Source: Oligoflexales bacterium (GTDB lineage Bacteria; Myxococcota_A; UBA9042; DTJE01). From it: DNA of 64,000 nucleotides. Made by a program: the position numbers and the translations under genes. Shown here one piece after another: positions 1 through 64,000 of this stretch (positions within the stretch are counted from its first letter, which is position 1; each line of letters opens with the position of its first letter). The stretch covers positions 2,059 through 66,058 of the forward strand of contig DUVQ01000098.1 in assembly GCA_012840965.1 (NCBI GenBank), in the 5' to 3' direction. The notes below the pieces were generated by a model that did not search any database, had not been told where the DNA came from, and saw only the letters and a program-made list of their open reading frames with translations.

Positions 1-1119
1 CTCGATTGCCCTATCGGTCCACGCAAGATCTTGCAAGATGAATCCAAGATCCAGGCTATCGTTCCGAGTATTCGTGCCGCTGTTGATGCTGGCGCTAGGT
101 TGGTATTGGCTTCGCATCTGGGATCTCCTGATGGAAAGCGGGTTCCGTCCCTTTCCATGACCATAATTGGGGAGAGGCTGGCGGCAATCTTGGATCGGGA
201 TATATACGTTCCGGATGATGCAGTCGGCGACGGCCCTAGAAAGGTCATCATGGAGCGGCTAGACGGCGAAATCGTCCTTTTGCAGAACCTCGGCTTTTAT
301 AGCGATGAACAGGCTAATGATGACCTTTTTGCTCAAAGATTGGGAGCTTTGGCCGACGTGTACGTAAATGAGGCATTTGCTTTAAACCATCTGTCGCTAG
401 CCTCAACAGCCACATTGCCCAAGTATCTGACAGTTAACGGTGCCGGGCCACTTTTCCACAAGGAATTTAAGCGGTTAAATGCGCTTAAGACATCATTGGA
501 TTCGAACCTAGTGCTGATTGCCGGTGGTGAGACAGTTGGTGGCACTTTTGACCTGATTCAGGCCTTTTTCAATCGAATTAAGACGCTCGTCATTGGTGGC
601 CCGATGGTTGCGACTTGGCTTGCGGCAAACGGCATGAGGGTTGGACTTTCACCGGTTGAGGCCGATAAGGTTGAGGCTGTGACTAGCCTTTTAGGCAGGG
701 CGAGATTACGAGGTTTTGACGTGATCCTGCCAAAGGATGTGGCGATAATTCGGCAAGCAGACCCCGACAAAAAGATGTTGGTAGGTCCTGTCAACCAGAT
801 TCCTGATGATGGTATAATAGTTGACCTTGGCCCGGCGACGATTCGCGAGATTAACGCTTCATTTGCCGAGGCCAGCACAGTGCTTTGGGCTGGAGAGTTA
901 GGGCGAGGTCTGGATCAGCTTGACGCTACCGAGGCAGTTGGTAAGGCATTGTCTAAGTGTAGGGCCTCTGGCACTATCGTCGGAGACAACCTAGCAGCAG
1001 CCATGAAGATGTTGATGCTGACGCCTTTTTTGGGCCATGTCTCCACAGGTGGAGACGCGTCGATCAGATTTCTTGAGGGAGTGAGTCTACCCGGCTTGAA
1101 ATCGTTAGTGGAGGACTAA
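1..1119 (+). CDS. pgk: phosphoglycerate kinase, 5'-truncated at window edge
   Basis: Frame 1 is open from base 1. The motif ...LVLASHLGSPDG... lies about 40 aa into a typical PGK, so the true start is upstream of the window. C-terminal ...STGGDASIRFLEG... is PGK-like. Stop TAA overlaps the tpiA ATG (TAATG at 1117-1121). Confidence 0.9.
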   Translation, partial: LDCPIGPRKILQDESKIQAIVPSIRAAVDAGARLVLASHLGSPDGKRVPSLSMTIIGERLAAILDRDIYVPDDAVGDGPRKVIMERLDGEIVLLQNLGFYSDEQANDDLFAQRLGALADVYVNEAFALNHLSLASTATLPKYLTVNGAGPLFHKEFKRLNALKTSLDSNLVLIAGGETVGGTFDLIQAFFNRIKTLVIGGPMVATWLAANGMRVGLSPVEADKVEAVTSLLGRARLRGFDVILPKDVAIIRQADPDKKMLVGPVNQIPDDGIIVDLGPATIREINASFAEASTVLWAGELGRGLDQLDATEAVGKALSKCRASGTIVGDNLAAAMKMLMLTPFLGHVSTGGDASIRFLEGVSLPGLKSLVED

Positions 1120-1877
1120 TGGGTAGGAAACCTTTGATTGCTGGTAACTGGAAAATGAACACTGATGCGGTGTCTGCTCCTAACTTGGCTAGAGAAGTGC
1201 TTCAGAAAACCTCAAGGCTGAGAAATGTGGATATCGCTGTATTTCCACCATTTCCCCTGATTCCGTCTGTGCTAAAGGTTTTGGACGGCAGTGCAATCGG
1301 AATTGGTGGTCAAGATATCAGCGCCGAGTTGCAGGGGGCTTTTACCGGAGAGGTTAGCGCTGGAATGATGACCAGCTTGGGCTGCACCTACACGCTGGTT
1401 GGTCACTCCGAGCGCCGCGAATATCATTTAGAATCCGATGAGTTGGTCAATCGCAAGACAATCCGTGCCTTAGAAGCCGGATTAATTCCGATTGTCTGCG
1501 TTGGAGAGAAGCTTTCTGAGCGTGATGGCGGTGAGACTTTTGCCAGGGTGGAGAGGCAAATCAAGGTCGGTTTGGCCGGGCTTTCAAAGGAGCAGATGGC
1601 GCGAGTTGTTATAGCTTACGAGCCGGTTTGGGCGATTGGCACAGGTAGGACCGCGACGCCTCAACAGGCCGAAGAAGTGCATGAATTCATTAGAAAACTT
1701 CTGGCAACTCTGTTTGATCAACAGATCGCAGATGCAACCAGAATTTTATATGGGGGAAGCGTCAAGGCGAGCAATGCCCGCGAGTTGATGTCTCAGCCAG
1801 ATGTTGATGGAGCGCTAGTTGGTGGCGCTAGTCTTTCAAGTGATGACTTTGCAGCAATCGCTGAAAGTGCGGGGTAA
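1119..1877 (+). CDS. tpiA: triosephosphate isomerase
   Basis: 252 aa. N-terminal PLIAGNWKMN and the active-site GHSERR motif. Classic pgk-tpiA-secG order. Confidence 0.92.
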   Translation: MGRKPLIAGNWKMNTDAVSAPNLAREVLQKTSRLRNVDIAVFPPFPLIPSVLKVLDGSAIGIGGQDISAELQGAFTGEVSAGMMTSLGCTYTLVGHSERREYHLESDELVNRKTIRALEAGLIPIVCVGEKLSERDGGETFARVERQIKVGLAGLSKEQMARVVIAYEPVWAIGTGRTATPQQAEEVHEFIRKLLATLFDQQIADATRILYGGSVKASNARELMSQPDVDGALVGGASLSSDDFAAIAESAG

Positions 1878-1881
1878 TGCA

Positions 1882-2199
1882 ATGGACGTACTATTTGGGT
1901 TCTTAGTCGCTTTTCACGCGATCATATCCGCTCTCTTGATTATCGTTATTTTGCTACAGCCTGGTAAAAGCGGCGGTATGGGCGCAGTATTTGGTGGAGG
2001 TTCTTCAACGTCTGTATTTGGCGGTCGTGGAGCAACCACCATCCTTAGCAAGGGTACTGGAGTGTTGGCGGCGCTATTTTTCGCCCTCTCCATCGCCATC
2101 GCGATACTGGGGACTGACTCTAGTGTCACTTCGAGTATTGACGTAGACACCCCAGTATCTACAAGCGCACCAGTAGCGCCAGAAGGCGATTCGAACTAA
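1882..2199 (+). CDS. secG: preprotein translocase subunit SecG
   Basis: The internal ATG at 1882 gives MDVLFGFLVAFHAIISALLIIVILLQPGKSGGMGAVFGGGS..., a typical SecG TM1 plus Gly-rich loop. The ORF-track start at 1819 overlaps tpiA and is likely too far upstream. Confidence 0.8.
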   Translation: MDVLFGFLVAFHAIISALLIIVILLQPGKSGGMGAVFGGGSSTSVFGGRGATTILSKGTGVLAALFFALSIAIAILGTDSSVTSSIDVDTPVSTSAPVAPEGDSN

Positions 2200-2201
2200 A
2201 C

Positions 2202-2217
2202 TGTTTCACGTGAAACA
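2202..2217. promoter_or_regulatory. parS: parS centromere-like site (TGTTTCACGTGAAACA)
   Basis: Perfect 16-bp palindrome matching the chromosomal parS consensus TGTTNCACGTGAAACA, read directly from the sequence. It overlaps the predicted parA start codon. Confidence 0.8.
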
Positions 2218-2995
2218 TTTGAACGCACCAATCAGAATAGCAGTTGCCAATCAAAAGGGAGGGGTTGGAAAGACCACCACTGCGGTCAACCTAGCCGCTT
2301 CACTTGCAGCCCTTGACGTTCCAACTACTTTAATCGATCTGGACCCTCAAGCTAACGCAAGCCTCGCTTTTGGGCTAGATTATCGCCTGGGTGGACCTCA
2401 CATCTATGAGGCGATGATTGGAAACTATTCTATCAATGACATCTTCAGGGACACAGAACTACCTCTGCTAAAGGTCATCCCTTCCAATCCTGATGTTATA
2501 GCCGCAGAGGTTGAACTAGTTGATCACCCAAGAAGAGCCAATCTTTTGGCAGACACTTTGGAACAGGTTACCGACCCAACCACAATCACCATCATAGACT
2601 GCCCTCCTGCGTTGGGCTTTTTAACCTTGAACGCGCTGACTGCCGCAAATCACCTGCTGGCTCCACTTCAATGCGAGTTCTACGCCCTAGATGGCTTGGC
2701 AAGATTGCTACATACAGTTGAACTGACTAGGCAGACATACAACCCAGACCTAGAGATTCTAGGTCTAGTGTTGACAATGTTTGACAAGCGCAACCGCCTC
2801 TCACATCAGGTGGCTGACGAGGTTACACGTCATTTCCCAGACCACATTTTGGCCACAAGAATCCCAAGAAATGTTCGTCTTGCAGAAAGCCCATCACATG
2901 GCAAACCAGTATTGCTATTTGATGTACAATCGACTGGCGCCCAGGCGCACCTGGAACTGGCCCAGGAGATAATGGCCAGGTTAAACATCGCTTAG
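2210..2995 (+). CDS. parA: ParA/Soj chromosome-partitioning ATPase
   Basis: Deviant Walker A KGGVGKTT near the N-terminus, and typical ParA length. Start is GTG at 2210 or TTG at 2219, both inside the parS palindrome. Confidence 0.85.
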   Translation: MKHLNAPIRIAVANQKGGVGKTTTAVNLAASLAALDVPTTLIDLDPQANASLAFGLDYRLGGPHIYEAMIGNYSINDIFRDTELPLLKVIPSNPDVIAAEVELVDHPRRANLLADTLEQVTDPTTITIIDCPPALGFLTLNALTAANHLLAPLQCEFYALDGLARLLHTVELTRQTYNPDLEILGLVLTMFDKRNRLSHQVADEVTRHFPDHILATRIPRNVRLAESPSHGKPVLLFDVQSTGAQAHLELAQEIMARLNIA

Positions 2996-3003
2996 GAGCC
3001 AAG

Positions 3004-3858
3004 ATGTCCAGTACAAGACCTGCCCTTGGTAAGGGCGTCTCTGCCCTTTTCCCTTCAACAGCAACATCACCTGGCGGTGTATTGCAGATTTCAGTCGATC
3101 TTATCGACGCTATGAAAGAGCAGCCACGCCAGAATTTTGACCACGCTGGCCTAGAAGATCTGGCTGAATCAATCAAAGAGTCGGGCGTGCTGCAGCCCTT
3201 GCTGGTAACGAAAGAAGGCTCTCGATATCGCCTAATTGCTGGGGAACGACGCCTGCGCGCTGCCAAAATCGCAGGCTTAGCGCAAGTACCAGTTATCGTC
3301 CGGCAGTCAACTGACGAAGATGCGTTTTTATTGGCCTTAGTCGAAAATTTGCAAAGAGAAGACTTAAACCCCATTGAACAGGCAAGGGCATTCAAGCGAT
3401 TGAGCGATGACTACAACATGACACAGGAGGCGATTGCCAAGCGGATTGGCAAACAGCGGTCAACTGTTGCCAACAGCTTGCGGCTTTTAAAACTCGCACC
3501 GGAAGTCTTGGCTGCAGTAGAGGAGGGTAGGCTTGCTGAAGGGACCGCCAGAGCCCTTTTACCCTTAAAACAACAAAGGCAGCTAGAGCTATTGGGGCCA
3601 ATTCTTGAACAAAATATGACCGCCCGAGAGGTAGAACGGCTGGCAAAAATACACAAGCCCAAGCCCAAACAGGCCGCCCCCAAAGAGTCTGCCATGGACG
3701 CTTATTTCGATCAGGTCAGAACCCAACTTGAGGAAAGAACCGGGCTACCGACGACCCTTACCCACAAAGGAAATAGAGGGCGTCTGACCTTTGCCTTTAG
3801 AAGCCTCGCAGAACTAAGAAACCTAGTTGAACAACTGGAGCAGGCGCTTTCAAAATAG
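3004..3858 (+). CDS. parB: ParB/Spo0J partition protein
   Basis: 284 aa. ParB box GVLQPLLV...RYRLIAGERRLRAAKIAGL...VPVIV and an HTH region, immediately downstream of parA. Confidence 0.85.
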   Translation: MSSTRPALGKGVSALFPSTATSPGGVLQISVDLIDAMKEQPRQNFDHAGLEDLAESIKESGVLQPLLVTKEGSRYRLIAGERRLRAAKIAGLAQVPVIVRQSTDEDAFLLALVENLQREDLNPIEQARAFKRLSDDYNMTQEAIAKRIGKQRSTVANSLRLLKLAPEVLAAVEEGRLAEGTARALLPLKQQRQLELLGPILEQNMTAREVERLAKIHKPKPKQAAPKESAMDAYFDQVRTQLEERTGLPTTLTHKGNRGRLTFAFRSLAELRNLVEQLEQALSK

Positions 3859-3863
3859 AGCAT

Positions 3864-4484
3864 TCACAACAGCCACAAGGTAACCAACCAACTGGCAAGC
3901 AGACAAATTGAAACGACACCAATGCCCACAAACCTAGGCCAATAGATCTTTCCATCTTTGGACATACCAAACCAAGCCAAGATGAACAACGAGCTAACCC
4001 AGCCAATAAACAGCAATACTGCCAAGGTCGATCCGAGCGCAAAAGGGGTAAAATCCTTCTCAAGCAATTCAAGATGCTGGGCAGCAGAAAGAGCACGATC
4101 ACCGCGCTCCTTGAAATCCTGTACGGCCATTAGCTCGGCAATCCTGGAATTGGCTTGTGCAAGTGTCGCTGAATCTGGAACCACGATCCATCGACTACCG
4201 AGAATGGATCCACGAATATGACGCAAGGCAGACAGCGACAACTCGGGATCGTCGCCGTCGGCTATCTCAAAAAGCGAAGTCCAGGCGGCCTTTTGAGGGC
4301 CCACAAAAGGCAGATACCACCTTGCGGCCTTGCCAAACGATGAAACCGCTTTTTGGGCGTCTCCAGCCCTTAATAGAGCCTGTCCCTCGAAAAGAGCACT
4401 GTAACCGCAAATCAACACCCTCGCGATTAACGCCAGCAGGACAACGGCGATGCCTATCAAAACGATGCCCTTTTTAGAGATCAA
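3864..4484 (-). CDS. membrane protein, unknown function (last gene of the ABC-2 operon)
   Basis: 206 aa with N- and C-terminal TM segments. Start overlaps the stop of the upstream permease (4481-4484). Confidence 0.5.
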   Translation of the reverse strand: MISKKGIVLIGIAVVLLALIARVLICGYSALFEGQALLRAGDAQKAVSSFGKAARWYLPFVGPQKAAWTSLFEIADGDDPELSLSALRHIRGSILGSRWIVVPDSATLAQANSRIAELMAVQDFKERGDRALSAAQHLELLEKDFTPFALGSTLAVLLFIGWVSSLFILAWFGMSKDGKIYWPRFVGIGVVSICLLASWLVTLWLL

Positions 4485-5290
4485 TTAAAATCCCTCCGCG
4501 AAAAGATTAAAACAGCGAGAGCAAAAAAGAGGGCAGACCAGCCGAGACAATAAAAGAAGGCCCCAGAAACATAGTGCCACGTCACTGGGATACCCAAAAT
4601 CAATTCCTTGCTAACATTAAAAACGGTCATATCTGGCACCACCTTTATGGTGCCCTCAGCCAAAAACCGCATGGCTGGGCTGGCAGCCAAGGGCCCCTTT
4701 CTTAGGGTCAACAGATCCTGCAAAACTGGAATCATAGTACCAACGATAAAGACACCAAATGTAAAAACACCTGACAGAATAGGGCTAGCAAAGGTCGAAA
4801 ACAAAAGAGCCAACGATGTAACTAATGCTGCCTGAAGCCAAGTAAGAATCAGCGCCTTGAACAAATCAGCAGGCAGCGCGACATCGCGTATTACCAGCAC
4901 CAAAACCCAAGCCAAACCCATCAAAAACAAGGTGACAACTAAAACAGACAAAAGGCCAAGCAGCTTTCCAGCGAGCACCTCAGCTCGTCTGATCGGTTTG
5001 GTTAAAACCACGTAAAACGTCTTGCGGTCGACCTCTTTAAAAACAAGAATGACACCCATAGTTATCGATATGACGACAAGCAATAACGAAACGGCAAACA
5101 GGCCAAAGTCGACCAACACTCTGGCGCGTTGGTCAGAAACCGCAAGCCCAGAAATCGCCATCGAGGAAACCACCAAAGCGATAGCGGCAATACCAAGACC
5201 GATAAATGCGCGATTTCGTGACGCCTCGGTGAACGTATTTATTGCTATGGCACCAATCCGATTGAAAGAGCCACCAAACGATCCACTCAT
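4481..5290 (-). CDS. ABC-2 family transporter permease
   Basis: 269 aa, polytopic (about 6 TM), ABC-2-type permease architecture. Translationally coupled to the ATPase (overlap 5287-5290). Confidence 0.7.
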   Translation of the reverse strand: MSGSFGGSFNRIGAIAINTFTEASRNRAFIGLGIAAIALVVSSMAISGLAVSDQRARVLVDFGLFAVSLLLVVISITMGVILVFKEVDRKTFYVVLTKPIRRAEVLAGKLLGLLSVLVVTLFLMGLAWVLVLVIRDVALPADLFKALILTWLQAALVTSLALLFSTFASPILSGVFTFGVFIVGTMIPVLQDLLTLRKGPLAASPAMRFLAEGTIKVVPDMTVFNVSKELILGIPVTWHYVSGAFFYCLGWSALFFALAVLIFSRRDFN

Positions 5291-6234
5291 ATAGTCGCCT
5301 CCATCGCAGGGCCACCACCAGACTGACTAATAAACAAAGACTCAAGGCTAATTCGTTGGTCACTCACACTGACAATATGAAGCCCTGCCCTCAAAAGGCT
5401 CATTAACACTTCGTCCGCTTGGGCGTTCTCGACCACCAGCCTATGAACCAAGGAACCAACGACCTCGACACTTTTGACACCAGCAAGCAGCTCAACTGAA
5501 GCGACGTCTTTAAGCCCGCCGACAAGAATTTCCTTCTCACCACTGCCGGACCCAAGCAGCTGCTCCAAGGTCCCTTCCGCTTTTACAAACCCCTTATCGA
5601 TGATGACCACACGGTCACAAAGTCGCTCGATATCAGAAAGGATGTGAGAAGAAAAGAAAACTGTCTTACCCTGCGATTTCAAGGAAGCGAGAAGGTCAAT
5701 CACTTCCTTGCGCCCAATTGGGTCAAGCCCAGATAACGGCTCATCAAGGACGATCAGCTCAGGGTCGTTGATTAAAGCTTGTGCAATACCAATCCTTTGC
5801 AACATACCCTTTGAAAATTTGCGCAGCGTCTTGTTCCTGGCGTCTTCAAGGCCAACAACCCTCAGCAATTCATCGATCCGCTTCTCTCGAACCGACCTTG
5901 GTATGCTGAAAATCCGTCCAAAAGTATGAAGCAGCTCCTGAGGCTTGAGATAGTCGTAGAAATAAGGCTGCTCCGGCAAAAACCCGACACGACTCATCAC
6001 AGCATACTGCCCTGGCGAGCCACCAAGGATGCGAATAGTTCCACCGGTAGGACGAATAAGCCCCATCATCGCCTTCATGGTAGTGGTCTTGCCTGCCCCA
6101 TTTGGGCCCAAAAACCCAAATATTTCCCCAGGCTTCACCTTAAAGGACACGTCCTTTACTGCCTCAACCTTCCTCTGGGTCATGACCGTTCTGAAATGCT
6201 TTTTAAAGCCTTCTACCTCAATGATGTACTCCAA
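5287..6234 (-). CDS. ABC transporter ATP-binding protein
   Basis: Walker A GPNGAGKTT, signature/Walker B ...LDEPLSGLD, with a C-terminal extension of about 90 aa. Confidence 0.85.
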   Translation of the reverse strand: MEYIIEVEGFKKHFRTVMTQRKVEAVKDVSFKVKPGEIFGFLGPNGAGKTTTMKAMMGLIRPTGGTIRILGGSPGQYAVMSRVGFLPEQPYFYDYLKPQELLHTFGRIFSIPRSVREKRIDELLRVVGLEDARNKTLRKFSKGMLQRIGIAQALINDPELIVLDEPLSGLDPIGRKEVIDLLASLKSQGKTVFFSSHILSDIERLCDRVVIIDKGFVKAEGTLEQLLGSGSGEKEILVGGLKDVASVELLAGVKSVEVVGSLVHRLVVENAQADEVLMSLLRAGLHIVSVSDQRISLESLFISQSGGGPAMEATI

Positions 6235-6235
6235 G

Positions 6236-7336
6236 CTACCCTCCCAAAGCCTTGCTCAAGGCAGTCACAGCCATTTCAACATCACTTTCACTAAGCTCAC
6301 TAAAAAGTGGCATTGCAAGCGTAGTCCTAGCCAACCTCTCAGAATTCGGACACTTGGCCCAAGACGCCCCAAAACGCTTGTAAAAGGTCTGCTCAGTAAG
6401 CGCGTGCGCAGCCAACCCAACTCCAATCCCGCCATCGATTAGCCTTTGCCGAATTGGCGCCGCATCGCCTTCAAGCACAACAATCAGCGACTGCCACACG
6501 CGACCGGCCAAAGGACCACCTTGCACATAAACACCGGGCACGTCGGCTAAAAGTCGCGTGTATAGCTGACCTAGATGAGCATGCCTCTGTATCGCATCGC
6601 CCAGTTTCTTCAACTGAACCCTACCAACAGAGGCAAGCAGGTCAGACAACCTAAAGTTCAAACCCACCTCAGTGAAAATATCTCCAGGTCCACTGCCAGT
6701 ACGCCCGTAATCGCGAAATACCCTAACCTTGTTCATCTGTTCGGGACGACCGGTGACTACACCCCCTTCGCCTGCGGTAACCAGCTTTCGTGGGTGAAAC
6801 GAGTAAATGCCTAGCGTACCAACCGTCCCGGAAGGGTTGCCCTTTGGTGTAAACCCACCCAACGAACAGGCAGCATCCTCGATAATGGGTATCCCGCCCA
6901 CAGCGTCCGCTATTAGCTCGATATCAGCAGAAACCCCAAACGGATGGATAACGACAACCGCCTTTGTCTTTGAATTACAGACCCTTGCAGTCATTTCTGG
7001 GGTGGAAGCCATGGTAATCATGTCCACATCCGCCGCGACTGGAGTGGCACCAAGCAAAACCACAGCTTGAGCAGCGGCTGGAAAGGTGAATGCAGGCACA
7101 ACGACCTCGTCACCAGGACCAACATCCATCGCTGCGAGAGCACAGAAAAGGGCGGCCCCTCCACTAGATACTGCCAGCGTTGGCGCCCCTCCAATATACT
7201 CGGAAACCTCCCTCTCAAAGGCCGCTGATTCTGAGCCAGCCGCCACATGTCGAGATTGGATGACCCTAGCCAAAGCATCAATTTCATCGCTACCCACAGC
7301 CGGCCTAGCCAAGGGCACAAACTGTTTTTCACTCAT
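6236..7336 (-). CDS. DegT/DnrJ/EryC1/StrS-family PLP-dependent sugar aminotransferase (ArnB-like)
   Basis: N-terminal ...FVPLARPAVGSDEIDALARVIQS... and overall DegT-family similarity. Start placed at the internal Met (MSEKQFVPL...) to avoid a 28-nt overlap with the next gene. Confidence 0.75.
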   Translation of the reverse strand: MSEKQFVPLARPAVGSDEIDALARVIQSRHVAAGSESAAFEREVSEYIGGAPTLAVSSGGAALFCALAAMDVGPGDEVVVPAFTFPAAAQAVVLLGATPVAADVDMITMASTPEMTARVCNSKTKAVVVIHPFGVSADIELIADAVGGIPIIEDAACSLGGFTPKGNPSGTVGTLGIYSFHPRKLVTAGEGGVVTGRPEQMNKVRVFRDYGRTGSGPGDIFTEVGLNFRLSDLLASVGRVQLKKLGDAIQRHAHLGQLYTRLLADVPGVYVQGGPLAGRVWQSLIVVLEGDAAPIRQRLIDGGIGVGLAAHALTEQTFYKRFGASWAKCPNSERLARTTLAMPLFSELSESDVEMAVTALSKALGG

Positions 7337-7338
7337 TA

Positions 7339-8292
7339 TTAAGCCCCCATTCGGGTTCGATACCAAGCTATGGTCTTTCTTAACCCCTCATCGAGGTCGA
7401 CCTTGGCCTCAAAACCCAAAAGTTCCTTAGCCTTGGAGACATCAGGTATTCTCAGCTCAACATCTGCAAACGGCCAAGGTTCGAAAACAATTTCAGATTT
7501 GGACTCAGCCAGTCGAACTATTTCTTTGGCCAGATTGTAAATCGTAACGGTGGCCCTGGGATTACCAATATTGAACGCCTCACCAACGGCTTCGGGCACA
7601 GTCAGAACCCTGCAAATTCCTTCAACTATGTCATCTATATAACACCATGAACGAATCTGAGCACCATCGTTATGAACCTTGATCTGCTCACCCCTCAACG
7701 CCTTGACAATAAAGTGATGGATAGCTCCCTCGCCCACTTGTCTTGGCCCATAAATATTAAAAGGCCTAACAGAAACAGCTGGAAAGCCGAACTGACGATG
7801 ATAAGACAATGCCAGATGCTCAGTGGCAAGCTTGCTTACAGCATATGTCCACCTAGCCTCACCCACTGCACCAAGCTTTGAGACATCCCCCTCACGAACC
7901 TTGTAGGCATACTGGCCAAACACCTCAGATGTCGAAAAATCGACAAATCGCTCTACACACCCCTCCTCGAACGCGGCCTCAACAACGTTCATGGTTCCCT
8001 TCAGGGCAACTCTCATGGTTGTAACTGGCGACTTCATGACCGTATCTACACCAGCAATTGACGCCATATGAACGATGATTTTGCACCCTTCTACAGCCGA
8101 ACGCACGGTGCCAAAATCCATGACATCACCTTGGATCAAGGTGACATTTGGATGCGAAAGCAGCTCAGTTTCCTTTAAGGCGTTTCGATGCAGATTATCG
8201 AGCAACACCACTTGATACTTATCCACCAGCCGAAGTGTCAGTGAAGACCCAATAAAGCCAGCGCCACCAGTGATCAAAATCTTGTCAGTCAT
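7339..8292 (-). CDS. NAD-dependent epimerase/dehydratase (SDR family; UDP-sugar dehydratase/decarboxylase-like)
   Basis: Rossmann motif ILITGGAGFIGS at the N-terminus. 317 aa. Confidence 0.8.
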   Translation of the reverse strand: MTDKILITGGAGFIGSSLTLRLVDKYQVVLLDNLHRNALKETELLSHPNVTLIQGDVMDFGTVRSAVEGCKIIVHMASIAGVDTVMKSPVTTMRVALKGTMNVVEAAFEEGCVERFVDFSTSEVFGQYAYKVREGDVSKLGAVGEARWTYAVSKLATEHLALSYHRQFGFPAVSVRPFNIYGPRQVGEGAIHHFIVKALRGEQIKVHNDGAQIRSWCYIDDIVEGICRVLTVPEAVGEAFNIGNPRATVTIYNLAKEIVRLAESKSEIVFEPWPFADVELRIPDVSKAKELLGFEAKVDLDEGLRKTIAWYRTRMGA

Positions 8293-9217
8293 TAGTCAAT
8301 TCACCCGTGTTATCGGAACTATCCGCAATAAGCGCAAACAGCGAGACTGGCATAAACCCAAATCTGGCACGCCATTCACGCTCTTCATTCGCAATTCCAT
8401 CCGCTAAGGCCTCAGAAATCAACCCAACCCGCCTAACCAGCTGCTTGCGCTGATCCGCACTTGAGTCATAGTACTTTTGCAGTGCGTATGCCACCGCCAA
8501 ACTATTGTCTTCACTGCGCTCAAACAATTCAGCCACAAAATTTGGATCAATCGGGGCCCCAGGCAACCCAGCGGCAATCGCAAAATGGTCTCTAGCCATC
8601 AGCCTTTGCTCTGCCTTCTCCGCATCATCTTTACCAACCATTTCAAAATAAAGGTTAAATCCGAGATCCATATGCAGGCGCCAGTCTCTGGGAAACACCT
8701 TCAACCCTTCTTCCAAAAACCAGTTTGACTTACCAATGATGCGGTCATCAATGTGCTGACCATATTTCATAACTTGGCTGGCCCAAAGATAAATTCGCGG
8801 GTTGTCCGGGTCCAGCCCTCTGACTGCTTCAAAATAATTATCGAGCCATACAAATCGCCGATCAGCAAAAAAGTGGGTCAGGAAATAAGCATGCGCCCTG
8901 ACAAAAAGCAGGTCCGACCAAACCGAGTAATAACCAAGCGACAAAATCTTTAACACGACAACAGGTGGCAGGTACAAAGTCTCTGCCGCCAACGCATCCT
9001 GCCAGGTGAGCGCCTTGATGGCATCCTGGTCATAGCTGGTGCTGCCATCAGCATCCCTAACAACAACTGTCGAAAGCGGCCTACTAAACGACCATCTAAT
9101 CTCACTTTTGGAAACCAAAACTGTTTGATAGCCAAGGACCATGATCAAAACTGCAGCAACAGTAGTCAGCCATGTTCGTGAAGATTTGGCCCCTTTTTGT
9201 TCTTTCTTTTCAACCAT
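8285..9217 (-). CDS. membrane-anchored hypothetical protein (first gene of the operon)
   Basis: Start moved to MVEKKEQKGAKSSRTWLTTVAAVLIMVLGY (N-terminal TM anchor). The track ORF extended to 9331 and overlapped the divergent gene. Stop overlaps the epimerase start. Confidence 0.5.
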   Translation of the reverse strand: MVEKKEQKGAKSSRTWLTTVAAVLIMVLGYQTVLVSKSEIRWSFSRPLSTVVVRDADGSTSYDQDAIKALTWQDALAAETLYLPPVVVLKILSLGYYSVWSDLLFVRAHAYFLTHFFADRRFVWLDNYFEAVRGLDPDNPRIYLWASQVMKYGQHIDDRIIGKSNWFLEEGLKVFPRDWRLHMDLGFNLYFEMVGKDDAEKAEQRLMARDHFAIAAGLPGAPIDPNFVAELFERSEDNSLAVAYALQKYYDSSADQRKQLVRRVGLISEALADGIANEEREWRARFGFMPVSLFALIADSSDNTGELTND

Positions 9218-9312
9218 CTCAGACCTAGCAAAAACTCGCTTTTGCGACACACACCACATCGCCGCTGATGTTATCATAGTTGGCCGTGAGCGTTCACAAA
9301 CCAAGAGCATTG

Positions 9313-11157
9313 ATGTACGCAAATCAGTCAAAGAAGATGGCCAAACTTGGCACCCTGTTTTTCGTCACCTTTGCGGCCTTTGTGGCGGCCCTTTTTCCAT
9401 CCCTCGATCCCGACACTTATTTTCATCTTGCAGCAGGCAGGGATATAGCAACAACTGGAGTTATCCCAAGAACTGAAACCTTATGTTTTTGGGCAGCTGG
9501 TGAGCCCTTTATTAATCATGAATGGCTGTTTGACCTTTTGGCATGGTGGTCTTTTGATTTTGGTGGTGAGATTGGAGTCTCCCTTTTCAGGGCCACCCTG
9601 TCTGGGCTTTTATTCCTATTGGCGGCTTTGGTCGCCTTTCGCCTTGAGGCTGCTTGGTGGGCCACGTTGGCCACTTCCATCGCGTTTTTGCCCATTTTCA
9701 GGCCGTCTTTGGAGCTTCGCCCCCATCTTGCTGGATACACACTCGCGGCAGCGGCTCTTTTGGTGTTCCTGAATAAAAACGTCACCATCTGGCGAACCAT
9801 CGCCCTGATTATCATTGCAGTGGTCTGGGCTAACTCTCATGGTTCTTTCCCCTTGGTAGTACCGCTGATTATTTTGTGGGCCTTAATGCCAGTTACAAAG
9901 CAAGACCACGCCCTGGAACGACCAAAGCGCCTAGGAGTGGCTGCCTTAGCTGGCCTTTCAACGCTAATCAACCCCTGGGGCTTTGGCCTAGTTAAGACCG
10001 TTGTTTATCACACAGACAGCAAAATAACGGCCATGGTTCCTGAATGGTGGCCTATCTCTTGGGGTGAGCAGCCAGCTTTTGATGCGCTTTTATTGGCCTT
10101 GATCGCAGGGACGTTACTGTCGTTTCTCCCCAAAAAAAACAGGCTGCGTTTTGCTGAAATTGGCTTGGTTTTGCTGTTTTTAATCCCGGCTGTGAAATCT
10201 CAGAAATTCGTCTTGGGTCTAGCTGTTGGATTGGCACCTGTTATGGCGGCTAATCTTTCAAGGGTGCTCAACTTCCGGTTGACAACAAAACTATCCATCA
10301 GTGCTGCATCCGTCCTGATTGCTGGATTGGCAGGCTCGGTAATCCATCCGTCCACTAGTTTTGGGTTTGGTTTTGATAAAACCGAGGCACCCTTTGATGC
10401 AATCGACTGGGCCAGCAAGGCAAATGTAGGCGGCAAGTGGTTTAACCCCTTTGACCGAGGTGGCTTTTTGGCTTGGTCAGGGCAAAAACCAATCTTGGAT
10501 GGCCGTGCATATGTCCACGGTACAGATCGCATCCTGAACTTTGTGTCTGCTTTGGCTAATCCCTTAAATTTCCAACAGATGCACCGAGTTTTGGGTTTTG
10601 ATGCAGTGTTAGTCGATTATCATGACACGGCGTTTCCTGTGTTAACCGAGTACCTACTGCAATCTAATGACTGGGCCTTGGTCTGGCTTGACAATCGTTT
10701 CGCAATATTTGTCCCGGCAAGTAAAGCCCAAAGTCTGGACTTACCCACCTTCAAGGTATTACTTCCACAGGCCAACCCTTTGTATCTGTTTGATTTGCCA
10801 GACTCGGACGTCGCTAAAGCCAGGGCCGAAACAGATGGACCGTCACAATCCACGCTAGGCAAACCATTGTCCTTACTGGTCAAAGGATTACTAGATCTAA
10901 AAGAAGCAGGCCTAGGCTGGGCACCAATAGATGCAATCAAGTCCCCAACAAAGCCAGAGTTTTGCAAAACAGCTGCGGACAGTTTGAAACAACTAGTATC
11001 ACTAGAGCCAGACACTCCAATGTATCGCTATTTCTGGGCTATCTCCCTAGTTTGCAACGACCAATGTGAAGAGGCATTACACCAAGTCAACAAAATTCAA
11101 GACTTCCCAGATGCCAAAGGCCTAAAAATCTTAATTGAAAGGGGAGAGTGCCCCTGA
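9313..11157 (+). CDS. large polytopic membrane protein, possibly a GT-C-fold glycosyltransferase (ArnT/PMT-like; inference)
   Basis: More than 12 predicted TM helices and about 610 aa. Divergent from the aminotransferase/epimerase operon. No named motif was verified. Start uncertain (9280 TTG, 9313 ATG or 9337 ATG). Confidence 0.45.
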   Translation: MYANQSKKMAKLGTLFFVTFAAFVAALFPSLDPDTYFHLAAGRDIATTGVIPRTETLCFWAAGEPFINHEWLFDLLAWWSFDFGGEIGVSLFRATLSGLLFLLAALVAFRLEAAWWATLATSIAFLPIFRPSLELRPHLAGYTLAAAALLVFLNKNVTIWRTIALIIIAVVWANSHGSFPLVVPLIILWALMPVTKQDHALERPKRLGVAALAGLSTLINPWGFGLVKTVVYHTDSKITAMVPEWWPISWGEQPAFDALLLALIAGTLLSFLPKKNRLRFAEIGLVLLFLIPAVKSQKFVLGLAVGLAPVMAANLSRVLNFRLTTKLSISAASVLIAGLAGSVIHPSTSFGFGFDKTEAPFDAIDWASKANVGGKWFNPFDRGGFLAWSGQKPILDGRAYVHGTDRILNFVSALANPLNFQQMHRVLGFDAVLVDYHDTAFPVLTEYLLQSNDWALVWLDNRFAIFVPASKAQSLDLPTFKVLLPQANPLYLFDLPDSDVAKARAETDGPSQSTLGKPLSLLVKGLLDLKEAGLGWAPIDAIKSPTKPEFCKTAADSLKQLVSLEPDTPMYRYFWAISLVCNDQCEEALHQVNKIQDFPDAKGLKILIERGECP

Positions 11158-11300
11158 TCCTGTCCCTGGCCCTAGTGACCTGATCCTGTCCCTGCCCCTG
11201 TCCCTGCCCCTAGCCCTGTCCCTGTCCCTGATCCTGTCCCCGCCCCTGCCCCCTTCTCCCTTCACCCTTCACCCTTCCTCCCACCCCCGCCCCCGCCCCC
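11158..11300 (+). repeat. C-rich (CCCTGY)n low-complexity repeat tract (copy R1 of the dispersed family)
   Basis: cctgtccctgcccctgtccctgcccctagccctgtccctgtccctgatcctgtccccgcccctgcccc... lies directly after the stop of the upstream gene. Confidence 0.9.
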
Positions 11301-11362
11301 AAACTTGGGTCTTCCCTCACTTACCTGTAGAATATAACGAGCTGTTTGAGGTTGAAGCCAAA

Positions 11363-12079
11363 TTGTCCAGTGACGCTCCAGGTGGCCCCCCAAAACCGGA
11401 AAACTACCTTCAGCTTGTCCGAGGCATCGCAGCTAGCATCATCGGTAAGCTACCGCCAAACTATACCCTGGACGAGTTGGTCAGCGCTGGCATGATTGGC
11501 CTAATGGATGCCTGCCGCCAGTTCGATCCCGCAAGGGGTGTCCCCTTTGAGCGATTCGCAGAACATCGGATTAAAGGGGCTATCCAGGATGAACTTAGGG
11601 CCCGAGATGAAACCTCTAGGGCCGCCCGCAGACTGGCTAATCGGGTTGACCAGGCCAAGCACCACCTTTCCAATCAGCTGGGACGCGTGCCATCGTCTGA
11701 AGAAATTGCCAAGGAAATGGGCATGACCCTTGAACATTATCAAAGGCTTGAGGCCCAAATGAACCAAGTGGTCGTCCTTGGTTTTGACGATATGCTAAAA
11801 GCCAACGACACCACGAGGCAGCAAGAAACCGTTTATCCAGTGGATCCTGATGCAACCGACCCTGAGGAACACTCGCTGAGAAAACAGGAGATGCTAAGGA
11901 TTATTGAAGCGTTAGAACAATTGACCCCAAAGGAAAAAACGGTCGTTGTCTTATACTACTTCAAAGGTGTTTTGTTTAAGGATATCGCCATGTTACTTGA
12001 TGTCACAGAGGGACGAATCTCGCAGCTTCATACAGCGGCCATGGGGCGTCTTAAAAAGCTGATGGATAAAAGGATCTAA
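11363..12079 (+). CDS. fliA: RNA polymerase sigma factor, FliA/WhiG (sigma-28) family
   Basis: Region 2 ...LDELVSAGMIGLMDACRQFDPARGVPFERFAEHRIKGAIQDELR... and region 4 ...KEKTVVVLYYFKGVLFKDIAMLLDVTEGRISQLH.... The track ORF (11135) reads the repeat tract as LSLPLSLPLALSLSL. I placed the start at the in-frame TTG at 11363, which gives a FliA-sized 238-aa product. Start is uncertain. Confidence 0.7.
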   Translation: MSSDAPGGPPKPENYLQLVRGIAASIIGKLPPNYTLDELVSAGMIGLMDACRQFDPARGVPFERFAEHRIKGAIQDELRARDETSRAARRLANRVDQAKHHLSNQLGRVPSSEEIAKEMGMTLEHYQRLEAQMNQVVVLGFDDMLKANDTTRQQETVYPVDPDATDPEEHSLRKQEMLRIIEALEQLTPKEKTVVVLYYFKGVLFKDIAMLLDVTEGRISQLHTAAMGRLKKLMDKRI

Positions 12080-12121
12080 AGGTTTTCAACGGCTACACAA
12101 TTTTGCTTAGGGAGTTAGATC

Positions 12122-13927
12122 ATGCCTGAACAAAAAGGTAAATTGACACAGTTAATAAATGATTATCTGGCCACAGCCCAACAAAACGAGTCAGATGCCT
12201 ACAAATGGCTTGTTGAAAATGGAATGCAAGGCTGTTTGGCCAAGTACCTGGCAAACGCCGGGGCACCTGAAATTCAAACTTTTTTGAACGATGTCTTTAG
12301 AATTGACCGCGAGTGGCTAAAGCGGCATCGAGAAGCCAAGTCAGCTTTGACCAAACCAGCGATTACTTCGTTGTCAGTACTTCCCCCCTTTCTTTTAGAT
12401 AAAGAAAACAAGGAGCGACTGGAACTAATAGGCAAAACTTCGCTGAAAAATGGCCGTTGGGGAGTTTTAATCTTTTCAGGTGGCGCCGCAACCAGATTTT
12501 TTTCAGATAGCGCACTTAAAGACAAGGTTAAAAGCTTAAAAGGGCCAATTCCTAAAGGGCTTTTTCCACTAACACCTGTCCTGGGGTTGCCTTTTTTAGA
12601 CTTTTTTGCCGCCCAGATGCTGGAAATTGGAATTGAGACAGGTACCTTGCCGCCTCTTATCCTGATGGTCAGCAGTGAAACAGCCGACGCGATTAAGGCG
12701 TGGAGGCCGCACTATCCAGCTGAGGCGTTAATCATCATAGAGCAGGCCCGCCATCCGCGTCTTGATGAGGACGGAGATTTGGTAGCACACCCAGATGGCA
12801 GGCTGGTGCAAACTGGAGACGGTCATGGAGGGGTGTTCAAGGCGCTGCAGCAGCCGCGAGCAGGAGGGGATGGAGGCAGGGACAGGGACAGGGGTGCTGA
12901 AGGCAAGTCCGTGTGGGGCGGGGAGCCTCAGCCAGGAGACAGTGCTATGGACAAGCTTTTGTCGATGGGTGTTGATTCCATAGTCATGCACAACGTCGAT
13001 AATGCCGGGGCAAACGCGCTTGAGGCCGGTCGCTTGGGATGGTTCATTGATTCGAACGTTTCCTTTGGAATGACTGCAGTTGAAAGAACCAAGGTTGCAG
13101 AAAAAGTTGGAATTATCGCAGTTGATGACAGCGCGGATCGTGTGGACGTCGTTGAGTATTCAGTATGCCCTCCAGAACTGGCCACAGCAGCCGATTCTCA
13201 AGGACAACCAATCTTCAAATTGGCCCACATCAACACCAATCTTGTAAAGCTTGATTCAATAAATGCTGACCTGCCACCCACCTTGTACAGTGGAAAAAAG
13301 GTATCAGTCGGCGGCCAGACCATAGTCACAAGTTCCCTAGAAATGCTCAATCAGCATCTGGCAAAGACCCTACCAAAACAAAAGGTTGGCGTAATTTTAA
13401 TGAAGCGTGACGAAAGCTTTATGCCAACCAAGAGCATTTCCGGAGAAGATTCGTTAGAAAGCACTCAAGCAACTATGGCCCGCTTGTGGAAAGAGCGCCT
13501 AATCCAAGCCGGCGGCCAGGCAAGCCACGACGCCATGATCGAGCTTTACCCATCTTTTACACCGCCTGGTCTTTGGGCGAAAGGCTGGCAAATTGGTGAT
13601 GGAGCAACGTTAGCATTGGCCATAAAGCATGGAACTGAAAACCATTTTTTAGGAACAAACCTAGTTTTGGAGTCAGGCGCCAAACTAAGCATCACGGCGC
13701 AAAACCCTTATGGAGAAATAAGATACGCTGCCAAAACCAGAAAAATATCAGCCGACCCCAAAACCGCTGCGAAAGTAAGCCTAGGTAACAACGTCAAATT
13801 ACTTTGCAATGTGTCCATAAAGGTGCACATAAATGGAAGCGGAGTTTTGGTAATAAAAGACGGCCATATCTTCGATCAATCACAGACTTTGATCATAAAT
13901 TCGGGCGAAGTTTACCAGATAGGTTAA
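12122..13927 (+). CDS. UDP-sugar pyrophosphorylase-family (UDPGP/UAP1-like) nucleotidyltransferase with a C-terminal beta-helix-like tail
   Basis: ...VLIFSGGAATRF..., ...LILMVSSETADAIKAW... and ...RLVQTGDGHGGVFKAL... align with the UAP1/UGP G-loop, TSE and GNGG motifs. It carries an in-frame G-rich repeat insertion (12863-12897). Confidence 0.6.
   Translation: MPEQKGKLTQLINDYLATAQQNESDAYKWLVENGMQGCLAKYLANAGAPEIQTFLNDVFRIDREWLKRHREAKSALTKPAITSLSVLPPFLLDKENKERLELIGKTSLKNGRWGVLIFSGGAATRFFSDSALKDKVKSLKGPIPKGLFPLTPVLGLPFLDFFAAQMLEIGIETGTLPPLILMVSSETADAIKAWRPHYPAEALIIIEQARHPRLDEDGDLVAHPDGRLVQTGDGHGGVFKALQQPRAGGDGGRDRDRGAEGKSVWGGEPQPGDSAMDKLLSMGVDSIVMHNVDNAGANALEAGRLGWFIDSNVSFGMTAVERTKVAEKVGIIAVDDSADRVDVVEYSVCPPELATAADSQGQPIFKLAHINTNLVKLDSINADLPPTLYSGKKVSVGGQTIVTSSLEMLNQHLAKTLPKQKVGVILMKRDESFMPTKSISGEDSLESTQATMARLWKERLIQAGGQASHDAMIELYPSFTPPGLWAKGWQIGDGATLALAIKHGTENHFLGTNLVLESGAKLSITAQNPYGEIRYAAKTRKISADPKTAAKVSLGNNVKLLCNVSIKVHINGSGVLVIKDGHIFDQSQTLIINSGEVYQIG
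12863..12897 (+). repeat. G-rich repeat copy embedded in-frame in a CDS (ggaggcagggacagggacaggggtgctg)
   Basis: Same family as the intergenic copies. It encodes the low-complexity GGDGGRDRDRGAEG between conserved UDPGP blocks. Confidence 0.8.
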
Positions 13928-13999
13928 ATTAGCGTGTTTTCAGATCAAATTTGGTCTGAATATTTTTGTTACTTAGTCGTCAAAGGTTAGGTTTTACGC

Positions 14000-14587
14000 G
14001 TGGAAGTATTAGAACGCGACTTAGTGCTGGCTGCCAAAAAGGGTGATAGGGCGGCTTTTAAAGTGTTGGTGGAACGGTATTACGGGAGGATTCACCGAAT
14101 GTTGACGGTGATGACTAGAAACCAAGATGTTGCTTTGGATTTAACCCAAGAAACATTTGCTAAGGCGATTGAGGCGCTTCCAAACTTTAACATGACCTCA
14201 TCGTTTTACACTTGGATTTACCGGATCGCCCGTAATCTCGCTCTCGATAGATTTCGTCGTTATAAGACCGCAGGCGGTCAAAGCGAGTACGACGACAGCA
14301 GGGAGGCGCAGGTGGCTTGGGGGTTAGGACAAACAGTTCCTCTTGAACCTTCCCGAGCGGTGGCAGCACAACAGTCATTGAATATAGTTGCCGAGGCACT
14401 TGATGAATTAAAGCCACAGTTCAAGGAAATCATCATCTTGCGAGAAATCGAAGAGATGAGCTATGAAGAGATTTCCCAAACCTTGAATCTGAAAATGGGA
14501 ACTGTGATGTCTAGGCTCTTTCAGGCGAGGATGGCTTTGAGAGAGTTGCTTGAGCCTCGTCTTGGCGCTAATGCGGCCAAGCTTTAA
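14000..14587 (+). CDS. ECF (sigma-70 family group 4) sigma factor
   Basis: Region 2 ...YYGRIHRMLTVMTRNQDVALDLTQETFAKA...FYTWIYRIARNLALDRFRR... and the region-4 HTH ...MSYEEISQTLNLKMGTVMSRL.... GTG start. Confidence 0.85.
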   Translation: MEVLERDLVLAAKKGDRAAFKVLVERYYGRIHRMLTVMTRNQDVALDLTQETFAKAIEALPNFNMTSSFYTWIYRIARNLALDRFRRYKTAGGQSEYDDSREAQVAWGLGQTVPLEPSRAVAAQQSLNIVAEALDELKPQFKEIIILREIEEMSYEEISQTLNLKMGTVMSRLFQARMALRELLEPRLGANAAKL

Positions 14588-14602
14588 AAAGGCGGTGATG
14601 TT

Positions 14603-15046
14603 ATGTCTGAAATTAAAAAGAAACGCTTATCAAAAAGGGAATTAATGGCCGCCATGTTGGACGCTGATGCTGGAAGGCGCAGCGACGATGCTGAGGTTTC
14701 AGCCTTTGCAAATCTTAGCCAGCAGATCCGACAATCGGTGGCCGACACCTCTCCTCCACCTTTTGAGCTGATGTGGCAAGGGGTTGAGGCCAGAATCGAG
14801 GCAAATGCTAGGGAAGCGGCTAATGAAAAAACCGCCAAATCTTGGTCCTTTGGTTGGTTTTTGGCCCCAATTGGCGCCTTGGTTATTGCCGCAGTTGTTG
14901 GTTATTTTGTATTTTCAGGGCAAGAGGGCTTGGATAATCGCTGTTATGTCGATTCTTATGATGTTGAGTCAGGGATTATTTTGGTTCAGCAAGATTTAAA
15001 CGACAAAGACGGGGCTACCGTAATCTGGCACCTTGATGAAGGCTAG
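14603..15046 (+). CDS. putative anti-sigma factor (single-TM)
   Basis: Immediately downstream of the ECF sigma. N-terminal cytoplasmic segment, then TM WSFGWFLAPIGALVIAAVVGYFVF. Confidence 0.55.
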   Translation: MSEIKKKRLSKRELMAAMLDADAGRRSDDAEVSAFANLSQQIRQSVADTSPPPFELMWQGVEARIEANAREAANEKTAKSWSFGWFLAPIGALVIAAVVGYFVFSGQEGLDNRCYVDSYDVESGIILVQQDLNDKDGATVIWHLDEG

Positions 15047-15063
15047 AAATGGGGGGTGGCGAT

Positions 15064-15528
15064 ATGAAAAAGTATCTGAAAAAGACTTCAATTCTTAGTG
15101 CTTTTGTCTTCTTGTTCACCTTTTTTGCCTTAAGTGTCGCAAAGGCGCAAACTTCTGAAGCCGAGCTGAAAATCACGGTGATTCATGCCAAGTCTGGAGA
15201 GCCTTACTTAAGCCCAGAGCTAAGGCCACTGTGGAGAACTATTCGCAAAACCTTTGGAGACCAGTTTTCGAGTTATCGGCAGATCACCTCTAAAGCTGGG
15301 GTGGTCCAAGAGGGTAAGCAAGTCACCGTTGACCTTCCAGATGGCACCACTTTTGAGGCTATGTACAATGGCGTCACAAAAAAGGCCGGACTTTTAAGGG
15401 TGCATTTGGCCTTTGGTGAGTTTAGGACCAAGGTGCGAATTCATAGTGGTGGAACCTTTTTTCAAGCCGGTCGCAAGTACGACAAGGGCACGTTAATCAT
15501 CGCCGTCAGTGCTACTTTAAAGGACTGA
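15064..15528 (+). CDS. secreted hypothetical protein
   Basis: Signal peptide MKKYLKKTSILSAFVFLFTFFALSVAKA. RBS GGGGGGTGG upstream of the ATG at 15064. Confidence 0.5.
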   Translation: MKKYLKKTSILSAFVFLFTFFALSVAKAQTSEAELKITVIHAKSGEPYLSPELRPLWRTIRKTFGDQFSSYRQITSKAGVVQEGKQVTVDLPDGTTFEAMYNGVTKKAGLLRVHLAFGEFRTKVRIHSGGTFFQAGRKYDKGTLIIAVSATLKD

Positions 15529-15680
15529 CCTCTCCACAAAATCTTGCTTAAATCCAATGATCACTACCTAAATATGATGTCAAAAGCAGGAGTCTCGGGA
15601 CCACAATGAAATATAGGGTTGTGCCTTGACCATCTAAAAAAAATCTTCACAATCGCTAGTGGTGTTGCAGGAGCTTAACT

Positions 15681-16940
15681 GTGATTAAGATGCGATGGTT
15701 TTTTAGCTTTGGACTAGCACTGTTTTTGGCTGCGAGTGTTGGCTGTGGTGAAGCAGAACAAAAAACAGACGATGGGGCACCAGAACGTGACGCAGCCGCT
15801 GACGACAATGCCCAACCGCCAGACGCAGATGCCCCAGATGTTGATGACGCTGAGGATTCAGTGGATATAGAAGAGGTTGATGTCTGTGTTCCGAACTGTG
15901 ACGGTCGTCTATGTGGCGATGATGGCTGTGGCAACAGCTGTGGGCAGTGCGCGACTGGCCAGGAATGCGAGGATGGCACGTGCGTTAAACAGTGTCTGAA
16001 ACTAAATCGCACTGAAGTTACAGCCAGTTGGAAGCCCATCCATGGGCCAGATGACCCAAGAGGTGAATTCTACTATCAGGAAGTGGAGGAAAACGGGGAC
16101 GTGGTTAGTGCCCTGCGCTTGGAAATTCGCCAGTTTCACCCCTTCAATGGACCTCAAGGACCTGGGGAATATGACATTGCCTTCAAAGAGGAGAATGGTT
16201 TTGGCGCCTGTACTATCTGTGTCAGCTTTTTTGATAGTTGTGGCCAGACTGGCTGTAACAGGCGGCTGCTTGCAACCTCGGGAACACTTGTGATTGAAAG
16301 CCTTGATGGAGCTGATGCCTCGTTTAAGGCCACGCTCAAGGACTTGGTACTTAAGGAAGTTTCCATCGACAAGGATTACAACACTTATTACCTGAAGAAT
16401 AAGGAAACGGCTTGCATTGATGAATACGTGATCGAATCTGAAGAGGTCAGGCTGGCTGTACCACAACCTCAGTGTATGGCCGAGGGTACTGGCATATTCC
16501 TGGACGACAATATCGCAGATTTCGAGCTTACCAACTGCCTTGATGAAAAGCGCAATCTGCATGAAATGTGCAATCAAACCAAGGCCATGTGGTTGGTGCT
16601 GGGTGCAATGTGGTGCCCATACTGCAGCCAGTATATACCCATGTTTGATGAGATTAGGGCGAACAACGCTGATTCCATCGAATTGTGGGTTGTGATGGGT
16701 GAAAACAAAAATCGCCTAGCACCAACGGCTGCTGACTGCCTTGAATATGCGCAAAAAGTCGGAGTTGACCCCTCAAGAGTCTTTTATGATCACCACTATG
16801 AAACGGTCACGGAATATATTTATCCGTACGTGTTTCAGGGGATCCCATTTAGCATCATCCTGGACGGCAGTAACATGGCTTACATATGGTCTGATGGCAC
16901 TTATGGGTCCCTTAATTCTGCTTTAGGTGGGCTGCTGTAA
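15681..16940 (+). CDS. Cys-rich lipoprotein with C-terminal thioredoxin-fold (TlpA/redoxin-like) domain
   Basis: Lipobox LAASVGC, an acidic linker, the module CVPNCDGRLCGDDGCGNSCGQCATGQECEDGTC, and C-terminal ...WLVLGAMWCPYCSQYIPMFDE...GIPFSIILDG (CxxC plus cis-Pro region). Confidence 0.7.
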   Translation: MIKMRWFFSFGLALFLAASVGCGEAEQKTDDGAPERDAAADDNAQPPDADAPDVDDAEDSVDIEEVDVCVPNCDGRLCGDDGCGNSCGQCATGQECEDGTCVKQCLKLNRTEVTASWKPIHGPDDPRGEFYYQEVEENGDVVSALRLEIRQFHPFNGPQGPGEYDIAFKEENGFGACTICVSFFDSCGQTGCNRRLLATSGTLVIESLDGADASFKATLKDLVLKEVSIDKDYNTYYLKNKETACIDEYVIESEEVRLAVPQPQCMAEGTGIFLDDNIADFELTNCLDEKRNLHEMCNQTKAMWLVLGAMWCPYCSQYIPMFDEIRANNADSIELWVVMGENKNRLAPTAADCLEYAQKVGVDPSRVFYDHHYETVTEYIYPYVFQGIPFSIILDGSNMAYIWSDGTYGSLNSALGGLL

Positions 16941-16966
16941 CGATACATATCTTATAACGAGGAAAA

Positions 16967-17824
16967 GTGATGGATTTACAACAGATTCTGACCAAGGAAA
17001 ACCTGGTTTATCGTGGAAAATCTAAAGAGGTTTACTCGATACCAGGTGGTAAGTACGCTGGTAAATATGCGCTGCTTTTTACTGACCGGGCGACTGGTTA
17101 CATTGGGCCGGATGGTGAGCCTGTCTTTGACCCTGGAAGGGACGTTGTGGTGGGCTCAATCCCTGGTAAGGGCGCGATAGCGTGCAAGTTTGCTACTTGG
17201 TTTTTTGAACTTTTGGATAAAAAGGGGATCAAATCCCACTTTATAGATAGCCCTGCGGACAACGTGATGATTGTAAAACCTGCCAAGCCGCTGGGATTGA
17301 CCCCACAGTCGCCTGAATTTGAAGGGGCAGCTCCACTGGAAAATCTTGAATTCACTTGGCGCAATCAGGCTACGGGCAGTTTTTGGCGGCGTTATCCCTT
17401 TATGAGGCCGTGTGCCAAGCTTGATATTTTGGTGGAGGCTTGGACCAAGGGCGATTCTGACACGTTGATTACATTCGAATCTTTGGAACAAGTTGGCGTC
17501 ATGACCAAGGCTGAAATTTCGTATGCGGTTGATATGGTAAAGGAAATTGCCGCTACCGTGACTCAGGCTTTTGCAGACAAGGGGTTACACTGTCTTGATG
17601 GAAAATTCGAGCTTGGACGACTTAACGATGGGCAAATAGTGCTAATTGACGAGATTTCACCTGACGTTTTGAGGGTGTGCAAAGGCTATTTGCCTGATGA
17701 AAACGGCCATTGCACTGTCTATCACGAATGTATCAAGACGCGCTTGAAGGATGGGCAAAGAAGCATCAAGGCAAAAAATCAGCAAAGTGCCGATGAACTA
17801 AGACGAATTTTTGTTGAGGTTTAA
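16967..17824 (+). CDS. purC: phosphoribosylaminoimidazole-succinocarboxamide synthase (SAICAR synthetase)
   Basis: ...LVYRGKSKEVYS..., ...IPGKGAIACKFATWFFELLDKKGIKSHFI.... Long-type PurC, 285 aa. Confidence 0.85.
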   Translation: MMDLQQILTKENLVYRGKSKEVYSIPGGKYAGKYALLFTDRATGYIGPDGEPVFDPGRDVVVGSIPGKGAIACKFATWFFELLDKKGIKSHFIDSPADNVMIVKPAKPLGLTPQSPEFEGAAPLENLEFTWRNQATGSFWRRYPFMRPCAKLDILVEAWTKGDSDTLITFESLEQVGVMTKAEISYAVDMVKEIAATVTQAFADKGLHCLDGKFELGRLNDGQIVLIDEISPDVLRVCKGYLPDENGHCTVYHECIKTRLKDGQRSIKAKNQQSADELRRIFVEV

Positions 17825-17838
17825 TCAGGTTGTTACTA

Positions 17839-18918
17839 ATGAGACGTTTGGTTCTTTTAGCGATTTTACTTTTGCTGCCAAGCCACGCTTTTGCCCACGC
17901 TGGTATTATTTCGGGAGTCGAGAGACAAAAACTGACTGTTTCCAGGAGTACCTGGAAGTCTGAGGGGCGAACACTCACGGCAAATCTGCTTTTTGTGCGC
18001 CACCAGTTGGAACATATCGGAGTTAATGTCCCTGAATCGGTAGATTTCGAAGGTGGGGTTAACGAAGAGGCGGTCAAAAAGGCGTTAATCGACAAGATTG
18101 TGGTAACGCGCCAAGGAAAAGCTTGTGACGCAGTGACGATTGTATCTGGAGACACCAAGGACCAAGTGACAACCCAAATACAGTGGCAGTGTCCTGGTGG
18201 CAGTGAGCCTATTTTGGTAACCCTAGGATTTTTTGATATTTTCGATCCAGATCATCGGCATCTGGCTTCGATTTCTGATGAATCAGGGGCCAGAACCGAG
18301 GTGCTTGGCGCTGCAAACCCTGTCGTCAAGATTACGGCTGCTCCCGGGGTTTCAAGCTGGCTTTCATGGTCATTTTTTAAGTTGGGAATCGAGCACATCC
18401 TGATTGGATGGGACCATCTTTTGTTCCTTTTTGCTTTGATCCTGCTAGGTGGAACTTTTAAATCACTTTTTGGAACGATTACCGCCTTTACTATTGCCCA
18501 CTCGATTACCCTTGCCCTTGCCGCGTTGGAGATTTGGACGCCTGGGCCAGCAATCGTGGAGCCGATGATTGGTGCGACTATCGCCTATGTGGGTTTTGAA
18601 AACCTGTTTTTGAAGGAGCCTAAAGGGCGCTGGCGGATTACATTCCTGCTGGGACTAATCCACGGGTTTGGGTTTGCTGGAGCGCTTATAGAGGTTGGAA
18701 TTGCTCAAACCCAGTTGGCCACAACCCTGCTTATGTTCAACTTAGGTGTTGAGGTCGGCCAACTGATGGTTTTGGCGGTGTTTTTACCGCTTGTTTTACT
18801 TGCGCGTCGTAGTAAATGGGTTGTGAATAGAGCTGTTCCTGTACTGTCGGCCGGGATTGGGGGCACTGGCTTGGTCTTGGCGATAATGAGGATCGTTGAG
18901 GCGGTTGGTAGGGGATAG
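17839..18918 (+). CDS. HupE/UreJ-family membrane protein with N-terminal periplasmic domain
   Basis: Signal peptide MRRLVLLAILLLLPSHAFA. C-terminal ...HILIGWDHLLFLFALILLGG...TIAHSITLALA...LLGLIHGFGFAGAL resembles HupE/UreJ metal-transporter helices. Confidence 0.55.
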   Translation: MRRLVLLAILLLLPSHAFAHAGIISGVERQKLTVSRSTWKSEGRTLTANLLFVRHQLEHIGVNVPESVDFEGGVNEEAVKKALIDKIVVTRQGKACDAVTIVSGDTKDQVTTQIQWQCPGGSEPILVTLGFFDIFDPDHRHLASISDESGARTEVLGAANPVVKITAAPGVSSWLSWSFFKLGIEHILIGWDHLLFLFALILLGGTFKSLFGTITAFTIAHSITLALAALEIWTPGPAIVEPMIGATIAYVGFENLFLKEPKGRWRITFLLGLIHGFGFAGALIEVGIAQTQLATTLLMFNLGVEVGQLMVLAVFLPLVLLARRSKWVVNRAVPVLSAGIGGTGLVLAIMRIVEAVGRG

Positions 18919-18975
18919 TGGGGCAGGGGCGGGAGGTAGGGGCGCGGAGTAGGGTGGTTGGTTTGGGCGGGATTT
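18919..18975 (+). repeat. G-rich repeat copy R2 (G-quadruplex-capable)
   Basis: gggcaggggcgggaggtaggggcgcggagtagggtggttggtttgggcggg, between convergent genes. Confidence 0.85.
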
Positions 18976-18979
18976 TGGG

Positions 18980-19933
18980 CTAGGTAATCTGTGTGCCGCC
19001 GTTTCCTTTTAGGGCTTGTTCAAGGGTCTCAGGGTTTGTGATGATCGCCTTGGCTCCACCCTTGTTCAGAAATTCACAGGCCGCTAGTACCTTTGGTCCC
19101 ATGCTTCCTGGGGGAAAATAGCCTTCTTCGTATAATTCCATCAATTTGTTTTTAGAAACCTTGGAAAGTGCCTCCTGGTCAGGCTTTTTAAAGTTTATGT
19201 ACACTTGGGGAACTTCAGTCAGGATGACAAAAAGTCTTGCGCCTATCTGATTTGCCAGGATAGCTGATGATAGGTCCTTATCGATTACTGCTTCGATACC
19301 TTCATAAGTGCCATCCTCAGCTTGTTTGACCGGGATTCCACCACCACCACAGGCAATCACAATGTGGCCTTTTCTTGCGGCCTCTATAATCAAATCCCCT
19401 TGCAGGATCTGCTTTGGTTTTGGGGATGGAACCACCCGTCTAAAGCCTCGTCCACTGTCATCAACGATGCTCCAACCCCTTTCAACCCTACACTTTTCAG
19501 CATCTTCTTGGCTCATGAAGGGGCCAACTGGTTTTGTAGGGTTTTGAAAGGCAGAATCTGCCGGGTCAACCAGCACTTGGGTAACTATTGTAAATACTTC
19601 TCTTTTTATCTGCTGGCGAGCCAGTTCGTTCATCATCGCCTGCTGCAGAAAATAACCAAGGCTCCCCTCAGTCTGGGCCACCAGCACATCCAATGGCATC
19701 GGTGGAACAGTTGCGGCCTCATTTTGCAAAAGCAGGTTGCCCACCTGTGGCCCATTACCATGCGTTATGACCAACTGGTAATCCCCTTGGACCAACATCT
19801 GTAGCTGTCGACTAATCTTTGCGGCATTGGACTGATGATCCCTAAAGGTGCCTTTTTGGCCATGCTCAATAAAGGCATGACCACCCAAAGCTACTAATAC
19901 AGTTTGTTTAGCGCTTTCCAAGGTGTCCTCCAA
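18980..19933 (-). CDS. arcC: carbamate kinase
   Basis: ...VLVALGGHAF...LVITHGNGPQVGNLLLQ... amino-acid-kinase family, 317 aa. No arcA/arcB nearby. Confidence 0.85.
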   Translation of the reverse strand: MEDTLESAKQTVLVALGGHAFIEHGQKGTFRDHQSNAAKISRQLQMLVQGDYQLVITHGNGPQVGNLLLQNEAATVPPMPLDVLVAQTEGSLGYFLQQAMMNELARQQIKREVFTIVTQVLVDPADSAFQNPTKPVGPFMSQEDAEKCRVERGWSIVDDSGRGFRRVVPSPKPKQILQGDLIIEAARKGHIVIACGGGGIPVKQAEDGTYEGIEAVIDKDLSSAILANQIGARLFVILTEVPQVYINFKKPDQEALSKVSKNKLMELYEEGYFPPGSMGPKVLAACEFLNKGGAKAIITNPETLEQALKGNGGTQIT

Positions 19934-20073
19934 AATGTCCTAGAAGTGGCAAAAGTCACTTAAGTCAAGCTAGTCGCAGATAATGCCACCATCGCATCTG
20001 AGATCAAGTAAAAAATGCGCGAACCTGTATCAACTGGCGGCTTGCGATCAGAAGGCGGGAGTTTTGAATAAAG

Positions 20074-21167
20074 TCAATTGGATTGGGATTTTGGGTCAGA
20101 TAAATATCTCTTTAACAAGAAGGCGCAAAAGTAAGGAAAGGTGTAAATATCATTGCTGTAGCCAATATTTCGACCAGCAAATCTATAATGAATGTCTGGG
20201 TATCTGTCACTATCGATCAAAGTTCTCATCGATTTGGAGGTTCCTCTTTGTGCCTTCACCTCAATGGGGATGAGCGATTTTGCGGTTCTAACAAAGAAAT
20301 CCTGCTCAAGCGATGAGTCGCCACGCTTATAGTAATAAAGCTTGTACCCGCCTTTGGCTAAAGCTTCTGAAACGATATTTTCGTACAGTGCGCCTTTGTA
20401 AACACCCAAGTTTTGGTTGGCCCTCAAATCGTCTTGAGCCTCTTCATCAATTATGGCTACAAGCATCCCAGTATCCGCAAAGTAGATCTTGTATTTCGAA
20501 TCGTCGTGGTTTCCACCAAGCGGCAATTCAGGAAAGTTTAAGCAATAGCAAAGATTTACAATCCCAGCTTCATCCAACCACTCTATGCAACCACGATAAA
20601 AAGTTTACTAAAAACCGACATTTCCACTTCATTAAAGGGTGTCAGACTCAGCATATGTTCAAGCATGTCATCAACAAAGGAGTCGTTGTAGCCCTTTGCC
20701 CAAAGAAATTCCTCAAAGTCCATAGAGTACATTTCATAGTCTGTTTTATATCCAACGCTGTTGCTTTCAATTTTCCGATAGTTGATGCCCAGCATTGAAC
20801 CACTGCAGATTATGTCAAACCTACCATCGATTTTGAAAAACTTGAGTGCCGTTGCTATATCTGGAAACTCCTGCAGTTCGTCAAAGATTATTACTGTCTT
20901 ACCAGCGATGAACTGTTTTGATGGGTCGATTCTGGACAGGTTTTTGACGATGTCAGCAGTACCATATCCATCGGATGTAATCAGTTTGTACTTTGGCTCT
21001 TCAACAAAGTTTATATAGATTACGTTTTCGTAATTCGTATTAGCGAACCTTTTGATCGATTCAGTCTTTCCAACCTAGCGGGGACCTTTAACTATCAAAG
21101 GCTTTCTGTCTGGATTCGCCTTCCAATTAGTCAAAAAGACGTCAATTTTCCTTTTTAAATAAAGCAT
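20074..21167 (-). pseudogene. disrupted AAA-family ATPase (AAA + DUF4143-type) gene
   Basis: Minus-strand translation gives MLYLKRKIDVFLTNWKANPDRKPLIVKGPR, then TAG (21075-21077) exactly where the Walker A should read GPRQVGKT (next residues are VGKTE). It continues in frame to ...FSKLFIVVA*, then needs a frameshift near 20580 to reach the C-terminal DUF4143-like part (20074-20577). Confidence 0.7.
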
Positions 21168-21222
21168 AAGGTGTGCCTTCCTCGAACGAACTATAGCGAT
21201 GGGAGGGAACGGAATCAATTGG

Positions 21223-21310
21223 TTGCACAAAAAATGAGCGAGTTTTTTGTTTGTTTGCACATTTTTAGAGCGAGTTTTTGCTCCATTTGCACAAAAAATG
21301 AGCGAGTTTT
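21223..21310. repeat. three tandem 31-32-bp repeats (TTGCACAAAAAATGAGCGAGTTTT...)
   Basis: Copies at 21223-21246, 21255-21279 (degenerate) and 21286-21309, in the region upstream of the pseudogene start and 3' of tRNA-Cys. Confidence 0.8.
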
Positions 21311-21388
21311 GTAATGCAGGGGCACTTTTGGGGTTGTACAAAGGCAGAGTCAACGAGAACTTGGTAGATTTGGACATTAAATCATCGG

Positions 21389-21459
<71 letters not shown>

Positions 21460-21517
21460 ACAGCCACAAAGCCCGAAGATCTTGCTATAGCTGGCCCAAC
21501 AAGTCAAGTCTAAAAAC

Positions 21518-21574
21518 AGGAGCAGGGACAGGGGCAGGGAGCGGGGAGCAGGGACAGGAGGCAGGGACAGGGCA
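21518..21574 (+). repeat. G-rich repeat copy R3
   Basis: ggagcagggacaggggcagggagcggggagcagggacaggaggcagggacaggg, between tRNA-Cys and the nucleotidyltransferase gene. Confidence 0.85.
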
Positions 21575-21647
21575 ATAATTGCTAGTTTTGATGCTGCTAT
21601 TAACATCATTGGGTTGACTTCTTTATGGTATCTGTTATGTTGATACT

Positions 21648-22187
21648 ATGAGGCCACGGGAGACCATAGAGCAATTTGATCTCTTCCTAAAAAAGCATGG
21701 ACTTTCCTTGTCGGCTGTCATCATCGGCGGCTCGGCTTTGTCTTTGTTAAGGGTTATCTCCCGCGAGACGCGAGATTTTGATGTGCTCCACCCGCCACTG
21801 ACGGGCGAGATTATCAAGGCGCAGGCCGCCTTCGCCGCAGAGATGCGTAGACAGGGCATTCCACTTGATGATCACTGGTTGAATGATAACCCCGTGTCGG
21901 TGGCCGATCTGCTGCCGGAGGGGTGGCTTTCCAGGACGCAGGTTGTGTATCAGGGAAGCGCTGTGACGTTGTTGTCGCTTTCCAGAGACGACATGCTGCT
22001 GACCAAGCTCTTCGCTTATTGTGATCGTGGGACGGATTTGGGAGACTGCTTGGCGCTCAAGCCGTCCGCCGATGAATTGCGAGCGTCTTTACCCTGGATC
22101 GTTAAACAGGACGCCCACCCTGACTGGCCCAGTCATGTTGAAGAATCCATTCGAGAGTTGGCTAGGAGGTTGGGCCATGAGCTATAG
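21648..22187 (+). CDS. Pol-beta-superfamily nucleotidyltransferase-fold protein (AbiEii/MNT-like)
   Basis: hGGS-x13-DxD signature IIGGSALSLLRVISRETRDFDVL. 179 aa. Stop overlaps the next gene. Confidence 0.55.
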   Translation: MRPRETIEQFDLFLKKHGLSLSAVIIGGSALSLLRVISRETRDFDVLHPPLTGEIIKAQAAFAAEMRRQGIPLDDHWLNDNPVSVADLLPEGWLSRTQVVYQGSAVTLLSLSRDDMLLTKLFAYCDRGTDLGDCLALKPSADELRASLPWIVKQDAHPDWPSHVEESIRELARRLGHEL

Positions 22188-22860
22188 TCGCAGCATTGCC
22201 CCTAGCGCCGTACCTGACACTGAGATGCTTTCGTCTATGATGGCCGGGATTGGTATGAATGTCGCGACTACGCCTGACTGGAACGCCAATATTGAGGATA
22301 CTCTGTACTTCGCCAGTATCGAAGGGATGGAGCATTACGATCTACGCACCCTGTCCCTTGTCACGCAATGGCTTTCTGTTCATCTGCGTAGAGTCAACGC
22401 TGACCGCATAATCCGCGTGATTTCCGCCTGTCCTTTTGAACGAGTGCGTTCCTACTGGAAGGCTGTGGCTGTTTGGCAGTCCAAGGATAGGCGACTGGTG
22501 CGCCTCTTAGATACTTACCGTGGTTCTCGGATCGACCTACTGCCCTCGGGAACGGACTTCCAAATCAGTCGGTGCGGCGAAGATACCCGTTTTGTAAATG
22601 GGCCACTTCGCGTTCCAGCTGGAACACTGCGGGAGCGTGAGTCGGACATCCTGAGTCCACAGGAGCTTGCCTCCCGCCACCCTGCCTATCGTTGGCGCAT
22701 TCTCGTGGGACCTACCTACCGTGCCGACATGCTGGCACATCTCGAAAACAACCCCGGTCTATCAGCTTCGGAACTGGCTCGACTAGCCTACGGCTCTTTC
22801 GCCACGGCCCACGAGGTCAAGCGGGATTGGAGCGTCCTTTCGATGACACAGTCTGTTTGA
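22177..22860 (+). CDS. hypothetical protein, partner of the nucleotidyltransferase-fold protein
   Basis: ATG at 22177 is preceded by AGGAGGT and overlaps the upstream gene by 11 nt. 227 aa with no recognised motif. The track start at 22021 is over-extended. Confidence 0.5.
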   Translation: MSYSRSIAPSAVPDTEMLSSMMAGIGMNVATTPDWNANIEDTLYFASIEGMEHYDLRTLSLVTQWLSVHLRRVNADRIIRVISACPFERVRSYWKAVAVWQSKDRRLVRLLDTYRGSRIDLLPSGTDFQISRCGEDTRFVNGPLRVPAGTLRERESDILSPQELASRHPAYRWRILVGPTYRADMLAHLENNPGLSASELARLAYGSFATAHEVKRDWSVLSMTQSV

Positions 22861-22870
22861 CGGGAATTAT

Positions 22871-22898
22871 GGCGGGAGGCGGGGACAGGGGCAGGGCC
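22871..22898 (+). repeat. G-rich repeat copy R4
   Basis: ggcgggaggcggggacaggggcagggcc, directly after the stop of the partner gene. Confidence 0.8.
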
Positions 22899-22957
22899 AA
22901 AGTATACAAACCGGGGTTTTGAGCTATACTGCGGCGGGCATTTGGGCTAGGAGGTTA

Positions 22958-25204
22958 ATGATGCCGAGATTTTCGTATCGAGACGGACGCTTTTATAAGG
23001 ATGATGAACCATTTTTCTTTTTGGGCGCTGAATACCAATACTACCGTGACAAACGATCCAACTGGGCCGCTAGATTAGACCAGCTCAAGGCCGCAAATGT
23101 AAATGTAGTCTGCTTTTACACCCCCTGGCGTCATCACATCGTCCACGACCCAGTAACAGGTGCCATAAGCTATGATTTTGATGGCACCACCCTGGATTCA
23201 AGAGACCTAAAAACCTTCTTGCGTTTAATTCAGGAACGCGGCCTGTACATGCTGGCAAAACCAGGGCCATTTGTGCACTCAGAGCTAAATATTGGTGGAC
23301 TACCAGACATTACTTCGCCCTCTTTCAACCCCGGCATCGAGCCAGTCAGAATTCACGACGGCAACCCCTTGTTTTGGGAATATGACTACACCTTGATGCC
23401 AAGCCCATATGACCAGGCCTTTGATGACTTGGCCAAGGAATGGCTCATAGCTGTAGGCAATATTTTGCGCCCATACGCTGCCCCAAACGGCAACATCATT
23501 GCCTTGCAACTGCTGGATGAAACTATCTATTGCTCATCCAATGACGCCCCATGGCACTTTGGCTATGATGCCCCTGACGTCAGGGCCTTCCATCAGTTCT
23601 TGGCCGAAAAATATGGTTCCGTGGAAAAATACAACGCCGCACACGGAAGCGAAATCAAATCATTTTCCTTCGTGAAGCCACCTGTTTTGGATCCAAAAAC
23701 TCCAGTCGCAAGAACCAGAGGCCAAACACTTGACCTAGTCGATTGGGGCGAATTTCAGTGGCGAATCAGGCGCGATATCTATGTCAGATACATTGAATAT
23801 CTAAATATTGATCTGCCATATCTGACCAACTATGCCGGAATCACACCGCCAATCGATGAAAACGTCCCAGACAAACAGGAAAGCTCCACCAAAAACACCC
23901 CCCACGAGTACATCAAGCTCTATCCCGAATGGTGGTTTGCCCACAATCGGATTGACCAGGACCTAGATGTCTATGAATACGGCATGATTAGCTGGCTTGG
24001 AGTGGCGGCTTATAACGTACCTGACGCCTCAACCCCACCAAAGGACGACGTTGGAGACAACGACGTCTTTAACCGCTATATAAACACATCTAGGCGTCGC
24101 AGAGGTATCAATATTGAAGAAAACTGGGGCTTTGCAACTTTGTATCATCCGATGTCAAAGTATCCAATGATCCCATTTTTCCAAACGCTGGCGTGTGTCG
24201 CAGGCGGATGCACAGGCTACGTTGTGTTTACTGCTGTCTCGCACGGTTACTGGCTGGATGACTTGGACAGAACCACGCAAAAGCAGTACCGCACGTTCCC
24301 GTCTGATGCTCCAATTGGTGAAAACGGTGAGACTGGGGCGCTTTATGACTCCATGAGCAGCTTAAATCAATGGTTTGCGAAGGAAGGCGCCAATTTCCTT
24401 AAGGCAGAGCTTGATATGGACGTCTGCTTGATGGTAGTTCCGGAATATGCCGCGATTTCATCGTGGGTCCCCGAAGATCGTGACCCTTACTGGGTGCTGC
24501 CACATGCTGTGCCACGGACTGGCTACAATGTGATTGAACCTGCCACCATGATTTGTAACAACAATGGTATTAACTACGCTATTCGTGAGCTTCCAGCGCT
24601 TTCGATTGAAGAAATGGTCGATTATCCGGCTATCACAGTGCACCTTGGGTTTTTCCTACCAAAGGCCGATCAGCAAAAACTGATTGATGCTGTAAAGGCT
24701 GGTGCGACCCTTATCGCTGGTGGTGAACTGCCAGCCTTTGATGAAAACATGAAGCCATGCACTTTACTGGCTGATTTCATTACCAATCCTGGTGAAACCA
24801 AAGGCAGAGTGTTTTACAGCACTGGTAACATCTTTAACAATGAGCGTGCATTTTTGGGTAACCTGACTTTGGCTGGTTGGGAAAAACGAGTCGACTATGA
24901 TGACGGTATAAAGGTGTTTGTATATCGTCATGAAGCCGATTACTACCTGTTTTTCTTTAACTTTGACCGTCATGGAAGCCATGATAAGACTGTAACATTC
25001 TACGGTCACAGACTTGACCTGACGGTAGGTTCAAAAACCTGCGGAATAGTCCATGTAAACGCCCCAAAAGACGGCAAGGGCAGATTAGTTTCCTACTTGG
25101 TAAAAGGCGTCAACGAATATGAAATGGAAACTGCCGAAGTAGTGTTAAAGTTTGAAGACCAAAGACACATTATCCACGGCGACAATTCCGCATACGACTT
25201 GTAG
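22958..25204 (+). CDS. glycoside hydrolase family 35 (beta-galactosidase-like)
   Basis: N-terminal GH35 pattern ...FSYRDGRFYKDDEPFFFLGAEYQYYRD...VVCFYTPWRHH...LAKPGPFVHSELNIGGLPD.... AGGAGG RBS precedes ATGATG at 22958. Confidence 0.7.
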   Translation: MMPRFSYRDGRFYKDDEPFFFLGAEYQYYRDKRSNWAARLDQLKAANVNVVCFYTPWRHHIVHDPVTGAISYDFDGTTLDSRDLKTFLRLIQERGLYMLAKPGPFVHSELNIGGLPDITSPSFNPGIEPVRIHDGNPLFWEYDYTLMPSPYDQAFDDLAKEWLIAVGNILRPYAAPNGNIIALQLLDETIYCSSNDAPWHFGYDAPDVRAFHQFLAEKYGSVEKYNAAHGSEIKSFSFVKPPVLDPKTPVARTRGQTLDLVDWGEFQWRIRRDIYVRYIEYLNIDLPYLTNYAGITPPIDENVPDKQESSTKNTPHEYIKLYPEWWFAHNRIDQDLDVYEYGMISWLGVAAYNVPDASTPPKDDVGDNDVFNRYINTSRRRRGINIEENWGFATLYHPMSKYPMIPFFQTLACVAGGCTGYVVFTAVSHGYWLDDLDRTTQKQYRTFPSDAPIGENGETGALYDSMSSLNQWFAKEGANFLKAELDMDVCLMVVPEYAAISSWVPEDRDPYWVLPHAVPRTGYNVIEPATMICNNNGINYAIRELPALSIEEMVDYPAITVHLGFFLPKADQQKLIDAVKAGATLIAGGELPAFDENMKPCTLLADFITNPGETKGRVFYSTGNIFNNERAFLGNLTLAGWEKRVDYDDGIKVFVYRHEADYYLFFFNFDRHGSHDKTVTFYGHRLDLTVGSKTCGIVHVNAPKDGKGRLVSYLVKGVNEYEMETAEVVLKFEDQRHIIHGDNSAYDL

Positions 25205-25240
25205 CCCCAGATCCTGCCCCCCGTCTCTGCCCCCGCCTAC
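25205..25240 (+). repeat. C-rich repeat copy R5
   Basis: gccccagatcctgccccccgtctctgcccccgcc, in the 33-bp gap between convergent genes. Confidence 0.75.
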
Positions 25241-26193
25241 TTCACCAAGGTGAACCACCTTCCAGGTGGCCACCAGCGCACTACAGCTCTGCCCTTGGAG
25301 TACGAGACCGGCACAAAGCCCCAATAACGCCCATCACTAGAGTTATCCCGGTTGTCACCCATCGCCAATATATGTCCTGGCGGGACCACCACTTCTGGAT
25401 AATCTGGATTACCTGCAGAACTACCCATCATGGCAGGCTCGGAATCTGATGGCCAGGTTGACGCGTTTCTGCAATACCTGTCACCTTGCGCAGAGGGCGG
25501 AGCTACGTGCTGCGCTATGTACGTGACGCCACCCAACGTTTCTTGTTGTTTGACACACTTACAATGAGTTCCATCTGCACAGTCCACACTAGTTTCAATT
25601 ATCTTGGTAGGAATCGGCTTTCCATTTATATGGATGACGTTGTCGATGATTGAAACTCTATCACCTTCAACTCCAATAACTCGTTTTATAAAGTCCTTCC
25701 CAGCATCAGGACCATCACCAGGAAATTCAAATACAAAAACTTCACCAGGTTTTGGAACGCCAACTTCGACAAAGCGCCAGTGGGTAAATGGCATCCTTAG
25801 GCCATAGGCATACTTGTTTACAAAAATATGATCTGAAATCAAAAGGGTAGGAATCATAGAACCAGTCGGAATTTTAAAGGCCTCAAACCAAAAGGCTCTG
25901 ATTATCAGCGCTATTAAAACTGCAGTTCCAAGAGACCTGAAAGTCTCTAAAAAGCTTGCTTTTTTCAACAATTTGTTATGCTTGACCAAGATGCCTCTTA
26001 AAGCCTCAACCGCCATTGCTACGGTCGTTTCGTCATTTTCTTTTAAGGCATCGTCCAATTCCAAAATCTTTTTCTCAAACTGCGATCTGACTTCCGGAGA
26101 TAGTCTGTTACCACGATAACGAATTATTTTAGTCGTATCGTCTAAAAACTTTTTCGCATCTTTTTTAAGCTTAACAGAGGCTGGTTTTGACAC
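25237..26193 (-). CDS. lepB: signal peptidase I
   Basis: ...IPTGSMIPTLLISDHIFVNKYAYG...GDNRDNSSDGRYWGFVP... (S26 family boxes). GTG start. The N-terminal cytoplasmic extension of about 90 aa may be partly an over-call. Confidence 0.85.
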   Translation of the reverse strand: MSKPASVKLKKDAKKFLDDTTKIIRYRGNRLSPEVRSQFEKKILELDDALKENDETTVAMAVEALRGILVKHNKLLKKASFLETFRSLGTAVLIALIIRAFWFEAFKIPTGSMIPTLLISDHIFVNKYAYGLRMPFTHWRFVEVGVPKPGEVFVFEFPGDGPDAGKDFIKRVIGVEGDRVSIIDNVIHINGKPIPTKIIETSVDCADGTHCKCVKQQETLGGVTYIAQHVAPPSAQGDRYCRNASTWPSDSEPAMMGSSAGNPDYPEVVVPPGHILAMGDNRDNSSDGRYWGFVPVSYSKGRAVVRWWPPGRWFTLVK

Positions 26194-26629
26194 AAAGTAA
26201 CCCTTTTACAAAACTAAAAACATCTTTTAAAGACCAAAAGAACCAAGTCGGAAGGATAGTTACGCAAGCAAAGCCTGTCAAACAAAAGCCACCAAAACAT
26301 TTTCAATCTTTATTTCTACATTTGTGTGTAGAAAAGTTAACTAAAGCCATGTCTACAACTGTCCAAAAATAGTTTGTCTGCATTCTTTCGACCAACGAAT
26401 TTGAATTGTGACCTGATACTCAACATTTTATTAACAAGGCTGTTTAATATATTTGCAATAGAAACAATGACTTAATTACGTTTTCTACTTTTAAACAGCC
26501 CCCACCATCTTTAGCTCCTAAAAATTAAAAATATAAAAACAAAGAAACGCCTGTTGAAAGTTGGTGCTTATTGTCGAAGCTTGAATCGAAAGCTAGAATC
26601 CCAGGTGCTTTGGGTGAAGGAAAATAGCT

Positions 26630-29458
26630 TTGTCGGCTGTTGATCAAAAACTGGTTTTAGCATCGGAACCTAAAAGGGCTATCTGGTCACTGGAAATGGA
26701 CAGGGCTGGAATCCAGTTGAAGCTGGAATCAGCAATGTTTGACAGCTTTTTGCTTGTTTCAAACCTGAAAGTGCTAGTTCCATATGCTGGAAAATCCTTT
26801 GATTACACGGCTGGACCAAAGGTTTTACAGTCGTCGCTTACTTTTTTGGAAAGCGTTGAAATCCACTTGTCTTTACCAGATTTGGTTAAAAGAAATAGGG
26901 TTGAACGTGACTGGAATATAAATCAGATCAGGGCGTTACACCAAGGTTTAAGCCTAGCTGGTACTGGGATGGGTGTGCCATTTACGCTGGGCGTTCAGAT
27001 TGCATCAGGGGCTTTTCCTGGCTCTGTAAGACTTGAATTTGTAAAACCAAGGTTTTGGGGTTTTGTACCTGATGATTGGGATTACCTGCCAACTAGAATC
27101 ATTGCGGGAATAAACCCAGCTTTGAGGTTGGATTTTGGTGATGATTGGGTTGAAATTGGGTTACTTAGACCGTTACTGATCCGCCTGATTACTGGGTTGG
27201 GATACAAAATGCCAATCTTGGATGGCATTGGCTTGACTAGCTGGCGCCACGAGGATGGCAGATTGATTTTGTCCTTTGGTAGACTGGTCCAAGATGAAAG
27301 CGCTTCAAAGCAGCCTGATCGCAAACCCCTTCAAAACACACCTGAATCCACTGCAAGGGCCTGTCTGCAGGAGTTGACAACTGGTGGTCATAATCAGGCT
27401 GTTGTCGAAAGGTTCCTTAGATCCGGAGTTGCGGCGCCTAGATTTGCGACCGAGGTCATATCCAGAGCCTTGATTTTAGGTCAGGACAGACCTGAATCGG
27501 TTTTACCACACTTGGTAATAATGGTTTTGGCTGATGCTGGAAAACAGTCGCATTCGTTATTAAACAATCTTTCGAAGGATCAGATACTTCACAACACCAA
27601 GCGATTATTGGCTGCTGTAGAACTGGAAGGGGACCCATCTCAACTATTTTTGGCCGCGCAGTTGGTGGCAAAAGTAAGTTTGGGCATGGATCCCGACTAT
27701 GCCTTGAAAATGCTTGAAGAAGTCAGATATCGTGGGATTGAAACAACTTTGGTGTTGCAATCCTTAAGTTTGGCTCTCGATAGAACCGGTCAGCATGAAG
27801 AGGCTCGGGTGGTCAGATCAAGAGCTTTGGCGTTGGTTCCAACAGGTCAGACTGCTAAAACGCTGGTTTTGATTACTGAACAGCTGGAATCATTTGGGTT
27901 GACTGAGGTTGCTTTACAGTGGCTTTTGGATGTTATCGATCAGTGCGACCAAGGTTTTTATGGTTCCGAGAGTAAGTCGATAAAGAATAAGGCCACGTTA
28001 ATGTTGGCCGCCAGAGAGTCGTTAGATACACAGCTTATTGGTCAAGCTAGAGGGCGATTACTGGGGCTTTTGGATGAAAATCCGCTTGACGAAGAGGCGC
28101 TTAATCTCTTGCTTGCAACTTCAAGCGGAAGTCGCCAAGTAGCCGAGGCAATTTCACGCTTTAAAGAGGCAGCCAACGCGGCTCATGGGATGCAACGAGC
28201 TGGATTTCTGCTTGAAGCTGCGTCTGCCACCCTTGATAGACTTGGCTTGAAGCATCAGGCAATTGAACTTTTGGAACAATCCCTTGAGGCAGCCGCTGAA
28301 AACCAGGCTTCTATGGTTGCATTGGACAGGCTGTACAATGATTTGGGATATGAGGAGCGACGTTTGGCCTTAATTTTGAAGCGAATTGAGCTGCCTTGCA
28401 CTCCAAACGAGTTGGATGAATTGCGTTTTGAAGGGGCAAGGCTGGCTTTTGATTCTGGAGCAACGGATACGGCGGCACAGCTGCTGACTGCTTTGTTGGA
28501 AGGGGACCCCACGCATGTTTCAGGCTTGGAACTAGCACTTGAGGTGGCTATATCGATCAAGGACAACGACTGGGCCAAAAGAATCAGTAACACCCTGTCT
28601 GACCTGGGACATAAGCCAGATTTCAATGCTACTGGGCAACCTAATAAATCTGCTGTCGCTGTGCAAAGACCGGTTGCCAAAGACAATTTAGAGGATGATT
28701 CGGATGGAATGGAATTTGAACCTTCCATCAGCGAAGAGGAAGATGTAGAGGACCCAGACGACATAGCATTATTAGACGCTGATTCAGAAGAGTTAGATTT
28801 GTTTGAAGCTGAGGCCCAGTGGCTGAATCAGCAGATGGAGATTGGGGCAGAACAGTTGCTTCTTGGAAATCCAATGGAGACCTTGTCAGCGGCGCTTGAG
28901 GTTTTGGAGGTTGATCCAGTACACCTGGAGGCCCTGCGTCTTAGCGTTCAAGCCGCCGTTGCAGTTGGTGACCTTGATTTAGCTGTTCAGTTGGGGCGAC
29001 GATGGGTTGATAGGATTTTTACCCCATCGCAACAGGTTTTGGCGCTTTTGGAATTGGCCGACATTCAGCTGCTTAGTTCCGAGGATCCAAGCGATGCTGT
29101 TGCTAGTTATGCCAGGGTAATGTCAACAATCCCGTGTCATCAGGAGACGTTGGCTACGGTGCTGAATTTAGCGAAACTGCACCCATCCGATGCGTCAAAA
29201 ATCTTGTTGCCCGTAGTAGCTTCAGCTGTGTCTACAGCTATGGATCTGGAAACTGAAGAACGAAATCGTTGTGCTGACCGCCTTTATGAGATCGCAGGCG
29301 CGGTGTGGGACGATTTGGAGCTTCCCGAGACTGCTTTGTCAATCTTGGAACTGATCATTGGGCTTGCACCTGACCACGAAGCGGCTACATCGGATCTCAT
29401 CATTTTGTATCAGGCTTTGGGACGTTTAGCCGCAGCTGACGTTTTGCAGCAGATGTGA
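26630..29458 (+). CDS. large hypothetical protein with TPR-like helical repeats
   Basis: 942-aa ORF. Repeated Leu/Ala-rich helical-hairpin segments in the C-terminal half. TTG start is uncertain. Confidence 0.45.
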   Translation: MSAVDQKLVLASEPKRAIWSLEMDRAGIQLKLESAMFDSFLLVSNLKVLVPYAGKSFDYTAGPKVLQSSLTFLESVEIHLSLPDLVKRNRVERDWNINQIRALHQGLSLAGTGMGVPFTLGVQIASGAFPGSVRLEFVKPRFWGFVPDDWDYLPTRIIAGINPALRLDFGDDWVEIGLLRPLLIRLITGLGYKMPILDGIGLTSWRHEDGRLILSFGRLVQDESASKQPDRKPLQNTPESTARACLQELTTGGHNQAVVERFLRSGVAAPRFATEVISRALILGQDRPESVLPHLVIMVLADAGKQSHSLLNNLSKDQILHNTKRLLAAVELEGDPSQLFLAAQLVAKVSLGMDPDYALKMLEEVRYRGIETTLVLQSLSLALDRTGQHEEARVVRSRALALVPTGQTAKTLVLITEQLESFGLTEVALQWLLDVIDQCDQGFYGSESKSIKNKATLMLAARESLDTQLIGQARGRLLGLLDENPLDEEALNLLLATSSGSRQVAEAISRFKEAANAAHGMQRAGFLLEAASATLDRLGLKHQAIELLEQSLEAAAENQASMVALDRLYNDLGYEERRLALILKRIELPCTPNELDELRFEGARLAFDSGATDTAAQLLTALLEGDPTHVSGLELALEVAISIKDNDWAKRISNTLSDLGHKPDFNATGQPNKSAVAVQRPVAKDNLEDDSDGMEFEPSISEEEDVEDPDDIALLDADSEELDLFEAEAQWLNQQMEIGAEQLLLGNPMETLSAALEVLEVDPVHLEALRLSVQAAVAVGDLDLAVQLGRRWVDRIFTPSQQVLALLELADIQLLSSEDPSDAVASYARVMSTIPCHQETLATVLNLAKLHPSDASKILLPVVASAVSTAMDLETEERNRCADRLYEIAGAVWDDLELPETALSILELIIGLAPDHEAATSDLIILYQALGRLAAADVLQQM

Positions 29459-29496
29459 TAGCGTAGTCCTCGTTGAAGTAAACGAGGTGCCAGGAT

Positions 29497-30735
29497 ATGC
29501 GAGCGATTAGCCTGTCATTTTCGGTCATTTTGTTTTCAACGGTTGCATTTGCCTCAACTCCTGCCGTTTTGGTTATAGATGAACAGATCCCTTTTCAGGA
29601 ACTTCAGGCATTAATTGCAAATATTCCCGAGTCCTACGAAGTGATATCGCCCGAGAATCTGTCGATTCATCTAAAAAACCGTTGGACTGCGACTAGTGAA
29701 TGCAGTGTTGATGATGAAACAAAGGCCTTAATACATAAAGCCTACACCACTGGTTATAAGTGTTTTTATGAAAAAACGGATCTGCGTTGTGCGGCAAAGC
29801 AGTATCAGATAGTTCTTAATGAGCTTGAACAACAACCCTACATTTTGCATGCAGATTCCAACCAAAGACTGAAGCTTGTGGAAGCCTTACTTATGTGGCT
29901 ACACGTGTCGATGAACTACAAAAAATTGGGCCATCCAAGGGATCTGGCAAAAAGGATTGGACATTTGTTTGGACCCGACGAGATTGCAAAAGCAGACGTT
30001 CCACCAATGGCCAAAACTCTGCTAGAAGAGGTCAGGTCTGAAGTTCAGTGGGGTTATCCAACAGTTAACTTGACTGCGATTGGCTTGGAGGCTGATGACT
30101 TACTGACCTTGGTTGTTGGTGACGCCGTAGTTGGCGAGTTTAAAGGGACACTGTCGTTTTTGGCAAGTCCTGGAGAACACATTTTAACTGTTATTTCCAA
30201 GCGTTATGGCTCCTTTGAAAAACGTGTAACTGTAAATCAAGACACTGATTTAGCCATAGATCTGAATTTATCTAAAAACTTCAAATTCCACGAAACGTTG
30301 CCTGCGTTACTGGTAGAAGATCAAAAAGTGCTTCAGGCGTTACAACATCAAGAAGATATTGCAGTTATTTCAATATCGGAATTGATCAAAGATGCTCAAA
30401 GTAAGGCAGTTACTGTAGACACGGTTCGCACCAAGCTAGACAACCAATCAATAGGCTCGATCACAACTGGCTTGTGTTCTGCCGGTTTCCTTGCCGCTGG
30501 CATAGCTTTAAATGTACAGGCAAACCAAAGTGTGCAGGCAATTAACACTGGGACCAATCGACTTGATTTGCACAAAAGGCAAAAGGCAGGATCCATCGCC
30601 TGCTACACCCTAGGTGGGGCCGCTGGATTGACCGCCATCTTGTTGGCCGTGATAAAACCGGCTAAAAAAGCGCCTGCAGCAGCAGTGTTACCTTTAGAAC
30701 AAGGAGCCGCAATAAGTGCGACTTTTAGCTTTTAA
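29497..30735 (+). CDS. secreted hypothetical protein with C-terminal hydrophobic segment
   Basis: Signal peptide MRAISLSFSVILFSTVAFA, RBS GAGGTG upstream, ends ...SATFSF. Confidence 0.5.
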   Translation: MRAISLSFSVILFSTVAFASTPAVLVIDEQIPFQELQALIANIPESYEVISPENLSIHLKNRWTATSECSVDDETKALIHKAYTTGYKCFYEKTDLRCAAKQYQIVLNELEQQPYILHADSNQRLKLVEALLMWLHVSMNYKKLGHPRDLAKRIGHLFGPDEIAKADVPPMAKTLLEEVRSEVQWGYPTVNLTAIGLEADDLLTLVVGDAVVGEFKGTLSFLASPGEHILTVISKRYGSFEKRVTVNQDTDLAIDLNLSKNFKFHETLPALLVEDQKVLQALQHQEDIAVISISELIKDAQSKAVTVDTVRTKLDNQSIGSITTGLCSAGFLAAGIALNVQANQSVQAINTGTNRLDLHKRQKAGSIACYTLGGAAGLTAILLAVIKPAKKAPAAAVLPLEQGAAISATFSF

Positions 30736-30956
30736 AAAATTGAACAGGATTTGTTGCCCATTATAAGGGTGACTAAAAGGAGCCCAGCCGCAATAACCAA
30801 AAGCCACTTGATAGTTTTGCTAGGCTTGCCCCCCTCGTCTTGGGATTCTACTTCTCGACGAATTTCGGCCAAACGAAGCATCAATTCGGCCATTTGAACC
30901 TGTGAAAGTTCAGGTTTTTCTTCATCAACAGTACTGTTGTTTGGCTTTTCTTCCAT
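30732..30956 (-). CDS. small membrane protein (C-terminal TM)
   Basis: Start moved to the internal Met (MEEKPNNSTV...) so it no longer overlaps recO. TM KWLLVIAAGLLLVTLIM. Confidence 0.35.
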   Translation of the reverse strand: MEEKPNNSTVDEEKPELSQVQMAELMLRLAEIRREVESQDEGGKPSKTIKWLLVIAAGLLLVTLIMGNKSCSIF

Positions 30957-31045
30957 CGCACCCACTCCCGCCAGATTCTGCACCTTGAGTTGCAGTTTTT
31001 CAACGGTTGACCCACTATCATAGCGCCTTTTTGAGGTGCTGGCCG

Positions 31046-31720
31046 GTGGCTGAGAGTCAGGCAATTTTATTAGACAGGGTGCCTTATCGCGACAGGGACT
31101 TGATTCTGACCTTGCTGACCAAGGATTTCGGAGTAATTCACGCTATTGCCAGGGGCGCCAGAGGATCAACAAGGCGTTTTGCCGCAGCCCTTGATTTGTT
31201 CGTGGTCTCTACAGTTTCCTGGACGCAAGGTAAGTCTTCCTTGGTGACTCTGACCCAAGCCTCAGTCATAAAGCAGTTTCCAGGTATATTTGAATCTCTG
31301 CACAGGTTGGAAGTTGGTCAAATGGCCACGGTGCTGGTCAGAGACCTAACTTTTGAAGCGCCAGCTGGAGAGGCTATGTTTTTACATCTGTTGCAGACAT
31401 ATACAGCATTAGAAATTGCCGACGATAGTGATGCCCTTAATCACTTACTGCTCTTGGCGGTAAATCTGCTGGATGAGATAGGCCACTTTGGGCGCAATTG
31501 CCCAAGGTGTGGGGCACAACTAGAGCCTCCTGGACTGCTTTTAATGGCTGATGGGACTGTTTTGTGTCGCACCTGTAGTTCATTTGCGGTTGGTGTCCCT
31601 GCAGACCAACTGTTTACCGACGATAAATCAAGTTTTGACCCGTCACACACCGCAAATTTGATAGCCACTTTGATGTCGGGGACTCTTGGAAGACCCTATC
31701 AACTACGAGGCCTTAGCTAA
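31046..31720 (+). CDS. recO: DNA repair protein RecO
   Basis: GTG-start product MAESQAILLDRVPYRDRDLILTLLTKDFGVIHAIARGAR... parallels the E. coli RecO N-terminus. C-terminal zinc-finger-like CPRCG...CRTC. Confidence 0.75.
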   Translation: MAESQAILLDRVPYRDRDLILTLLTKDFGVIHAIARGARGSTRRFAAALDLFVVSTVSWTQGKSSLVTLTQASVIKQFPGIFESLHRLEVGQMATVLVRDLTFEAPAGEAMFLHLLQTYTALEIADDSDALNHLLLLAVNLLDEIGHFGRNCPRCGAQLEPPGLLLMADGTVLCRTCSSFAVGVPADQLFTDDKSSFDPSHTANLIATLMSGTLGRPYQLRGLS

Positions 31721-33214
31721 TCTGCGGACCCAAATAATCAGGGTTGCAAACAAAAACAACACGAAGGGGCTAGCCATAGTGGGCCCGCTATTACAGCCAG
31801 CAGATTTTTTGGCTTTGACACAATCCTCTTCATCTGTCTGACCGTCGCAGTCGTTGTCAATGCCGTCGTCACAGATTTCAGGTTCTGGAGTCCCAGGTTT
31901 TGCCTCACAAATCACAGATGAGCCGTCATCAGAACACCTGGTTTTTCCAAAGGCCCTACAGGCACCTTCGCCTATTGAGCATTCAACTCCAACTTCGAAG
32001 CCTTCATCGACTTGGCCATCACAGTCATTGTCTATACCGTCACAGATCTCTTCAGAAGGTTCAATTACTTGGGCTAGGCAAATCTGACCAAGCTCCTTGT
32101 CACATGCGAAAACCCCGATTTGAGCGCATGCCCCAAGCCCTTCCACGCATGCTTCGCCAACGTTAAATCCCTCGTCAGTTTCACCGTCACAGTCATTATC
32201 GATACCATCACAGATCTCTTCAGAATCTTTGGCGTCAGGCCCGTCAGGCATTGTTGAGCACGTAGCGCCAGTTCCATCCACCTTACACGTTACAACGCCT
32301 TTTCCGCAGTTACCTAGCGAAACGCAGCCGGCACCAAGGGCGAGCCCCTCAAAGGTGTGGTTATCGTCGACAATGCCGTTACAGTCGTTATCGATCCCAT
32401 CACAGGTGACCTCAACCTCTTCGTAGCCTTCAGGATAAGGACAAATCCAACCGGCAGCCCCTTGGCAAGTTGGGACAGTGCCGGCGCAGATCCCCTTGTC
32501 AAGGCATGAGATGGTTGGTTCAACATCTTCATCGGTCAGCCCATTGCAATTGTCGTCAATACCGTTGCAATACTCCGGCATGCCTGGCCCAATTTTGGGG
32601 TTGTAATCGTCGCAATCGCCTTCGTCTTCCGCCCAACCATCGTTGTCATTGTCGCAGTAATTATTGGCCTCACCTGGAGTGCCAAAATTCCTGTCTTCTC
32701 CGTAAGTCTTGCGAGCAAGGCACCAACCCTTGGGAATTCCATCGATGTATGGCTCAAGCGAGATTGACTTTCCCACTTCCACTGAAATCAAATCCGGCCC
32801 ATAGGAAACTAAATCAACAACAGTGCCATCCAGCTTTAGCTGAATCTCATCAGATTCGCGGCCCAGCAAGATGTCGTCTTCATACACATAATCAAGCTTA
32901 ATACCGCCATTTTGCTTGAAATCGTCCAGCTGTCCCAGGACGACTATGCCACCTGGCTCCAGTATCAGTTCTTTTCTGGCGCTGATGGGGTGAAACCCAC
33001 CAGATGCAGTTGTCAACACCATGCCCTGCAGGTTTACAGGTTCTTCGTTAAAGTTCGAAAGCTCAATCCACTGGCCGGCTTCGGGTGATATCCCATCTGG
33101 CAGGACCATGAATTCAGTAATAACAACACGTGGCCAGGGGCTCGGGTCAGGCGACTTAGCCCACCCCAAAAGAGGCAATAAAAGGACTGCGATGGTAAAA
33201 ATTAACCGCGTCAT
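31703..33214 (-). CDS. secreted protein: lamin-tail domain + MopE-type CDGIDNDCDG repeats + MYXO-CTERM-like tail
   Basis: Signal peptide. LTD ...ITEFMVLPDG...GQWIELSNF.... At least four copies of C(D)DGIDNDC(D/N)G...DE. C-terminus ...GCNSGPTMASPFVLFLFATLIIWVRRLAKAS. Confidence 0.7.
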   Translation of the reverse strand: MTRLIFTIAVLLLPLLGWAKSPDPSPWPRVVITEFMVLPDGISPEAGQWIELSNFNEEPVNLQGMVLTTASGGFHPISARKELILEPGGIVVLGQLDDFKQNGGIKLDYVYEDDILLGRESDEIQLKLDGTVVDLVSYGPDLISVEVGKSISLEPYIDGIPKGWCLARKTYGEDRNFGTPGEANNYCDNDNDGWAEDEGDCDDYNPKIGPGMPEYCNGIDDNCNGLTDEDVEPTISCLDKGICAGTVPTCQGAAGWICPYPEGYEEVEVTCDGIDNDCNGIVDDNHTFEGLALGAGCVSLGNCGKGVVTCKVDGTGATCSTMPDGPDAKDSEEICDGIDNDCDGETDEGFNVGEACVEGLGACAQIGVFACDKELGQICLAQVIEPSEEICDGIDNDCDGQVDEGFEVGVECSIGEGACRAFGKTRCSDDGSSVICEAKPGTPEPEICDDGIDNDCDGQTDEEDCVKAKKSAGCNSGPTMASPFVLFLFATLIIWVRRLAKAS

Positions 33215-33410
33215 CCGCTGATCCTACAGGATTAGTCTTAAAATGAGCAAGGATTTGCATTGGGTCATCAACTACGGCTGGCTTAAGCACGATCTACGGC
33301 CGACTCGCGATTATGACTGTGAATTTGGGCCCACTCAGATTGACATATCTTGGCTTGTAACTTAGGATTCCGCCGCCTTTCGGAAGTTTGGCCGCTTTTT
33401 GGGACGCCAA

Positions 33411-35132
33411 GTGAAGCTGTCTTATAAAAAATTAATATCTACCGGATTAAATCTGGTTACTGCACTGGCCATTTTGGGTTTTTCACCAAAAGTCATGGCT
33501 GAATCACAGGCCCCAAGCTGGGGGGATACCGACATCAGGATTTTGCCCCTCGTGACCTTGGAAAATCATGGCTCATTCAGGTTGAGGTTTAACCTGTTTT
33601 CCAACATGGACCTGGGGCTTGGTGCCGATCCTACGTTGAATCCCACATGTGCGCCCGCAACATCTCCTGGGGTTTCAGCTCAAGGTTCGTTAGGTAACGT
33701 CAAGGAAACAGCCACTTTTGCCAATATGCGCCTGCGCTACGAGCCAACTCTGCGTATAGGCGAGATTGTGGCGGTCCACGCCACAATGGACTTCTTAGAC
33801 AACGTTATTCTTGGAGACGCCCCAGTCAGACATAGTGTTGCCGCCCCAATGAGCGTGTATGCCAAAAGCGCCTTTCCACCAGCAGCCGGTTTTTCTGGCT
33901 TGCGTGATTCAGTCCGCATCAAGGCGGCTTGGGCTGAGTTTACCCTCTTTGATTTGATCATTTTAAGAGGTGGGCGGATCCCCTATAAGTTTGGTTTGGG
34001 GATGGTTCGAAGCGATGGCCGTTCGCCAGATTCCGACTTTGGGGACTATGTTGATGGCGCTTTTGGAAAAATCAAGGTCGGCATTACATACCTGTTCGCA
34101 GGCATGGAATTTCCAGGCGAAGGGGTTGTTTCTGACGGCCCATACGGCTATTTCACGCGACCTTATGACTTAGACCAGTCGGACGATATCACTCGTTGGG
34201 TGCTTGGGGTTGATTCAACTCCTGAAACTAGGGCCGAAAAGGCAAAGGCGGCAAAGGCCCTCGAAGAAGGCAAACCTGTAGTTGACTGGGGCATGTACAA
34301 CGCAATCACCCAGCAAAAGATATCCTCAGAGCGAGTTGTTGGAGCAACAGGTGGCCAGGCCAACGAGCCTGACTTGATGGATGTCGGATACGATGACTAC
34401 ACCTTGGTGCCTAGAGATGCCTTTTTTTGGACCCCTAGTCTGTGGACCAGGGTTTTGTATCGACCAAAGTCTGATCTTACGTTAAGGGTGGAGTTTGAGA
34501 CGGCCATGACCTATGGATGGGTTACCCATGTTCAAAGTAACCGGGATGACCCCAGGTCTAAAAAAAGCTTCCTTTCCGCCGGTGCCGCACTGGAAGTCGT
34601 GTTGGACGTTGGATTTAACAAAATCGAACTGCTCAGTGGTGTGGCCAGTGGTGGAAACACCCTTGGCTCTTGGGGTATTTTGGACCGCCACACGATTTCC
34701 ACACCAAATCAGCCATGTTACTCCCTGGACCAGTCCGAGGTTTTCAGGACTCGGAAAGTACATCATTTCGTCTTCAACCGGGACTATCGTCTTGACTCCA
34801 TTTTATTCAGGGAAGTCATAGGCTCGGTGACCAACGCCTTTTATTTCAAGCCGGCTTATGACCGCGTTTTCTTTAAGCAAAATGGCTGGGAAGTTGGCGG
34901 TGGTGCCAGTCTGTTGATGGCATTTGCAACTATCCCAGAAGGCACCCCTGGTAACAGCAGGACCTTAGGATTTGAGCCAGCCCTTGACCTGTGGGCAAAG
35001 TGGGGACAAAACTTTACCCTTAGGGCCGATGGGGCGTTGCTTGTTCCGATGGATGGCCTCGACCGAGCGTCCACAGGGCAAGACGCCTCTTTGGCGGGTG
35101 CGTTACGAATCAGAGCTCAGGTTAGTTTCTAA
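33411..35132 (+). CDS. putative outer-membrane beta-barrel protein
   Basis: GTG start gives signal peptide MKLSYKKLISTGLNLVTALAILGFSPKVMA. Alternating amphipathic strands and a terminal aromatic (...RAQVSF). Confidence 0.5.
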   Translation: MKLSYKKLISTGLNLVTALAILGFSPKVMAESQAPSWGDTDIRILPLVTLENHGSFRLRFNLFSNMDLGLGADPTLNPTCAPATSPGVSAQGSLGNVKETATFANMRLRYEPTLRIGEIVAVHATMDFLDNVILGDAPVRHSVAAPMSVYAKSAFPPAAGFSGLRDSVRIKAAWAEFTLFDLIILRGGRIPYKFGLGMVRSDGRSPDSDFGDYVDGAFGKIKVGITYLFAGMEFPGEGVVSDGPYGYFTRPYDLDQSDDITRWVLGVDSTPETRAEKAKAAKALEEGKPVVDWGMYNAITQQKISSERVVGATGGQANEPDLMDVGYDDYTLVPRDAFFWTPSLWTRVLYRPKSDLTLRVEFETAMTYGWVTHVQSNRDDPRSKKSFLSAGAALEVVLDVGFNKIELLSGVASGGNTLGSWGILDRHTISTPNQPCYSLDQSEVFRTRKVHHFVFNRDYRLDSILFREVIGSVTNAFYFKPAYDRVFFKQNGWEVGGGASLLMAFATIPEGTPGNSRTLGFEPALDLWAKWGQNFTLRADGALLVPMDGLDRASTGQDASLAGALRIRAQVSF

Positions 35133-36475
35133 TAGGACTTCGTAGCTTCATCACCACGAATCAAGGTAGATTTTAAGCGGGCGGTAGCCTTCGCCACTGA
35201 TACCGAGAAGTCGCTCATTAGATCGGCGTCCAGGCTTGGTCCCTTGACCTGCAAAAGGGTGCGGGGATGGACAAAGCTACCGTTCTTGGCAACAGCGAAA
35301 TGAAGGTGCGGGCCAGTTGAGCGGCCGGTGGAGCCAACTTCTCCGATAAAGGAGCGGCGGCTAACTTCTGAGCCAACCTTCAGACCCTTGGCAAACTTGG
35401 ACAGGTGTGCGTAGTAGCTTTGGAACCCGTCTTGGTGCTGGATAACAACTAAGTTCCCATTGGCACCTTTTTTGCCCGCGAAAATGACCTTACCGTCGCC
35501 GATAGCGTGGACGGGCGTCCCAATAGGTGCGGCGTAATCAATCGCTCGGTGGGGCGTATAGTTCTTTAAAATGGGGTGCTTACGACGATTAGTGTAGTTT
35601 GAAGACACCCGAGTGTACTTAAGCGGGCTTCGCAAGAACAAGCGTTCAACGCTGTTTCCACTTTGATCGTAGTACGAAACCTTGCCCATATCGTCTTGGT
35701 GGGGGAATGCGCTACCGGAGCCAAGTTTGCCTTCGTAGATGACACCGTGAACCAAACCGTACCGCAAGAAAGAGCCGCCAAGGCTTTCACGGTCGACAAT
35801 CATACGGATTACGTCACCCTTACGGACATCAGAATGGAAATCGACTTGGCCACCAAGCAAGTCAGAAATAATCGGTACCAATGAGACATCCGCGCCACAG
35901 CGAGAAATGCTGTCAAAAAGGGTGCCGCTCATCATGCAGGCCACTTCGACGGTTTCTTTGTCGGTTGGGATTTGTTTATAGGTGACGTTCCAAACGCCGT
36001 CTTCAGGGGCTATTTCAAGGTAGCGGATTCTATCAAGCGGGAACCTAAGATATGCAAGCTCGCCATCAGGAAGGACGCCAGCGATAAACTTTTGTCCAGC
36101 CTTCAAAGTGCGCATGTTTACTTCTGAGGCCAAAGCAGCCAAGGCATCAGCGGAGGCCGAGGGTTGCACCCCAATTCTAGCCAAAGCCTTGGCGGAGGTG
36201 TCCCCCCTGGCAAGGGTAGTCTCAACAGCTTCAGGATGCATAGTCTGTGGAGACCTTTGGGCTACAAGCGCCTCAAGTTTACCTTCTGGAAGCACTTCTA
36301 CCGGCTTAGCCAAGCGCTGATCCAGGGAAGGGGTCTCAACTGGGCCTGATTTAAAGAATACAAGATAGTTCACAACCACTATTGCAAGCACAAACAAGGC
36401 GCCGCCGAGAAGCCCAGAAGTGGGCTTTCTAGTCGGTTGTGAACCCCTTAAATACAAGGGCTTTCCTAATGGCAC
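35129..36475 (-). CDS. M23-family metallopeptidase with N-terminal TM anchor
   Basis: ...YAAPIGTPVHAIGDGKVIFAG...GNLVVIQHQDGFQSYYAHL...GSTGRSTGPHLHF.... Start placed at GTG (36475) preceded by GGAGG. The track ORF extended to 36667. Confidence 0.75.
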   Translation of the reverse strand: MPLGKPLYLRGSQPTRKPTSGLLGGALFVLAIVVVNYLVFFKSGPVETPSLDQRLAKPVEVLPEGKLEALVAQRSPQTMHPEAVETTLARGDTSAKALARIGVQPSASADALAALASEVNMRTLKAGQKFIAGVLPDGELAYLRFPLDRIRYLEIAPEDGVWNVTYKQIPTDKETVEVACMMSGTLFDSISRCGADVSLVPIISDLLGGQVDFHSDVRKGDVIRMIVDRESLGGSFLRYGLVHGVIYEGKLGSGSAFPHQDDMGKVSYYDQSGNSVERLFLRSPLKYTRVSSNYTNRRKHPILKNYTPHRAIDYAAPIGTPVHAIGDGKVIFAGKKGANGNLVVIQHQDGFQSYYAHLSKFAKGLKVGSEVSRRSFIGEVGSTGRSTGPHLHFAVAKNGSFVHPRTLLQVKGPSLDADLMSDFSVSVAKATARLKSTLIRGDEATKSY

Positions 36476-36716
36476 GTATCGCCTCCATTTTGGGTGCTCG
36501 CTTTGGGGACGGACACCCAGGAAGGGCCAAAACCTAGCATCGGTCAAGTGAAATGTCAATAGGTAAAGTCGTATAGTGAACGCAACCAAACGTATGACTG
36601 GCAAGGAATTTTTATTGCAAGTGCAAAATATGGGATAAAAGTACTTGAAACTCAACAATGGTTTCAATTAGAATTCCAGCGGCCTTTTGGCAGATCACTC
36701 CAGAGGAGATTCAAAA

Positions 36717-38429
36717 ATGCGTCTAAATGGTTTGTTAATCGCTTGCTTGTTTTTGGCAGGCTCGTTTGCCGCATGCGGCGGTGTCGACGTTGGAAATGCT
36801 TGTCTTGGCAACAACGACTGTGTTCCCGGGGAAGTATGTCGAGACTTGCAATGCACTGAGGTCAAGTGTTTGGGTGCTGGCGATTGTAATAATGCCAACG
36901 ATGAAATCTGCGTCCCAGGTGCCCTAGTAGGCAAGGACCCAGAGTTCAGATTCTGCACAGCCGCCCAGTGTAAGACAGATGGCTCTCTCAATTGTCCAGA
37001 AGGCTCAACTTGCAAGAACGGCTGGTGCGAGAGGGACCCGGGGACTGACATTGACGCAGTCGAGCCGGACAACGGTGACCGTCCAGATGATGGGGATACT
37101 GACCCGGGAGAAGAGCCTGACGTACCTCCAGTGGCCGAGGGTGGCGACTGTAAGTCCTGTGCAGGTGACGGCGATTGCAACGAAGGGTTCAAGTGCCTGC
37201 CTCTGGGTTCTGACGGCAAATACTGCCTGCGTCCTTGTGAAGATCACAAGGATTGTTTGTCCGGCTACCAGTGCTATCAGGCCTCAAGCGTTCTCAAGGC
37301 TTGCGTTCCAAACACTTACAACTGTGTAGCATGCGCCTTTGACGCGCCATGTGGCGAAGGCATGTGTTGCGACTTCACCAGTGGTGAGTGCAAGGAATGC
37401 CGTCAGGAGTGTGATCCATGCACCTATGACTACGACTGCGCTGGCAACATGCGCTGCTTCAAGAAAGCCGGTAATCCAACAGGAGCCTGTGTTGAGGAGT
37501 GTGAGAAGGACAATTGTTCTGACCCCGCCAATTTCACATGCCAACCCAACCACCTAGGTGTTAGGGTTTGCCAACCAAACGATGACAGTTGTGGCGGTTG
37601 CCCAGCTGGCACCTTCCCGTTGCCCGATGGAACTGGTTGCGTTGAGTGTCTAAACACCAGCCACTGCACAGGGGGCGCTTCTTGCGATTTAACAACTAAC
37701 ACATGTGTTGTCGGCGCGTGTGATGATAGGACTCCACACACTTGCAGCGATGGTGAATGTCATCAGTGCTGTGAGGATGCCCACTGTGCCGGCATTGGAA
37801 CTGGTGTGTGTAAGCCAACCTTCGAGTGTGAAGGGGCTGAGCTATGCGGCGGTACCTGTGCGCACCCGTATCCTATTTGTGCAATCGTTGACGGGACTGA
37901 AATGTGCGTCCAGTGCAAAACAGACGCTGACTGCCATAAGGTCGACGCGACATGCTATTGTACTCGTGAGCCCCTGTATGCGTGCAACTTCCCCGACCAA
38001 TCGATGTGTATGACCGAGGGTGGGGCTTGCATGCAAACCTGCAAAACCGACAATGACTGTCCGCCAAGCAGCGATGGTGGGGAGCTGTACTGCGATACTG
38101 TTGGTGAAATTTGCTATGATTCCAGTGGAAAATGTGATGGTATGTATTCTTGCTGCCCTGCGGGTGAGGTTTGCTTCGACCTTATGAGCCTTCTAATGGG
38201 TGGTGGCATGGGTGGTATGCCTGGCATGCCTGAAGAGATGGGTGTGTTATTTGGCCACTGTTCCTGTAATAAGGGGACCTGCCTGGGTGGTGGTACTTGT
38301 ACCCCCACTGCTATGGCATGTTTGATGCCAATGATTGGTGACATCATTTGCCCCGGTGGCTCTTTGGCTCCGAACGTGCCCCAAAATATCTGCTTTGACA
38401 TAATGGGCCTTTTGGGCGGCATTATCTAA
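36717..38429 (+). CDS. Cys-rich lipoprotein, paralog A (570 aa, about 80 Cys)
   Basis: ATG at 36717 is preceded by GGAGAT. Lipoprotein signal MRLNGLLIACLFLAGSFAAC. Dense ordered Cys pattern. C-terminal Met/Gly-rich tail. Confidence 0.75.
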   Translation: MRLNGLLIACLFLAGSFAACGGVDVGNACLGNNDCVPGEVCRDLQCTEVKCLGAGDCNNANDEICVPGALVGKDPEFRFCTAAQCKTDGSLNCPEGSTCKNGWCERDPGTDIDAVEPDNGDRPDDGDTDPGEEPDVPPVAEGGDCKSCAGDGDCNEGFKCLPLGSDGKYCLRPCEDHKDCLSGYQCYQASSVLKACVPNTYNCVACAFDAPCGEGMCCDFTSGECKECRQECDPCTYDYDCAGNMRCFKKAGNPTGACVEECEKDNCSDPANFTCQPNHLGVRVCQPNDDSCGGCPAGTFPLPDGTGCVECLNTSHCTGGASCDLTTNTCVVGACDDRTPHTCSDGECHQCCEDAHCAGIGTGVCKPTFECEGAELCGGTCAHPYPICAIVDGTEMCVQCKTDADCHKVDATCYCTREPLYACNFPDQSMCMTEGGACMQTCKTDNDCPPSSDGGELYCDTVGEICYDSSGKCDGMYSCCPAGEVCFDLMSLLMGGGMGGMPGMPEEMGVLFGHCSCNKGTCLGGGTCTPTAMACLMPMIGDIICPGGSLAPNVPQNICFDIMGLLGGII

Positions 38430-38661
38430 TACCTGACTCCCTCCTTTCATAAGACATCGCATAATTTCATTGAATGGGTAATTCTTGATGAGCTCGGTGC
38501 CAAGGTCTATTTGGCAGTGAGGGCCTTTTAGACAATCAACTGGATGCTGCCAAGCTTGATCTTTAAGATAAGGAACAAGTAGTTGAAAGATAAATGTGTT
38601 TTTAGGTAGAATTTACAATTCCAGTGGCCCTTTGGCAGTCTACTCCAAAGGAGATTCAAAA

Positions 38662-39789
38662 ATGCGTCGACGTGGCTTGTTAATCGTTTGCCTGTTCATG
38701 GCGGGCTCATTTGCAGCGTGCGGTGTTGACAAGAAAAACCAAGAAGTTCCCGTTGACACGGTTGAAACTGGCGATGGTTTCAGCTGTGATCCTGGGAAGG
38801 AGCCGGGGGAAGATTTGGAAGAAGAGCCCGGGGAAGCGCCTGGAGAGGATCCGGGACAAGAGCCTGAACAAGACCCGGGACAAGAGGCCAGCGAGCCGGC
38901 AAAGGTGCTGGAACGTGGTGACTGCAAATCATGTACAGGCGATGATGACTGCAATGAAGGCTTTAAGTGCCTATCTTTGGCCTCTGAAGACAAATACTGC
39001 CTGCGTCCTTGTGAAGAGCACAAGGATTGTTTGCCTGGCTACCAGTGCTTTCAGGCCTCAAGCGTTCTCAAGGCTTGTGTTCCAAACACTTACAACTGCG
39101 TACCATGCGCCTTTGATGCGCCATGTGACGAAGGCATGTGTTGCGACTTTGGCTCCGGCCAGTGTTGGGAATGTCGCCAGCAGTGTGATCGATGCATCTA
39201 TGACAGCAACTGTGCCGGCGACATGCGGTGCTTTAAAAAGGCTGGTAGTCCGGTTGGTGTTTGCGTTGAAGAATGCGAGAAGCAGGAATGTTCTGACACC
39301 ACCAATTTTACGTGCAGCCCCAGTTTCAACAATATTCAGGTGTGCCAGCCAAACGACGTCTATTGTGGCGGTTGCCCAGATGGTACCTTTCCGTTGCCTG
39401 ATGGAACTGGCTGCGTTGAGTGTCTTGACAGCAGCCATTGTGATGACGGTATTTGTGATTTGATTACTTATACTTGTGACTATTCCGAGTGTCCTTCCCA
39501 CCTACATATGTGCGATGACGGTCAATGTCACACGTGTTGTGAAGACGCTCATTGCGTGTGTGAGGGTGGTGGTACTGGCATTTGTAGGTCGAATTTCGAA
39601 TGTGAATGCTGCTCCACATGCGATGATAGTGACTGTAGAGACCCGTATCCTGTGTGCGCTAAGGTTGATGGGGTTGAGATGTGTGTTCAGTGCAAAGAGG
39701 ACGCTGACTGCCATCGCATCAATGAAGCCTGCATTTGTACCCCTGTGTACGCATGTGAGTTTTCCGATCATACGGCATGCACAAAATAG
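38662..39789 (+). CDS. Cys-rich lipoprotein, paralog B (375 aa)
   Basis: ATG at 38662 has the same leader and RBS as paralog A. Signal MRRRGLLIVCLFMAGSFAAC, acidic PGE/PGQ repeat, and a core about 330 aa long that is colinear with A. Confidence 0.75.
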   Translation: MRRRGLLIVCLFMAGSFAACGVDKKNQEVPVDTVETGDGFSCDPGKEPGEDLEEEPGEAPGEDPGQEPEQDPGQEASEPAKVLERGDCKSCTGDDDCNEGFKCLSLASEDKYCLRPCEEHKDCLPGYQCFQASSVLKACVPNTYNCVPCAFDAPCDEGMCCDFGSGQCWECRQQCDRCIYDSNCAGDMRCFKKAGSPVGVCVEECEKQECSDTTNFTCSPSFNNIQVCQPNDVYCGGCPDGTFPLPDGTGCVECLDSSHCDDGICDLITYTCDYSECPSHLHMCDDGQCHTCCEDAHCVCEGGGTGICRSNFECECCSTCDDSDCRDPYPVCAKVDGVEMCVQCKEDADCHRINEACICTPVYACEFSDHTACTK

Positions 39790-39856
39790 GCGACTCTTTT
39801 TAAAAAAAACAGCTGATTTGTGCTAAAACTCGCCTAGGCTTTTGGAGCGTGTAGTC

Positions 39857-42292
39857 ATGACCTCGATTGAAAAACTTGGCGCCTTTTATCTTGGTCGCCA
39901 TTGGGACCAGCTAAATCGCACAACTTTGGACGTGCCTGTAATGCTCGATTCCAGGGATCTGCTGACGCATGCCGTGTGTCTTGGTATGACTGGCAGTGGG
40001 AAAACTGGGCTTGGTGTAGCAATGCTGGAAGAGGCCGCGATTGACCAAATCCCGGCCATTGTTATTGACCCAAAAGGAGATATGACCAATCTGGCGTTGA
40101 CGTTTCCTGGGCTTGCGGGCCAGGATTTTGAACCCTGGATTGACGCCCAAGTTGCAGCCCAAAAGGGGGTGGATGTGCCTGTGCTGGCACAGCAGACGGC
40201 GCAGATGTGGGCAAATGGGATACAGGAGTGGGGCCAGGATGCGGCAAGGATCCAAAGGTTTAAAGATGCCGCGAGGGTGGAGATATACACCCCAGGAAGC
40301 AGTACTGCGCCTTTGTCCATCTTGAAGGCCTTTTCACCACCTAGCAGCCAAGTGATGGCAGAAAGCGATCTCTATGCGGACACGCTCTCGGGCACTGTTT
40401 CAGCGCTGCTTACCTTGATTGGCGTGGACCCAGACCCAGCAAAAAGCAAAGAGCTGGTTTTGATAAGCAGCATCCTTGACAGGCTATGGCGAAATGGCGA
40501 GGGCACAGACCTAGCTGGGCTGATTACGCTGGTACAAAACCCGCCCATGACTCAGATTGGGGTGTTTAATCTCGATATGTTTTATCCGGCGCCAGAACGG
40601 ATGAAGCTTGCGATGGCGTTAAATAATCTTTTGGCGTCGCCAGACTTTTCGGCTTGGATTCAAGGGCCGCCTTTGGATATCAATTCGCTGCTTTACACGC
40701 CGGAAGGAAAGCCAAAACTGTCTGTGATTTCGATTTCTCATCTGGATGACCAATCCAGGATGTTCGTGGTTTCTTTGGTTCTAAACAGGTTGTTGACTTG
40801 GGTAAGGGCTCAAAATGGGACATCCAGCTTGAGGGCCTTGTTTTACATGGACGAGATCTTTGGCTTTTTACCCCCAGTTGCCCAACCGCCTTCCAAAAAG
40901 CCGCTGTTGACCTTGTTGAAACAGGCTCGTGCCTTTGGGTTGGGACTGGTTTTATGTACCCAGAACCCTGCGGATATTGATTACAAGGCCTTGTCCAATA
41001 TTGGAATTTGGATGATTGGCCGCTTGCAGACCGAGCAAGACAGGAACCGGTTGCTTGATGGTTTGAAAGAAAACCCGGCCTTGGGTGATAGGGCACAGCT
41101 TGGGGGGTTGATAAGTGCCTTGGATAAAAGGGCATTTTTAATGCACAACGTCCATGATGAGCGACCTTACATTTTCAAGACCCGGTGGTGCTTGTCTTAT
41201 CTTGCAGGACCACTAAGCAGGGAGCAGCTTCGGAGATTGGTTACTACTGCCGAGGTCGTGCAGCCGGTAGAAGGGCCTAAGGCTGAAGCGGGTGTTGGGC
41301 TGGTGGGTGGTCAGGTACAGGCTGGGATCGGGGCGGGAATGCCGCCTGTGTTACCAGCTAGCATCTCGCCTGTTTTTTTACCGCCAAACAGTGGGCTGCG
41401 TGCTGACGAACCGGTTGTTTATCGTCCTTCGCTTTTGGCGTTTGGCTCGGTTTACTATGCTGATGCGAGGTATCGCCTTAATTTCGAAGAACAGGTGATG
41501 GCCTTGTTCGACGATGAAGAAAAACCTTTGATGATGGACTGGGAGCAGGCTATCAAAGTCGACTGTGCAGCAAGCGATTTGCGGCCATTTCAGCCTGTTG
41601 ATGGTAAGTTTTTTGTCCCTCCTGCGTGGATGATTAATGACAAGGAATACAAGAATTATGCTTCATCCATGCAAAATTGGCTTTTGCGAAGCAAGCGGTT
41701 GACTTTGTGGCGTAGTCCTTCAACCAAGCTTGTCTCGGCGGCTGGCGAGGCTGAGCAAGATTTTCGCCTTAGGCTGAAACAGGCTGGTCGTGAGGAGCGG
41801 GATTTGAAGCTTGATGCCATCAAAAAGCGTTATGCAACTCGTGTTGAGCGGCTGCAAAACCAGATCCGTCAGGCGGAAGATAAGCTAGAAAAGGAGCATC
41901 TACGGCACAGCAATTTGAAAAAAGAGGCTGCGCTTGCGGCTGGTAGAACGTTGTTTTCAGGGTTGTTTGGTGGTAGGGGGGCAATCAGCAAGGCCTCTAC
42001 GGCCATGCGTAAAAGCCAAAGAAGCGGTGAAAAGGCCAAGGATGTCGAACTGGCTCAACAAAGACTGGCGGACCTTCAACAGCAAGAGCTGGACCTGCAA
42101 GCAGAACTTAGCCAAGAGATTGAAAACCTGCAGGCAGCGCTTGATCCAATGACAGAGGTCTTGGAAGAAATCGAGGTTTTGCCAAAAAAGACAAATATAT
42201 CCCTGCACATGCTTACTTTGTGTTGGCTACCTTACAGCGTGAGTGGACCTGGGATTTTGAAGCCTTTGTGGTCTGCATCGAGAGATCAATGA
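39857..42292 (+). CDS. HerA/FtsK-clade P-loop ATPase (DUF853/YjgR-like) with C-terminal coiled coil
   Basis: Walker A LGMTGSGKTG followed by IVIDPKGDM. Later block ...RAFGLGLVLCTQNPADID...IGRLQTEQD.... No TM. Heptad-rich tail of about 200 aa. Confidence 0.65.
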   Translation: MTSIEKLGAFYLGRHWDQLNRTTLDVPVMLDSRDLLTHAVCLGMTGSGKTGLGVAMLEEAAIDQIPAIVIDPKGDMTNLALTFPGLAGQDFEPWIDAQVAAQKGVDVPVLAQQTAQMWANGIQEWGQDAARIQRFKDAARVEIYTPGSSTAPLSILKAFSPPSSQVMAESDLYADTLSGTVSALLTLIGVDPDPAKSKELVLISSILDRLWRNGEGTDLAGLITLVQNPPMTQIGVFNLDMFYPAPERMKLAMALNNLLASPDFSAWIQGPPLDINSLLYTPEGKPKLSVISISHLDDQSRMFVVSLVLNRLLTWVRAQNGTSSLRALFYMDEIFGFLPPVAQPPSKKPLLTLLKQARAFGLGLVLCTQNPADIDYKALSNIGIWMIGRLQTEQDRNRLLDGLKENPALGDRAQLGGLISALDKRAFLMHNVHDERPYIFKTRWCLSYLAGPLSREQLRRLVTTAEVVQPVEGPKAEAGVGLVGGQVQAGIGAGMPPVLPASISPVFLPPNSGLRADEPVVYRPSLLAFGSVYYADARYRLNFEEQVMALFDDEEKPLMMDWEQAIKVDCAASDLRPFQPVDGKFFVPPAWMINDKEYKNYASSMQNWLLRSKRLTLWRSPSTKLVSAAGEAEQDFRLRLKQAGREERDLKLDAIKKRYATRVERLQNQIRQAEDKLEKEHLRHSNLKKEAALAAGRTLFSGLFGGRGAISKASTAMRKSQRSGEKAKDVELAQQRLADLQQQELDLQAELSQEIENLQAALDPMTEVLEEIEVLPKKTNISLHMLTLCWLPYSVSGPGILKPLWSASRDQ

Positions 42293-42312
42293 TTATGCTG
42301 AGTTAGTTGGTA

Positions 42313-43530
42313 TCAGACTCTGTTTAGAAGGTGCCCCATTCTGGTTTTTTTAGTTGCAAGATAGCGCAGAGCTTTGGGGCCTCGTGCTGGGATTTCAATA
42401 GGCACTCGCTCAACTATTTCAAGGCCGTACCCGGCTAGTCCAATGATTTTTTGAGGGTTGTTGGTCAGCAAGCGCATCTTTTTGATGCCCAGGTGCGCCA
42501 GGATCTGGGCGCCAATCCCATAGTCTCGAAGATCGGGGGCAAAACCAAGGTGAGTGTTGGCGTCGACTGTATCGAGACCTTGGTCTTGGAGTTCATAGGC
42601 TTTGAGTTTGTTCAGGATGCCGATGCCGCGCCCTTCTTGTCGAAGATAGAGCAGGACTCCGCCTTCTTTGGAAATCTGTTCAAGGGCGGCTTTCAGTTGT
42701 GGGCCGCAATCGCATCGTCTGGAGTGAAAGACGTCACCAGTTAGGCATTCAGAGTGGACCCTTACAAGGATAGGGGTGTTGCTGGAAATATCGCCTTTTA
42801 CCATGGCGATGTGGGCGGCTTGTGCGACTGAATCTTCGTAGACAATGCTTTTAAATTCGCCGTGTTCTGTTTGAACTGTGGTTGTACCTACTGGGCGTAC
42901 CAAAAGTTCTTTTCGCATCCTGAAGGCGATTAAGTCTTGGACTGTGATTATTGGGATGCTTTTTTCCTGGCCGAGGGCAAGTAGGCTGTCCAAGGTCGCT
43001 GCATCGCCGTTGTCGTCAAGTACCTGACAGATTACTGCTGCGGGTTTTAGTCCTGCGAGTCTGGCGAGGTCGACGGCTGCTTCGGTTTGGCCGGCTCTTT
43101 TTAGGACGCCGCCTGGTACGGACCGCAGGGGGAAGACGTGGCCTGGGACTACAAAGTCGTCTAGGACGGCGTCGTCGTGAAGTAGTAGTTCGACAGTTTT
43201 GGCTCTGTCAAAGGCGGATATGCCGGTGGTGGTGACAGCGCGGCCGTCGACTGAGACTGTGAAGGCGGCTTGGAAGTGGGCGGTGTTTCTTTGGACCATC
43301 ATTGGGAGGCCAATTCGATCAATCATGTCGTGGCTCATGGCGACGCAGACTAGGCCGCTGGCGATTTTGGTTATTTCATTGATAATCTCAGCGGTTGCCA
43401 TTTCTGCGGCGACGATTATATCGCCTTCATTTTCGCGACTTTCGTCGTCGACGACGATGACCATGCGGCCCATTCGTAGGGCTTCAATTGCAGATTCAAT
43501 TGACGAGGTAATTCTTACAGCATCAACCAT
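42313..43530 (-). CDS. ribBA: bifunctional 3,4-dihydroxy-2-butanone-4-phosphate synthase / GTP cyclohydrolase II
   Basis: ...[22 protein letters not shown]... (RibB) plus a C-terminal GTP cyclohydrolase II domain. Start at the internal Met MVDAVRIT.... Confidence 0.85.
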
Positions 43531-43606
43531 GAACGAACTCCAAAGCAGGTCCCAAACAAGGCGCGAGATGATACCACGCACCATCGATCACGACAAAACT
43601 GGTCTT

Positions 43607-43646
43607 GCCCCTGGTTTTGGCCCTGGCCCTGTCCCCTGCCCCTGCT
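43607..43646 (+). repeat. C-rich repeat copy R6 (G-rich on the ribBA-sense strand)
   Basis: cccctggttttggccctggccctgtcccctgcccctgc, inside the ribBA 5' leader. Confidence 0.8.
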
Positions 43647-43649
43647 ACA

Positions 43650-43980
43650 GATCCTGCTAATTTGTCTGTTATGACTCCTGATTGTTTGTTCTTTTTTGCG
43701 TTTGATCTCTTCGTTACAGTTGTAAAACACGTCCCGGGGGCATCCTTCCGGACCCAAAATCTCCCGTAGCCACCCCGACTGTCTCTTAGTGACATCGTCC
43801 GGGCGAAATACACGATTGCTAATGTGTACGTTTATCCTTTTGGCCCGGACGGAGTGCTGCGCACTCTTCAAGTCACCTAAGAGACGTCGGGTCCCGGCAA
43901 CTCCCGATAGCGCCCTCCAGGATTGCCCCCGGACCATGTTGCAGGGTGCCCTCTCGACCTTCTTTTAGCTCCAAATCCCG
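43650..43980 (-). other. structured non-coding region upstream of ribBA (candidate cis-regulatory RNA; family unassigned)
   Basis: Long-range inverted repeat cccgggggcatcc (43731-43744) / ggattgcccccgg (43921-43934), plus internal helices GTCCGGGC...GCCCGGAC (43797-43850) and GAGTGC-tgc-GCACTC (43850-43866). Not coding in any frame. Strand assumed from ribBA. Confidence 0.3.
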
Positions 43981-43984
43981 CTAA

Positions 43985-44040
43985 ACAGTACGATCATTTC
44001 CCTGCCTCCTGTTCCCTGCCTTCTCTGTCCCTGCCAAGAC
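43985..44040 (+). repeat. C-rich repeat copy R7
   Basis: ccctgcctcctgttccctgccttctctgtccctgcc. Confidence 0.75.
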
Positions 44041-44146
44041 TAGGCGGGTACGGTTTGGCGGTCGGTAATGATTGAGTTCAGGTTCGACATGTGCTATCAC
44101 CAAGCATCGGGTTTGGAATGGACCGTTGATTCTGTAGGGGTCGTTA

Positions 44147-45352
44147 ATGCGGGTCTTGCGATATTTGGCTGTACTTTCGCTAGTTTTCGCTATTATCGCG
44201 ATGATTGGTTGTGACGATTCTGCCCATCGAGCCCATGTTTTGGGGGGAGTGCCGCTGCCTTCTGATGATGAGCCGGATATCGTGTCAAAGCCTGATGAGG
44301 GCGGCGATACTGATGAGGGTTTTGATGTCGATTCATTGTGCGTGCCGGAGTGTGGGGACAGAGTCTGTGGCCCTGATCCCGTTTGCGGCAAGTCGTGTGG
44401 CACCTGTGATGCTTCCACAACTTGCAATTCTCAAGGCCAGTGTGAGTGTGTGAGAGACTGTACCGGTCGCGTTTGTGGTCCGGACCCTGTTTGTGGCGAG
44501 CCGTGTGGGGCTTGTGATGAAAACTGGGTCTGTGTTCTTAGTGGCAAGTGTATAGCCCCAACAGCCGACTGCAGCAACGGGTGGTGTTTGATTCCGTCAG
44601 GCACCTTTAAGATGGGTTCTTTAGGAGATGATCCTTACCGTGAACTTGATGAGGGGCCTGTTCATTTGGTCACGATTTCCCGCTCTTTTTACATGGCGCA
44701 GACGGAAGTCACTCAGGGCCAGTGGAAGTCCTTGATAGGCAACAATCCTTCTGAACATAGTGCCTGTGGGGATAACTGCCCTCTTGAGAACGTTAATTGG
44801 TATGAAGCCGTTCATTATGCAAATGCGCTTTCTGAGAGGGAAGGTTTTGAAACCTGTTACACGTTGAATGGTTGCAGTGGTACTGTCGGTTCTGGGGAAA
44901 GTAAGAACAATCTCTATCAATGTACGGTCACTTTTAAGGGACTTGGTTGTGCAGGTTATCGTTTACCAACCGAGGCCGAGTGGGAATATGCAGCCCGTGC
45001 TGGTACTTCTGGGCCTAGGTATGGCGAAATTGATGCCACAACTTGGTATTGGAACAACAGTTCAAACACTAGTCATCCGGTGGGTGGAAAGGCGGCAAAT
45101 TCCTGGGGCTTATATGATGTGCTGGGCAATGTATTTGAGTGGGTTTACGACTTTTACAGCGAGGACTACTACAGCACTTGTTCATCCAACTGCACAGATC
45201 CAACCGGACCTGCGACAGGCTTTAACCGGGTAAATCGTAGTGGCGGTTGGGGCAGCGACGAAAGCCGTACACGCGTGGTTTTTCGCAACAACTACTCGCC
45301 TGACGAACGCCGAGTCTATTTGGGTTTTCGTTTGGTGAGGTCCGCGCCCTAG
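44147..45352 (+). CDS. lipoprotein with two Cys-rich CxxCxxRxCGxDxxCGxxCGxC modules and a C-terminal FGE-sulfatase (SUMF1-like) domain
   Basis: Lipobox AMIGC. Modules CVPECGDRVCGPDPVCGKSCGTCD... and CVRDCTGRVCGPDPVCGEPCGACD.... FGE motifs ...HLVTISRSFYMAQTEVTQGQW..., YRLPTEAEWEYAARAG, ...GNVFEWVYD.... Confidence 0.75.
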   Translation: MRVLRYLAVLSLVFAIIAMIGCDDSAHRAHVLGGVPLPSDDEPDIVSKPDEGGDTDEGFDVDSLCVPECGDRVCGPDPVCGKSCGTCDASTTCNSQGQCECVRDCTGRVCGPDPVCGEPCGACDENWVCVLSGKCIAPTADCSNGWCLIPSGTFKMGSLGDDPYRELDEGPVHLVTISRSFYMAQTEVTQGQWKSLIGNNPSEHSACGDNCPLENVNWYEAVHYANALSEREGFETCYTLNGCSGTVGSGESKNNLYQCTVTFKGLGCAGYRLPTEAEWEYAARAGTSGPRYGEIDATTWYWNNSSNTSHPVGGKAANSWGLYDVLGNVFEWVYDFYSEDYYSTCSSNCTDPTGPATGFNRVNRSGGWGSDESRTRVVFRNNYSPDERRVYLGFRLVRSAP

Positions 45353-45393
45353 TCTCCTGCCTCCTCTCCCCGTCCCTGCCCTCGCCCTCGCGC
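45352..45393 (+). repeat. C-rich repeat copy R8
   Basis: gtctcctgcctcctctccccgtccctgccctcgccctcgcgccgcc, directly after the stop. Confidence 0.75.
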
Positions 45394-45467
45394 CGCCAAG
45401 CCTCTTGCCATTTCACACCTTGTGCTGTAAAATCGCGCTCCCTTTTGGCCTAGGATATAGAGGGGAT

Positions 45468-47285
45468 ATGCTTGGACTTTTGCGAAAATACTCCCAGTCG
45501 GTGATTATCTACGTTCTTTTCGGGATCATCATCATTGTCTTCGTCTTTACCTTCAATATGGGCGGAGCTGGCGATTCTGGTTGTGGACAGGCTGGTAGCT
45601 CTCCAGCTTCTGTCTTGGTTGAGCTGGATGGCCAAAATATTGATTCTTCGTTGCTTTACATGGGGTTGGCGCTGACCTTGGACCCGCCTTCTCCTGCAAA
45701 GATGTTTAGTCCTGCTGGCTACCAAGAAGAGATGATGTACCGATCAACTCGTTTCTTTAGGTTTAAGGGTGAGCCAGGTTTTATGCTGTATAACCAGGAC
45801 CCTAGGCAGGTTGCTTCTGTTAAGGTCAGGAAGGTTGCGGATGACCTGATCGAAACGATCCTGGTGTCCGAGGTGGCCCAGGCAAATGGTCTAAGAGCTA
45901 CCCCTGATGAAATCCGGGCTCGCGTGCTAAAAGAGTTTACAGACCCTTCGACTGGTAAATTCCGTAAGGATTCCTATCAAAACTTCGTGCGTTATGGCCT
46001 GCGAACCACTTTGGGTCGGTTTGAGGACTTTGTTCGGCGTGAAATCCTGCGTGAGCGCATGATTGAAATGATTACTGCGCCAGTGGTTGTGACCGAACGT
46101 GAGGCAACTGAGGCCGCAATTCGTGCCAGCAATACTCGTTCGTATCGTTACTTGGAAATTTCCCCGACGCTTTTGGCTGAAGCCATGCAGCCAACTTTGG
46201 CTGAGGCTCAGGAATGGCTTGCAAATAATGAGGCCGCCGCCAAGAAATTCTTTGAGGATAACGAGGCCTCTTATCAGATTCAGACAGGGTACGACATTTC
46301 GATGCTCAAAAAATCTGCCGCATCCAAGCGCATGATGGCCGCTTTTGAAGACCCGGAAACCCGCCAGGCCATGGCTGCAGGTCGCGCTGATGCAAAGCAT
46401 GCGGCAGAGGCCTTGTTGGCTGAACTGGAAGGCGCCGCTACTGGTGATCGCGCCGCCACATTTGAACGCTTGGCAAAGGCTTCTTCCGATGATTCCTCTA
46501 CCAAGGACAATGGTGGCCGCTATCAGACGGCTCTTGAGCTTGCAACCATCTCCGCTTTACTTGATCCGGCAGTTGCAAACGCAATCAGTCAGATGGCGCC
46601 AAACGAGATGACCAAGGTCATCGAAGGTGACTCTGGCTACTACATTGTCTATTTGCATGGCATTCGTCCTGCGCAGGCCAGAGGATTTGACGACGTCAAG
46701 AACTCAATCGCGCTCGAATTGCTGGCGCTGGAGCGGGCAAAAGGAAAGGCTGACTCGGTTGCAAATGATGCTTTAGCGAAAGTCCAGGCCAATGCCGAGA
46801 TGCCAATGGCCGAGATTGCGGCGCAGATTAACTCGCAATTTGCCCCACACAACCCCGTTAGGTTTGGCGAAACAGGCGATATGCCAGACATGCCAACCGG
46901 CCTTACAACCTTGGTTAGCTGGAATCCAGATGACATCCCTGGTATCGGTAACAATCCAGAGCTTGCAAAGAAGATTCGCACCCTGACCATTGAAAAGCCT
47001 GTGCTGCCAGACATTGAGCGCGTTGGTGATAGCCAATTCATAATCCGCCTTGAGTCTGCAGTTGTGCCTAGCGGGCCTGATGCCGAGGCAATCGCAAAGG
47101 TTAAGGAAGAGCTTTTACCTTTGAAGCGCCAAGCCGTTTACCACGAATGGTACGCCGCATTGAAGGCCAAGGCCGCCAAGGATGGGAACTTGGTGGAAAA
47201 GGCCACATTAAGCAAGATAGTTGAAGAAGAAGTCAGAGCCCGCAACGAAGCTATTCAAAGCCTGATATCAAAAGGCTCAGATTAG
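45468..47285 (+). CDS. PpiD-like periplasmic chaperone / peptidyl-prolyl isomerase (SurA-N + rotamase)
   Basis: N-terminal MLGLLRKYSQSVIIYVLFGIIIIVF (PpiD-type anchor). Rotamase-like ...VIEGDSGYYIVYLHGIRPA.... RBS GAGGGG. Confidence 0.65.
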   Translation: MLGLLRKYSQSVIIYVLFGIIIIVFVFTFNMGGAGDSGCGQAGSSPASVLVELDGQNIDSSLLYMGLALTLDPPSPAKMFSPAGYQEEMMYRSTRFFRFKGEPGFMLYNQDPRQVASVKVRKVADDLIETILVSEVAQANGLRATPDEIRARVLKEFTDPSTGKFRKDSYQNFVRYGLRTTLGRFEDFVRREILRERMIEMITAPVVVTEREATEAAIRASNTRSYRYLEISPTLLAEAMQPTLAEAQEWLANNEAAAKKFFEDNEASYQIQTGYDISMLKKSAASKRMMAAFEDPETRQAMAAGRADAKHAAEALLAELEGAATGDRAATFERLAKASSDDSSTKDNGGRYQTALELATISALLDPAVANAISQMAPNEMTKVIEGDSGYYIVYLHGIRPAQARGFDDVKNSIALELLALERAKGKADSVANDALAKVQANAEMPMAEIAAQINSQFAPHNPVRFGETGDMPDMPTGLTTLVSWNPDDIPGIGNNPELAKKIRTLTIEKPVLPDIERVGDSQFIIRLESAVVPSGPDAEAIAKVKEELLPLKRQAVYHEWYAALKAKAAKDGNLVEKATLSKIVEEEVRARNEAIQSLISKGSD

Positions 47286-47450
47286 CAGCCCAACTAAGCC
47301 CCACCGACTTGTTATAAATTCATGCAAGCTTCACAAAGTTTGATCTTCTGCCCCCTCCATGTGCTTTATTGGTTTTAATTAAACCTAAGTAATGTTAAAC
47401 ATGCTGGCCTCGCTGTGTCAGGCGACTGTGGACCTAGTTTGGAGGTGACC

Positions 47451-48293
47451 ATGCCAAAGGTATTTGAGAACCATGAGATTGCTAAAGACGTATATCGCAT
47501 GGTGGTTGAAGCGCCGGATGTGGTGAAGTACCGCAAGGCGGGACAGTTTGTGATGGTGCGCCCTGGAGCGGGCCATGAACGCATCCCCTTGACTATTGCT
47601 GATGCAGACAAGGAAAAAGGGACCATCACCTTGATTTATCAGGTTGTGGGTAAGACCACCATTGAAATGAGCCGAATTGAAGCAGGTGGCGAGATATCAG
47701 ATGTGGCCGGCCCCTTGGGTATGCCAACTCACATCAGCAAAGTCGGCACCGTGGCCATCGTGGGCGGCGGGATCGGTGTGGCGCCTTCGCATCCAATTGC
47801 CCAGTCGATGCGGGCCGCAGGCAATGAAGTTATCGCAATTATGGGTGCGCGAAATAAGGACCTGATCATCATGGAGCCTGAGATGAGGGCCGCCAGTGAT
47901 GAAGTGGTCATCGTCACCGATGATGGGTCATATGGTGAAAAAGGCTTTGTTACAGACGCCTTAAAGCGCCTTCTTGATGCGGGCCGTAAGATAGATTTGG
48001 TGGTCGCAATTGGGCCGCCCATCATGATGAAAATGGTCTCCAAGCTTACCAAGGAGTACGGTGTTTCGACGTTGGTCAGCTTAAACACCATCATGGTCGA
48101 TGGGACTGGGATGTGTGGTGGCTGCAGGGTGACAGTGGGTGGTGAAACCAAGTTTGTGTGTGTTGATGGGCCTGAATTTGATGGCCACTTGGTTGATTTT
48201 GACGAGATGATGAGGCGCCAGAAGATGTATTCGCGGCATGAGGCCGAGTCTAGGCATCTGTGTCGTTTGGACGGGGGGACAAGTCATGGCTGA
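47451..48293 (+). CDS. PyrK-like FAD/[2Fe-2S] oxidoreductase subunit (NfnA/SudB-like)
   Basis: Ferredoxin-NADP reductase-like fold. C-terminal CGGCRV cluster motif. GGAGGT RBS before the ATG at 47451. Confidence 0.7.
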   Translation: MPKVFENHEIAKDVYRMVVEAPDVVKYRKAGQFVMVRPGAGHERIPLTIADADKEKGTITLIYQVVGKTTIEMSRIEAGGEISDVAGPLGMPTHISKVGTVAIVGGGIGVAPSHPIAQSMRAAGNEVIAIMGARNKDLIIMEPEMRAASDEVVIVTDDGSYGEKGFVTDALKRLLDAGRKIDLVVAIGPPIMMKMVSKLTKEYGVSTLVSLNTIMVDGTGMCGGCRVTVGGETKFVCVDGPEFDGHLVDFDEMMRRQKMYSRHEAESRHLCRLDGGTSHG

Positions 48294-49722
48294 AAAACTT
48301 ACTAACCGTGAAAAACTGCAGATCAAGCCTGTTCCTATGACGTCTCAGGACCCGCTGGTGCGCAGACAGAATATCAACGAGGTCCCGCTGGGATACACCG
48401 AACAAGAGGCAATGGCCGAGGCCGTTAGGTGCCTTTTTTGTAAAAACCCTCCGTGTATGAAGGGATGCCCTGTATCGGTCGATATCCCTGGATTTATTGC
48501 ACTAGTCGCTGAAGGGAAATTCCATGAGGCGGCAGTCAGGATTAAGCAGACCAACATTTTGCCGGCAGTCTGTGGGCGCGTGTGCCCTCAAGAAGAGCAG
48601 TGTGAAGCGCACTGTATGGTCGCTAAATCCCATAAATCCACGGACATGAGCGTCAAGATCGGGCGCCTAGAGCGCTTTGTTGCGGACTGGGACCGCAAGC
48701 ATAATCCTGTGCACAAGCCGGTTGAGGTTAAAAAGACTGGAAAGCGGGTGGCCGTTGTTGGAGCAGGACCTGCAGGCCTTACAGTTGCTGGGGATTTGGC
48801 CCTTTTGGGTCATCAAGTCACCATCTATGAGGCACTTCATCGGGCAGGTGGTGTGCTAGTTTATGGCATTCCAGAATTCAGGCTTCCTAAAGAGATAGTC
48901 GATTATGAAGTTGATGGTCTAAGGGCGCTTGGTGTTGAGATAAAGTTCAACGTGGCCATTGGGAAGTCCAAGTCGATTGCTGACCTGTTTGACGAAGGCT
49001 ACGACGCGGTTTTTGTTGGAACCGGTGCTGGCCTGCCTATGTTTAAAAAGATTCCTGGCGAAAACTATCTTGGCGTTTATTCTGCCAACGAGTATCTGAC
49101 CAGGGCCAACTTGATGAACGCTTATGGCTTTCCCCACGAGTCGGACACTCCCATTTTGCGTGGGCGCAACGTGGTGACCTTTGGTGGCGGAAACGTGGCC
49201 ATGGACTCTGCTAGAACAGCCTTGCGTCTTGGTGCCGAGACCTCGACGATCCTTTATCGGCGCTCCGAGGCTGAAATGCCTGCTCGAATCGAAGAGATTC
49301 ACCATGCCAAGGAAGAGGGCATCGAGTTTAGACTTCTACAAGATGCAATCGAGATTTTGGGTGACGAAGAGGGGTGGGTCACTGGTTGTAAATGCCTGAA
49401 GATGGAGTTGGGCGAGCCTGACGCCAGTGGCAGACGACGACCTGTTCCGATTCAGGGCAGCGAGTTTGTGATCCCAGCTGACGTGGTGGTTGTGGCAATT
49501 GGAAATGGTCCAAACCCGATTGTTACCCAGACCACTCCAGAGCTTTCCACCAACAAGTGGGGCAACATTGTGGCCGATCCTGAAACTGCTAAGACGACCA
49601 TGCGTGGCGTTTGGGCAGGTGGCGACATTGTACTGGGGGCAGCCACGGTCATTTTGGCAATGGGCGAAGGGCGCCGTGCCGCGCAATCCATCCACGAGTA
49701 TTTGACTACTGGCGTTTGGTAG
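48286..49722 (+). CDS. GltD-like NAD(P)H-dependent oxidoreductase subunit (NfnB/SudA-like)
   Basis: Two Cys clusters (CLFCKNPPCMKGCP, CGRVCPQEEQCEAHC) followed by VAVVGAGPAGL.... ATGGCTGA overlap with the upstream subunit. Confidence 0.8.
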   Translation: MAEKLTNREKLQIKPVPMTSQDPLVRRQNINEVPLGYTEQEAMAEAVRCLFCKNPPCMKGCPVSVDIPGFIALVAEGKFHEAAVRIKQTNILPAVCGRVCPQEEQCEAHCMVAKSHKSTDMSVKIGRLERFVADWDRKHNPVHKPVEVKKTGKRVAVVGAGPAGLTVAGDLALLGHQVTIYEALHRAGGVLVYGIPEFRLPKEIVDYEVDGLRALGVEIKFNVAIGKSKSIADLFDEGYDAVFVGTGAGLPMFKKIPGENYLGVYSANEYLTRANLMNAYGFPHESDTPILRGRNVVTFGGGNVAMDSARTALRLGAETSTILYRRSEAEMPARIEEIHHAKEEGIEFRLLQDAIEILGDEEGWVTGCKCLKMELGEPDASGRRRPVPIQGSEFVIPADVVVVAIGNGPNPIVTQTTPELSTNKWGNIVADPETAKTTMRGVWAGGDIVLGAATVILAMGEGRRAAQSIHEYLTTGVW

Positions 49723-49753
49723 TTGAATCAGTCCGCAACAGCTGGAAATTCCA

Positions 49754-50119
49754 TCACTTTTGAGGGGCTCTTGAATCCGCTAGGTGGCCTTGACCTAAAA
49801 GCAGCCTCAAAAACATGGCCAGACGCAAGCGCATTTCCGTTTCTTCAGGCCACTGATCGGCAAGCAACTGCGCGATTTCTTCGCCAGTTTTGCTGCCATC
49901 ACAATGTTTCCAAACAAAAGAACCAAAGGGATCAAGGCGAATTGAGAAGTCAGGCTTTTTTAACAAAGGGACAAGTATCCGTTTAAGGACGTAGCCATCA
50001 AAGCGCGGAACCGAGATTGAGACCCTGTCATCCTCACCCAAAGTAAAGGCCCGCGCCGGAACAGGTTTTGTGGCCAAAACGCCATCAACCCAAGCTGGTT
50101 GTTTTAACTGATCAGTCAT
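49754..50119 (-). CDS. PqqD-like (RRE-type) small protein
   Basis: ...FVWKHCDGSKTGEEIAQLLADQWPE...RLAMFLRLLLGQGHL parallels the PqqD core. Start abuts the carbamoyltransferase stop. Confidence 0.5.
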   Translation of the reverse strand: MTDQLKQPAWVDGVLATKPVPARAFTLGEDDRVSISVPRFDGYVLKRILVPLLKKPDFSIRLDPFGSFVWKHCDGSKTGEEIAQLLADQWPEETEMRLRLAMFLRLLLGQGHLADSRAPQK

Positions 50120-51880
50120 CTATTCTGGCCAATCCTTAGGTTCCAAGACAGGCCTTTGGCCATTTTCCAGGGCCTCGCCCTTTACCAGATAGCAGTTTTC
50201 CATGGCAAGGCAGTCCATGTCTTCCTTTAAAAAGCATGTCAAACCGTCACCATAGTCCAAAATTATTGGTTCCCCGCGAATGTTAAACGATGTGTTTAGC
50301 AGTACTGGCACACCTGTCAGTTCCCCAAAACGGACTATCAAGTCGTGAAACTTCTGATTTTGTTCCCTAGTTACCGTTTGCAATCTGGCGGTTCCATCAA
50401 CGTGGGTAACTGCGCCCAAAACACCAACTTTGTCTGGTCTAGTCCTAGAGACAAGCAGCATGAATGGGCTTTCAAATGCAGGCTCAAAATAATCGGCGCA
50501 ACGATCCGCCGGCACCGCTGGGGCAAAGGGTCGAAAATCCTCGCGGTGCTTGACCCTGCGGTTAATAATGTCCTTCATATCTGGGATGGTTGGATTGGCC
50601 AGAATCGACCTGTTGCCCAAGGCTCTTGGACCGAACTCCATCCTGCCTTGGATCCAACCGATAATTCGGCCCTTTGCAAGGTCTACGGCCGCCCTGTCTC
50701 GCAGCTCCTCGAAGTTGTCGTACCGTTTGTATGGCATTTCCCTAAGCTTAAGAAATCGTTCGATTTCATCTGGATCATTGGCTGGCCCCAAAAATCCGTT
50801 TTTCATGGTCCATTGCCTTGGTTTGTCCAGGACCTGGTGCCAGTAGTACAAGGTGCTGCCAAGCGAGCCCCCATCGTCACCAGATGCAGGCTGGATGAAC
50901 ATCTTTTCAAAGGGCAGGTGTTCCAAAATGATGCCATTGGCCACGCTATTTAGGCCAACCCCACCAGCGACACACAGGTTTTTCATCCCCGTTTCTTCAT
51001 AAAGACTGCTAGCCGCCTTCAAAGCAATAGTTTCAACCACCTTTTGCATGCTTGCGGCAATATCGTAATCTCGCATGGTAATTTCAGATTCTGGCACTCT
51101 TGGCTGGCCAAACTTTTTGACAAATTTGGAGCTGTACATCACGGTATCGCGGAAAAATGCAAAATAATCGAGGTTCATCAAAAAACTACCATCTTCTCGG
51201 ACAGTTATCATGTCAGCTATCATCTGATCATAATAAACAGGCTCCCCATAGGAGGCCAGTCCCATGACCTTGCCTTCCCCGCCGTTTACCCGAAAGCCCA
51301 AAAATGCAGTAAAGGTGCTGTACCAAAGGCCAAGGCTGTGTGGATAGCGCATCTCATGGGTCAGGTGGATCTTGTTACCTCGTCCAACCCCCTTGGTCAT
51401 TGTGGCCCATTCGCCGACCCCATCCATGGTTAGGATCGCAGCCTCATCAAAGCCAGATGCAAAGAAAGAAGAAGAGGCATGGGCGTAGTGATGGTCCGCA
51501 AAAAAGACCTCACCTTTAAAGTCCAAGTTGTACTGGATCATTTCTTTGATAAAAAGCTTGTACTTAAGCCACAGCGGCATCGAATCTGCGAACTGGCCAA
51601 ATCCCCTTGGAAATGACTGCGCGTTCATGGTGATTATGCGCTCAAACTTCTGGAGCGGCTTTTCGTAAAACACGACCGCGTCAATATCTTTTTGCTCAAT
51701 ACCGCCAATTTTAAGACACGCCTCTATGGCCTGACTTGGAAAGTCCAGCGAGTGCTTTTTGCGTGAAAATCGTTCTTCCGCAGCGGCCGCGACGATGTTT
51801 CCATCCATCATCAAAGTCGCAGAAGAGTCATGGTACATGAACGAAAGTCCAAGTATGTTCATTTTCTTTTTATCCTTCAT
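50120..51880 (-). CDS. carbamoyltransferase (NodU/CmcH/TobZ family)
   Basis: MNILGLSFMYHDSSATLMMDGNIVAAAAEERFSRKKH... N-terminal ASKHA-like domain. 586 aa. The true start is possibly the internal MNILG at 51862. Confidence 0.8.
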   Translation of the reverse strand: MKDKKKMNILGLSFMYHDSSATLMMDGNIVAAAAEERFSRKKHSLDFPSQAIEACLKIGGIEQKDIDAVVFYEKPLQKFERIITMNAQSFPRGFGQFADSMPLWLKYKLFIKEMIQYNLDFKGEVFFADHHYAHASSSFFASGFDEAAILTMDGVGEWATMTKGVGRGNKIHLTHEMRYPHSLGLWYSTFTAFLGFRVNGGEGKVMGLASYGEPVYYDQMIADMITVREDGSFLMNLDYFAFFRDTVMYSSKFVKKFGQPRVPESEITMRDYDIAASMQKVVETIALKAASSLYEETGMKNLCVAGGVGLNSVANGIILEHLPFEKMFIQPASGDDGGSLGSTLYYWHQVLDKPRQWTMKNGFLGPANDPDEIERFLKLREMPYKRYDNFEELRDRAAVDLAKGRIIGWIQGRMEFGPRALGNRSILANPTIPDMKDIINRRVKHREDFRPFAPAVPADRCADYFEPAFESPFMLLVSRTRPDKVGVLGAVTHVDGTARLQTVTREQNQKFHDLIVRFGELTGVPVLLNTSFNIRGEPIILDYGDGLTCFLKEDMDCLAMENCYLVKGEALENGQRPVLEPKDWPE

Positions 51881-51883
51881 TCA

Positions 51884-52225
51884 TTAGAAGGGCTCAGCCA
51901 AATCCTTTACAAAGCTTTCAGGCGCAGGCCTTGGATGCCAGAAAGTTTCAGCGGTTTTCTTTTTACCAAGCGGCCTTTTCCCTGAAATCCACAAAAACAG
52001 CTTGGCCAAGGGAAATCCCAAATAAAACACAAAGGCCAGAACAATCTTGTTCCAAAAACGGGCCTGTTTTTGAAAAGACATCCCTATGGAACTGCTTACA
52101 GGATTTGAACCCCACGTCAGCAATTTCGCAAACCAGAATCTGGGTTTGTATGGCAGCAACAGGGAAATTGAGCATACGATAGCGCCACTTACCCTAAGCC
52201 ACAGTGCTTTCAACTTGCCTTTCAT
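51884..52225 (-). CDS. small membrane protein (possibly SxtJ-like; inference)
   Basis: 113 aa, two hydrophobic segments, translationally coupled between the PP-loop and carbamoyltransferase genes. Confidence 0.45.
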   Translation of the reverse strand: MKGKLKALWLRVSGAIVCSISLLLPYKPRFWFAKLLTWGSNPVSSSIGMSFQKQARFWNKIVLAFVFYLGFPLAKLFLWISGKRPLGKKKTAETFWHPRPAPESFVKDLAEPF

Positions 52226-52228
52226 TTT

Positions 52229-52993
52229 CTAGCTCTCCTGTGGCCCTTCAATCAGTTTGGCTAGGCGCGAATCCGGCCCCTTTTCCAAGTACTCTTTGGT
52301 CATTTCTTCAACCATATCCAGCTTTTCCTTGTAATAGGCTGCCATCTTCTTTTCAAATTCCTCAAACGGCATTTTATGCAGGGTGCTTCGCAAGAACATG
52401 GCATACAAAACCTGCTGCTCACACACAAACTGCAAGTCATCCTTTTGACCCTTAACCTTGGGATTTCTTGAATATCTTAGTTCATACAGGATTTGCTCAG
52501 TAAGCTCGCCCTCTTCGTAGATGGGCGTTTCATAAGTTATCCCAAAGGTTGCATATAGCTGCCTCAGGCGATTTAGCATGATTACTTCGTTTTGCTCTGG
52601 ATAAACGTTTGCAATCCGAACAGCCCCATCGGCTATGTGTTTGATTCCATTTTCCAAACAGTAAATCAACGCCCGCCAGTGAAACGACACCTTACACTGG
52701 CCACACATGGACAACACCATCTTTTTATGTTTGCGATAATGGGTCCAATAACGCTCATACATCACAAACTTAAGTAGCTTATCTGTCTTAATGAATTGGT
52801 GGACAAACTTGTTGGGGCTATTTACGTGCGTTTCAAGCCGTTTTACCCCCGCTAACACATGCTCTGTCCCATGAGTGCCCTTGCGCAAAAACGTCAGCAA
52901 ATGCACTTGGTCAAAGCGTTTGGCCATTTTGATAGCGACCAAAGAGGAATCAGAGCCAGCAGAATACAAAACTGCAACGGAATTGTTTTCCAA
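52229..52993 (-). CDS. PP-loop ATP pyrophosphatase-family protein (QueC/ExsB-like)
   Basis: N-terminal VAVLYSAGSDSS (SGGxDS variant). Later Cys cluster ...MCGQC.... Confidence 0.55.
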   Translation of the reverse strand: MENNSVAVLYSAGSDSSLVAIKMAKRFDQVHLLTFLRKGTHGTEHVLAGVKRLETHVNSPNKFVHQFIKTDKLLKFVMYERYWTHYRKHKKMVLSMCGQCKVSFHWRALIYCLENGIKHIADGAVRIANVYPEQNEVIMLNRLRQLYATFGITYETPIYEEGELTEQILYELRYSRNPKVKGQKDDLQFVCEQQVLYAMFLRSTLHKMPFEEFEKKMAAYYKEKLDMVEEMTKEYLEKGPDSRLAKLIEGPQES

Positions 52994-52998
52994 GGGGC

Positions 52999-53169
52999 CC
53001 CCTAAAAGATAGCGTAAAAGAAAGGCAAAAGAACTGGTGATTCAACAATAACTAGCAGCAAAACACCTATTAAAAGCATGGTCAGGATTGGGATTAAAAA
53101 CCATGTTTTCTTGTGCCATATCATCTTGGAAAACTGAACTATAAGGCCAAGTCTGCGCCGTTTCATCAT
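52999..53169 (-). CDS. unannotated small membrane protein, 56 aa (possibly SxtK/DUF5989-like)
   Basis: Minus-strand MMKRRRLGLIVQFSKMIWHKKTWFLIPILTMLLIGVLLLVIVESPVLLPFFYAIF*. Its ATG overlaps the upstream TGA (ATGA at 53169-53166). Not in the ORF track, which has a 60-aa cutoff. Confidence 0.5.
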
Positions 53170-54521
53170 TCATCCTTTTGCTCAAGGCCTTGTAACCATT
53201 TCTCAATCTCAGGCTCAAGCATATCCGCTAGGATTTCATGGCCTTTGATCCCAAGGTGGAAAGGATCCCCACAGCCTGACGAGTACGGCAACGGCTCGTA
53301 TGGCTGACAGTCAGCGTCCGGGCCATCAGGATACATGGCATCTAGCTTTGGTTCAAAATCAATTAACGTTACATTTGGAAATCTTTCAGCCAATCCCCTC
53401 ATGTGAGCGTTTTCCATGTCCATGTAAGTTTTTGATTGTTCAGAAATAACTCTTTTATCAGCAGAAACGGTTGCCACAAACACGTGGGCTTTGTGAGACT
53501 GAGCCACTTTTACTATCGCGTCCATATTTGCGGCGTAACGGCTGAAAACCTCTTCTATAACCTTGTCAGTGACTTCGTAAGTGTGGTCGTATCTCTGACT
53601 CCAGATAATGTACAACGACATTCTTATAAAGGCTGATTGGTTAAAGAGAACTTGGAACGCAGAACCAGACAATTCGTCGTTGATCGAGGTATTGTTTGTT
53701 AACCTGAATTCGTTGTGGGCGTTCAGGTCCTGGTGACCTATGTACAGCAAAAGAGCGTCTAGGTGGTCCAACGTTGCAAAGCGGCGTTTAGTTATCTCCA
53801 GAAGGTGATTGCTTGCGAGCCCACCTGCTTCGAAATAGAGGAAGTTAGCCCTGCCCTTGAAGCGCTTAGCCAAAATGGCTGAAAAAGGTGTCCTATGAAT
53901 CCGCTCTAAATTGGCAGGGGAACTGCCGATAGTTGCTAGAGTCGGCTTATCAGCTTCATATTCAGGTGGCGGAGCCATGGATGGATATTCGGAAATGCGC
54001 AAAGGCTGGTATTTATTGTGAATAATAGTGTCGCAAGCGGCTTCAAGTACCAAAAGCATCCCTAGGGTGATCCAGACCCCAGTAATCCAGCTTTCCTTTT
54101 TCTTTACCGCCGGTTTGGGTAAGGTCTTGGCCAGAAACACCGCAATTCCAATCCAGGCAAGTACGGCCAAAATGGCTAAGGGGTGATCCGCTAAAGTGAT
54201 CCTACCCATGTGAAGCAGTTCGAATATGGCAAGCCAAACAGCGATAGACGCCGCGACACGTTTTTTTCTAAAAACGGTGACTAAGAAAACTATGGACAGA
54301 ATGAAAATCCCTGACAAATCAAGCCATCTGAAAATCGTAAGTGGTGGATCCCCAAAAGATATAATCTGTCCAATAAGGTCAACTAAAGTGGAGAGAACTC
54401 GCCATATGGCCCATACCATGGCAGTGACAGTAGCTACAAAGATGACCCTTTCTTTACGCATCCCTTGGTCGACCTCGCGGTGCAATCGCCGAAAACTACC
54501 ACACTCCGTCCGAGGTCTCAA
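53166..54521 (-). CDS. polytopic membrane protein with C-terminal SGNH/GDSL-like hydrolase domain
   Basis: 4-5 N-terminal TM helices, then ...TIGSSP... (block I-like) and a terminal ...GDPFHLGIKGHEILADML (DxxH block V). The true start is possibly the internal Met at 54461. Confidence 0.55.
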   Translation of the reverse strand: MRPRTECGSFRRLHREVDQGMRKERVIFVATVTAMVWAIWRVLSTLVDLIGQIISFGDPPLTIFRWLDLSGIFILSIVFLVTVFRKKRVAASIAVWLAIFELLHMGRITLADHPLAILAVLAWIGIAVFLAKTLPKPAVKKKESWITGVWITLGMLLVLEAACDTIIHNKYQPLRISEYPSMAPPPEYEADKPTLATIGSSPANLERIHRTPFSAILAKRFKGRANFLYFEAGGLASNHLLEITKRRFATLDHLDALLLYIGHQDLNAHNEFRLTNNTSINDELSGSAFQVLFNQSAFIRMSLYIIWSQRYDHTYEVTDKVIEEVFSRYAANMDAIVKVAQSHKAHVFVATVSADKRVISEQSKTYMDMENAHMRGLAERFPNVTLIDFEPKLDAMYPDGPDADCQPYEPLPYSSGCGDPFHLGIKGHEILADMLEPEIEKWLQGLEQKDE

Positions 54522-54680
54522 TTTATCAAAGCCGAAAATTAGGGATTAATAATTGCAACCAATAGTTGCACACTAAGTCATTTGGCGGTATCAGAGTCTG
54601 CGGACTTTGATGTTTATCAAATCTGTGTAGTTTAATTGGTGCGTACAAGCTTGCGGAGGGATACCTTGAAATCAACAGCA

Positions 54681-57600
54681 ATGCAGGAACTAGTTCAAGG
54701 GGCAGCTGCCTTTTCAGATTTTCGCCTCAAGGCCTTGGCTGATTCGCTGGGCGAGATAATTCCAGGGATTAAGCAGGTTTCAGCAAGCTTCGTTTATCTG
54801 CTCGATCTGGACGCCCCCTTGAATGAAGCCATAAGGGCTAGGATTTTAGAGCTGCTTGACGCAACTGATGAGCCGCTGCTGCCAGGGTGCTTTTTTGTGA
54901 CTCCTAGGCTTGGAACCATTTCTCCTTGGTCGTCAAAAGCCATTAACATCCTTCACAATTGCGAGTTGACGGCGGTGCGACGAGTTGAGCGTGGCATAGC
55001 GTTTTGTGTAAAGGACAGTGCTGGAAAATCGCTGGGGCCTGCCGATCTGGCCAAGGCGCTTGACCTGCTTTATGACAAGATGACTGAGGGGGTGTATGAA
55101 AACGTTGACAATTTCTTTTACTCGCAGCCACCGGCCCCAGGCGTCGTCTTTGATCTAAAAAATGGTGGAATCGACGTCTTACATAAGGCAAATGCGAAAA
55201 TGGGATTGGCCTTATCAGATGATGAAATTGACTACCTGTACCAAGCCTACTCAAAGGCTGGTCGAAATCCCACCGACAGCGAACTTGTGATGTTTGGCCA
55301 GGTAAATTCGGAGCACTGCCGCCATAAAATCTTTAACGCCGACTGGGTAATCGATGGCGAGCCCCAACAGCATACCCTGTTTCAGATGATCAAGCATACC
55401 CACGCATGCAGTCCAAAAGGAACGCTTGTCGCGTACAAGGACAACTCAAGCGTGGCGCAGGGGCATTTAGTGCAAGCCTTTGAAATCAATGACGAAGGTT
55501 CCTACAGCTTTCAAGAAGACCAAATCGACATGATTATGAAGGTCGAGACTCATAATCATCCAACGGCGATTTCCCCATTTGCTGGTGCGGCCACTGGTGT
55601 TGGAGGGGAGATTCGCGACGAATCTGCTACTGGGACTGGTTCAAAGAGCAAGGCTGGGTTGGCTGGATTTATGGTTTCCAACTTACGCATCCCAGGTCAT
55701 ATCCAGCCTTGGGAGGTTGAGCATTCCAAGCACCCAGCACGACTTGCGACTCCTTTGTCGATCATGCTTGATGGGCCGTTGGGTGGGGCTTCATTTGGAA
55801 ACGAGTTTGGTCGTCCTCAACTTGCTGGATTCTTTAGGACCTTTGAAGATCTGGTAAACGGTCGTCATCGTGGATACCACAAGCCAATAATGCTTGCTGG
55901 TGGTATGGGAAACATCAGGCGTAGTCAGGTTTACAAAAAGAAGCTTAAACCAGGCGATCTGATTGTTCAGCTAGGTGGTCCTTCCATGCGCATCGGTCTT
56001 GGCGGTGGTGCGGCGTCGTCTATGGACACCGGTGTAAATGAGGCCGCCTTGGATTTTGACTCGGTCCAACGCGGAAATGCTGAGGTTCAGCGTCGCTGCC
56101 AGGAGGTTATCGATGCATGCGTCACCATGGGGGATGATAATCCCATCATAAGCATCCACGATGTTGGAGCTGGCGGTCTTTCTAACGCCTGTCCAGAGCT
56201 GGTTGAAGACACTGGCGCCATTTTCCAGCTTAGGGATATCCCAAACGAGGAACCTTCGATGAATCCCATGGAGATTTGGTGCTGCGAGGCTCAGGAGCGC
56301 TACGTGTTGGCCATAGATCCAAATGATCGAGCGCTATTTGAAGGGCTGTGTAAAAGGGAGCGCTGCCCAGTGGCATTCATAGGTGTGGCAACTGGTGACG
56401 AGCGCCTTGTGGTTGAAGATAGCTATTTTAATGACCGCCCAATCGACATGGATATCAGGGTGTTGCTTGGAAAGCCCCCGAAAATGCAGCGAAGCATCCA
56501 ACGGGCCGAGGTCAAACCTCCACCCCTCGATTTGGAACATGTCGCCATCGAAGACGCGATTTACCGGGTTTTAAATCTGCCCGCGGTCGCCGATAAGTCG
56601 TTTTTAATAACTATTACAGACCGTTCCGTTACAGGTCTGGTTCATAGGGATCAGCTGGTTGGTCCATATCAAATCCCAGTTGCAGATTGTGCTGTGACTG
56701 CCACCAGTTACCTTTCATACAAGGGTGAAGCGATGGCAATGGGCGAGCGGTCTCCTATCGCGCTGATAAGCGGCCCTGCATCTGGTCGTATTGCGATTGG
56801 CGAGGCGCTGACCAATCTGGCCGGCGCAAATATTGGCGAAATTGGAAACGTTAAGCTGTCGGCAAACTGGATGTGTGCCTGTGGTGAGGACAACGAGGAC
56901 GCCCAGCTTTTTGACACCGTTAAAGCCGTTGGGATGGAGCTATGCCCAGCTCTCGGCGTGTCCATTCCAGTAGGTAAAGACTCGCTTTCAATGCGCAGTG
57001 TCTGGCAGGATGAATCAGGTCAAAATCGTCGCCAGACCTCGCCTTTAAGCTTGGTTGTCAGTTCATTTGCACCGGTCCAAGACATTCGCAAAACGGTGAC
57101 CCCGGATCTAAAACCGGTCGATTCAAGCTTGATCTTGATTGACCTTGGAGCTGGCAAAAATCGCCTAGGTGGCAGTGCTTTAGCACAAGTCTACAACCAA
57201 GTCGGCGATGAGGCCCCAGACCTGGATGATCCTGTGAAGTTCAAGGCTTTTTGGTCCGCTATCCAGGAATTAGTGGATAAAGGGCTACTTTTGGCCATCC
57301 ACGACCGCTCTGACGGTGGTTTGTTCATCACTCTTTCAGAAATGGCGATGGCTGGTGGTCGTGGATTTGAAGTCACCTTGCCGGGTAATTCCACGACAGC
57401 CAAAGCCCAGCTCTTTAGTGAAGAATTGGGTGTTGTGATACAGGTTGCCGACCGTGAACCAGTGTTGGACCTGCTAAACAAGCATGGCCTTTCAGACATC
57501 TGTTTCACGTTGGGTACTGTCAAAACAGATAACCACCTGATTTTCAAATCAAATGAAGGCTCCACCCTAGTCTCGACAACCATTACTGACGTGCGTCGCC

Positions 57601-58529
57601 AGTGGTCCGCTTTGTCATACAAGATTCGCTCAATTCGCGAAAATCCGGCGTGTGCCACGCAAGAATATGAAAAGGCGATATCGCCTGACGCAAAAGGCAG
57701 GCAGTACAAGCTAACTTATGACTTGCTGCCAAAACCAGTCAACTTGAATCTGACTAAGCCAAAGGTGGCGATTTTGCGTGAGCAGGGCGTAAATGGCCAT
57801 GTCGAAATGGCCGCCGCCTACACATCTGTCGGCTTTGATGCGGTAGATGTTCACATGACCGATCTTTTAGCAGGTCGAATAAACCTTGACGGTTTTACTG
57901 GCTTGACCGTCTGCGGCGGTTTTAGTTATGGCGATGTGTTGGGCGCAGGTACCGGATGGGCCAGGTCAATCCTGTTTAATCCAACCATGAAAGCCATGTT
58001 TACCCGGTTTTTTGCAAGGCAAGACACCTTCACACTTGGGGTTTGTAATGGGTGCCAGACTATCTCTCAGCTAAAAAGCATCATTGACGGCGCAGCCCAC
58101 TGGCCACGATTCATGGCCAACGTCAGTGGTCAGTTTGAGGCCAGGTACTCAACTGTCAGGATAATGCCATCGCCATCAGTCCTTTTGCGTGGGATGGAAG
58201 GGGCCCGTATCCCAGTCCCATCGGCCCATGGTGAAGGGCTTGTGACATTTGCAAGCGACGAGGACAAAAAGGCCGCCTTAGCCGCCGTGTGCTACGTTGA
58301 CAATGATGGGAATTGCACCCAGCAATATCCTGAAAATCCCAATGGTTCTGTTGGCGGCATGACTGGTTTTACGACAACTGATGGGCGCGTGCTAATCATG
58401 ATGCCGCACCCCGAGCGTGCCTTCAGGTCCGTCCAGCTAGCTTACAGACCTGCTGACATGTTTGCTGGCGAAGCCGGTCCTTGGCTACGCATGTTCCAAA
58501 ATGCATATGCTTTTGCCACTGGGCGATAA
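54681..58529 (+). CDS. purL: phosphoribosylformylglycinamidine synthase (single-chain, large PurL)
   Basis: [19 protein letters not shown]... parallels E. coli PurL [20 protein letters not shown]. C-terminal glutaminase domain ...[16 protein letters not shown].... Confidence 0.9.
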
Positions 58530-58586
58530 ATGACTACAATGCAGACCTTAGTGGTGTCCTTTTGCCGTTTTACAAGGGGGGAGTTG

Positions 58587-61103
58587 ATGGGGCTATCTAA
58601 TCAAAAACATTGGTCAATTTTGGCGGGCTTGTCCTTGGTTTTCGCTGTTGCTTGTAATGAAAGCCCAGAGCCAACCCCTTTGGATGACGCTATCCAAGAC
58701 GCATCAGATGACACCCCCACAGAAGACGTTTTTGGTGACGACGATTCTGGCGACGAATCTGGATTTTCACAAAAGGCAACTCCTTGGCGTGCTGGTCCGG
58801 AGGCGCCTTCAAGTGACCTGTTCGAGGATTATGGATTAACCGAATTTAACGGTTGGGTCGACGAGGTCTCGTGGAAGTTTGAAAACGGAGAACCCGTGCT
58901 CAACCACCACGAGCTTGCCTATTATGCAGTTGCTAATGGGCGCACCTTTTCCTTTTTGGGTACAACTTACCCCCTAACAGTGCTTCACGAACCTTATGGG
59001 CCTGATTACAACCGACCGAAACTAAAGACTTTCCCAGATATCCATTTCAGCGCAACTATTGGTGGTAAAGCCCAAAAGGTGGATGTCTCACGCATAGGTC
59101 GATTCAGCAAAAGCTCCATTGTTGGCATTACAAACGAGGGCCAGAGCCTTAAAGTTTCTTCGCTATTTGCGGCCCCAGTCAGTGATGATGCAGACATCAG
59201 AACCTCGATTATTGCCATTTTCCGGCTCACCAACACCGGGACAGACCCAATCAAATCAGTTGGTTTTTCAATGAAGCCGATGTCTGGTTTTGAAGAATCA
59301 GCTGAAGGTGTGGCTATTTTTAAACAATTGGATCGCCGCATAACAACCGTTTGTCCTGATGCGACATGGGACGACGACAAAGCCGCGTTTGTTGTGCAAG
59401 ACGTCGACCTAGAAGCTGGTGCCAGCCGAGATATCCAGTTTTGGTTGTTTTTCTCCGATGGAAAGGTGGAGGCCAACAGGGTAGAGCACCTGACTGCCCT
59501 AGCTAAAGCATCAGACGTCAAAGCAATTTTCGGCGCGACCAACTCGTGGTGGGAAGACTGGTTTTCACAGGGCCTAGTTGTGGAATTGGACGACCCTATG
59601 GTCACCGACCTGATCGAGTCCTTCCAGTACACCCTTAAAGCGCAAATTTCATACAACGGCGCAATGAGCCCGCTTTCTCACTATGGCGAGTATTGGACTC
59701 GTGACATCAGCTCTCCCGTAAGGATGCTGTCAATCATGTCCAGGCCAGACGAGGCGCGGTCCATACTTGATTATCACCACGTCGCAGCCTGTGCAAATGA
59801 GGGCTTCTTTAATGCCTCCAAAGTTGATTGGCCTACCGACGTTCCCTGTGCTGTAACCGATTGGTCCGCGCTGCCCGTCCTTACAAACAAAACAGCTGCC
59901 GAGGCGCCATCTTACATTGTTCACATGTACCACCGGTTATTTGACACTACCGGCGATTCGTCCTTGATGCGTGAAAGAGAAGAGATGCTTCGCTATGGGC
60001 TTCAAAAGCAAAACATGGACGAGACATTCTTGCTGCCATTTTCTGACGACGAGACCTTTAGGGCAGCCATGGCCATGAACTTAAACCTTGATGGAGGGGC
60101 ATCAATGATGTTTGCCGATGTGGCATGGTCTCTTCACTCCACGCTGCTCTACGTGGCTGCTGCCGATGGCCTTGCCGCAGCCCTTGGTTACGAGCAGACC
60201 GACGACATCGTTAAGGTCAGAAATTCTGTGGCCGCAACTTTGGATCAGTACTACTGGCAAGAAGAAGAGGGCTTTTGGGCAGCCATGGTTTACAAAGACG
60301 ATCTGAGGCCTTTAATGGCTCCATACGAAGATGTGAATCTTACCGCCGCTTGGATGAACCTCGAAGATGCCTTGGGATGGGACAGGATAAGCAGTGATAT
60401 TAATGCCTTAGTTGAAAGGGCCTGGGTTGACGAGCTTGGAGTTATTCAAACCAACGCAGGGGCTTATAGTGAGCTTTTTGGTTTTGACCTCTCGATGGGC
60501 ATAGCAACTGGAATGACGCCAGGTTTTTCTTTGTATGCGCTGTCTCGTCATCGCCCCGATCTGGCACAAAAAAGCTTTAATGCTTTTAGGGAAATTGCTA
60601 CCGCCTCTGGGAATGTTACCGAGGATTATGCGACAAAGGGCTTCGTCCCACTGATGCCTTTGTACGATGATTCAGGTGAGTTTGGTGAGGTTTGGGCACG
60701 TTTCCGTCCGTGGGAGGGGGCCCAGGATGCAGAGGCCATTATTTTCTATCTGACAGGGCTGTGGCCAGACGCTGCAAACCATCGTGTCGCCCTTCAACCG
60801 CATCTGCCAAATAACCTTCCACGTGCGACATATAGGGGGCTTATGGCGGGCGGTTGCAAGATCGACTTGAGCTTAGAGGAGCAAAGTGAGACGGTGCGAG
60901 ACTACGCGGTACATTTCACAGGCGACAAGTGTAATGACCTCAATGTGACTTTGAAAACCGCCACTTGGGAATGTGGTGAGACCGATTTCTGCCAAGTGAC
61001 AGTAACGGCCAGTGGGTGCGTCATTGACCAGGCCGCAGCTGCTATTGGAACAGCCAGTTTTAAAGCCCAAGACAAGATGATTTGCACATTCAGGGCCGAG
61101 TAA
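58587..61103 (+). CDS. large lipoprotein, unknown function (possibly alpha/alpha-toroid glycosidase-like; weak)
   Basis: The internal start MGLSNQKHWSILAGLSLVFAVAC has a GGGGGGAG RBS and a lipobox. The track start at 58530 overlaps the purL stop. Confidence 0.5.
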   Translation: MGLSNQKHWSILAGLSLVFAVACNESPEPTPLDDAIQDASDDTPTEDVFGDDDSGDESGFSQKATPWRAGPEAPSSDLFEDYGLTEFNGWVDEVSWKFENGEPVLNHHELAYYAVANGRTFSFLGTTYPLTVLHEPYGPDYNRPKLKTFPDIHFSATIGGKAQKVDVSRIGRFSKSSIVGITNEGQSLKVSSLFAAPVSDDADIRTSIIAIFRLTNTGTDPIKSVGFSMKPMSGFEESAEGVAIFKQLDRRITTVCPDATWDDDKAAFVVQDVDLEAGASRDIQFWLFFSDGKVEANRVEHLTALAKASDVKAIFGATNSWWEDWFSQGLVVELDDPMVTDLIESFQYTLKAQISYNGAMSPLSHYGEYWTRDISSPVRMLSIMSRPDEARSILDYHHVAACANEGFFNASKVDWPTDVPCAVTDWSALPVLTNKTAAEAPSYIVHMYHRLFDTTGDSSLMREREEMLRYGLQKQNMDETFLLPFSDDETFRAAMAMNLNLDGGASMMFADVAWSLHSTLLYVAAADGLAAALGYEQTDDIVKVRNSVAATLDQYYWQEEEGFWAAMVYKDDLRPLMAPYEDVNLTAAWMNLEDALGWDRISSDINALVERAWVDELGVIQTNAGAYSELFGFDLSMGIATGMTPGFSLYALSRHRPDLAQKSFNAFREIATASGNVTEDYATKGFVPLMPLYDDSGEFGEVWARFRPWEGAQDAEAIIFYLTGLWPDAANHRVALQPHLPNNLPRATYRGLMAGGCKIDLSLEEQSETVRDYAVHFTGDKCNDLNVTLKTATWECGETDFCQVTVTASGCVIDQAAAAIGTASFKAQDKMICTFRAE

Positions 61104-61205
61104 TTCTTTTTTGGCGTAAAAACCCTTAAAAAAGGGATAATCCCCATCTTGAAACAGTGTGAATCCTTTGATACTCTGCGTCGGAAACGTCTGATTGGGG
61201 GAATC

Positions 61206-63545
61206 ATGGACTGGGCTGTTCGACTTCCTGAGATTGGAGACAAGATTGGCGGTAGGTTTCGCATAGTTGCGATTAAAGGCTCCGGGCCGGTAGGCATGGT
61301 GTTCAAGGCCTTTGATTTGGCTTTGGACTTGCCTGTGGCAGTGAAAGTTTTTAATCCAGAGTTGTTTAGTTCCGCATTTAGGGAGCTGAATCTGCTGCGG
61401 CTGTACAGGGCCAGGACCCTACAAGACAGCAATCTGGTCAGAATTTTTGAGGTCATGGAAGAAGACGGCCTTCATTTTGTGACCAGCCAGTTAGTTGAGG
61501 GGATGTCCCTTAGGGCAGTGCTCGATCTGAGGGACGAAAGTGGTGAGCGATTTCCAGCGCCCAAGATTCGGTCGCTTGCAGAGTGGCTGATAGACGCTGT
61601 TGTCCCTATCCATAAACAGGGGATTATTCACGGGAATCTGAAGCCGGAGAACCTGTTCGTTTTACCGGACAAACTAATGGTTTCGGACCCTCACTACTTG
61701 GTCCTTAACATGCTTGTTGAGGGCCAGGAGATTCCAGCTACAGACTTTTATCGTGGTCCAGAGCAACTTACTGAACCGCGAATGGAATTGAAGCAGACTG
61801 ATGTTTACGCCGTCGCTTTAATCATAGGTGAGATTCTTGCCATTAATCCAGTAAGGGCAGGCGTTCCTCTTTCTGAACAAATTCCAAGGCTTACCAAGCA
61901 TCTTGATGATGTCTTTGTCAAGGCTACCCAAGACGACCCATTTGATAGGTACGATTCATTACAAAGCTTTGCCAAGGATTTAAGCAGTGCCTTTGCAAAG
62001 GTAGATGTTGACGGACTGTGGGTCCGCAGGATGCACGAGACAGGCTCGTTCAAGGCGTTAAGGATCGTCCAAGCTCCAGATGGTCAGCCAATTCCTCTGG
62101 TAGTGGAACCAACTGCTGTCACAGCCCCCGAGCCTGCCCCTGCTCCCGAGCCCGAGCCTGCCCCAGAGCCCGCCCCAGAGCCAGAGCCTGCCCCTGCCCC
62201 GGAGCCTGCACCTGTCTCTGCCCCCGCCCCTGATCCTGTCCCTGTCCCTGACCCCGAGCCAGAGCCCAACCCTGCTGACGAACTAGAGGAAGAGGGCATC
62301 GAATTCGATACAAATCGCATTGATGACTCGGACTTAGAGGGAATCGAGGTTGTCTTTAGCGCACCTGCAATGGATGATGAGGAAGATCTTGCTGTTGAGG
62401 AGACAGTAGAGCCCGTGGCACCGGAGCCCACCAAAGCCGGAAGGGGTAGAAAAGGGAAAAAGGGTAGACAGGCCGCTAGGGAGGCCGCTAAAGAGGCGGC
62501 AAGGGCCGCTCAAAAGGAGGAAGAACAGCCCCCACCTGCACCTGAACCACCTCCGGTTGTAGTTGCAGATGCCCCACCAGATGTGCCAGATCTGCTGTTG
62601 ACTACCCCACAGCGCAGACCCACTGGCCCCTTACCAAAACCACCTACCAGGCCTATAGATACCGGCACTGTAACTGTAATCAAAAAAGACGAGCCAAAAA
62701 GCGGAATTATGCGTTTTCTTTGGCTTATAGCGTTGGTGGTAGTGTTGGGTGGTGCTGCAACATTTTGGTACATGGGTAAATCTGATCCAGTGGAGGAGCC
62801 AGTCATTGCTGCTGTTGATGACCCAGCTCCTGCCCCGGCTCCAGCTCCTGAGCCTGCTGCAGCTCCGGCCCCAGCTCCGGCCCCAGCCCCTGAGCCCGCT
62901 GCAGCCCCGGCCCCGGCTCCGGCCCCAGTCCCTGAGCCTGCTCCTGCCCCCGAGCCTGTCCCTGCCCCTGAGCCCGCTGCTGCCCCCGAGCCTGAGCCTG
63001 TCCCTGCCCCAGAACCAGCCCCCGCTCCCGAGCCAGCCCCAGCCCCCCAAGGCGCCCTTTTAGCAGACAACCTAGTCTGCCCCGCGGGCATGGCGCTAAT
63101 CGTGCTGGATGAAACAGCCACTGTTGACTCCAAGGCCAAACCAAGCTCAGTAGGCTTTTGTATCGACACCCACGAATTTCCTGGAGCTGGTCAAAAACCA
63201 AGGGGCGGCGCGTCTAGGGCCACCGCAACCAGCTTGTGCAAAAAGGCTGGGAAGGCACTGTGCAGTAGCGCCCAATGGTTAAAAGCCTGCGAAACCGGCA
63301 CACCAGAGGCATCGAAGTGTAACGTGACAGGCGGCGTACAACCCGCAGGTTCCTACGCTGAATGCGTAACATCCAACGGTGTGTACGACATGATCGGAAA
63401 TGTTGGGGAATGGACCTCTGACAACTTCATCAGAGGCGGTGACACCAACGTTGGTGGGATTGGATCTTGTTCCTACAAAACTAAGCGTTTTAGCCCGAAA
63501 TCCACAGACGGATTCAGATGTTGTGCCAATCCTACAACTCGCTGA
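61206..63545 (+). CDS. Ser/Thr-kinase-like protein (predicted pseudokinase) with TM, Pro/Ala/Glu repeats and a C-terminal FGE-sulfatase-like domain
   Basis: G-loop IKGSGPVGMVFKA and VAVKV lysine are present, but the catalytic loop reads HGNLKPEN (not HRDLKPEN) and the DFG position reads SDP. A TM segment (LIALVVVLGGAATFWYM) separates two PAPEPEP tracts. C-terminus ...YDMIGNVGEWTSD.... Confidence 0.7.
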   Translation: MDWAVRLPEIGDKIGGRFRIVAIKGSGPVGMVFKAFDLALDLPVAVKVFNPELFSSAFRELNLLRLYRARTLQDSNLVRIFEVMEEDGLHFVTSQLVEGMSLRAVLDLRDESGERFPAPKIRSLAEWLIDAVVPIHKQGIIHGNLKPENLFVLPDKLMVSDPHYLVLNMLVEGQEIPATDFYRGPEQLTEPRMELKQTDVYAVALIIGEILAINPVRAGVPLSEQIPRLTKHLDDVFVKATQDDPFDRYDSLQSFAKDLSSAFAKVDVDGLWVRRMHETGSFKALRIVQAPDGQPIPLVVEPTAVTAPEPAPAPEPEPAPEPAPEPEPAPAPEPAPVSAPAPDPVPVPDPEPEPNPADELEEEGIEFDTNRIDDSDLEGIEVVFSAPAMDDEEDLAVEETVEPVAPEPTKAGRGRKGKKGRQAAREAAKEAARAAQKEEEQPPPAPEPPPVVVADAPPDVPDLLLTTPQRRPTGPLPKPPTRPIDTGTVTVIKKDEPKSGIMRFLWLIALVVVLGGAATFWYMGKSDPVEEPVIAAVDDPAPAPAPAPEPAAAPAPAPAPAPEPAAAPAPAPAPVPEPAPAPEPVPAPEPAAAPEPEPVPAPEPAPAPEPAPAPQGALLADNLVCPAGMALIVLDETATVDSKAKPSSVGFCIDTHEFPGAGQKPRGGASRATATSLCKKAGKALCSSAQWLKACETGTPEASKCNVTGGVQPAGSYAECVTSNGVYDMIGNVGEWTSDNFIRGGDTNVGGIGSCSYKTKRFSPKSTDGFRCCANPTTR

Positions 63546-63585
63546 TCTATCTTGCATCAAGCCTTCAACCACAAGGAGCCACACA

Positions 63586-64000
63586 GTGATAGATAGATAC
63601 ACAACTGTGCGCATGCGCAATATCTGGTCCATGAAGAATCGTTGGAATCTTTTTTTGGACGTAGAGCTAGCTTATCTTGAGGCTTTAGAAGAAGACAAGA
63701 TTGCCACACCAGGACAAGCTAAAAAAATTAAGGACTTGGTGACCATAGACCCCGACCGGATCGCAGCCCTTGAACAGACGCTTCGCCACGATGTGATAGC
63801 GTTTTTGACCCATGTGGAAGAGCAGGCAGGTGAGGCGACCAGATTCCTGCATTATGGACTTACCAGTTCCGACGTCCTAGACACGGTATTTGCTCTTCAG
63901 CTTAAACAGGCCACAGCCTACATCTTGGAAGAGATGTCAAACCTGACAGATGCGCTGGATGAACTGGCGCAACGTCACAAAAAAACGCCCATTGCCGGTC
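63586..64000 (+). CDS. purB: adenylosuccinate lyase, 3'-truncated at window edge
   Basis: GTG start preceded by AAGGAG. VIDRYTTVRMRNIWSMKNRWNLFLDVELAYLEA... parallels B. subtilis PurB MIERYSRPEMSAIWSDENRF.... Runs off the window end. Confidence 0.8.
   Translation, partial: MIDRYTTVRMRNIWSMKNRWNLFLDVELAYLEALEEDKIATPGQAKKIKDLVTIDPDRIAALEQTLRHDVIAFLTHVEEQAGEATRFLHYGLTSSDVLDTVFALQLKQATAYILEEMSNLTDALDELAQRHKKTPIAG

Follow-up and report, generated by a model that had tools for sequence, protein, structure and literature searches.

Among the repeated sequences described in bacteria, REPs measure 20–40 nt and REPINs about 100 nt. Prokaryotic MITEs and further structured interspersed repeats, i.e. 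ERIC/RU-1, BOX, Correia/NEMIS, RUP and QMITEs, have been reviewed (PMC10969869), and G-rich, quadruplex-forming simple repeats of the type GGGNATC are described in Xanthomonas and Nostoc (PMC4692102).

The segment upstream of ribBA in the window, i.e. the whole 64,000-nt stretch of DNA that was analysed, is a member of a dispersed repeat family in one uncultured Myxococcota lineage. The core of the element comprises 346 bp (window 43995 → 43650), and its sense strand is the minus strand of the window. Together with its two C-rich arrays (G-rich on the sense strand), which have the same orientation, this non-coding copy occupies 43606–44035, and it is the single copy within the 64-kb window. 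In the direction of the sense strand, the locus and its surroundings are composed as follows:

45355–45378, minus strand: unoccupied G-rich array downstream of an FGE-sulfatase gene; the related strain L199 has a type-B copy there
43996–44035, minus strand: 5'-side G-rich array GGCAGGGACAGAGAAGGCAGGGAACAGGAGGCAGGGAAAT, a degenerate (GGGRCA)n that ends in the junction motif GGGAAAT (GGRAGAY in other copies)
43974–43995, minus strand: 5' terminal quasi-palindrome GATCGTACTGTTTAGCGGGATT, family consensus GATYGTGCTG-WTYTR-GCAGGAT, pi 0.25
43940–43973, minus strand: conserved 5' leader of the element TTGGAGCTAAAAGAAGGTCGAGAGGGCACCCTGCAAC, with many invariant columns, pi 0.07
43727–43939, minus strand: rod-like fold of about 213 nt, with a 17-bp basal helix, two internal loops, a 19-bp helix and a three-way tip, pi 0.03–0.04
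43916–43918 and 43747–43749, minus strand: symmetric purine internal loop GGA/GGA of the rod
43902–43905 and 43762–43765, minus strand: symmetric purine internal loop GGGA/GGGA of the rod
43882–43885, minus strand: insertion site of the long forms, GACGTC|TCTTAG, without insert in the window copy
43852–43866, minus strand: side hairpin GAGTGC-GCA-GCACTC (GGCCGC-GCA-GCGGCC in most copies)
43796–43851, minus strand: apical arm, an invariant 9-bp stem CGTCCGGGC/GCCCGGACG around the variable tip 43805–43842
43672–43726, minus strand: U-tract (GUUUUA) directly 3' of the rod, followed by an A-rich unpaired tail ACAACTGTAACGAAGAGATCAAACGCAAAAAAGAACAAACAATCAGGAG, pi 0.10
43650–43671, minus strand: 3' terminal segment TCATAACAGACAAATTAGCAGGATC, degenerate with respect to the family consensus GAACRTGCTAATTAGCASGATC, which is a quasi-palindrome; pi 0.23
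43606–43649, minus strand: 3'-side G-rich array TGTAGCAGGGGCAGGGGACAGGGCCAGGGCCAAAACCAGGGGCAAG, which contains a canonical G4 motif at 43621–43642 (a match to the consensus (G3+N1-7)x4, with predicted folding)
43568–43596, minus strand: TTGTCG-17-TATCAT with a TG extension, the promoter-like site of ribBA, which lies downstream of the element and outside it
42313–43530, minus strand: ribBA, 405 aa, DHBP synthase plus GTP cyclohydrolase II, the neighbouring gene outside the element

The element has many traits of MITEs (PMC10969869). It is small and without coding capacity, it occurs in many dispersed intergenic copies with a strong predicted hairpin, its sizes are modular with insertions at fixed internal points, it breaks assemblies, and it shows presence/absence polymorphism between strains, which loss by array recombination could also produce. 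On the other hand, a length of 346–550 bp lies at the large end of the MITE range, and the sequence is G+C-rich rather than AT-rich. There is no clear target-site duplication, and conservation is lowest in the 22-bp quasi-palindromic ends, with a nearly invariant rod in the interior. The element always sits within G-rich hexamer arrays that share its polarity, and no related insertion sequence is known. REP/REPIN-RAYT systems and IS200/IS605-derived elements are similar in other respects, namely intergenic hairpins with a fold that is kept on one strand, tandem clusters, conserved mismatches inside hairpins, and the lack of target duplications and of classical terminal inverted repeats. Unlike REPs and REPINs, however, the unit measures 346 bp and the hairpin alone 213 nt with a branched tip, which is too large for that class. 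Elements of the IS200/IS605 type would be expected to have subterminal hairpins at both ends that are recognised on one strand; here, quasi-palindromes at both ends and folding of one strand are observed, but a TnpA gene and conserved 4–5-nt cleavage or target motifs were not identified, and neither a Y1/HUH transposase gene nor a RAYT gene flanked by the repeats was seen in the sampled DNA. The arrays, in turn, resemble the GGGNATC repeats (PMC4692102), as they consist of tandem 6–7-nt units with a G3-4 tract, are scattered over non-coding DNA, vary in unit number and contain four-tract runs that match the G4 consensus, as predicted here from sequence. They differ in their hexamer unit GGGRCA and in that they flank a structured element with fixed polarity.

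The original prediction had described the region as structured, and all sequence features it listed are present, with coordinates within 1–2 nt. These are a long-range inverted repeat (cccgggggcatcc at 43733–43745, ggattgcccccgg at 43920–43932), for which a repeat finder gave arms at 43726–43742 and 43924–43940, a nested helix GTCCGGGC/GCCCGGAC (43797–43804/43844–43851), a TACAC/GTGTA helix (43810–43814/43825–43829), the hairpin GAGTGC-tgc-GCACTC (43852–43866), the hairpin GGGUCC-GGAA-GGAUGCCC on the ribBA-sense strand (~43755–43738), and the flanking C-rich repeats in the same orientation (43606–43649, 43996–44035). The fold is indeed beyond chance: the minus strand of 43700–43970 has an MFE of -115.9 kcal/mol (z = -4.93), which none of 200 shuffles equalled. 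The plus strand of the same segment reaches z = -4.42. Both the consensus fold and the MFE fold consist of one long rod with a small three-way tip.

An alignment of 68 copies revealed how strongly this rod is constrained. Its 71 pairs are paired in 99.7% of all cells, a value matched by none of 500 shuffles. As G·U occurs in 211 of the rod cells and A·C or C·A in only 7, a preference that is based on about 4–5 independent polymorphic sites, it is the minus (ribBA-sense) strand that folds. Compensatory changes are found at three pairs; in the side hairpin, compensatory double changes affect two pairs (alignment columns 145–157 and 147–155). Diversity (pi) amounts to 0.025–0.06 in the rod versus 0.23–0.25 at the ends, i.e. 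the rod is about 8-fold less diverse, with the conservation near the tip being partly inflated because the copies were retrieved by an exact 25-base pattern. Unpaired rod positions and the symmetric purine loops are conserved as well (pi 0.06). The stretch GGUCCGGAAGGA resembles the tip of SRP RNA helix 8. We rejected an SRP-like reading of it, since there is no match to an SRP model and its bases lie in the rod of the conserved fold.

A 22-bp quasi-palindrome lies at either end of the element, so that each end matches the other both directly and in inverted form (about 16 of 22 positions, counted by eye); these ends represent its most variable part. Palindromes of the 5' terminal type are nearly confined to the ends of elements, with 88 associated with elements versus three spurious occurrences elsewhere in about 1 Mb of lineage DNA. 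Beyond the ends, the tandem G-rich hexamers (GGGRCA)n share the polarity of the element on both sides. On the sense strand, the upstream 80 nt contain at least three G3 tracts in 63 of 67 copies and are C-rich in none of the 67; on the downstream side, at least three G3 tracts are present in 46 of 67 copies. In 51 of 67 copies, one or both of the sides have a sequence that fits the canonical G4 motif. The orientation of the core relative to the arrays is the same in 66 cases and reversed in one. Since solo arrays without element occur within the window and G-rich tracts are also found upstream of ribBA in relatives, the arrays pre-exist independently of the element.

To collect the family we used a 25-base pattern from the tip, CGTCCGGGC-N15-45-GCCCGGACGATGTCAC, as a probe. 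It matched at least 118 metagenome stretches, with several matches per contig and many at contig ends. Besides that of the window, 67 distinct full-length cores are among the matches listed, and they are 84–92% identical to the window core. Clustering of the flanks of 76 copies with full flanks gave 50–62 distinct sites. All copies are intergenic and lie beside unrelated housekeeping genes, which are divergent in 18 cases, convergent in 14, tandem in the same orientation in 7 and tandem in the opposite orientation in 14. The element exists in a short form of about 235 bp, as the 346-bp core and in a long form of about 535–550 bp, and tandem triplets occur too. Long members have an extra arm of 185–203 nt, a self-contained helix closed by a 16-bp stem, inserted at GACGTC|TCTTAG. 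The 123 matches listed comprise about 100 tips of type A (38 nt), to which the window copy belongs with its 38 nt, and 18 of type B (31 nt, with a CCGCC...GGCGG stem). A search for more distant members through translated spurious ORFs in a set of 5.8 billion proteins yielded 34 clusters, all from similarly diverged copies, and the two most divergent ones (L211, L212) are full-length copies of the ordinary kind, situated on contigs of low coverage. No match was obtained by BLASTN against plasmids and phages or by an exact-pattern scan of viral contigs, and the literature search brought up no account of the hexamer arrays or of elements of this kind.

From these data we consider it probable, at roughly 0.62, that the family represents a lineage-specific, non-autonomous, MITE/REPIN-like interspersed element placed in (GGGRCA)n arrays. 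Such a mobile element would spread into G-rich hexamer arrays that are already present, and the mobilising machinery would be encoded elsewhere and recognise the folded single strand of sense polarity. By analogy, its nearest counterparts would be the hairpin-recognising HUH (Y1) transposases that act on IS200/IS605 ends and REP/REPIN sequences. The family is unusual in three respects, namely an interior fold that is conserved much more strongly than the ends, pairing that is kept on one strand only, and a strict coupling to G-rich hexamer arrays with the polarity of the element; taken together, these suggest that a folded single strand is recognised. Among ORFs close to the copies (at least 150 aa long within 2.5 kb, or 70–200 aa within 1.5 kb), clustering brought up no more than orthologues of the same locus and paralogues of housekeeping genes (sigma54 activators, FGE-sulfatases, ValRS). 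No transposase, RAYT or recombinase is recurrent within 2.5 kb of the copies (about 1 Mb sampled), and an autonomous insertion sequence that shares the ends of the element was likewise not found in that range. A target-site duplication is seen neither in the flanks of 67 copies nor at a filled/empty pair, and the hexamer arrays could hide a short one. The canonical MITE hallmarks are therefore unproven, as no target-site duplication is visible and the ends are mutual direct and inverted repeats. The filled/empty pair stems from L199, whose flanks are 98% identical to the window and which carries a copy in the array at about window 45355–45370, 1.4 kb (array 45355–45378) from the element at the ribBA locus; the window, L002 and L004 are empty there. 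This single pair could equally be explained by deletion through recombination between the flanking direct arrays.

The location next to ribBA had led to the expectation of an FMN riboswitch, and the original prediction offered a divergent riboswitch, an unrelated leader structure and an inserted structured element as alternatives, of which only the inserted element has held. A divergent FMN riboswitch, or some other leader that is specific to ribBA and controls riboflavin synthesis, would be in keeping with the strong fold and with the location 5' of ribBA on its sense strand. Position upstream of a riboflavin gene is, however, the only likeness to the FMN riboswitch (RF00050). Covariance searches with RF00050 and all other Rfam families gave no match, neither at the gathering score in the whole window nor at E<=10 in 43450–44200 on both strands, and for a long family member nothing beyond far-sub-threshold miRNA-hairpin noise appeared. 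Instead of a six-helix junction with conserved junction nucleotides, the element forms a rod, and its family also occupies unrelated sites, about 50 or more of them, some between convergent genes and some antisense to neighbours. Element and riboswitch are both missing at ribBA of the relatives: those with 73–75% RibBA identity have ribBA spacers of 190–235 nt without the element and without an FMN riboswitch, the element is also absent upstream of ribBA in related genera, and the short ribBA spacers of L205, L207 and L208 contain no element and gave no match in an Rfam search. A RibBA search of genome contigs returned, among the matches listed, homologues of 53–58% identity from other phyla, which served as a negative control for nhmmer. 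TTGTCG-17-TATCAT is the sole sigma70-like site found in 43450–44250. Its -10 is conserved in the 82%-identity relative L209, in which TGGTATCAT is likewise found about 50 nt upstream of ribBA, and L205, L207 and L208 have TACAAT or GATAT at the equivalent place. Because the promoter-like site is downstream of the element, the latter probably lies outside the ribBA transcript. The description as a ribBA leader thus holds with regard to its place upstream of the gene and probably not with regard to the transcript; likewise, the predicted G4 motif is canonical, but it is probably not part of the ribBA 5' UTR. The riboswitch or leader reading is effectively refuted, and the position at ribBA is incidental. 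At most, the element may block read-through from upstream by means of its strong predicted hairpin with U residues after it. A false lead is thereby removed, as there is no cryptic riboflavin riboswitch here and ribBA of this lineage appears to be without one altogether. The region had also been regarded as devoid of coding potential. Strictly, a 140-aa ORF (43937 → 43515) crosses it, is open across the rod and was called in the assemblies L002–L004, and 34 protein clusters contain it as a gene-caller prediction. Yet it is not conserved among the copies: read from the same ATG, the frame stays open for 26–96 codons from one copy to another, the two tip types differ by 7 nt, a 1-nt indel is private to the window copy, no cluster contains a Pfam domain, and the ORF overlaps the ribBA start. 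A small protein gene is therefore effectively refuted as well, and we attach virtually no weight to it.

Three further scenarios would account for the dispersal without a MITE/REPIN-like element. The terminal quasi-palindromes, 22-bp ends with arms of 8–9 bp around a palindromic AATT/TAATTA centre, could be the recombination sites of a cassette that is moved by a site-specific recombinase, with excision, integration and, by symmetry, occasional inversion. The ends do resemble recombinase core sites and repeat each other in direct as well as inverted form, a target-site duplication is not seen, and in L098 the core is flipped exactly between the two palindromes. A symmetric site, however, predicts random orientation, whereas orientation to the arrays is 66 to 1. 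The putative sites also vary more than any other part of the element, neither about 1.07 Mb of lineage DNA nor the window contains a palindrome that is unoccupied (attB-like site), and no recombinase gene lies near the copies; all of this makes the cassette improbable. We consider a SINE-like origin even more remote, although the order of structured head, A-rich tail and simple repeats and the sense-strand-specific folding agree with it. In this case, a reverse transcriptase encoded elsewhere would have copied head and tail, and the G-rich repeats would have arisen at integration; but the arrays are on both sides and are also present without elements, 5'-truncated copies with constant 3' ends do not occur, the size variants being internal insertions and deletions, and neither a reverse transcriptase gene near the copies nor a target-site duplication was found.

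A multi-copy family of independently transcribed structured ncRNA genes, in which the host and not a selfish element would maintain the rod, is unlikely but deserves more weight. Its product would be an RNA of about 270 nt made up of leader, rod and U-tract, and recombination between hexamer arrays would have spread the copies. The strand-specific fold that tolerates G·U and not A·C, the compensatory changes and fully compensated tip variants, the conserved symmetric purine loops and unpaired rod positions (pi 0.06 versus 0.25 at the ends), the extra arms that are self-contained helices like expansion segments, and UUUU after the basal helix on the sense strand only are all expected of such an RNA. 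It is important to note that a nearly constant interior rod with least conserved ends, the part that a transposase usually requires, is the reverse of typical MITEs, and that a functional RNA fits this pattern as well. On the other hand, neither strand of the window copy has a sigma70-like promoter inside the element, there is no match to an Rfam family, and the family was found only in a single narrow lineage, in which no copy falls below 84% identity. For a bacterial ncRNA gene, about 50 or more near-identical copies would be unusual, and the presence/absence polymorphism, the tandem arrays, the inversion and the internal deletions are what selfish repeats typically show. We mention, as a similarly tentative proposal, that the nearly invariant rod, with its two symmetric purine loops, its pairing on one strand and its plug-in arms, could be the working part of something novel. 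It might belong to a new kind of mobile or domesticated element, a structured RNA or a single-stranded DNA that would direct itself into G-rich hexamer microsatellites through a partner enzyme, or else to an ncRNA family that is maintained by the host between quadruplex-prone arrays; either would be without a counterpart in Rfam or among described bacterial repeats.

The family offers a tractable case for the co-evolution of microsatellites and structured repeats in bacteria. Rearrangements at the copies are also seen between strains. At the ribBA locus, L001 has tip B instead of the tip A of the window, with otherwise identical flanks. In L098, the core is inverted relative to its arrays, and the outer halves and the arrays are unchanged. 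L125 and the window copy have only one flank in common. Finally, the element breaks and mis-joins metagenome assemblies and gives rise to spurious 'hypothetical proteins' (34 clusters), which is relevant to the annotation of MAGs.

The structured region upstream of ribBA lies in a spacer of 616 bp between two divergent genes:

42313-43530, minus strand, ribBA (405 aa; DHBP synthase and GTP cyclohydrolase II)
44147-45352, plus strand, formylglycine-generating-enzyme (FGE-sulfatase) gene

All helices listed in the original prediction are present in this spacer, at positions within 1-2 nt, and the C-rich same-orientation repeats said to flank the structured region were found at 43606-43649 and 43996-44035, confirming it as it had been seen. 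The minus (sense) strand of 43700-43970 folds with an MFE of -115.9 kcal/mol (z = -4.93; 0 of 200 shuffles as good) and the plus strand with z = -4.42, i.e. both strands are much more stable than their shuffled counterparts. The structure is a single long rod (43727-43939) that carries a small three-way tip.

It is close to certain that this structure is a copy of an interspersed structured repeat specific to one uncultured Myxococcota lineage. The spacer of L001, a contig of the same organism, is identical to that of the window except for the apical hairpin, where TACAC...GTGTA is replaced by CCGCC...GGCGG, fully compensated and 7 nt shorter. The end of contig L003 represents a second, partial copy (93.5% identical) joined to a different G-rich repeat, and two same-organism contigs (L005, L006) start within the element, a pattern typical of repeats. 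When metagenomes were scanned for the invariant apical stem enclosing an open gap, CGTCCGGGC-N15-45-GCCCGGACGATGTCAC, at least 118 stretches matched, several on one contig and many at contig ends. Among the matches listed, about 100 have tip type A (38 nt) and 18 have type B (31 nt). Using BLAST and MAFFT we delimited a core of 346 nt (window 43995 to 43650, minus strand), copies of which are 84-92% identical. Another 67 distinct cores of full length were collected; aligned with the window copy, they have a mean column identity of 89%. Flank clustering of the 76 copies with full flanks gave 50-62 distinct insertion sites; an inserted structured element, the last of three alternatives initially considered, is thus the correct one. 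The window itself contains only one copy.

An FMN riboswitch had been expected in the ribBA leader. Rfam, however, returned nothing for 43450-44200, even at E ≤ 10; its only match in the whole window is a tRNA. This tRNA gene (21389-21459, minus strand, 68.2 bits) is located about 60 nt from a G-rich hexamer array at 21517-21546. All 67 copies are intergenic and adjoin unrelated housekeeping genes. The neighbouring genes are divergent in 18 cases, convergent in 14, tandem co-oriented in 7 and tandem opposed in 14, which is not the distribution of a 5′-leader element. The riboswitch and leader readings were rejected. In relatives with 73-75% RibBA identity, a SurA-like gene is located directly upstream of ribBA, and the 190-235 nt between them contain no FGE gene, no element (nhmmer) and no Rfam match.

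The sole sigma70-like site in 43450-44250 (TTGTCG-17-TATCAT with a TG extension, 43596 to 43568) is positioned between the element and the ribBA start codon. In L209, the 82% relative, TGGTATCAT recurs in the corresponding position, and others have TACAAT or GATAT. Since this consensus match lies downstream of the element and its -10 is conserved in a relative, the element is probably upstream of the ribBA transcription start, and so is the G4 motif at 43621-43642, which had been assigned to the mRNA 5′ UTR. Some sources give RibBA as 423 aa with a start at 43584. This start is probably wrong: the 405-aa form (start 43530) is the one consistent with NCBI models, and the longer version (extra part 43531-43584, minus strand) would include the predicted promoter.

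The statement that the region lacks coding potential holds in part: a 140-aa ORF exists and is annotated by some gene callers, but its frame is not conserved, comprising 26-96 codons depending on the copy. A search with its translation yielded 34 clusters of domain-less 'hypothetical proteins' in the protein collection, all from similarly diverged copies; the two most divergent clusters are ordinary full-length elements. A protein reading was rejected on account of the unconserved frame and the domain-less clusters. Contigs often begin or end in the element (L005 1-282, L006 1-222, L003 1-205, and many of L087-L204). The element is a systematic assembly breakpoint in metagenomes and a source of spurious protein calls. 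Plasmids, phages and viral contigs gave no element match, and literature searches no description of the family.

On the sense strand, the general layout of the family has a (GGGRCA)n array and the junction motif GGRAGAY ahead of a quasi-palindrome of 22 nt (GATYGTGCTG-WTYTR-GCAGGAT), which is followed by a conserved leader and the rod. Beyond the rod come a UUUU tract, an A-rich tail and a second quasi-palindrome (GAACRTGCTAATTAGCASGATC), then often TGTAGCAGG and another (GGGRCA)n array. At least three G3 tracts occur within 80 nt on this strand upstream of 63 and downstream of 46 of the 67 copies; C-rich flanks occur upstream of none and downstream of one. Long members carry an extra arm of 185-203 nt at GACGTC|TCTTAG; this arm, found inside elements only, has a perfect 16-bp closing stem. 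In short members the whole part distal to the GGGA/GGGA loop is missing. In L116 (8608-9655) a long and two short copies are arranged head-to-tail, about 26 nt apart. As the two short copies and the spacers are nearly identical, this triplet points to a recent tandem duplication.

The RNAalifold consensus has 71 pairs. In the alignment, 99.7% of cells are standard pairs, a value reached by 0 of 500 shuffles, and sliding the pair partners lowers pairing to 37-45%. Compensatory double changes were seen at three pairs; since most pairs never vary, the covariation evidence is modest. Both the tip (type A or B) and the side hairpin (GAGTGC/GCACTC or GGCCGC/GCGGCC) show clear compensated swaps. Non-Watson-Crick cells comprise 211 G·U versus 7 A·C or C·A, and the frequent polymorphisms (G-C/G·U at three pairs, A-U/G-C/G·U at a fourth) preserve pairing on the sense strand only; about 4-5 independent sites underlie this signal. 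Nucleotide diversity, calculated without the columns used in fetching copies, falls from 0.23-0.25 at both terminal segments to 0.10 for the tail and 0.07 for the leader, and is lowest in the rod arms at 0.03-0.04, with 0.025 for paired and 0.06 for unpaired positions. By these values the family has had time to diverge wherever it is unconstrained, and selection or homogenisation keeps the rod constant.

That the element is mobile now, or was recently, is well supported, not proven. In L199, whose flanks are 98% identical to the window, the G-rich array that directly follows the FGE gene (window ~45355-45370) contains a type-B copy, whereas the array is empty in the window, L002 and L004. At the filled/empty junction the element's 3′ end, ...AATTAGCAG(G), directly abuts the array; about 20 additional G-rich nt accompany the 5′ side, and no sequence is evidently duplicated. 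The difference may reflect either acquisition of the copy or its loss via recombination of the flanking direct arrays. At exactly this array, L001 (~8160-8175, window ~45355-45400) has 10 consecutive N bordered by a 60-nt duplication, which looks like a scaffolding artefact of mixed strains, some with the insertion and some lacking it. In one of the 67 copies (L098, 5585-5929) the core is inverted, exactly from one palindrome to the other, and the polarity of the outer half-sites and of the arrays is unchanged; this points to the terminal palindromes having recombined with each other. Almost all occurrences of these palindromes are at element ends (88 versus 3 spurious), with no solo att-like site in ~1.07 Mb. 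L125 (1563-1931, corresponding to window 43618-43995), from a related strain, has the FGE-side flank and the element's 5′ part in common with the window and continues into DNA other than ribBA, which indicates that a rearrangement broke within the repeat. As several other copy pairs also share one flank only, copies act as recombination points.

The element belongs among the structured interspersed bacterial repeats, a known kind; a review of prokaryotic MITEs (PMC10969869) supplied features for comparison. Its interest lies in the inverted conservation pattern, the strand-specific fold and the obligate tie to G-rich hexamer arrays. We infer a non-autonomous element that would be recognised as a folded single strand with sense polarity and would insert into hexamer arrays, moving perhaps like REP/RAYT and IS200/IS605. 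One-strand pairing, conserved internal mismatches, hairpin-like ends and the lack of a terminal-repeat or duplication signature favour this mode. No transposase-like family recurs near the copies among the large and small ORFs checked. The main rival is an ncRNA family maintained by the host, which would account for an interior more conserved than the ends, but neither a promoter nor phylogenetic breadth supports this reading.

For the non-autonomous element, the arrays look like a pre-existing landing place, since G-rich tracts occur upstream of ribBA in relatives too and the window has element-free (GGGRCA-like) hexamer arrays:

11151-11248, minus strand
12877-12894, plus strand, inside long ORF 12122-13927
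21517-21546, plus strand
22880-22897, plus strand
45361-45378, minus strand
62221-62256, minus strand, inside long ORF 61149-63545

Such solo arrays may be landing sites or leftovers of element loss. They are mostly intergenic, and the two within long ORFs would encode low-complexity linkers. In Xanthomonas and Nostoc, G-rich 7-mer repeats of G4 potential have been described as abundant (PMC4692102). The FGE-sulfatase gene, located between the SurA-like gene and ribBA, is missing at the syntenic locus of L205 and L207 (related genera). It is an insertion in this lineage, with G-rich arrays or element sites on both sides. FGE-sulfatase paralogues adjoin other element copies as well.

Follow-up and report, generated by a model that had tools for sequence, protein, structure and literature searches.

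A horizontally portable five-gene cassette combining an sxtI-J-K-L-like quartet with a putative YcfA-fold sulfur insertase

A conserved five-gene cassette

The window (the whole stretch of 64,000 nucleotides that was analysed) contains a self-contained, horizontally portable five-gene cassette, which corresponds to the widespread carbamoyltransferase (CT), SxtJ, SxtK and SGNH quartet, or sxtI-J-K-L module, into which a YcfA-fold PP-loop enzyme has been inserted. The core genes, encoding an SGNH membrane protein, a DUF5989 microprotein, the PP-loop enzyme, a 113-aa membrane protein and the CT, are kept in approximately eight distant lineages, even where their order is rearranged; they are found together in the window and in loci L001, L002/L003, L004, L009, L010, L012 and L069, with L013 having the same five genes in another order, and the flanks differ in every core-five locus. 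Because the set of five reappears in contigs that are unrelated, its arrangement is not a product of chance. The initial annotation had proposed a six-gene operon, and as a conserved unit this does not hold, for the sixth gene, encoding a PqqD-domain protein, does not share in this co-occurrence and is confined to the window's own 99%-identical population.

In the 57 species-level loci a p113/p60-like ORF (p113 being the 113-aa protein) abuts the PP-loop gene in 50, DUF5989 and SGNH genes are each present in 31, a CT in 26, and all three of the latter in 15. Canonical SxtJ loci, which were picked independently of the PP-loop gene, all have a CT, SxtJ, DUF5989 and an SGNH gene, followed in one case by an AlgX-like SGNH gene and an AT3 gene. 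As a compact unit the cassette occurs in many phyla. In the window and its close relatives it is flanked by purL, a gltD-like gene, a PpiD-like rotamase, tRNA synthetases and similar genes that vary by lineage, and no scaffold-building genes lie beside it.

Layout of the locus

All six minus-strand ORFs described initially are real, lie within 3 nt of the positions first given, and form a single co-directional, tightly packed set (gaps of -4, 8, 3, 3 and 0 nt). The one correction to the coordinates concerns the DUF5989 ORF, which runs from 53002 to 53169 and encodes 55 aa, as opposed to 52999-53169 and 56 aa. Read directly from the sequence, the SGNH and DUF5989 genes overlap by 4 nt (ATGA), 8 nt separate DUF5989 from the PP-loop gene, 3 nt lie at each of the PP-loop/113-aa and 113-aa/CT junctions, and the PqqD ORF begins right after the CT stop codon; the 8-nt gap makes the earlier statement that every junction overlaps or spans 5 nt or less slightly wrong. 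A promoter could lie only in the intergenic stretch that separates the cassette from the divergently oriented purL (54522-54635), and a scan for promoter and terminator consensus sequences gave matches no more frequent than in shuffled sequence.

The encoded proteins

The CT (50120-51880, 586 aa) was identified, as had been proposed, as a NodU/CmcH-type carbamoyltransferase, with Pfam matches to Carbam_trans_N (E 3e-79) and Carbam_trans_C (E 4e-67). It matches NovN (9s2t) over its full length (E 1e-100), as well as GdmN and TobZ, and keeps the HH-x-AH, MDGxGE, GRxEFGPRALGNRS, THVDGxAR and NTSFN motifs. By these features it is assigned to the class III enzymes (NodU/CmcH/TobZ/NovN-type), with predicted Kae1-like and YrdC-like domains and a predicted dependence on ATP and carbamoyl phosphate; the class III mechanism runs via carbamoyl-AMP (PMC9633730).

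The 113-aa two-TM membrane protein (51884-52225) has no direct Pfam match. When its clade was aligned to 25 bona fide PF19588 SxtJ proteins, hhalign returned a probability of 97.8% (E 7.7e-13, 89 columns), and an alignment to p60 peptides gave 96.3% (E 1.9e-9); its N-terminal half resembles a peptide of ~60 aa encoded ahead of PP-loop genes at other loci. These profile comparisons identify it as a divergent, N-terminally shortened SxtJ. In P0028/P0029 the PP-loop enzyme carries domains related to p60/p113 as an N-terminal fusion, and six loci have an SxtJ domain and a CT in one ORF; we propose that the 113-aa protein may be an adaptor that holds the PP-loop enzyme and the CT at the membrane. 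The searchable literature yielded no catalytic role for SxtJ, and no roles for SxtJ and SxtK.

The DUF5989, or SxtK-family, microprotein scores 30.5 bits against PF19451 (cut-off 27), which bears out the family named in the initial annotation, and has a single TM helix behind a basic N-terminus. It ends in the hexapeptide FFYAIF-COOH (nt 53005-53022, with the codon of Tyr52 at 53014-53016). Pro(-7), Tyr(-4) and the terminal Phe are found in every one of the 43 distinct homologues taken from the loci, and in an independent set of 32 representatives at 50% identity Tyr(-4) is present in 32/32 and the terminal Phe in 30/32, so that in the pooled data the tyrosine is found in 75/75 and the phenylalanine in 73/75, the motif taking the form P-x-x-Y-x-x-F-COOH. 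The DUF5989 subtype that adjoins SGNH and PP-loop genes ends in AIYALF, with Ala instead of Phe at the first position of the motif.

The SGNH and PP-loop proteins could be assigned only with the help of family alignments, motif checks and a structure model. The SGNH protein (53166-54521) is 451 aa long from a TTG start, or 431 aa from an alternative ATG at 54461 that is used in the JGI gene call for near-identical contigs, and has about five N-terminal TM helices followed by a C-terminal SGNH/GDSL domain. Searched alone it is sub-threshold in Pfam (Lipase_GDSL, E 0.12), and it is the alignment of its 30-member family, together with the motif checks, that upholds its description as an SGNH-domain polytopic membrane protein: 24 of the 30 members match Lipase_GDSL_2 (best 1.5e-21), and G199-x-S201 (block I), G234 (block II), D265 (block III) and D419-x-x-H422 (block V) show little or no variation, with Ser201, Asp419 and His422 as the predicted catalytic residues of an intact Ser/Asp/His triad (451-aa numbering). 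Block III reads Q-D in the clade of the window and N-D in most members. A single-sequence AF2 model was too poor for use (pLDDT 53.6). Because the Lys/Arg-rich loops RKKR and KTLPKPAVKKKE, as read from the sequence, alternate, the positive-inside rule predicts that the SGNH domain lies outside the cytoplasm.

The PP-loop enzyme (52229-52993, 254 aa, TTG start) gives sub-threshold, N-terminal Pfam matches only, to DUF7411 (23.8 bits, cut-off 28.7) and QueC (16 bits, cut-off 22). Family alignments and motif checks establish the PP-loop (the SAGSDSS noted initially, SAGSDS at S11-S16), along with D122-G123, Y131-P-E133-Q134 and a CXXC-C signature (C97-x-x-C100...C191). The label "QueC-like" is not the best description; a YcfA-like fold and the CxxC...C typical of Fe-S sulfur insertases fit better. 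Over its full length the enzyme is structurally related to YcfA, with the general-base/stacking motif kept as well as the fold, and the pairing of SGGxDS with CxxC...C is as in LarE(Tm), NcsA and TtuA; the enzyme is probably a carbonyl-adenylating sulfur insertase, a putative function that we infer from these motifs. No cysteine desulfurase is found within the cassette of the window clade. Of 103 close neighbours of the wider PP-loop family, 17 are full-length Aminotran_5 proteins in which the PLP lysine and the catalytic cysteine of SufS are retained, and B12-radical-SAM and YcaO genes lie near distant members of the family.

The PqqD-like assignment of the last protein (49754-50119, 121 aa) is sound, with 34.8 bits against PF05402 (cut-off 23.4). 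Its gene is present in L066-L068, which represent the window's own population (99% identity), and is missing from the 70%-identical relative L069 and from all 57 species-level loci; a search of 5.8 billion proteins returned only two relatives. This RRE-type protein is a lineage-specific accessory outside the conserved core.

Comparison with known systems and possible function

The likeness to sxtI/J/K that had been suspected is real and stronger than was guessed, since with the 113-aa protein as a divergent SxtJ, DUF5989 as SxtK and an SGNH protein that parallels sxtL the whole sxtI-J-K-L quartet is mirrored. Both sets comprise a class III CT, an SxtJ (PF19588, here a remote homologue), an SxtK/DUF5989 protein (PF19451) and a GDSL/SGNH protein of ~430 aa, encoded by adjacent, co-directional genes. 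The window cassette differs in its inserted PP-loop enzyme, in an SxtJ homologue that is shorter and carries the PP-loop-partner motif, in the ~5 TM helices of its SGNH protein as opposed to one, and in having no toxin-scaffold genes.

A second likeness is to the DltX-DltD and PatA-PatB systems. FXYXXF is the experimentally defined acyl-Tyr shuttle motif of DltX/PatA (PMC12148441), and the C-terminus of LpDltX is FIYNEF (PMC13653941). The FFYAIF of the window fits this motif, which occupies the extreme C-terminus in each case (FIYANF in NgPatA, FIYTLF in other DUF5989 proteins), and DUF5989 shares the build of DltX, ~50 aa in length with a basic N-terminus and a single TM helix. DUF5989 genes adjoin those of membrane-anchored SGNH proteins, here predicted to face outwards, as dltX adjoins dltD, and the group would in both systems be supplied by a cytoplasmic adenylate-forming enzyme. 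However, the cassette has neither an MBOAT (DltB/PatA) nor a carrier protein (DltC), and its donor would be carbamoyl-AMP where theirs is an acyl thioester. Outside the hexapeptide, Pfam and a PDB profile search found no homology of DUF5989 to DltX or any MBOAT, and the likeness could be convergent or coincidental.

Our best reading, which we hold tentatively and at somewhat less than an even chance, is an MBOAT-less relay of carbamoyl, possibly thiocarbamoyl, groups from cytoplasmic adenylate-forming enzymes via a Tyr-shuttle microprotein to an SGNH transferase that faces outwards, and on to an envelope polymer. The cytoplasmic CT would form carbamoyl-AMP from carbamoyl phosphate and ATP, being kept at the membrane with the PP-loop enzyme by the SxtJ-like protein; the PP-loop enzyme would adenylate a carbonyl of amide type belonging to the pathway, the simplest candidate being the carbamoyl C=O, and may swap O for S via a putative three-Cys [4Fe-4S] site to give a thiocarbamoyl-type group. 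The invariant Tyr of the FxYxxF-COOH tail, predicted to lie on the outward side of the membrane, would receive the carbamoyl group. The catalytic Ser of the SGNH protein would then take this group over and pass it to an acceptor outside the cytoplasm, for which an envelope glycan or a lipid-linked one is the likeliest candidate; this is the transfer logic of DltX to DltD and PatA to PatB.

The modification of an envelope glycan that had been suggested initially is plausible, as one canonical CT-SxtJ-SxtK-SGNH cassette lies inside an O-antigen-like, glycan-biosynthesis cluster and a distant PP-loop relative in a Wzy/glycosyltransferase cluster. Several observations count against the relay itself. 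No MBOAT or AT3 protein is encoded in the cassette that could link a cytoplasmic donor to a Tyr predicted to be outside; the first position of the motif is Ala in one DUF5989 subtype, and in the window clade SGNH block III has Q and the cassette no desulfurase. For the same four gene types in the saxitoxin pathway, the assumed substrate is a soluble alkaloid. Intermediates of the carbamoyl-serine type tend to be long-lived, and carbamoyl transfer by an SGNH protein is therefore chemically unproven.

The lack of a transmembrane acyltransferase and the canonical cassette's place in glycan clusters would suit an unlikely alternative, direct modification at the cytoplasmic face with no tyrosine relay. 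Here the direct substrate of the CT, with or without the PP-loop enzyme, would be a nucleotide-sugar or an undecaprenyl-linked glycan or lipid of the inner leaflet, much as Nod factors are for NodU; SxtJ/SxtK/p113 would be mere anchors or regulators, and the SGNH protein would work in the periplasm as an esterase or decarbamoylase, trimming or editing the modification. Class III CTs that have been characterised all carbamoylate their final substrate directly, and SxtL was proposed as a decarbamoylase, yet direct modification leaves unexplained both the absolute cross-phylum conservation of P-x-x-Y-x-x-F-COOH and the obligate association of DUF5989 with SGNH genes, even in loci that have no CT.

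Somewhat less probable again is the tailoring of a secondary metabolite as in saxitoxin clusters, where a soluble small molecule would be carbamoylated by the CT, thioamidated or amidated by the PP-loop enzyme and deacylated by the SGNH protein, the small membrane proteins coupling this to export. The sxtI-J-K-L genes perform or accompany carbamoylation of a soluble alkaloid, the closest structural relative of the PP-loop enzyme, YcfA, forms a small-molecule thioamide, and the wider family has the B12-radical-SAM and YcaO neighbours; such tailoring is hard to reconcile with lineage-variable flanks devoid of scaffold-building genes and with a cassette that stays compact across many phyla. The PP-loop enzyme differs from YcfA of the YcfA-YcfC 6-thioguanine pathway, in that the L-Cys-handling R18, Y128 and Q129 are not conserved in its family, YcfA is without the CxxC...C triad, and the partner in PP-loop relatives is a SufS-type desulfurase with a catalytic Cys rather than a YcfC-type lyase; the window enzyme is proposed to be tethered to the membrane, and a nucleotide substrate is unlikely. 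Compared with the [4Fe-4S] PP-loop sulfur insertases TtuA, TtcA, NcsA/Ctu1 and Thermotoga LarE its fold is nearer YcfA, its Fe-S cluster is only predicted, and it has no tRNA-binding or zinc-finger domains.

Peptide or protein maturation, in which DUF5989 or the SxtJ-like tail would be the end substrate with a permanently carbamoylated and/or thioamidated C-terminus and the PqqD protein a peptide-presenting chaperone in this lineage, is improbable despite a PqqD/RRE domain translationally abutted to the CT, the existence of PP-loop thioamide synthetases, the YcaO and B12-radical-SAM genes near distant family members and the precedent of HypF-HypE for protein C-terminal carbamoylation, as PqqD is missing from every other occurrence of the cassette, the SGNH protein would have no obvious role, and neither a protease nor an exporter is present.

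For the relay, too, HypF-HypE offers a precedent of protein carbamoylation within this CT superfamily: as would be the case here, a YrdC/Kae1-type CT forms carbamoyl-AMP and transfers the carbamoyl group to the C-terminal residue of a partner protein (Cys of HypE). The cassette encodes no Hyp proteins, and the HypF-HypE acceptor is the Cys thiol of a soluble protein and the product a cyanide ligand. In the dehydration step of HypE an ATP-using enzyme activates the carbamoyl oxygen.

Organisation and conservation of the cassette

All six of the minus-strand ORFs proposed in the initial annotation are found in the window, and they encode in order a polytopic SGNH membrane protein (53166-54521), a DUF5989 microprotein (53002-53169), a PP-loop enzyme (52229-52993), a 113-aa membrane protein (p113, 51884-52225), a carbamoyltransferase (CT, 50120-51880) and a PqqD-domain protein (49754-50119). 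Their packing is tight and operon-like: the SGNH stop codon and the DUF5989 start codon share an ATGA, the p113 gene is separated by 3 nt from the PP-loop gene and by 3 nt from the CT gene, and the PqqD ATG (50119) follows immediately on the CT TAG. Two details had to be amended on reading the sequence, the microprotein ORF, previously given as 56 aa at 52999-53169, being 55 aa long, and the description of every junction as an overlap or a gap of 5 nt or less failing between the DUF5989 TAG (53004-53002) and the PP-loop TTG at 52993, where the gap is 8 nt. In the JGI gene call on near-identical contigs the SGNH gene, the first of the cassette, starts at ATG 54461 and gives a protein of 431 aa. 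A consensus scan for promoters and terminators of the cassette performed no better than on a shuffled background.

The cassette lies between purL, which is divergent, and a gltD-like gene, which is convergent. As its G+C content of 0.45-0.485 (0.485 and 0.451 in the 2-kb bins spanning 50000-54000) is lower than that of both flanks (0.51-0.52), and as its relatives sit in different genomic contexts, it fits with horizontal acquisition. The PP-loop family by which these relatives can be traced is small, with 31 proteins recovered from 5.8 billion in a word-seeded search and 57 loci in a set of 185,579 species genomes; almost all of the loci come from metagenome-assembled genomes, labelled as Myxococcota or Deltaproteobacteria, Elusimicrobia, Bacteriovoracaceae or Halobacteriovorax, Omnitrophota, "Rickettsiales" and Planctomycetia.

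An operon of six genes had been proposed; what recurs together elsewhere is a core of five, from which the PqqD gene is missing. These five are found in every relative of at least 47% identity (loci L001, L002/L003, L004, L009, L010, L012 and the 70%-identical L069) and again, in changed order, in L013, and the genes flanking them are unrelated from locus to locus. That the five have stayed together despite reordering and changes of location speaks for a single functional unit. Around the cassette in L004 there are extra GDSL genes, two PMT_2 (ArnT-like) glycosyltransferases and a GH79-like gene.

The PqqD protein is a genuine match to PF05402 (34.8 bits against a cut-off of 23.4), as first annotated, with all NCBIfam equivalog scores far below their cut-offs and only two relatives in the databases. 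Its gene is confined to the window's own population (L066-L068, 99% identity) and is absent from L069 and all other loci, so that it was rejected as a core component and is a lineage-specific accessory. The earlier remark that no radical-SAM enzyme or YcaO accompanies it also stands, as neither these nor any other RiPP enzyme or precursor peptide were found in the cassette or its flanks. In L069 (4949-6735) the PqqD slot is empty, and radical-SAM and TrmO-like genes lie approximately 300 nt downstream.

The carbamoyltransferase and the PP-loop enzyme

The CT is complete, with a Kae1-like N-terminal domain (PF02543, E 3e-79, profile positions 2-344 of 346) and a YrdC-like C-terminal domain (PF16861, E 4e-67, positions 3-169 of 170), and it aligns over its full length with NovN, GdmN and TobZ (E 1e-100 to 1e-80). 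Its DHHYAHA matches PHHLAHA of NovN, the HH-x-AH catalytic and metal-binding motif, and the MDGxGE, GRxEFGPRALGNRS, THVDGxAR and NTSFN motifs are all retained. With both domains and every signature motif in place, its earlier classification as NodU/CmcH-type holds, and its assignment to the class III carbamoyltransferases (NodU/CmcH/TobZ/NovN/GdmN) is unambiguous at the level of sequence, O-carbamoylation that depends on ATP and carbamoyl phosphate being the predicted activity. It is a member of this family and not NodU itself, as its 160.8 bits compare with an equivalog cut-off of 1000 for NF041651.

The PP-loop protein gives only weak, N-terminal matches, to DUF7411, QueC and ThiI, and was therefore studied through its family. 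The description "QueC-like PP-loop ATPase" is half right: the SGGxDS motif and the alpha/beta ATP-PPase fold place the protein in the PP-loop ATP pyrophosphatase superfamily, but QueC scores below its cut-off and over the N-terminus only, with YcfA a far better match by both structure and profile. Against YcfA the family profile reaches E 6e-17, and Y131-P-E133-Q134 align on F132-P-E134-Q135 of YcfA, where F132 is the stacking residue, E134 the general base in activation of the amide carbonyl and Q135 the aligner. The fold and the substrate-activating residues (D19, F132, E134, Q135) of a YcfA-type thioamide synthetase are present. The family departs from YcfA in the residues of the L-Cys adduct, R18, Y128 and Q129 being replaced by S, V/I and A, and whereas YcfA has a YcfC-type C-S lyase as partner the window cassette is without a PLP enzyme. 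It also has cysteines that YcfA lacks, C97-x-x-C100 and C191, the first two present in at least 90% of members and the third invariant. The combination of SGGXDS and CXXC-C is the signature of the [4Fe-4S] PP-loop sulfur insertases (PMC9283937, PMC10067955) and is shared with NcsA (C142/C145/C233) and the LarE of Thermotoga; the window enzyme carries this sequence signature of the TtuA/NcsA/LarE-Tm type, with a putative Fe-S cluster. Sulfur is supplied to Thermotoga LarE by a cysteine desulfurase, whereas the window cassette has none.

Among 103 close neighbours in the wider PP-loop family there are 17 full-length Aminotran_5 proteins with both the PLP lysine and the catalytic cysteine of SufS, and 19 radical-SAM proteins, of which 11 also have a B12-binding domain. 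As the SufS cysteine is kept, the Aminotran_5 neighbours are not YcfC-type lyases. CT genes lie within 3 kb at 19 of the 57 loci, in the extreme cases as methyltransferase-PP-loop-CT triplets or as three tandem CTs beside two PP-loop paralogues. We infer that the PP-loop protein is a putative ATP-dependent carbonyl-to-thiocarbonyl enzyme acting in the same pathway as the CT. The YcfA fold, the CXXC-C motif and the dedicated SufS partners of relatives together suggest a sulfur-based modification of a carbamoyl or amide group taking place at the membrane, of which we know of no characterised example.

In the loci with tandem CTs (L017, L028, L034, L041 and L063, for example L017:3010-9928) the three CT paralogues are divergent from a p60-like ORF, p60 being the ~60-aa peptide that precedes PP-loop genes elsewhere, and two tandem PP-loop paralogues; large proteins (558-1028 aa) with no Pfam match adjoin, and DUF5989 and SGNH genes were not found in the flanks fetched for these five loci. 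In L044 (7971-11728), from an Elusimicrobia MAG, the gene for a YcaO-TPR fusion directly precedes two PP-loop paralogues and a p60-like ORF, a hint that some of the wider family may act on amide backbones.

A divergent SxtJ and the likeness to sxtI-J-K-L

SxtJ and SxtK have stood as "hypothetical proteins" beside carbamoyltransferases since the saxitoxin clusters were described. A direct Pfam search of p113 gave no match to SxtJ (PF19588) at E up to 1, and an NCBIfam scan of p113-like proteins gave none to an SxtJ model. When 25 bona fide SxtJ proteins were collected through named database matches and compared by hhalign, the p113 clade profile aligned with them at 97.8% (E 7.7e-13, 89 columns), positions 6-112 falling on SxtJ 48-144 with the ...YW...F-COOH tail included; on this alignment p113 is classed as a divergent, shortened member of the SxtJ family. 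The p113 clade also aligns with p60 (hhalign 96.3%), and a small ORF related to p113 or p60 adjoins the PP-loop gene in 50 of the 57 species loci by iterated profiles. Direct homology of p60 to SxtJ was rejected (15.9%, not significant), the link being transitive through p113.

Six loci have an SxtJ domain within the CT ORF; these fusions need confirmation, since on one of the contigs, L033, NCBI annotates a separate SxtJ gene of 131 aa. In the PP-loop proteins P0028 and P0029 the N-terminus is itself a p60-like segment. We infer that p113 acts as the adaptor by which both cytoplasmic enzymes, CT and PP-loop, are attached to the membrane. As DUF5989 corresponds to SxtK and the GDSL/SGNH protein takes the place of sxtL, the cassette on these assignments mirrors sxtI-J-K-L, and the resemblance to the saxitoxin neighbourhood first put forward as a guess is borne out. 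Three canonical SxtJ loci picked independently of the PP-loop gene all have CT, SxtJ, DUF5989 and SGNH genes; one of them sits within an O-antigen-like glycan cluster, and in another an AlgX-like SGNH gene and then an AT3 gene follow. The CT-SxtJ-SxtK trio with a GDSL protein is found across many bacterial phyla. A tblastn search with DUF5989 for annotated SxtJ/K examples on annotated plasmids gave no match.

The DUF5989 microprotein and its SGNH partner

The microprotein, first listed as an unannotated membrane ORF, matches PF19451 above the gathering cut-off (30.5 bits against 27) up to the last profile position; its 55 aa hold a single TM helix and end in FFYAIF-COOH. All 43 distinct DUF5989 ORFs of the loci end in P-x-x-Y-x-x-F-COOH, and 32 independent 50%-identity representatives, taken from an exhaustive HMMER search and with tails such as PFIYTLF or PFFYAIF, show the same pattern with a terminal Phe in 30, giving Tyr(-4) in 75 of 75 and terminal Phe in 73 of 75 overall.

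In DltX-DltD and PatA-PatB systems the tyrosine of an FXYXXF "acyl shuttle" bears D-alanine on DltX or acetate on PatA, which is passed to the SGNH catalytic serine of DltD or PatB (PMC12148441). The DltX of L. plantarum has 49 aa and ends in FIYNEF, a tail lodged in a pocket of DltD, which spans the membrane with one helix and has its SGNH domain outside the cell (PMC13653941). DUF5989 proteins are similar in having approximately 50 aa, one TM helix and an extreme C-terminal FxYxxF with invariant tyrosine, and in the membrane-anchored SGNH protein, of predicted outward topology, encoded next to them; in 13 of the 57 species loci, and in all close relatives, the two genes are co-directional and no more than 150 nt apart. 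They differ in falling outside the DltX family by sequence and in having no MBOAT partner, MBOAT proteins being absent from the cassette and from the 25 Pfam families that occur most often in the 103 neighbours scanned. A DUF5989 profile run against all PDB chains for a DltX or MBOAT tail returned noise only, and as neither Pfam nor this search gave homology beyond the hexapeptide, the resemblance is claimed at the level of the motif. DUF5989 may therefore work like DltX whilst not belonging to its family, and the Lys/Arg-rich N-terminus predicts that its tail lies outside the cytoplasm.

The SGNH protein alone reaches 12.9 bits with Lipase_GDSL (E 0.12), short of the cut-off of 23.6, and its single-sequence AF2 model (pLDDT 53.6) was left out of the fold search. 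In an alignment of 30 family members G199, S201, D265 and H422 are invariant and G234 and D419 are present in at least 90%, so that blocks I (G-x-S), II (G), III (Asp) and V (D-x-x-H) are accounted for, with the block III Asn replaced by Gln in the window clade, and 24 of the 30 homologues match Lipase_GDSL_2 (PF13472). These blocks and homologues uphold the earlier naming of the protein and indicate membership of the SGNH/GDSL hydrolase-transferase superfamily; the charge distribution of the loops predicts that the domain lies outside the cytoplasm. In L003 (709-3445), an Anaeromyxobacteraceae-like relative, two tandem polytopic SGNH paralogues are followed by DUF5989.

Two DUF5989 paralogues with different tails occur in L008, L027, L049, L052, L053, L059 and L061, the copy adjacent to CT(-SxtJ) ending in ...P[FL][IL]Y[TP]LF and that adjacent to SGNH/PP-loop in ...LPAIYA[LI]F, an arrangement suggestive of two parallel modules that the window clade would have combined into one.

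A possible transmembrane relay

It is quite possible, at rather less than an even chance, that these proteins form a carbamoyl or thiocarbamoyl relay. The group would come from carbamoyl-AMP, be taken by the DUF5989 tyrosine, then by the SGNH serine and lastly by an envelope acceptor, with the SxtJ-like protein tethering the cytoplasmic enzymes. There is a precedent for a protein acceptor in HypF, of the same superfamily as the CT, which carbamoylates the C-terminal residue of HypE. The relay is weak at three points: it has no transmembrane catalyst, the chemistry of passing a carbamoyl group through a serine enzyme is unproven, and the likeness of DUF5989 to DltX does not go beyond the motif.

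Direct carbamoylation at the inner leaflet, with the SGNH protein as an editing esterase, gains from the first of these points but does not account for the tyrosine found in every DUF5989 tail, and seems to us somewhat unlikely. Small-molecule tailoring as in saxitoxin, which the likeness to sxtI-J-K-L would bring to mind, is unlikely. That the microprotein is itself matured, with PqqD as its chaperone, may draw on HypE as a protein acceptor and is improbable with PqqD found in one population.

To return to the relay, a bolder and more doubtful generalisation is that SxtK/DUF5989 as a DltX-like tyrosine shuttle, SxtJ as membrane adaptor and an outward SGNH transferase would make up a new transmembrane group-transfer pathway without MBOAT or AT3, loaded by cytoplasmic adenylate-forming enzymes (CT and, in this cassette, an Fe-S PP-loop sulfur insertase) and decorating envelope polymers with carbamoyl or thiocarbamoyl groups across many phyla. 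If true, such a pathway would also account for the sxtJ/K/L genes beside carbamoyltransferases, and the tyrosine-shuttle paradigm would reach beyond MBOAT/AT3 systems and beyond acyl groups. Should the relay be wrong, the cassette is still well delimited, conserved, uncharacterised and envelope-associated.

The sxtIJKL-type four-gene module is known as a gene set and not as a mechanism. The literature searched makes no mention of DUF5989 or DUF7411 and does not tie SxtK/DUF5989 to SGNH proteins, acyl shuttles or DltX, whilst published motif mining (Schultz et al. 2023) might already list the family; the YcfA-fold CXXC-C PP-loop insertion, the hybrid SxtJ-like adaptor, the polytopic SGNH protein and the acyl-shuttle tyrosine motif in SxtK/DUF5989 appear to be new in that literature.

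Other features of the window

A carbamate kinase gene, arcC, lies on the minus strand at 18983-19933 (TIGR00746, E 2.7e-112, AA_kinase fold); it could feed carbamoyl phosphate to the CT, a linkage only putative at a distance of ~30 kb. Also on the minus strand, ~41 kb from the cassette, a sugar-nucleotide/export cluster at 4484-9331 encodes an ABC-2 permease, an ABC ATPase, a DegT/PseC-type aminotransferase, an NAD-dependent epimerase/dehydratase and a 348-aa protein without a Pfam match, and is a possible candidate source of an envelope glycan acceptor. Directly downstream of purL, two large plus-strand ORFs of 857 aa (58530-61103) and 798 aa (61149-63545) are found; the first has no Pfam match within E 1e-5, and on the JGI contigs it corresponds to an 838-aa gene for which no Pfam match is recorded. 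Finally, the plus-strand gene at 44147-45352 encodes an FGE-sulfatase-domain protein with an N-terminal series of Cys-rich C-G-x-x-C-G-x-C repeats.

Follow-up and report, generated by a model that had tools for sequence, protein, structure and literature searches.

A predicted single-pass receptor-like Hanks pseudokinase with an FGE-like ectodomain, encoded next to purB in an uncultured myxobacterium

Introduction

Bacterial pseudokinases have hardly been explored by experiment. According to an operational definition, a pseudokinase lacks at least one of the three residues VAIK-Lys, HRD-Asp and DFG-Asp (PMC12599244). In a stretch of 64,000 nucleotides from an uncultured myxobacterium, in the following called the window, a gene was noticed that encodes a kinase-like domain with deviating motifs, a membrane helix and a domain resembling FGE. 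The original prediction was that the kinase is probably dead and that the protein acts as a sensor. The locus thus raises the question whether the altered motifs belong to a conserved pseudokinase, to a kinase with residual activity or to a decaying gene, and what the roles of the extracytoplasmic domain and of the neighboring purB gene might be.

Results

Gene, Domain Layout and Topology

The open reading frame runs from an ATG at 61206 to a TGA at 63543-63545, and the same start was obtained by an alignment with the N-termini of orthologs. The order that had been predicted, i.e., kinase-like domain, PAPE linker, transmembrane (TM) helix, second PAPE linker and FGE-like domain, was recovered in all its parts with Pfam, hydropathy, tandem repeats, and AF2 together with Foldseek (Table 1). 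The homologs likewise contain one TM helix between the kinase and the FGE domain. The basic tract upstream of the helix is followed by a Thr/Pro-rich juxtamembrane segment. The predicted topology is N-in/C-out and type-I-like in the inner membrane, with a modest positive-inside signal at the helix itself (charge of +1 on its N-terminal and of -3 on its C-terminal side). Taken together, sequence and structure models support a single-pass membrane, receptor-like Hanks pseudokinase with one TM helix and an extracytoplasmic FGE-like domain.

Proteins of this kind currently carry database labels such as "hypothetical," "protein kinase, partial" or "nonheme iron enzyme." The gene family is easily overlooked, because the repeat-rich linkers break many assemblies. 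Word-indexed homolog searches yielded almost only proteins of less than about 520 aa, and the full-length relatives came from an exhaustive search.

Table 1. Features of the pseudokinase gene, its product and further genes of the window.
Feature	Residues	Position	Strand	Basis
Whole gene, kinase-like/TM/FGE-like protein	779 aa	61206..63545	+	ORF listing, Pfam matches, ortholog N-termini
Cytoplasmic Hanks-type kinase-like (pseudokinase) domain	12-269	61239..62012	+	Pfam, AF2, Foldseek
Gly-rich loop GSGPVG, kept	25-30	61278..61295	+	G25 and G27 nearly invariant in clade
beta3 Lys47 (VAVK), kept, invariant	47	61344..61346	+	Alignments; K in 49/49 FGE-fused representatives
alphaC R65-L66, canonical "RE" position, Glu to Leu	65-66	61398..61403	+	Column frequencies
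Catalytic loop HGNLKPEN, HRD to HGN; Lys146 and Asn149 kept	142-149	61629..61652	+	HMMER alignments
D161-P162-H163 at DFG position; Asp kept, Phe to Pro, Gly to aromatic in clade	161-163	61686..61694	+	HMMER, columns
Conserved clade-specific tail GLWVRRMHETGSFKALRIV behind the kinase domain	270-288	62013..62069	+	Ten closest sequences of alignment A2
Cytoplasmic PAPE low-complexity linker 1	307-356	62124..62273	+	DNA tandem repeats 62124-62260
Basic Lys/Arg-rich cytoplasmic tract	410-440	62433..62525	+	Translation; fits positive-inside rule
Single TM helix IMRFLWLIALVVVLGGAATFWYM	501-523	62706..62774	+	Sole strong hydropathy peak, 2.1
Extracytoplasmic PAPE linker 2	538-614	62817..63047	+	DNA tandem repeats 62819-63046
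Compact Cys-rich FGE-fold (C-type-lectin-like) ectodomain	615-779 (165 aa)	63048..63542	+	Pfam, AF2, Foldseek
purB (adenylosuccinate lyase), 5' part		63586..64000	+	Sequence; Shine-Dalgarno AAGGAG
Full-length FGE-sulfatase lipoprotein		44147-45352		Pfam E = 6e-45
MopE-module protein		31703-33214	-	
Two Cys-rich ORFs		36687-38429; 38596-39789		

The Kinase-Like Domain Has Lost the Catalytic Base and Kept the Nucleotide-Binding Residues

The Pkinase profile PF00069 matched residues 25-267 with 65.7 bits (cut-off 31.7, E = 5.6e-18). The AF2 model of the domain has a pLDDT of 87.9, with order extending to about residue 267, and the nearest structures found by Foldseek are PknA, PknB, Stk1, and PknI (E about 5e-18). 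With a score above the gathering threshold and a bilobal fold, the domain belongs to the Hanks-type kinase superfamily. The tail behind it was modeled with a pLDDT of only about 40.

As had been predicted, both the Gly-rich loop and the VAVK lysine are present. The exchange of HRD for HGN is also real, because the catalytic loop aligns column for column with canonical kinases: "IIHGNLKPEN" matches "HRDLKPEN" without gaps in CDKL5 and StkP (HMMER) and in 134 canonical HRD domains. Asn144 stands at the position of the catalytic Asp, and the Arg of HRD is replaced by Gly. The three columns are H, R, and D in 100% of the canonical domains, versus H in 76%, G in 90%, and N in 96% of 30 clade representatives. 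At the next motif the prediction had to be corrected. It had read SDP in place of DFG, a register that is off by one residue; HMMER pairs D161-P162-H163 with D-F-G, and thus the DFG Asp is retained. In the clade this position has D in 100% and P in 90%, followed by Y, F, or W at position 163, where the window protein has His. The alignment with Hanks kinases that had been proposed as a check therefore had a divided outcome, i.e., a canonical HRD is absent, but the DFG Asp is kept.

The alphaC helix (residues 59-70 in the AF2 model) had received no comment in the original prediction. A comparison of column frequencies between the 134 canonical domains and the 30 clade members revealed that the Glu of the canonical "RE" is replaced by Leu66, and that the clade has L, I, or V at this position. 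E60 (FRELNLL) was considered as a retained alphaC Glu and was ruled out by the same comparison, which places the position at R65-L66. The invariant residues N62, R68, and R70 are candidates for a substitute of the missing Lys-Glu bridge. The length of the activation segment and the GPE motif are normal in the HMMER alignment.

Of the residues of a competent kinase, the domain thus contains the beta3 Lys and the metal ligands Asn149 and Asp161, and it lacks the alphaC Glu and the HRD Asp. The absence of the latter from the catalytic triad makes it a pseudokinase in the operational sense. Because Asp161, Lys47, and Asn149 are all kept, the domain probably still binds ATP/Mg. The expectation of a dead kinase hence holds in that the catalytic base and also the Lys-Glu bridge are missing, but it does not extend to the residues predicted to bind nucleotide and metal.

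The Altered Motifs Are a Trait of the Family

The clade comprises about 30 sequence clusters with identities of 36-63%, and xGN or xAN together with DP[YFWH] was found in all orthologs and relatives in this range. Lys47, Asn144, Asn149, and Asp161 are invariant in alignment A2 with its 16 sequences. The 49 nearest cluster representatives with a single kinase domain and an FGE domain all keep the Lys and the DFG Asp; RD kinases are absent from this set, and Asn takes the position of the base in 30. Therefore, the loss of the base is a family trait and not a one-off. The likeness to kinase-FGE fusions that had been pointed out holds for the architecture, but describing this protein as an inactivated version understated the case, as base loss is common to the family. 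Some related family members keep HGD or HSD together with DFG. A scan of metagenomes used the pattern N[LI]KP[EQ]N..., which selects for Asn, and therefore its many HRN/HGN-FGE matches prove the existence and not the frequency of such proteins. A sister group of the HGN/DP-aromatic receptor proteins bears a Zn-ribbon. Judged from the alignments, the motif state is a selected pseudokinase state resembling HER3 and not decay, because about 30 clusters share Lys47, Asn149, and Asp161 without exception and Asn144 with few exceptions.

The Ectodomain Is a Trimmed FGE Fold Without the Copper-Binding Cysteines

The FGE-sulfatase profile PF03781 matched the ectodomain with 29.6 bits (cut-off 23.3), a match that covers just 35 of the 255 profile positions. 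The AF2 model has a pLDDT of 93.7, and Foldseek matched it to FGE, pFGE, CalU17, ToxD, Mtd, PorK, PvdO, and EgtB, with query-normalised TM-scores of 0.5-0.67 against FGE structures. In addition, the A1 profile matches FGE and pFGE at E-values of 1e-20 to 1e-22, and 110 homologs of the ectodomain were found. By the profile match above threshold and by its fold, the domain belongs to the FGE-sulfatase family. The predicted FGE/SUMF1-like character was thus borne out for the fold, but the domain is a trimmed form that is devoid of the catalytic Cys pair, and not a full FGE.

FGE proper (SUMF1/FGE) is characterized by two active-site Cys, C336 and C341 of the human protein, which coordinate Cu(I). 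When the profile is aligned with human FGE, neither residue has a Cys counterpart: C336 pairs with a non-Cys column and C341 lies within an insertion, and the sole conserved family Cys of that segment pairs with the structural C346. With the GG motif as a manual anchor, a Val stands at C336 (GGDTN-V in the window sequence). All 10 Cys of the protein sit in the ectodomain and are conserved in the related protein L001; the domain is probably stabilised by disulfides. Because the two copper-binding Cys are absent, it is probably a binding module and not an enzyme. FGE-like proteins without these Cys serve as binding proteins, e.g., Tsi3 (bioRxiv 10.1101/2021.05.21.445229).

The Gene Adjoins purB

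The purB gene starts 40 nt 3' of the pseudokinase gene on the same strand, and a search for a terminator-like site in this gap yielded none; the sequence suggests that the two genes are probably co-transcribed. In all 10 related loci that have downstream DNA, purB follows directly. This also holds for L081 and L083, in which purB shares only 37-47% identity with that of the clade and the other neighbors differ; in L081 the gene is set among pnp, dut, purB, and purC. A purB neighbor was not found for the tier-2 relative L080 nor for the marine HRN/HGN-FGE proteins.

The statement that further lipoproteins with FGE or Cys modules lie in the window was essentially right (last rows of Table 1); the full-length FGE lipoprotein is found by Pfam and missed by the HMM of the compact FGE family. 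It had also been suggested to look for an active partner kinase nearby. Genes for a partner kinase, a PP2C or an FHA protein were not found in the retrieved flanks of relatives nor among the window ORFs scanned, a set that excluded 11135-12079, 14000-14587, 15049-15528, and 20074-20577 (150-315 aa) from the Pfam scan. The 857-aa lipoprotein encoded upstream (58530-61103), for which no Pfam or NCBIfam match was found, seemed to be syntenic with lipoproteins encoded upstream in L001 and L071. It was rejected as a conserved partner, since BLASTP gave no similarity to these.

Discussion

Sequence, structure models, and analogy favor, with a probability of about 0.6, a type-I-like receptor pseudokinase of the inner membrane, with a ligand-binding ectodomain and non-catalytic signaling via an ATP-bound kinase-like domain. 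The ectodomain would bind a periplasmic or envelope ligand and would not catalyze a reaction. Binding would alter the oligomerisation or the conformation across the single TM helix, and the ATP-bound, essentially non-phosphotransferring kinase-like domain would pass the signal on non-catalytically. It might do so as an allosteric partner or scaffold of an active Hanks kinase, in the fashion of HER3, or, alternatively, the long Thr/Pro-rich juxtamembrane linker could make it a phospho-acceptor platform. The partner kinase is hypothetical, because none was found in the scanned window ORFs or the retrieved flanks of relatives.

The same residues could also serve a weakly or atypically active kinase. 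Lys47, Asn149, and Asp161 would bind ATP and Mg, the transfer would either need no general base or rely on Asn144 to position the hydroxyl, and at the high local concentration within a membrane dimer even a slow trans-phosphorylation of the Thr-rich linker would suffice physiologically. The invariance of the nucleotide- and metal-binding set and of Lys146, the normal activation segment and GPE motif, and the relatives with HGD or HSD and DFG are in line with such an activity. Kinases with Asp exchanged for Asn may keep low activity, and residual activity is possible with the HRN of HER3. However, the alphaC Glu, both the Arg and the basic Asp of HRD, and the Phe and Gly of DFG were changed jointly and the changes are fixed throughout the clade, and Asp to Asn at the base is the standard kinase-dead mutation, so that this reading is unlikely. 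The loss of canonical motifs would equally be expected of a decaying, non-functional gene, but this reading is effectively refuted by conservation: the frame of 779 codons is intact, both AF2 models are confident, about 30 clusters with identities of 36-63% carry the same fixed substitutions, and the linkers diverge freely, while both folded domains are strongly conserved.

The position next to purB makes it tempting to speculate about a purine-nucleotide-sensing membrane regulator, whose pseudo-active site would read ATP, ADP or a purine intermediate and which, with the signal of the ectodomain, would tune the expression or activity of purB and other pur genes. The adjacency in 10 of 10 loci on the same strand, which persists in L081 and L083 in spite of diverged purB and different neighbors, the gap of 40 nt without a terminator-like site, the surroundings of the L081 gene (pnp, dut, purB, and purC), and the invariant nucleotide-binding residues would fit. 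Nevertheless, this role is improbable: an old operon or promoter arrangement could alone explain the adjacency, L080 and the marine proteins do not have the purB neighbor, and the protein contains no DNA-binding or other output domain. To our knowledge, there is no precedent for a purine-sensing membrane pseudokinase regulator. A working periplasmic oxidase of the FGE/EgtB/PvdO type, with the kinase-like part as a mere cytoplasmic anchor or regulator, is suggested by the FGE-family enzymes matched with Pfam, Foldseek, and profiles and by a relative publicly named "SUMF1/EgtB/PvdO family nonheme iron enzyme." It is highly improbable, because both Cu-binding Cys are without counterpart in a domain trimmed to 165 aa, and because the protein does not contain the DinB domain, in which the iron site of EgtB and OvoA resides; moreover, non-catalytic FGE folds are common (PvdO, PorK, Tsi3).

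As far as sequences can tell, the clade is a group of conserved bacterial receptor pseudokinases, and none of the seven described families fits, going by their descriptions. Without catalytic base and Lys-Glu bridge, but with the nucleotide- and metal-binding residues kept, it shows the pattern of HER3 and differs from the seven catalogued families. The window protein is therefore a candidate bacterial case of a ligand-regulated, ATP-binding receptor pseudokinase, and the adjacency of purB is a concrete lead to its physiology. A more far-reaching and rather unlikely reading is that the HGN/DP-aromatic receptors and their Zn-ribbon sister group form a new bacterial pseudokinase family of nucleotide-sensing switches that couple an envelope or periplasmic signal to purine biosynthesis. 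It would include the intact nucleotide-binding site, a place directly upstream of purB that is fixed even between deeply diverged genomes, and a Cys-rich FGE fold that reads the signal. If the protein is a mere scaffold for a conventional kinase, it would be one more ordinary member of the large kinome of myxobacteria.

Comparison With Known Systems

Hanks-type receptor kinases with a C-terminal FGE-sulfatase domain (DUF323) are known, e.g., from the bSTK Atlas as the "Proteo1" family (bioRxiv 10.1101/2025.01.12.632604), and the cyanobacterial cbSTKII-DUF323 kinases have the same kinase and FGE-sulfatase architecture (PMC2176072, PMC1262709). The succession of kinase domain, (TM helix) and FGE-sulfatase domain is shared with the window protein. 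By their descriptions, however, both are canonical kinases, whereas the clade has neither the base nor the alphaC Glu and has DP-aromatic for DFG, and its FGE domain is the trimmed Cys-rich form; among the 42 families of the Atlas, the comparison was with Proteo1, by description. The window protein is also no PASTA kinase of the PknB/Stk1 type, as the score with NCBIfam NF033483 is 83.8 bits (cut-off 450) and Pfam and NCBIfam profiles found no PASTA repeats.

In the seven bacterial pseudokinase families described in 2025, the ATP-binding Lys is lost in some or all members (bioRxiv 10.1101/2025.01.12.632604, PMC12599244). ActPs1, ActPs2, ActPs3, GLW, and DLHK are defined by loss of the VAIK Lys in all members and by family-specific indels or motifs, and the window protein keeps Lys47 and has no large indels; in the actinobacterial ActPs2, the beta3 Lys is replaced by Arg, DFG is deleted, and insertions of 32 aa and about 250 aa are present, none of which occurs here. 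CP1 proteins are cytosolic and fused to a COG3899 ATPase, whereas the window protein has a TM helix and no ATPase domain, and in place of the DYD motif and beta3 Arg of the DYD family it has DPH and Lys47. MviN/ActPs3 and EssB/YukC also contain membrane-anchored pseudokinase domains, which act as scaffolds or are regulated by phosphorylation (PMC12599244). In these, the three motifs are degraded, the activation loops are short and ATP is not bound, in contrast to the ATP- and metal-binding residues and the activation segment of normal length in the window protein.

An FGE/C-type-lectin-like fold that is devoid of the Cu-binding Cys pair is common to the ectodomain and to pFGE/SUMF2, PvdO, PorK/GldK, the T6SS immunity protein Tsi3, and the phage protein Mtd, which have binding or structural roles outside of the cytoplasm. 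The ectodomain differs from these proteins in its much smaller size, its 10 conserved Cys and its linkage via a TM helix to a pseudokinase.

The eukaryotic receptor pseudokinase HER3 (ErbB3) has an HRN motif and no alphaC Glu. It spans the membrane once, with its ligand-binding domain outside the cell, a layout that is also predicted for the window protein. In both kinase-like domains, Asn takes the place of the catalytic Asp and the alphaC Glu is missing, while the beta3 Lys, the Asn of the catalytic loop and the DFG Asp are kept. The lineages are unrelated, and the window protein is structurally nearest to the bacterial PknA and PknB. Its kinase domain precedes the TM helix, which is the arrangement of most bacterial STKs and differs from that of HER3, its ectodomain has a different fold, and its DFG is further altered to DP-aromatic. 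HER3 belongs to the class of pseudokinases that bind nucleotides and cations, and it activates its partner kinases allosterically (PMC8141879); the window protein resembles it by analogy and not by membership.

Gene and protein architecture

The gene is an intact ORF of 779 codons (ATG at 61206 to TGA at 63543-63545), in agreement with the coordinates originally proposed. An alternative, longer start of the same ORF is possible (TTG, 61149); in alignments, every ortholog has its N-terminus at the position of the ATG at 61206. The window consists of chromosomal housekeeping DNA with a GC content of about 50% (genes include pgk, tpi, parAB, purC, ribBA and purL), and the nearest database sequences to the protein stem from MAGs of uncultured Myxococcota. 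Pfam detected a Pkinase domain (PF00069, aa 25-267, E=5.6e-18, 65.7 bits versus a cut-off of 31.7) and a short FGE-sulfatase match (PF03781, aa 708-742, 29.6 bits versus 23.3). The named kinase families of NCBIfam were matched only far below threshold, e.g. PknB_PASTA with 83.8 bits versus a cut-off of 450.

Tandem repeats, a single hydropathy peak and the Pfam matches yielded the predicted order of kinase-like domain, PAPE linker, TM helix, PAPE linker and FGE domain. Basic charge before and acidic charge after the helix fit a putative N-in/C-out topology. The cysteines are all located in the C-terminal domain and all 10 are kept in the ortholog at the related locus L001, which is consistent with an oxidising extracytoplasmic location. 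In several public assemblies of orthologs (protein records P0001 and P0009-P0012, loci L069 and L071) contig ends or N-gaps fall on the repeats encoding PAPE, and therefore many database entries of the family are split or partial, at contig ends.

The tail behind the kinase-like domain was modeled by AF2 with low confidence. Its motif EGLWVRRxHETGSF[KR]A shows strong conservation within the closest subclade, is missing from the more distant tier, and might serve for docking or as a phospho-acceptor.

Features of the protein and of further ORFs in the window
Feature	Position	Strand	Remark
Clade-specific conserved tail GLWVRRMHETGSFKALRIV	aa 270-288 (62013-62069)	+	directly after kinase-like domain
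PAPE repeat 1	aa 307-356	+	DNA tandem repeat 62124-62260
Acidic stretch	between PAPE repeat 1 and basic tract	+	order along protein
Basic tract	aa 410-440	+	after acidic stretch
Thr/Pro-rich juxtamembrane piece	between basic tract and aa 501	+	order along protein
Predicted TM helix	aa 501-523	+	sole strong hydropathy peak
PAPE repeat 2	aa 538-614	+	DNA tandem repeat 62819-63046
C-terminal domain, 165 aa	after PAPE repeat 2	+	bears all 10 cysteines
MopE-type Cys-module/Lamin-tail-domain (LTD) protein	31703-33214	-	domain survey
Two ORFs, ~14% Cys, one with lipoprotein-like N-terminus	36687-38429; 38596-39789	+	no Pfam/NCBIfam match
816-aa HerA/DUF87-like ATPase, DUF4407-like C-terminal part	39842-42292	+	Pfam survey
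Lipoprotein, lipobox MIGC, two CGPDPVCG...CG.C modules and full-length FGE-sulfatase	44147-45352	+	Pfam E=6e-45
857-aa predicted lipoprotein, directly upstream of gene	58530-61103	+	no Pfam/NCBIfam match

Catalytic motifs of the kinase-like domain

HMMER alignments to the solved kinases CDKL5 and StkP placed 'ivHRDlkpenl' opposite 'iiHGNlkpenl' and 'kvtDFGi' opposite 'lmvsDPHy' of the query. In addition, the best 150 cluster representatives were aligned to the query, and 134 canonical domains were compared with 30 members of the clade to which the query belongs. Positions 142-144 were H/R/D in 100% of the canonical domains and H in 76%, G in 90% and N in 96% of the clade members. The replacement of HRD by HGN thus held in both analyses. 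The proposed SDP in place of DFG was off by one residue: the DFG Asp is D161, which is kept and invariant, followed by Pro in 90% of the clade and then by an aromatic residue. The loss of the alphaC Glu had been overlooked in the original prediction. The 'RE' of canonical kinases corresponds to R65-L66, and position 66 is Leu, Ile or Val in the clade; therefore, the Lys-Glu salt bridge is lost.

Among 16 clade sequences of 36-62% identity K47, K146, P147, N149, D161, E186 (APE), D199 (alphaF) and R248 were invariant, and in the Gly loop G25 and G27 were near-invariant. The Gly loop and the VAVK lysine are retained as predicted. An AF2 model of the domain (103 sequences) had a pLDDT of 87.9, with the alphaC helix at aa 59-70, and its best structural neighbors were PknA, PknB and PknI of M. 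tuberculosis and Stk1 of S. aureus (E ~5e-18, TM-scores 0.62-0.75). By the usual operational definition (PMC12599244) the sequence is that of a pseudokinase, which probably still binds nucleotide and metal.

Relatives of the protein

A word-indexed search retrieved only a fragment of 99% identity and a pair of partial relatives; all three had HGN, and the sole one reaching far enough had SDPYY. An exhaustive search of representatives yielded 67 clusters at E<1e-30, including 13 (2 partial) with 47-69% identity and, as a second tier, proteins of 1000-1600 aa with 36-43%. Common to these 13 clusters and the second tier are an xGN/xAN loop, DP[YFW] for DFG, one TM helix and a ...GFRCCADP ectodomain. 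Full orthologs of identical architecture were found at L001, L071, L074, L075, L076 and L077. Relatives are publicly named 'hypothetical protein', 'protein kinase, partial' or 'SUMF1/EgtB/PvdO family nonheme iron enzyme [Myxococcales bacterium]'.

Of the nearest 49 single-kinase and FGE representatives, 30 had N at the base position, 14 had D and 5 had G, S or A; Lys and the DFG Asp were kept in 49/49, and none was an RD kinase. A metagenome scan, with a search pattern biased toward Asn, recovered many HRN/HGN/HTN-FGE proteins of about 600 aa. One FGE-fused relative (P0232) combines HGD with DPW, so that in evolution the DP-aromatic change is separable from loss of the catalytic Asp.

The FGE-fold ectodomain

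Nearly all of the 110 homologs of the C-terminal domain are annotated as FGE-sulfatase, and AF2 with their alignment gave a pLDDT of 93.7. Foldseek against the PDB retrieved human FGE, pFGE, bacterial FGEs, CalU17, ToxD, phage Mtd, PorK, PvdO and EgtB (E 5e-6 to 1e-3, TM-scores normalised to the query 0.5-0.67). When the family profile was aligned to human FGE, the conserved Cys of the family corresponded to the structural C346, and cysteines at the copper-binding positions C336 and C341 were absent. This pair is required for FGE catalysis, and FGE-like proteins devoid of it, e.g. Tsi3 immunity proteins, act by binding (bioRxiv 10.1101/2021.05.21.445229). Therefore, the ectodomain is read as a trimmed module with a predicted binding rather than enzymatic role; it is probably stabilised by disulfides.

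Genomic neighborhood

The purB gene starts with GTG at 63586 on the same strand, 40 nt past the stop codon and behind AAGGAG (the window holds 63586-64000), and no terminator-like site was seen in the 40-nt gap. A same-strand purB lies downstream of the kinase-like-TM-FGE gene in 10/10 related loci with downstream DNA (among them L001, L069, L071, L074-L077, L081 and L083), and it is the sole conserved neighbor. The proteins at L081 and L083 have an N-terminal Zn-ribbon, PHLN and DVG motifs and only 33% identity to the query, their purB are only 37-47% identical to the others, and their other neighbors (pnp, dut, purC) differ from those of the remaining loci. The purB neighbor is absent for the tier-2 relatives (L080) and the marine HRN/HGN-FGE proteins. 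A single-chain large PurL (1297 aa) is encoded upstream in the window (54636-58529, +); L001, L071, L074, L076 and L077 have a split purS-purQ-purL downstream of purB instead.

The other FGE- or Cys-module lipoproteins announced for the window were essentially present (44147-45352, 31703-33214 and the two Cys-rich ORFs). The FGE-sulfatase domain of the 44147-45352 product, found by Pfam and not matched by a custom HMM of the compact FGE family, also lacks the catalytic Cys pair. In L001, L071, L075 and L076, genes for giant MopE-module proteins precede the ortholog. The lipoproteins that L001 and L071 have in the place of the one directly upstream of the gene were considered as its counterparts; they share no homology with it. 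The suggested active partner kinase was not encountered nearby, as phmmer detected no second Hanks kinase in the window, and PP2C or FHA domains were absent from the window ORFs scanned.

Proposed role and comparison with known systems

The protein is best read as a ligand-regulated receptor pseudokinase that signals non-catalytically (probability roughly 0.6). The FGE-fold ectodomain would bind a ligand in the periplasm or envelope, and the ATP-binding, base-less kinase-like domain would then pass the signal on, either allosterically to an active Hanks kinase, in a manner dependent on dimerisation, or via the long linker, serving as scaffold or phospho-acceptor. It is unlikely that a domain with Lys and DFG Asp retained, and with base and alphaC Glu lost, acts as a slow atypical kinase. 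A nucleotide-sensing regulator with a functional tie to the adjacent purB is still less likely, the pairing being absent for tier-2. An enzymatic ectodomain is very improbable given the missing Cys pair, and gene decay, which the conservation contradicts, is hardly conceivable.

Architectures of kinase and DUF323/FGE-sulfatase have been known since 2005-2007 (PMC1262709, PMC2176072), and the 2025 bSTK Atlas attaches kinase and FGE-sulfatase architectures to the canonical 'Proteo1' family (bioRxiv 10.1101/2025.01.12.632604). Seven bacterial pseudokinase families have been defined by the Atlas and a 2025 review (bioRxiv 10.1101/2025.01.12.632604; PMC12599244). In all seven the ATP-binding lysine is lost from at least some members, and this residue is kept here. 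Each of them also has features missing here (large indels, COG3899 fusion, a DYD motif, or no TM helix), and by the published descriptions the clade fits none of them. Because about one in ten members of a kinome is a pseudokinase, the clade is no surprise in kind. It is of relevance for researchers of the bacterial kinome and of pseudokinases, and the linkage to purB is a testable lead.

Several multi-kinase proteins of other lineages (P0139, P0148, P0184 and P0208) contain an HGN pseudokinase-like domain and a canonical HRD/DFG domain in one chain, a pairing that recalls JAK. By analogy, the closest functional analogue of the protein is HER3, in which Asp is replaced by Asn, the alphaC Glu is missing and Lys and the DFG Asp are kept, as in the query. 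HER3 belongs to the nucleotide-binding class of pseudokinases and is an allosteric activator (PMC8141879).
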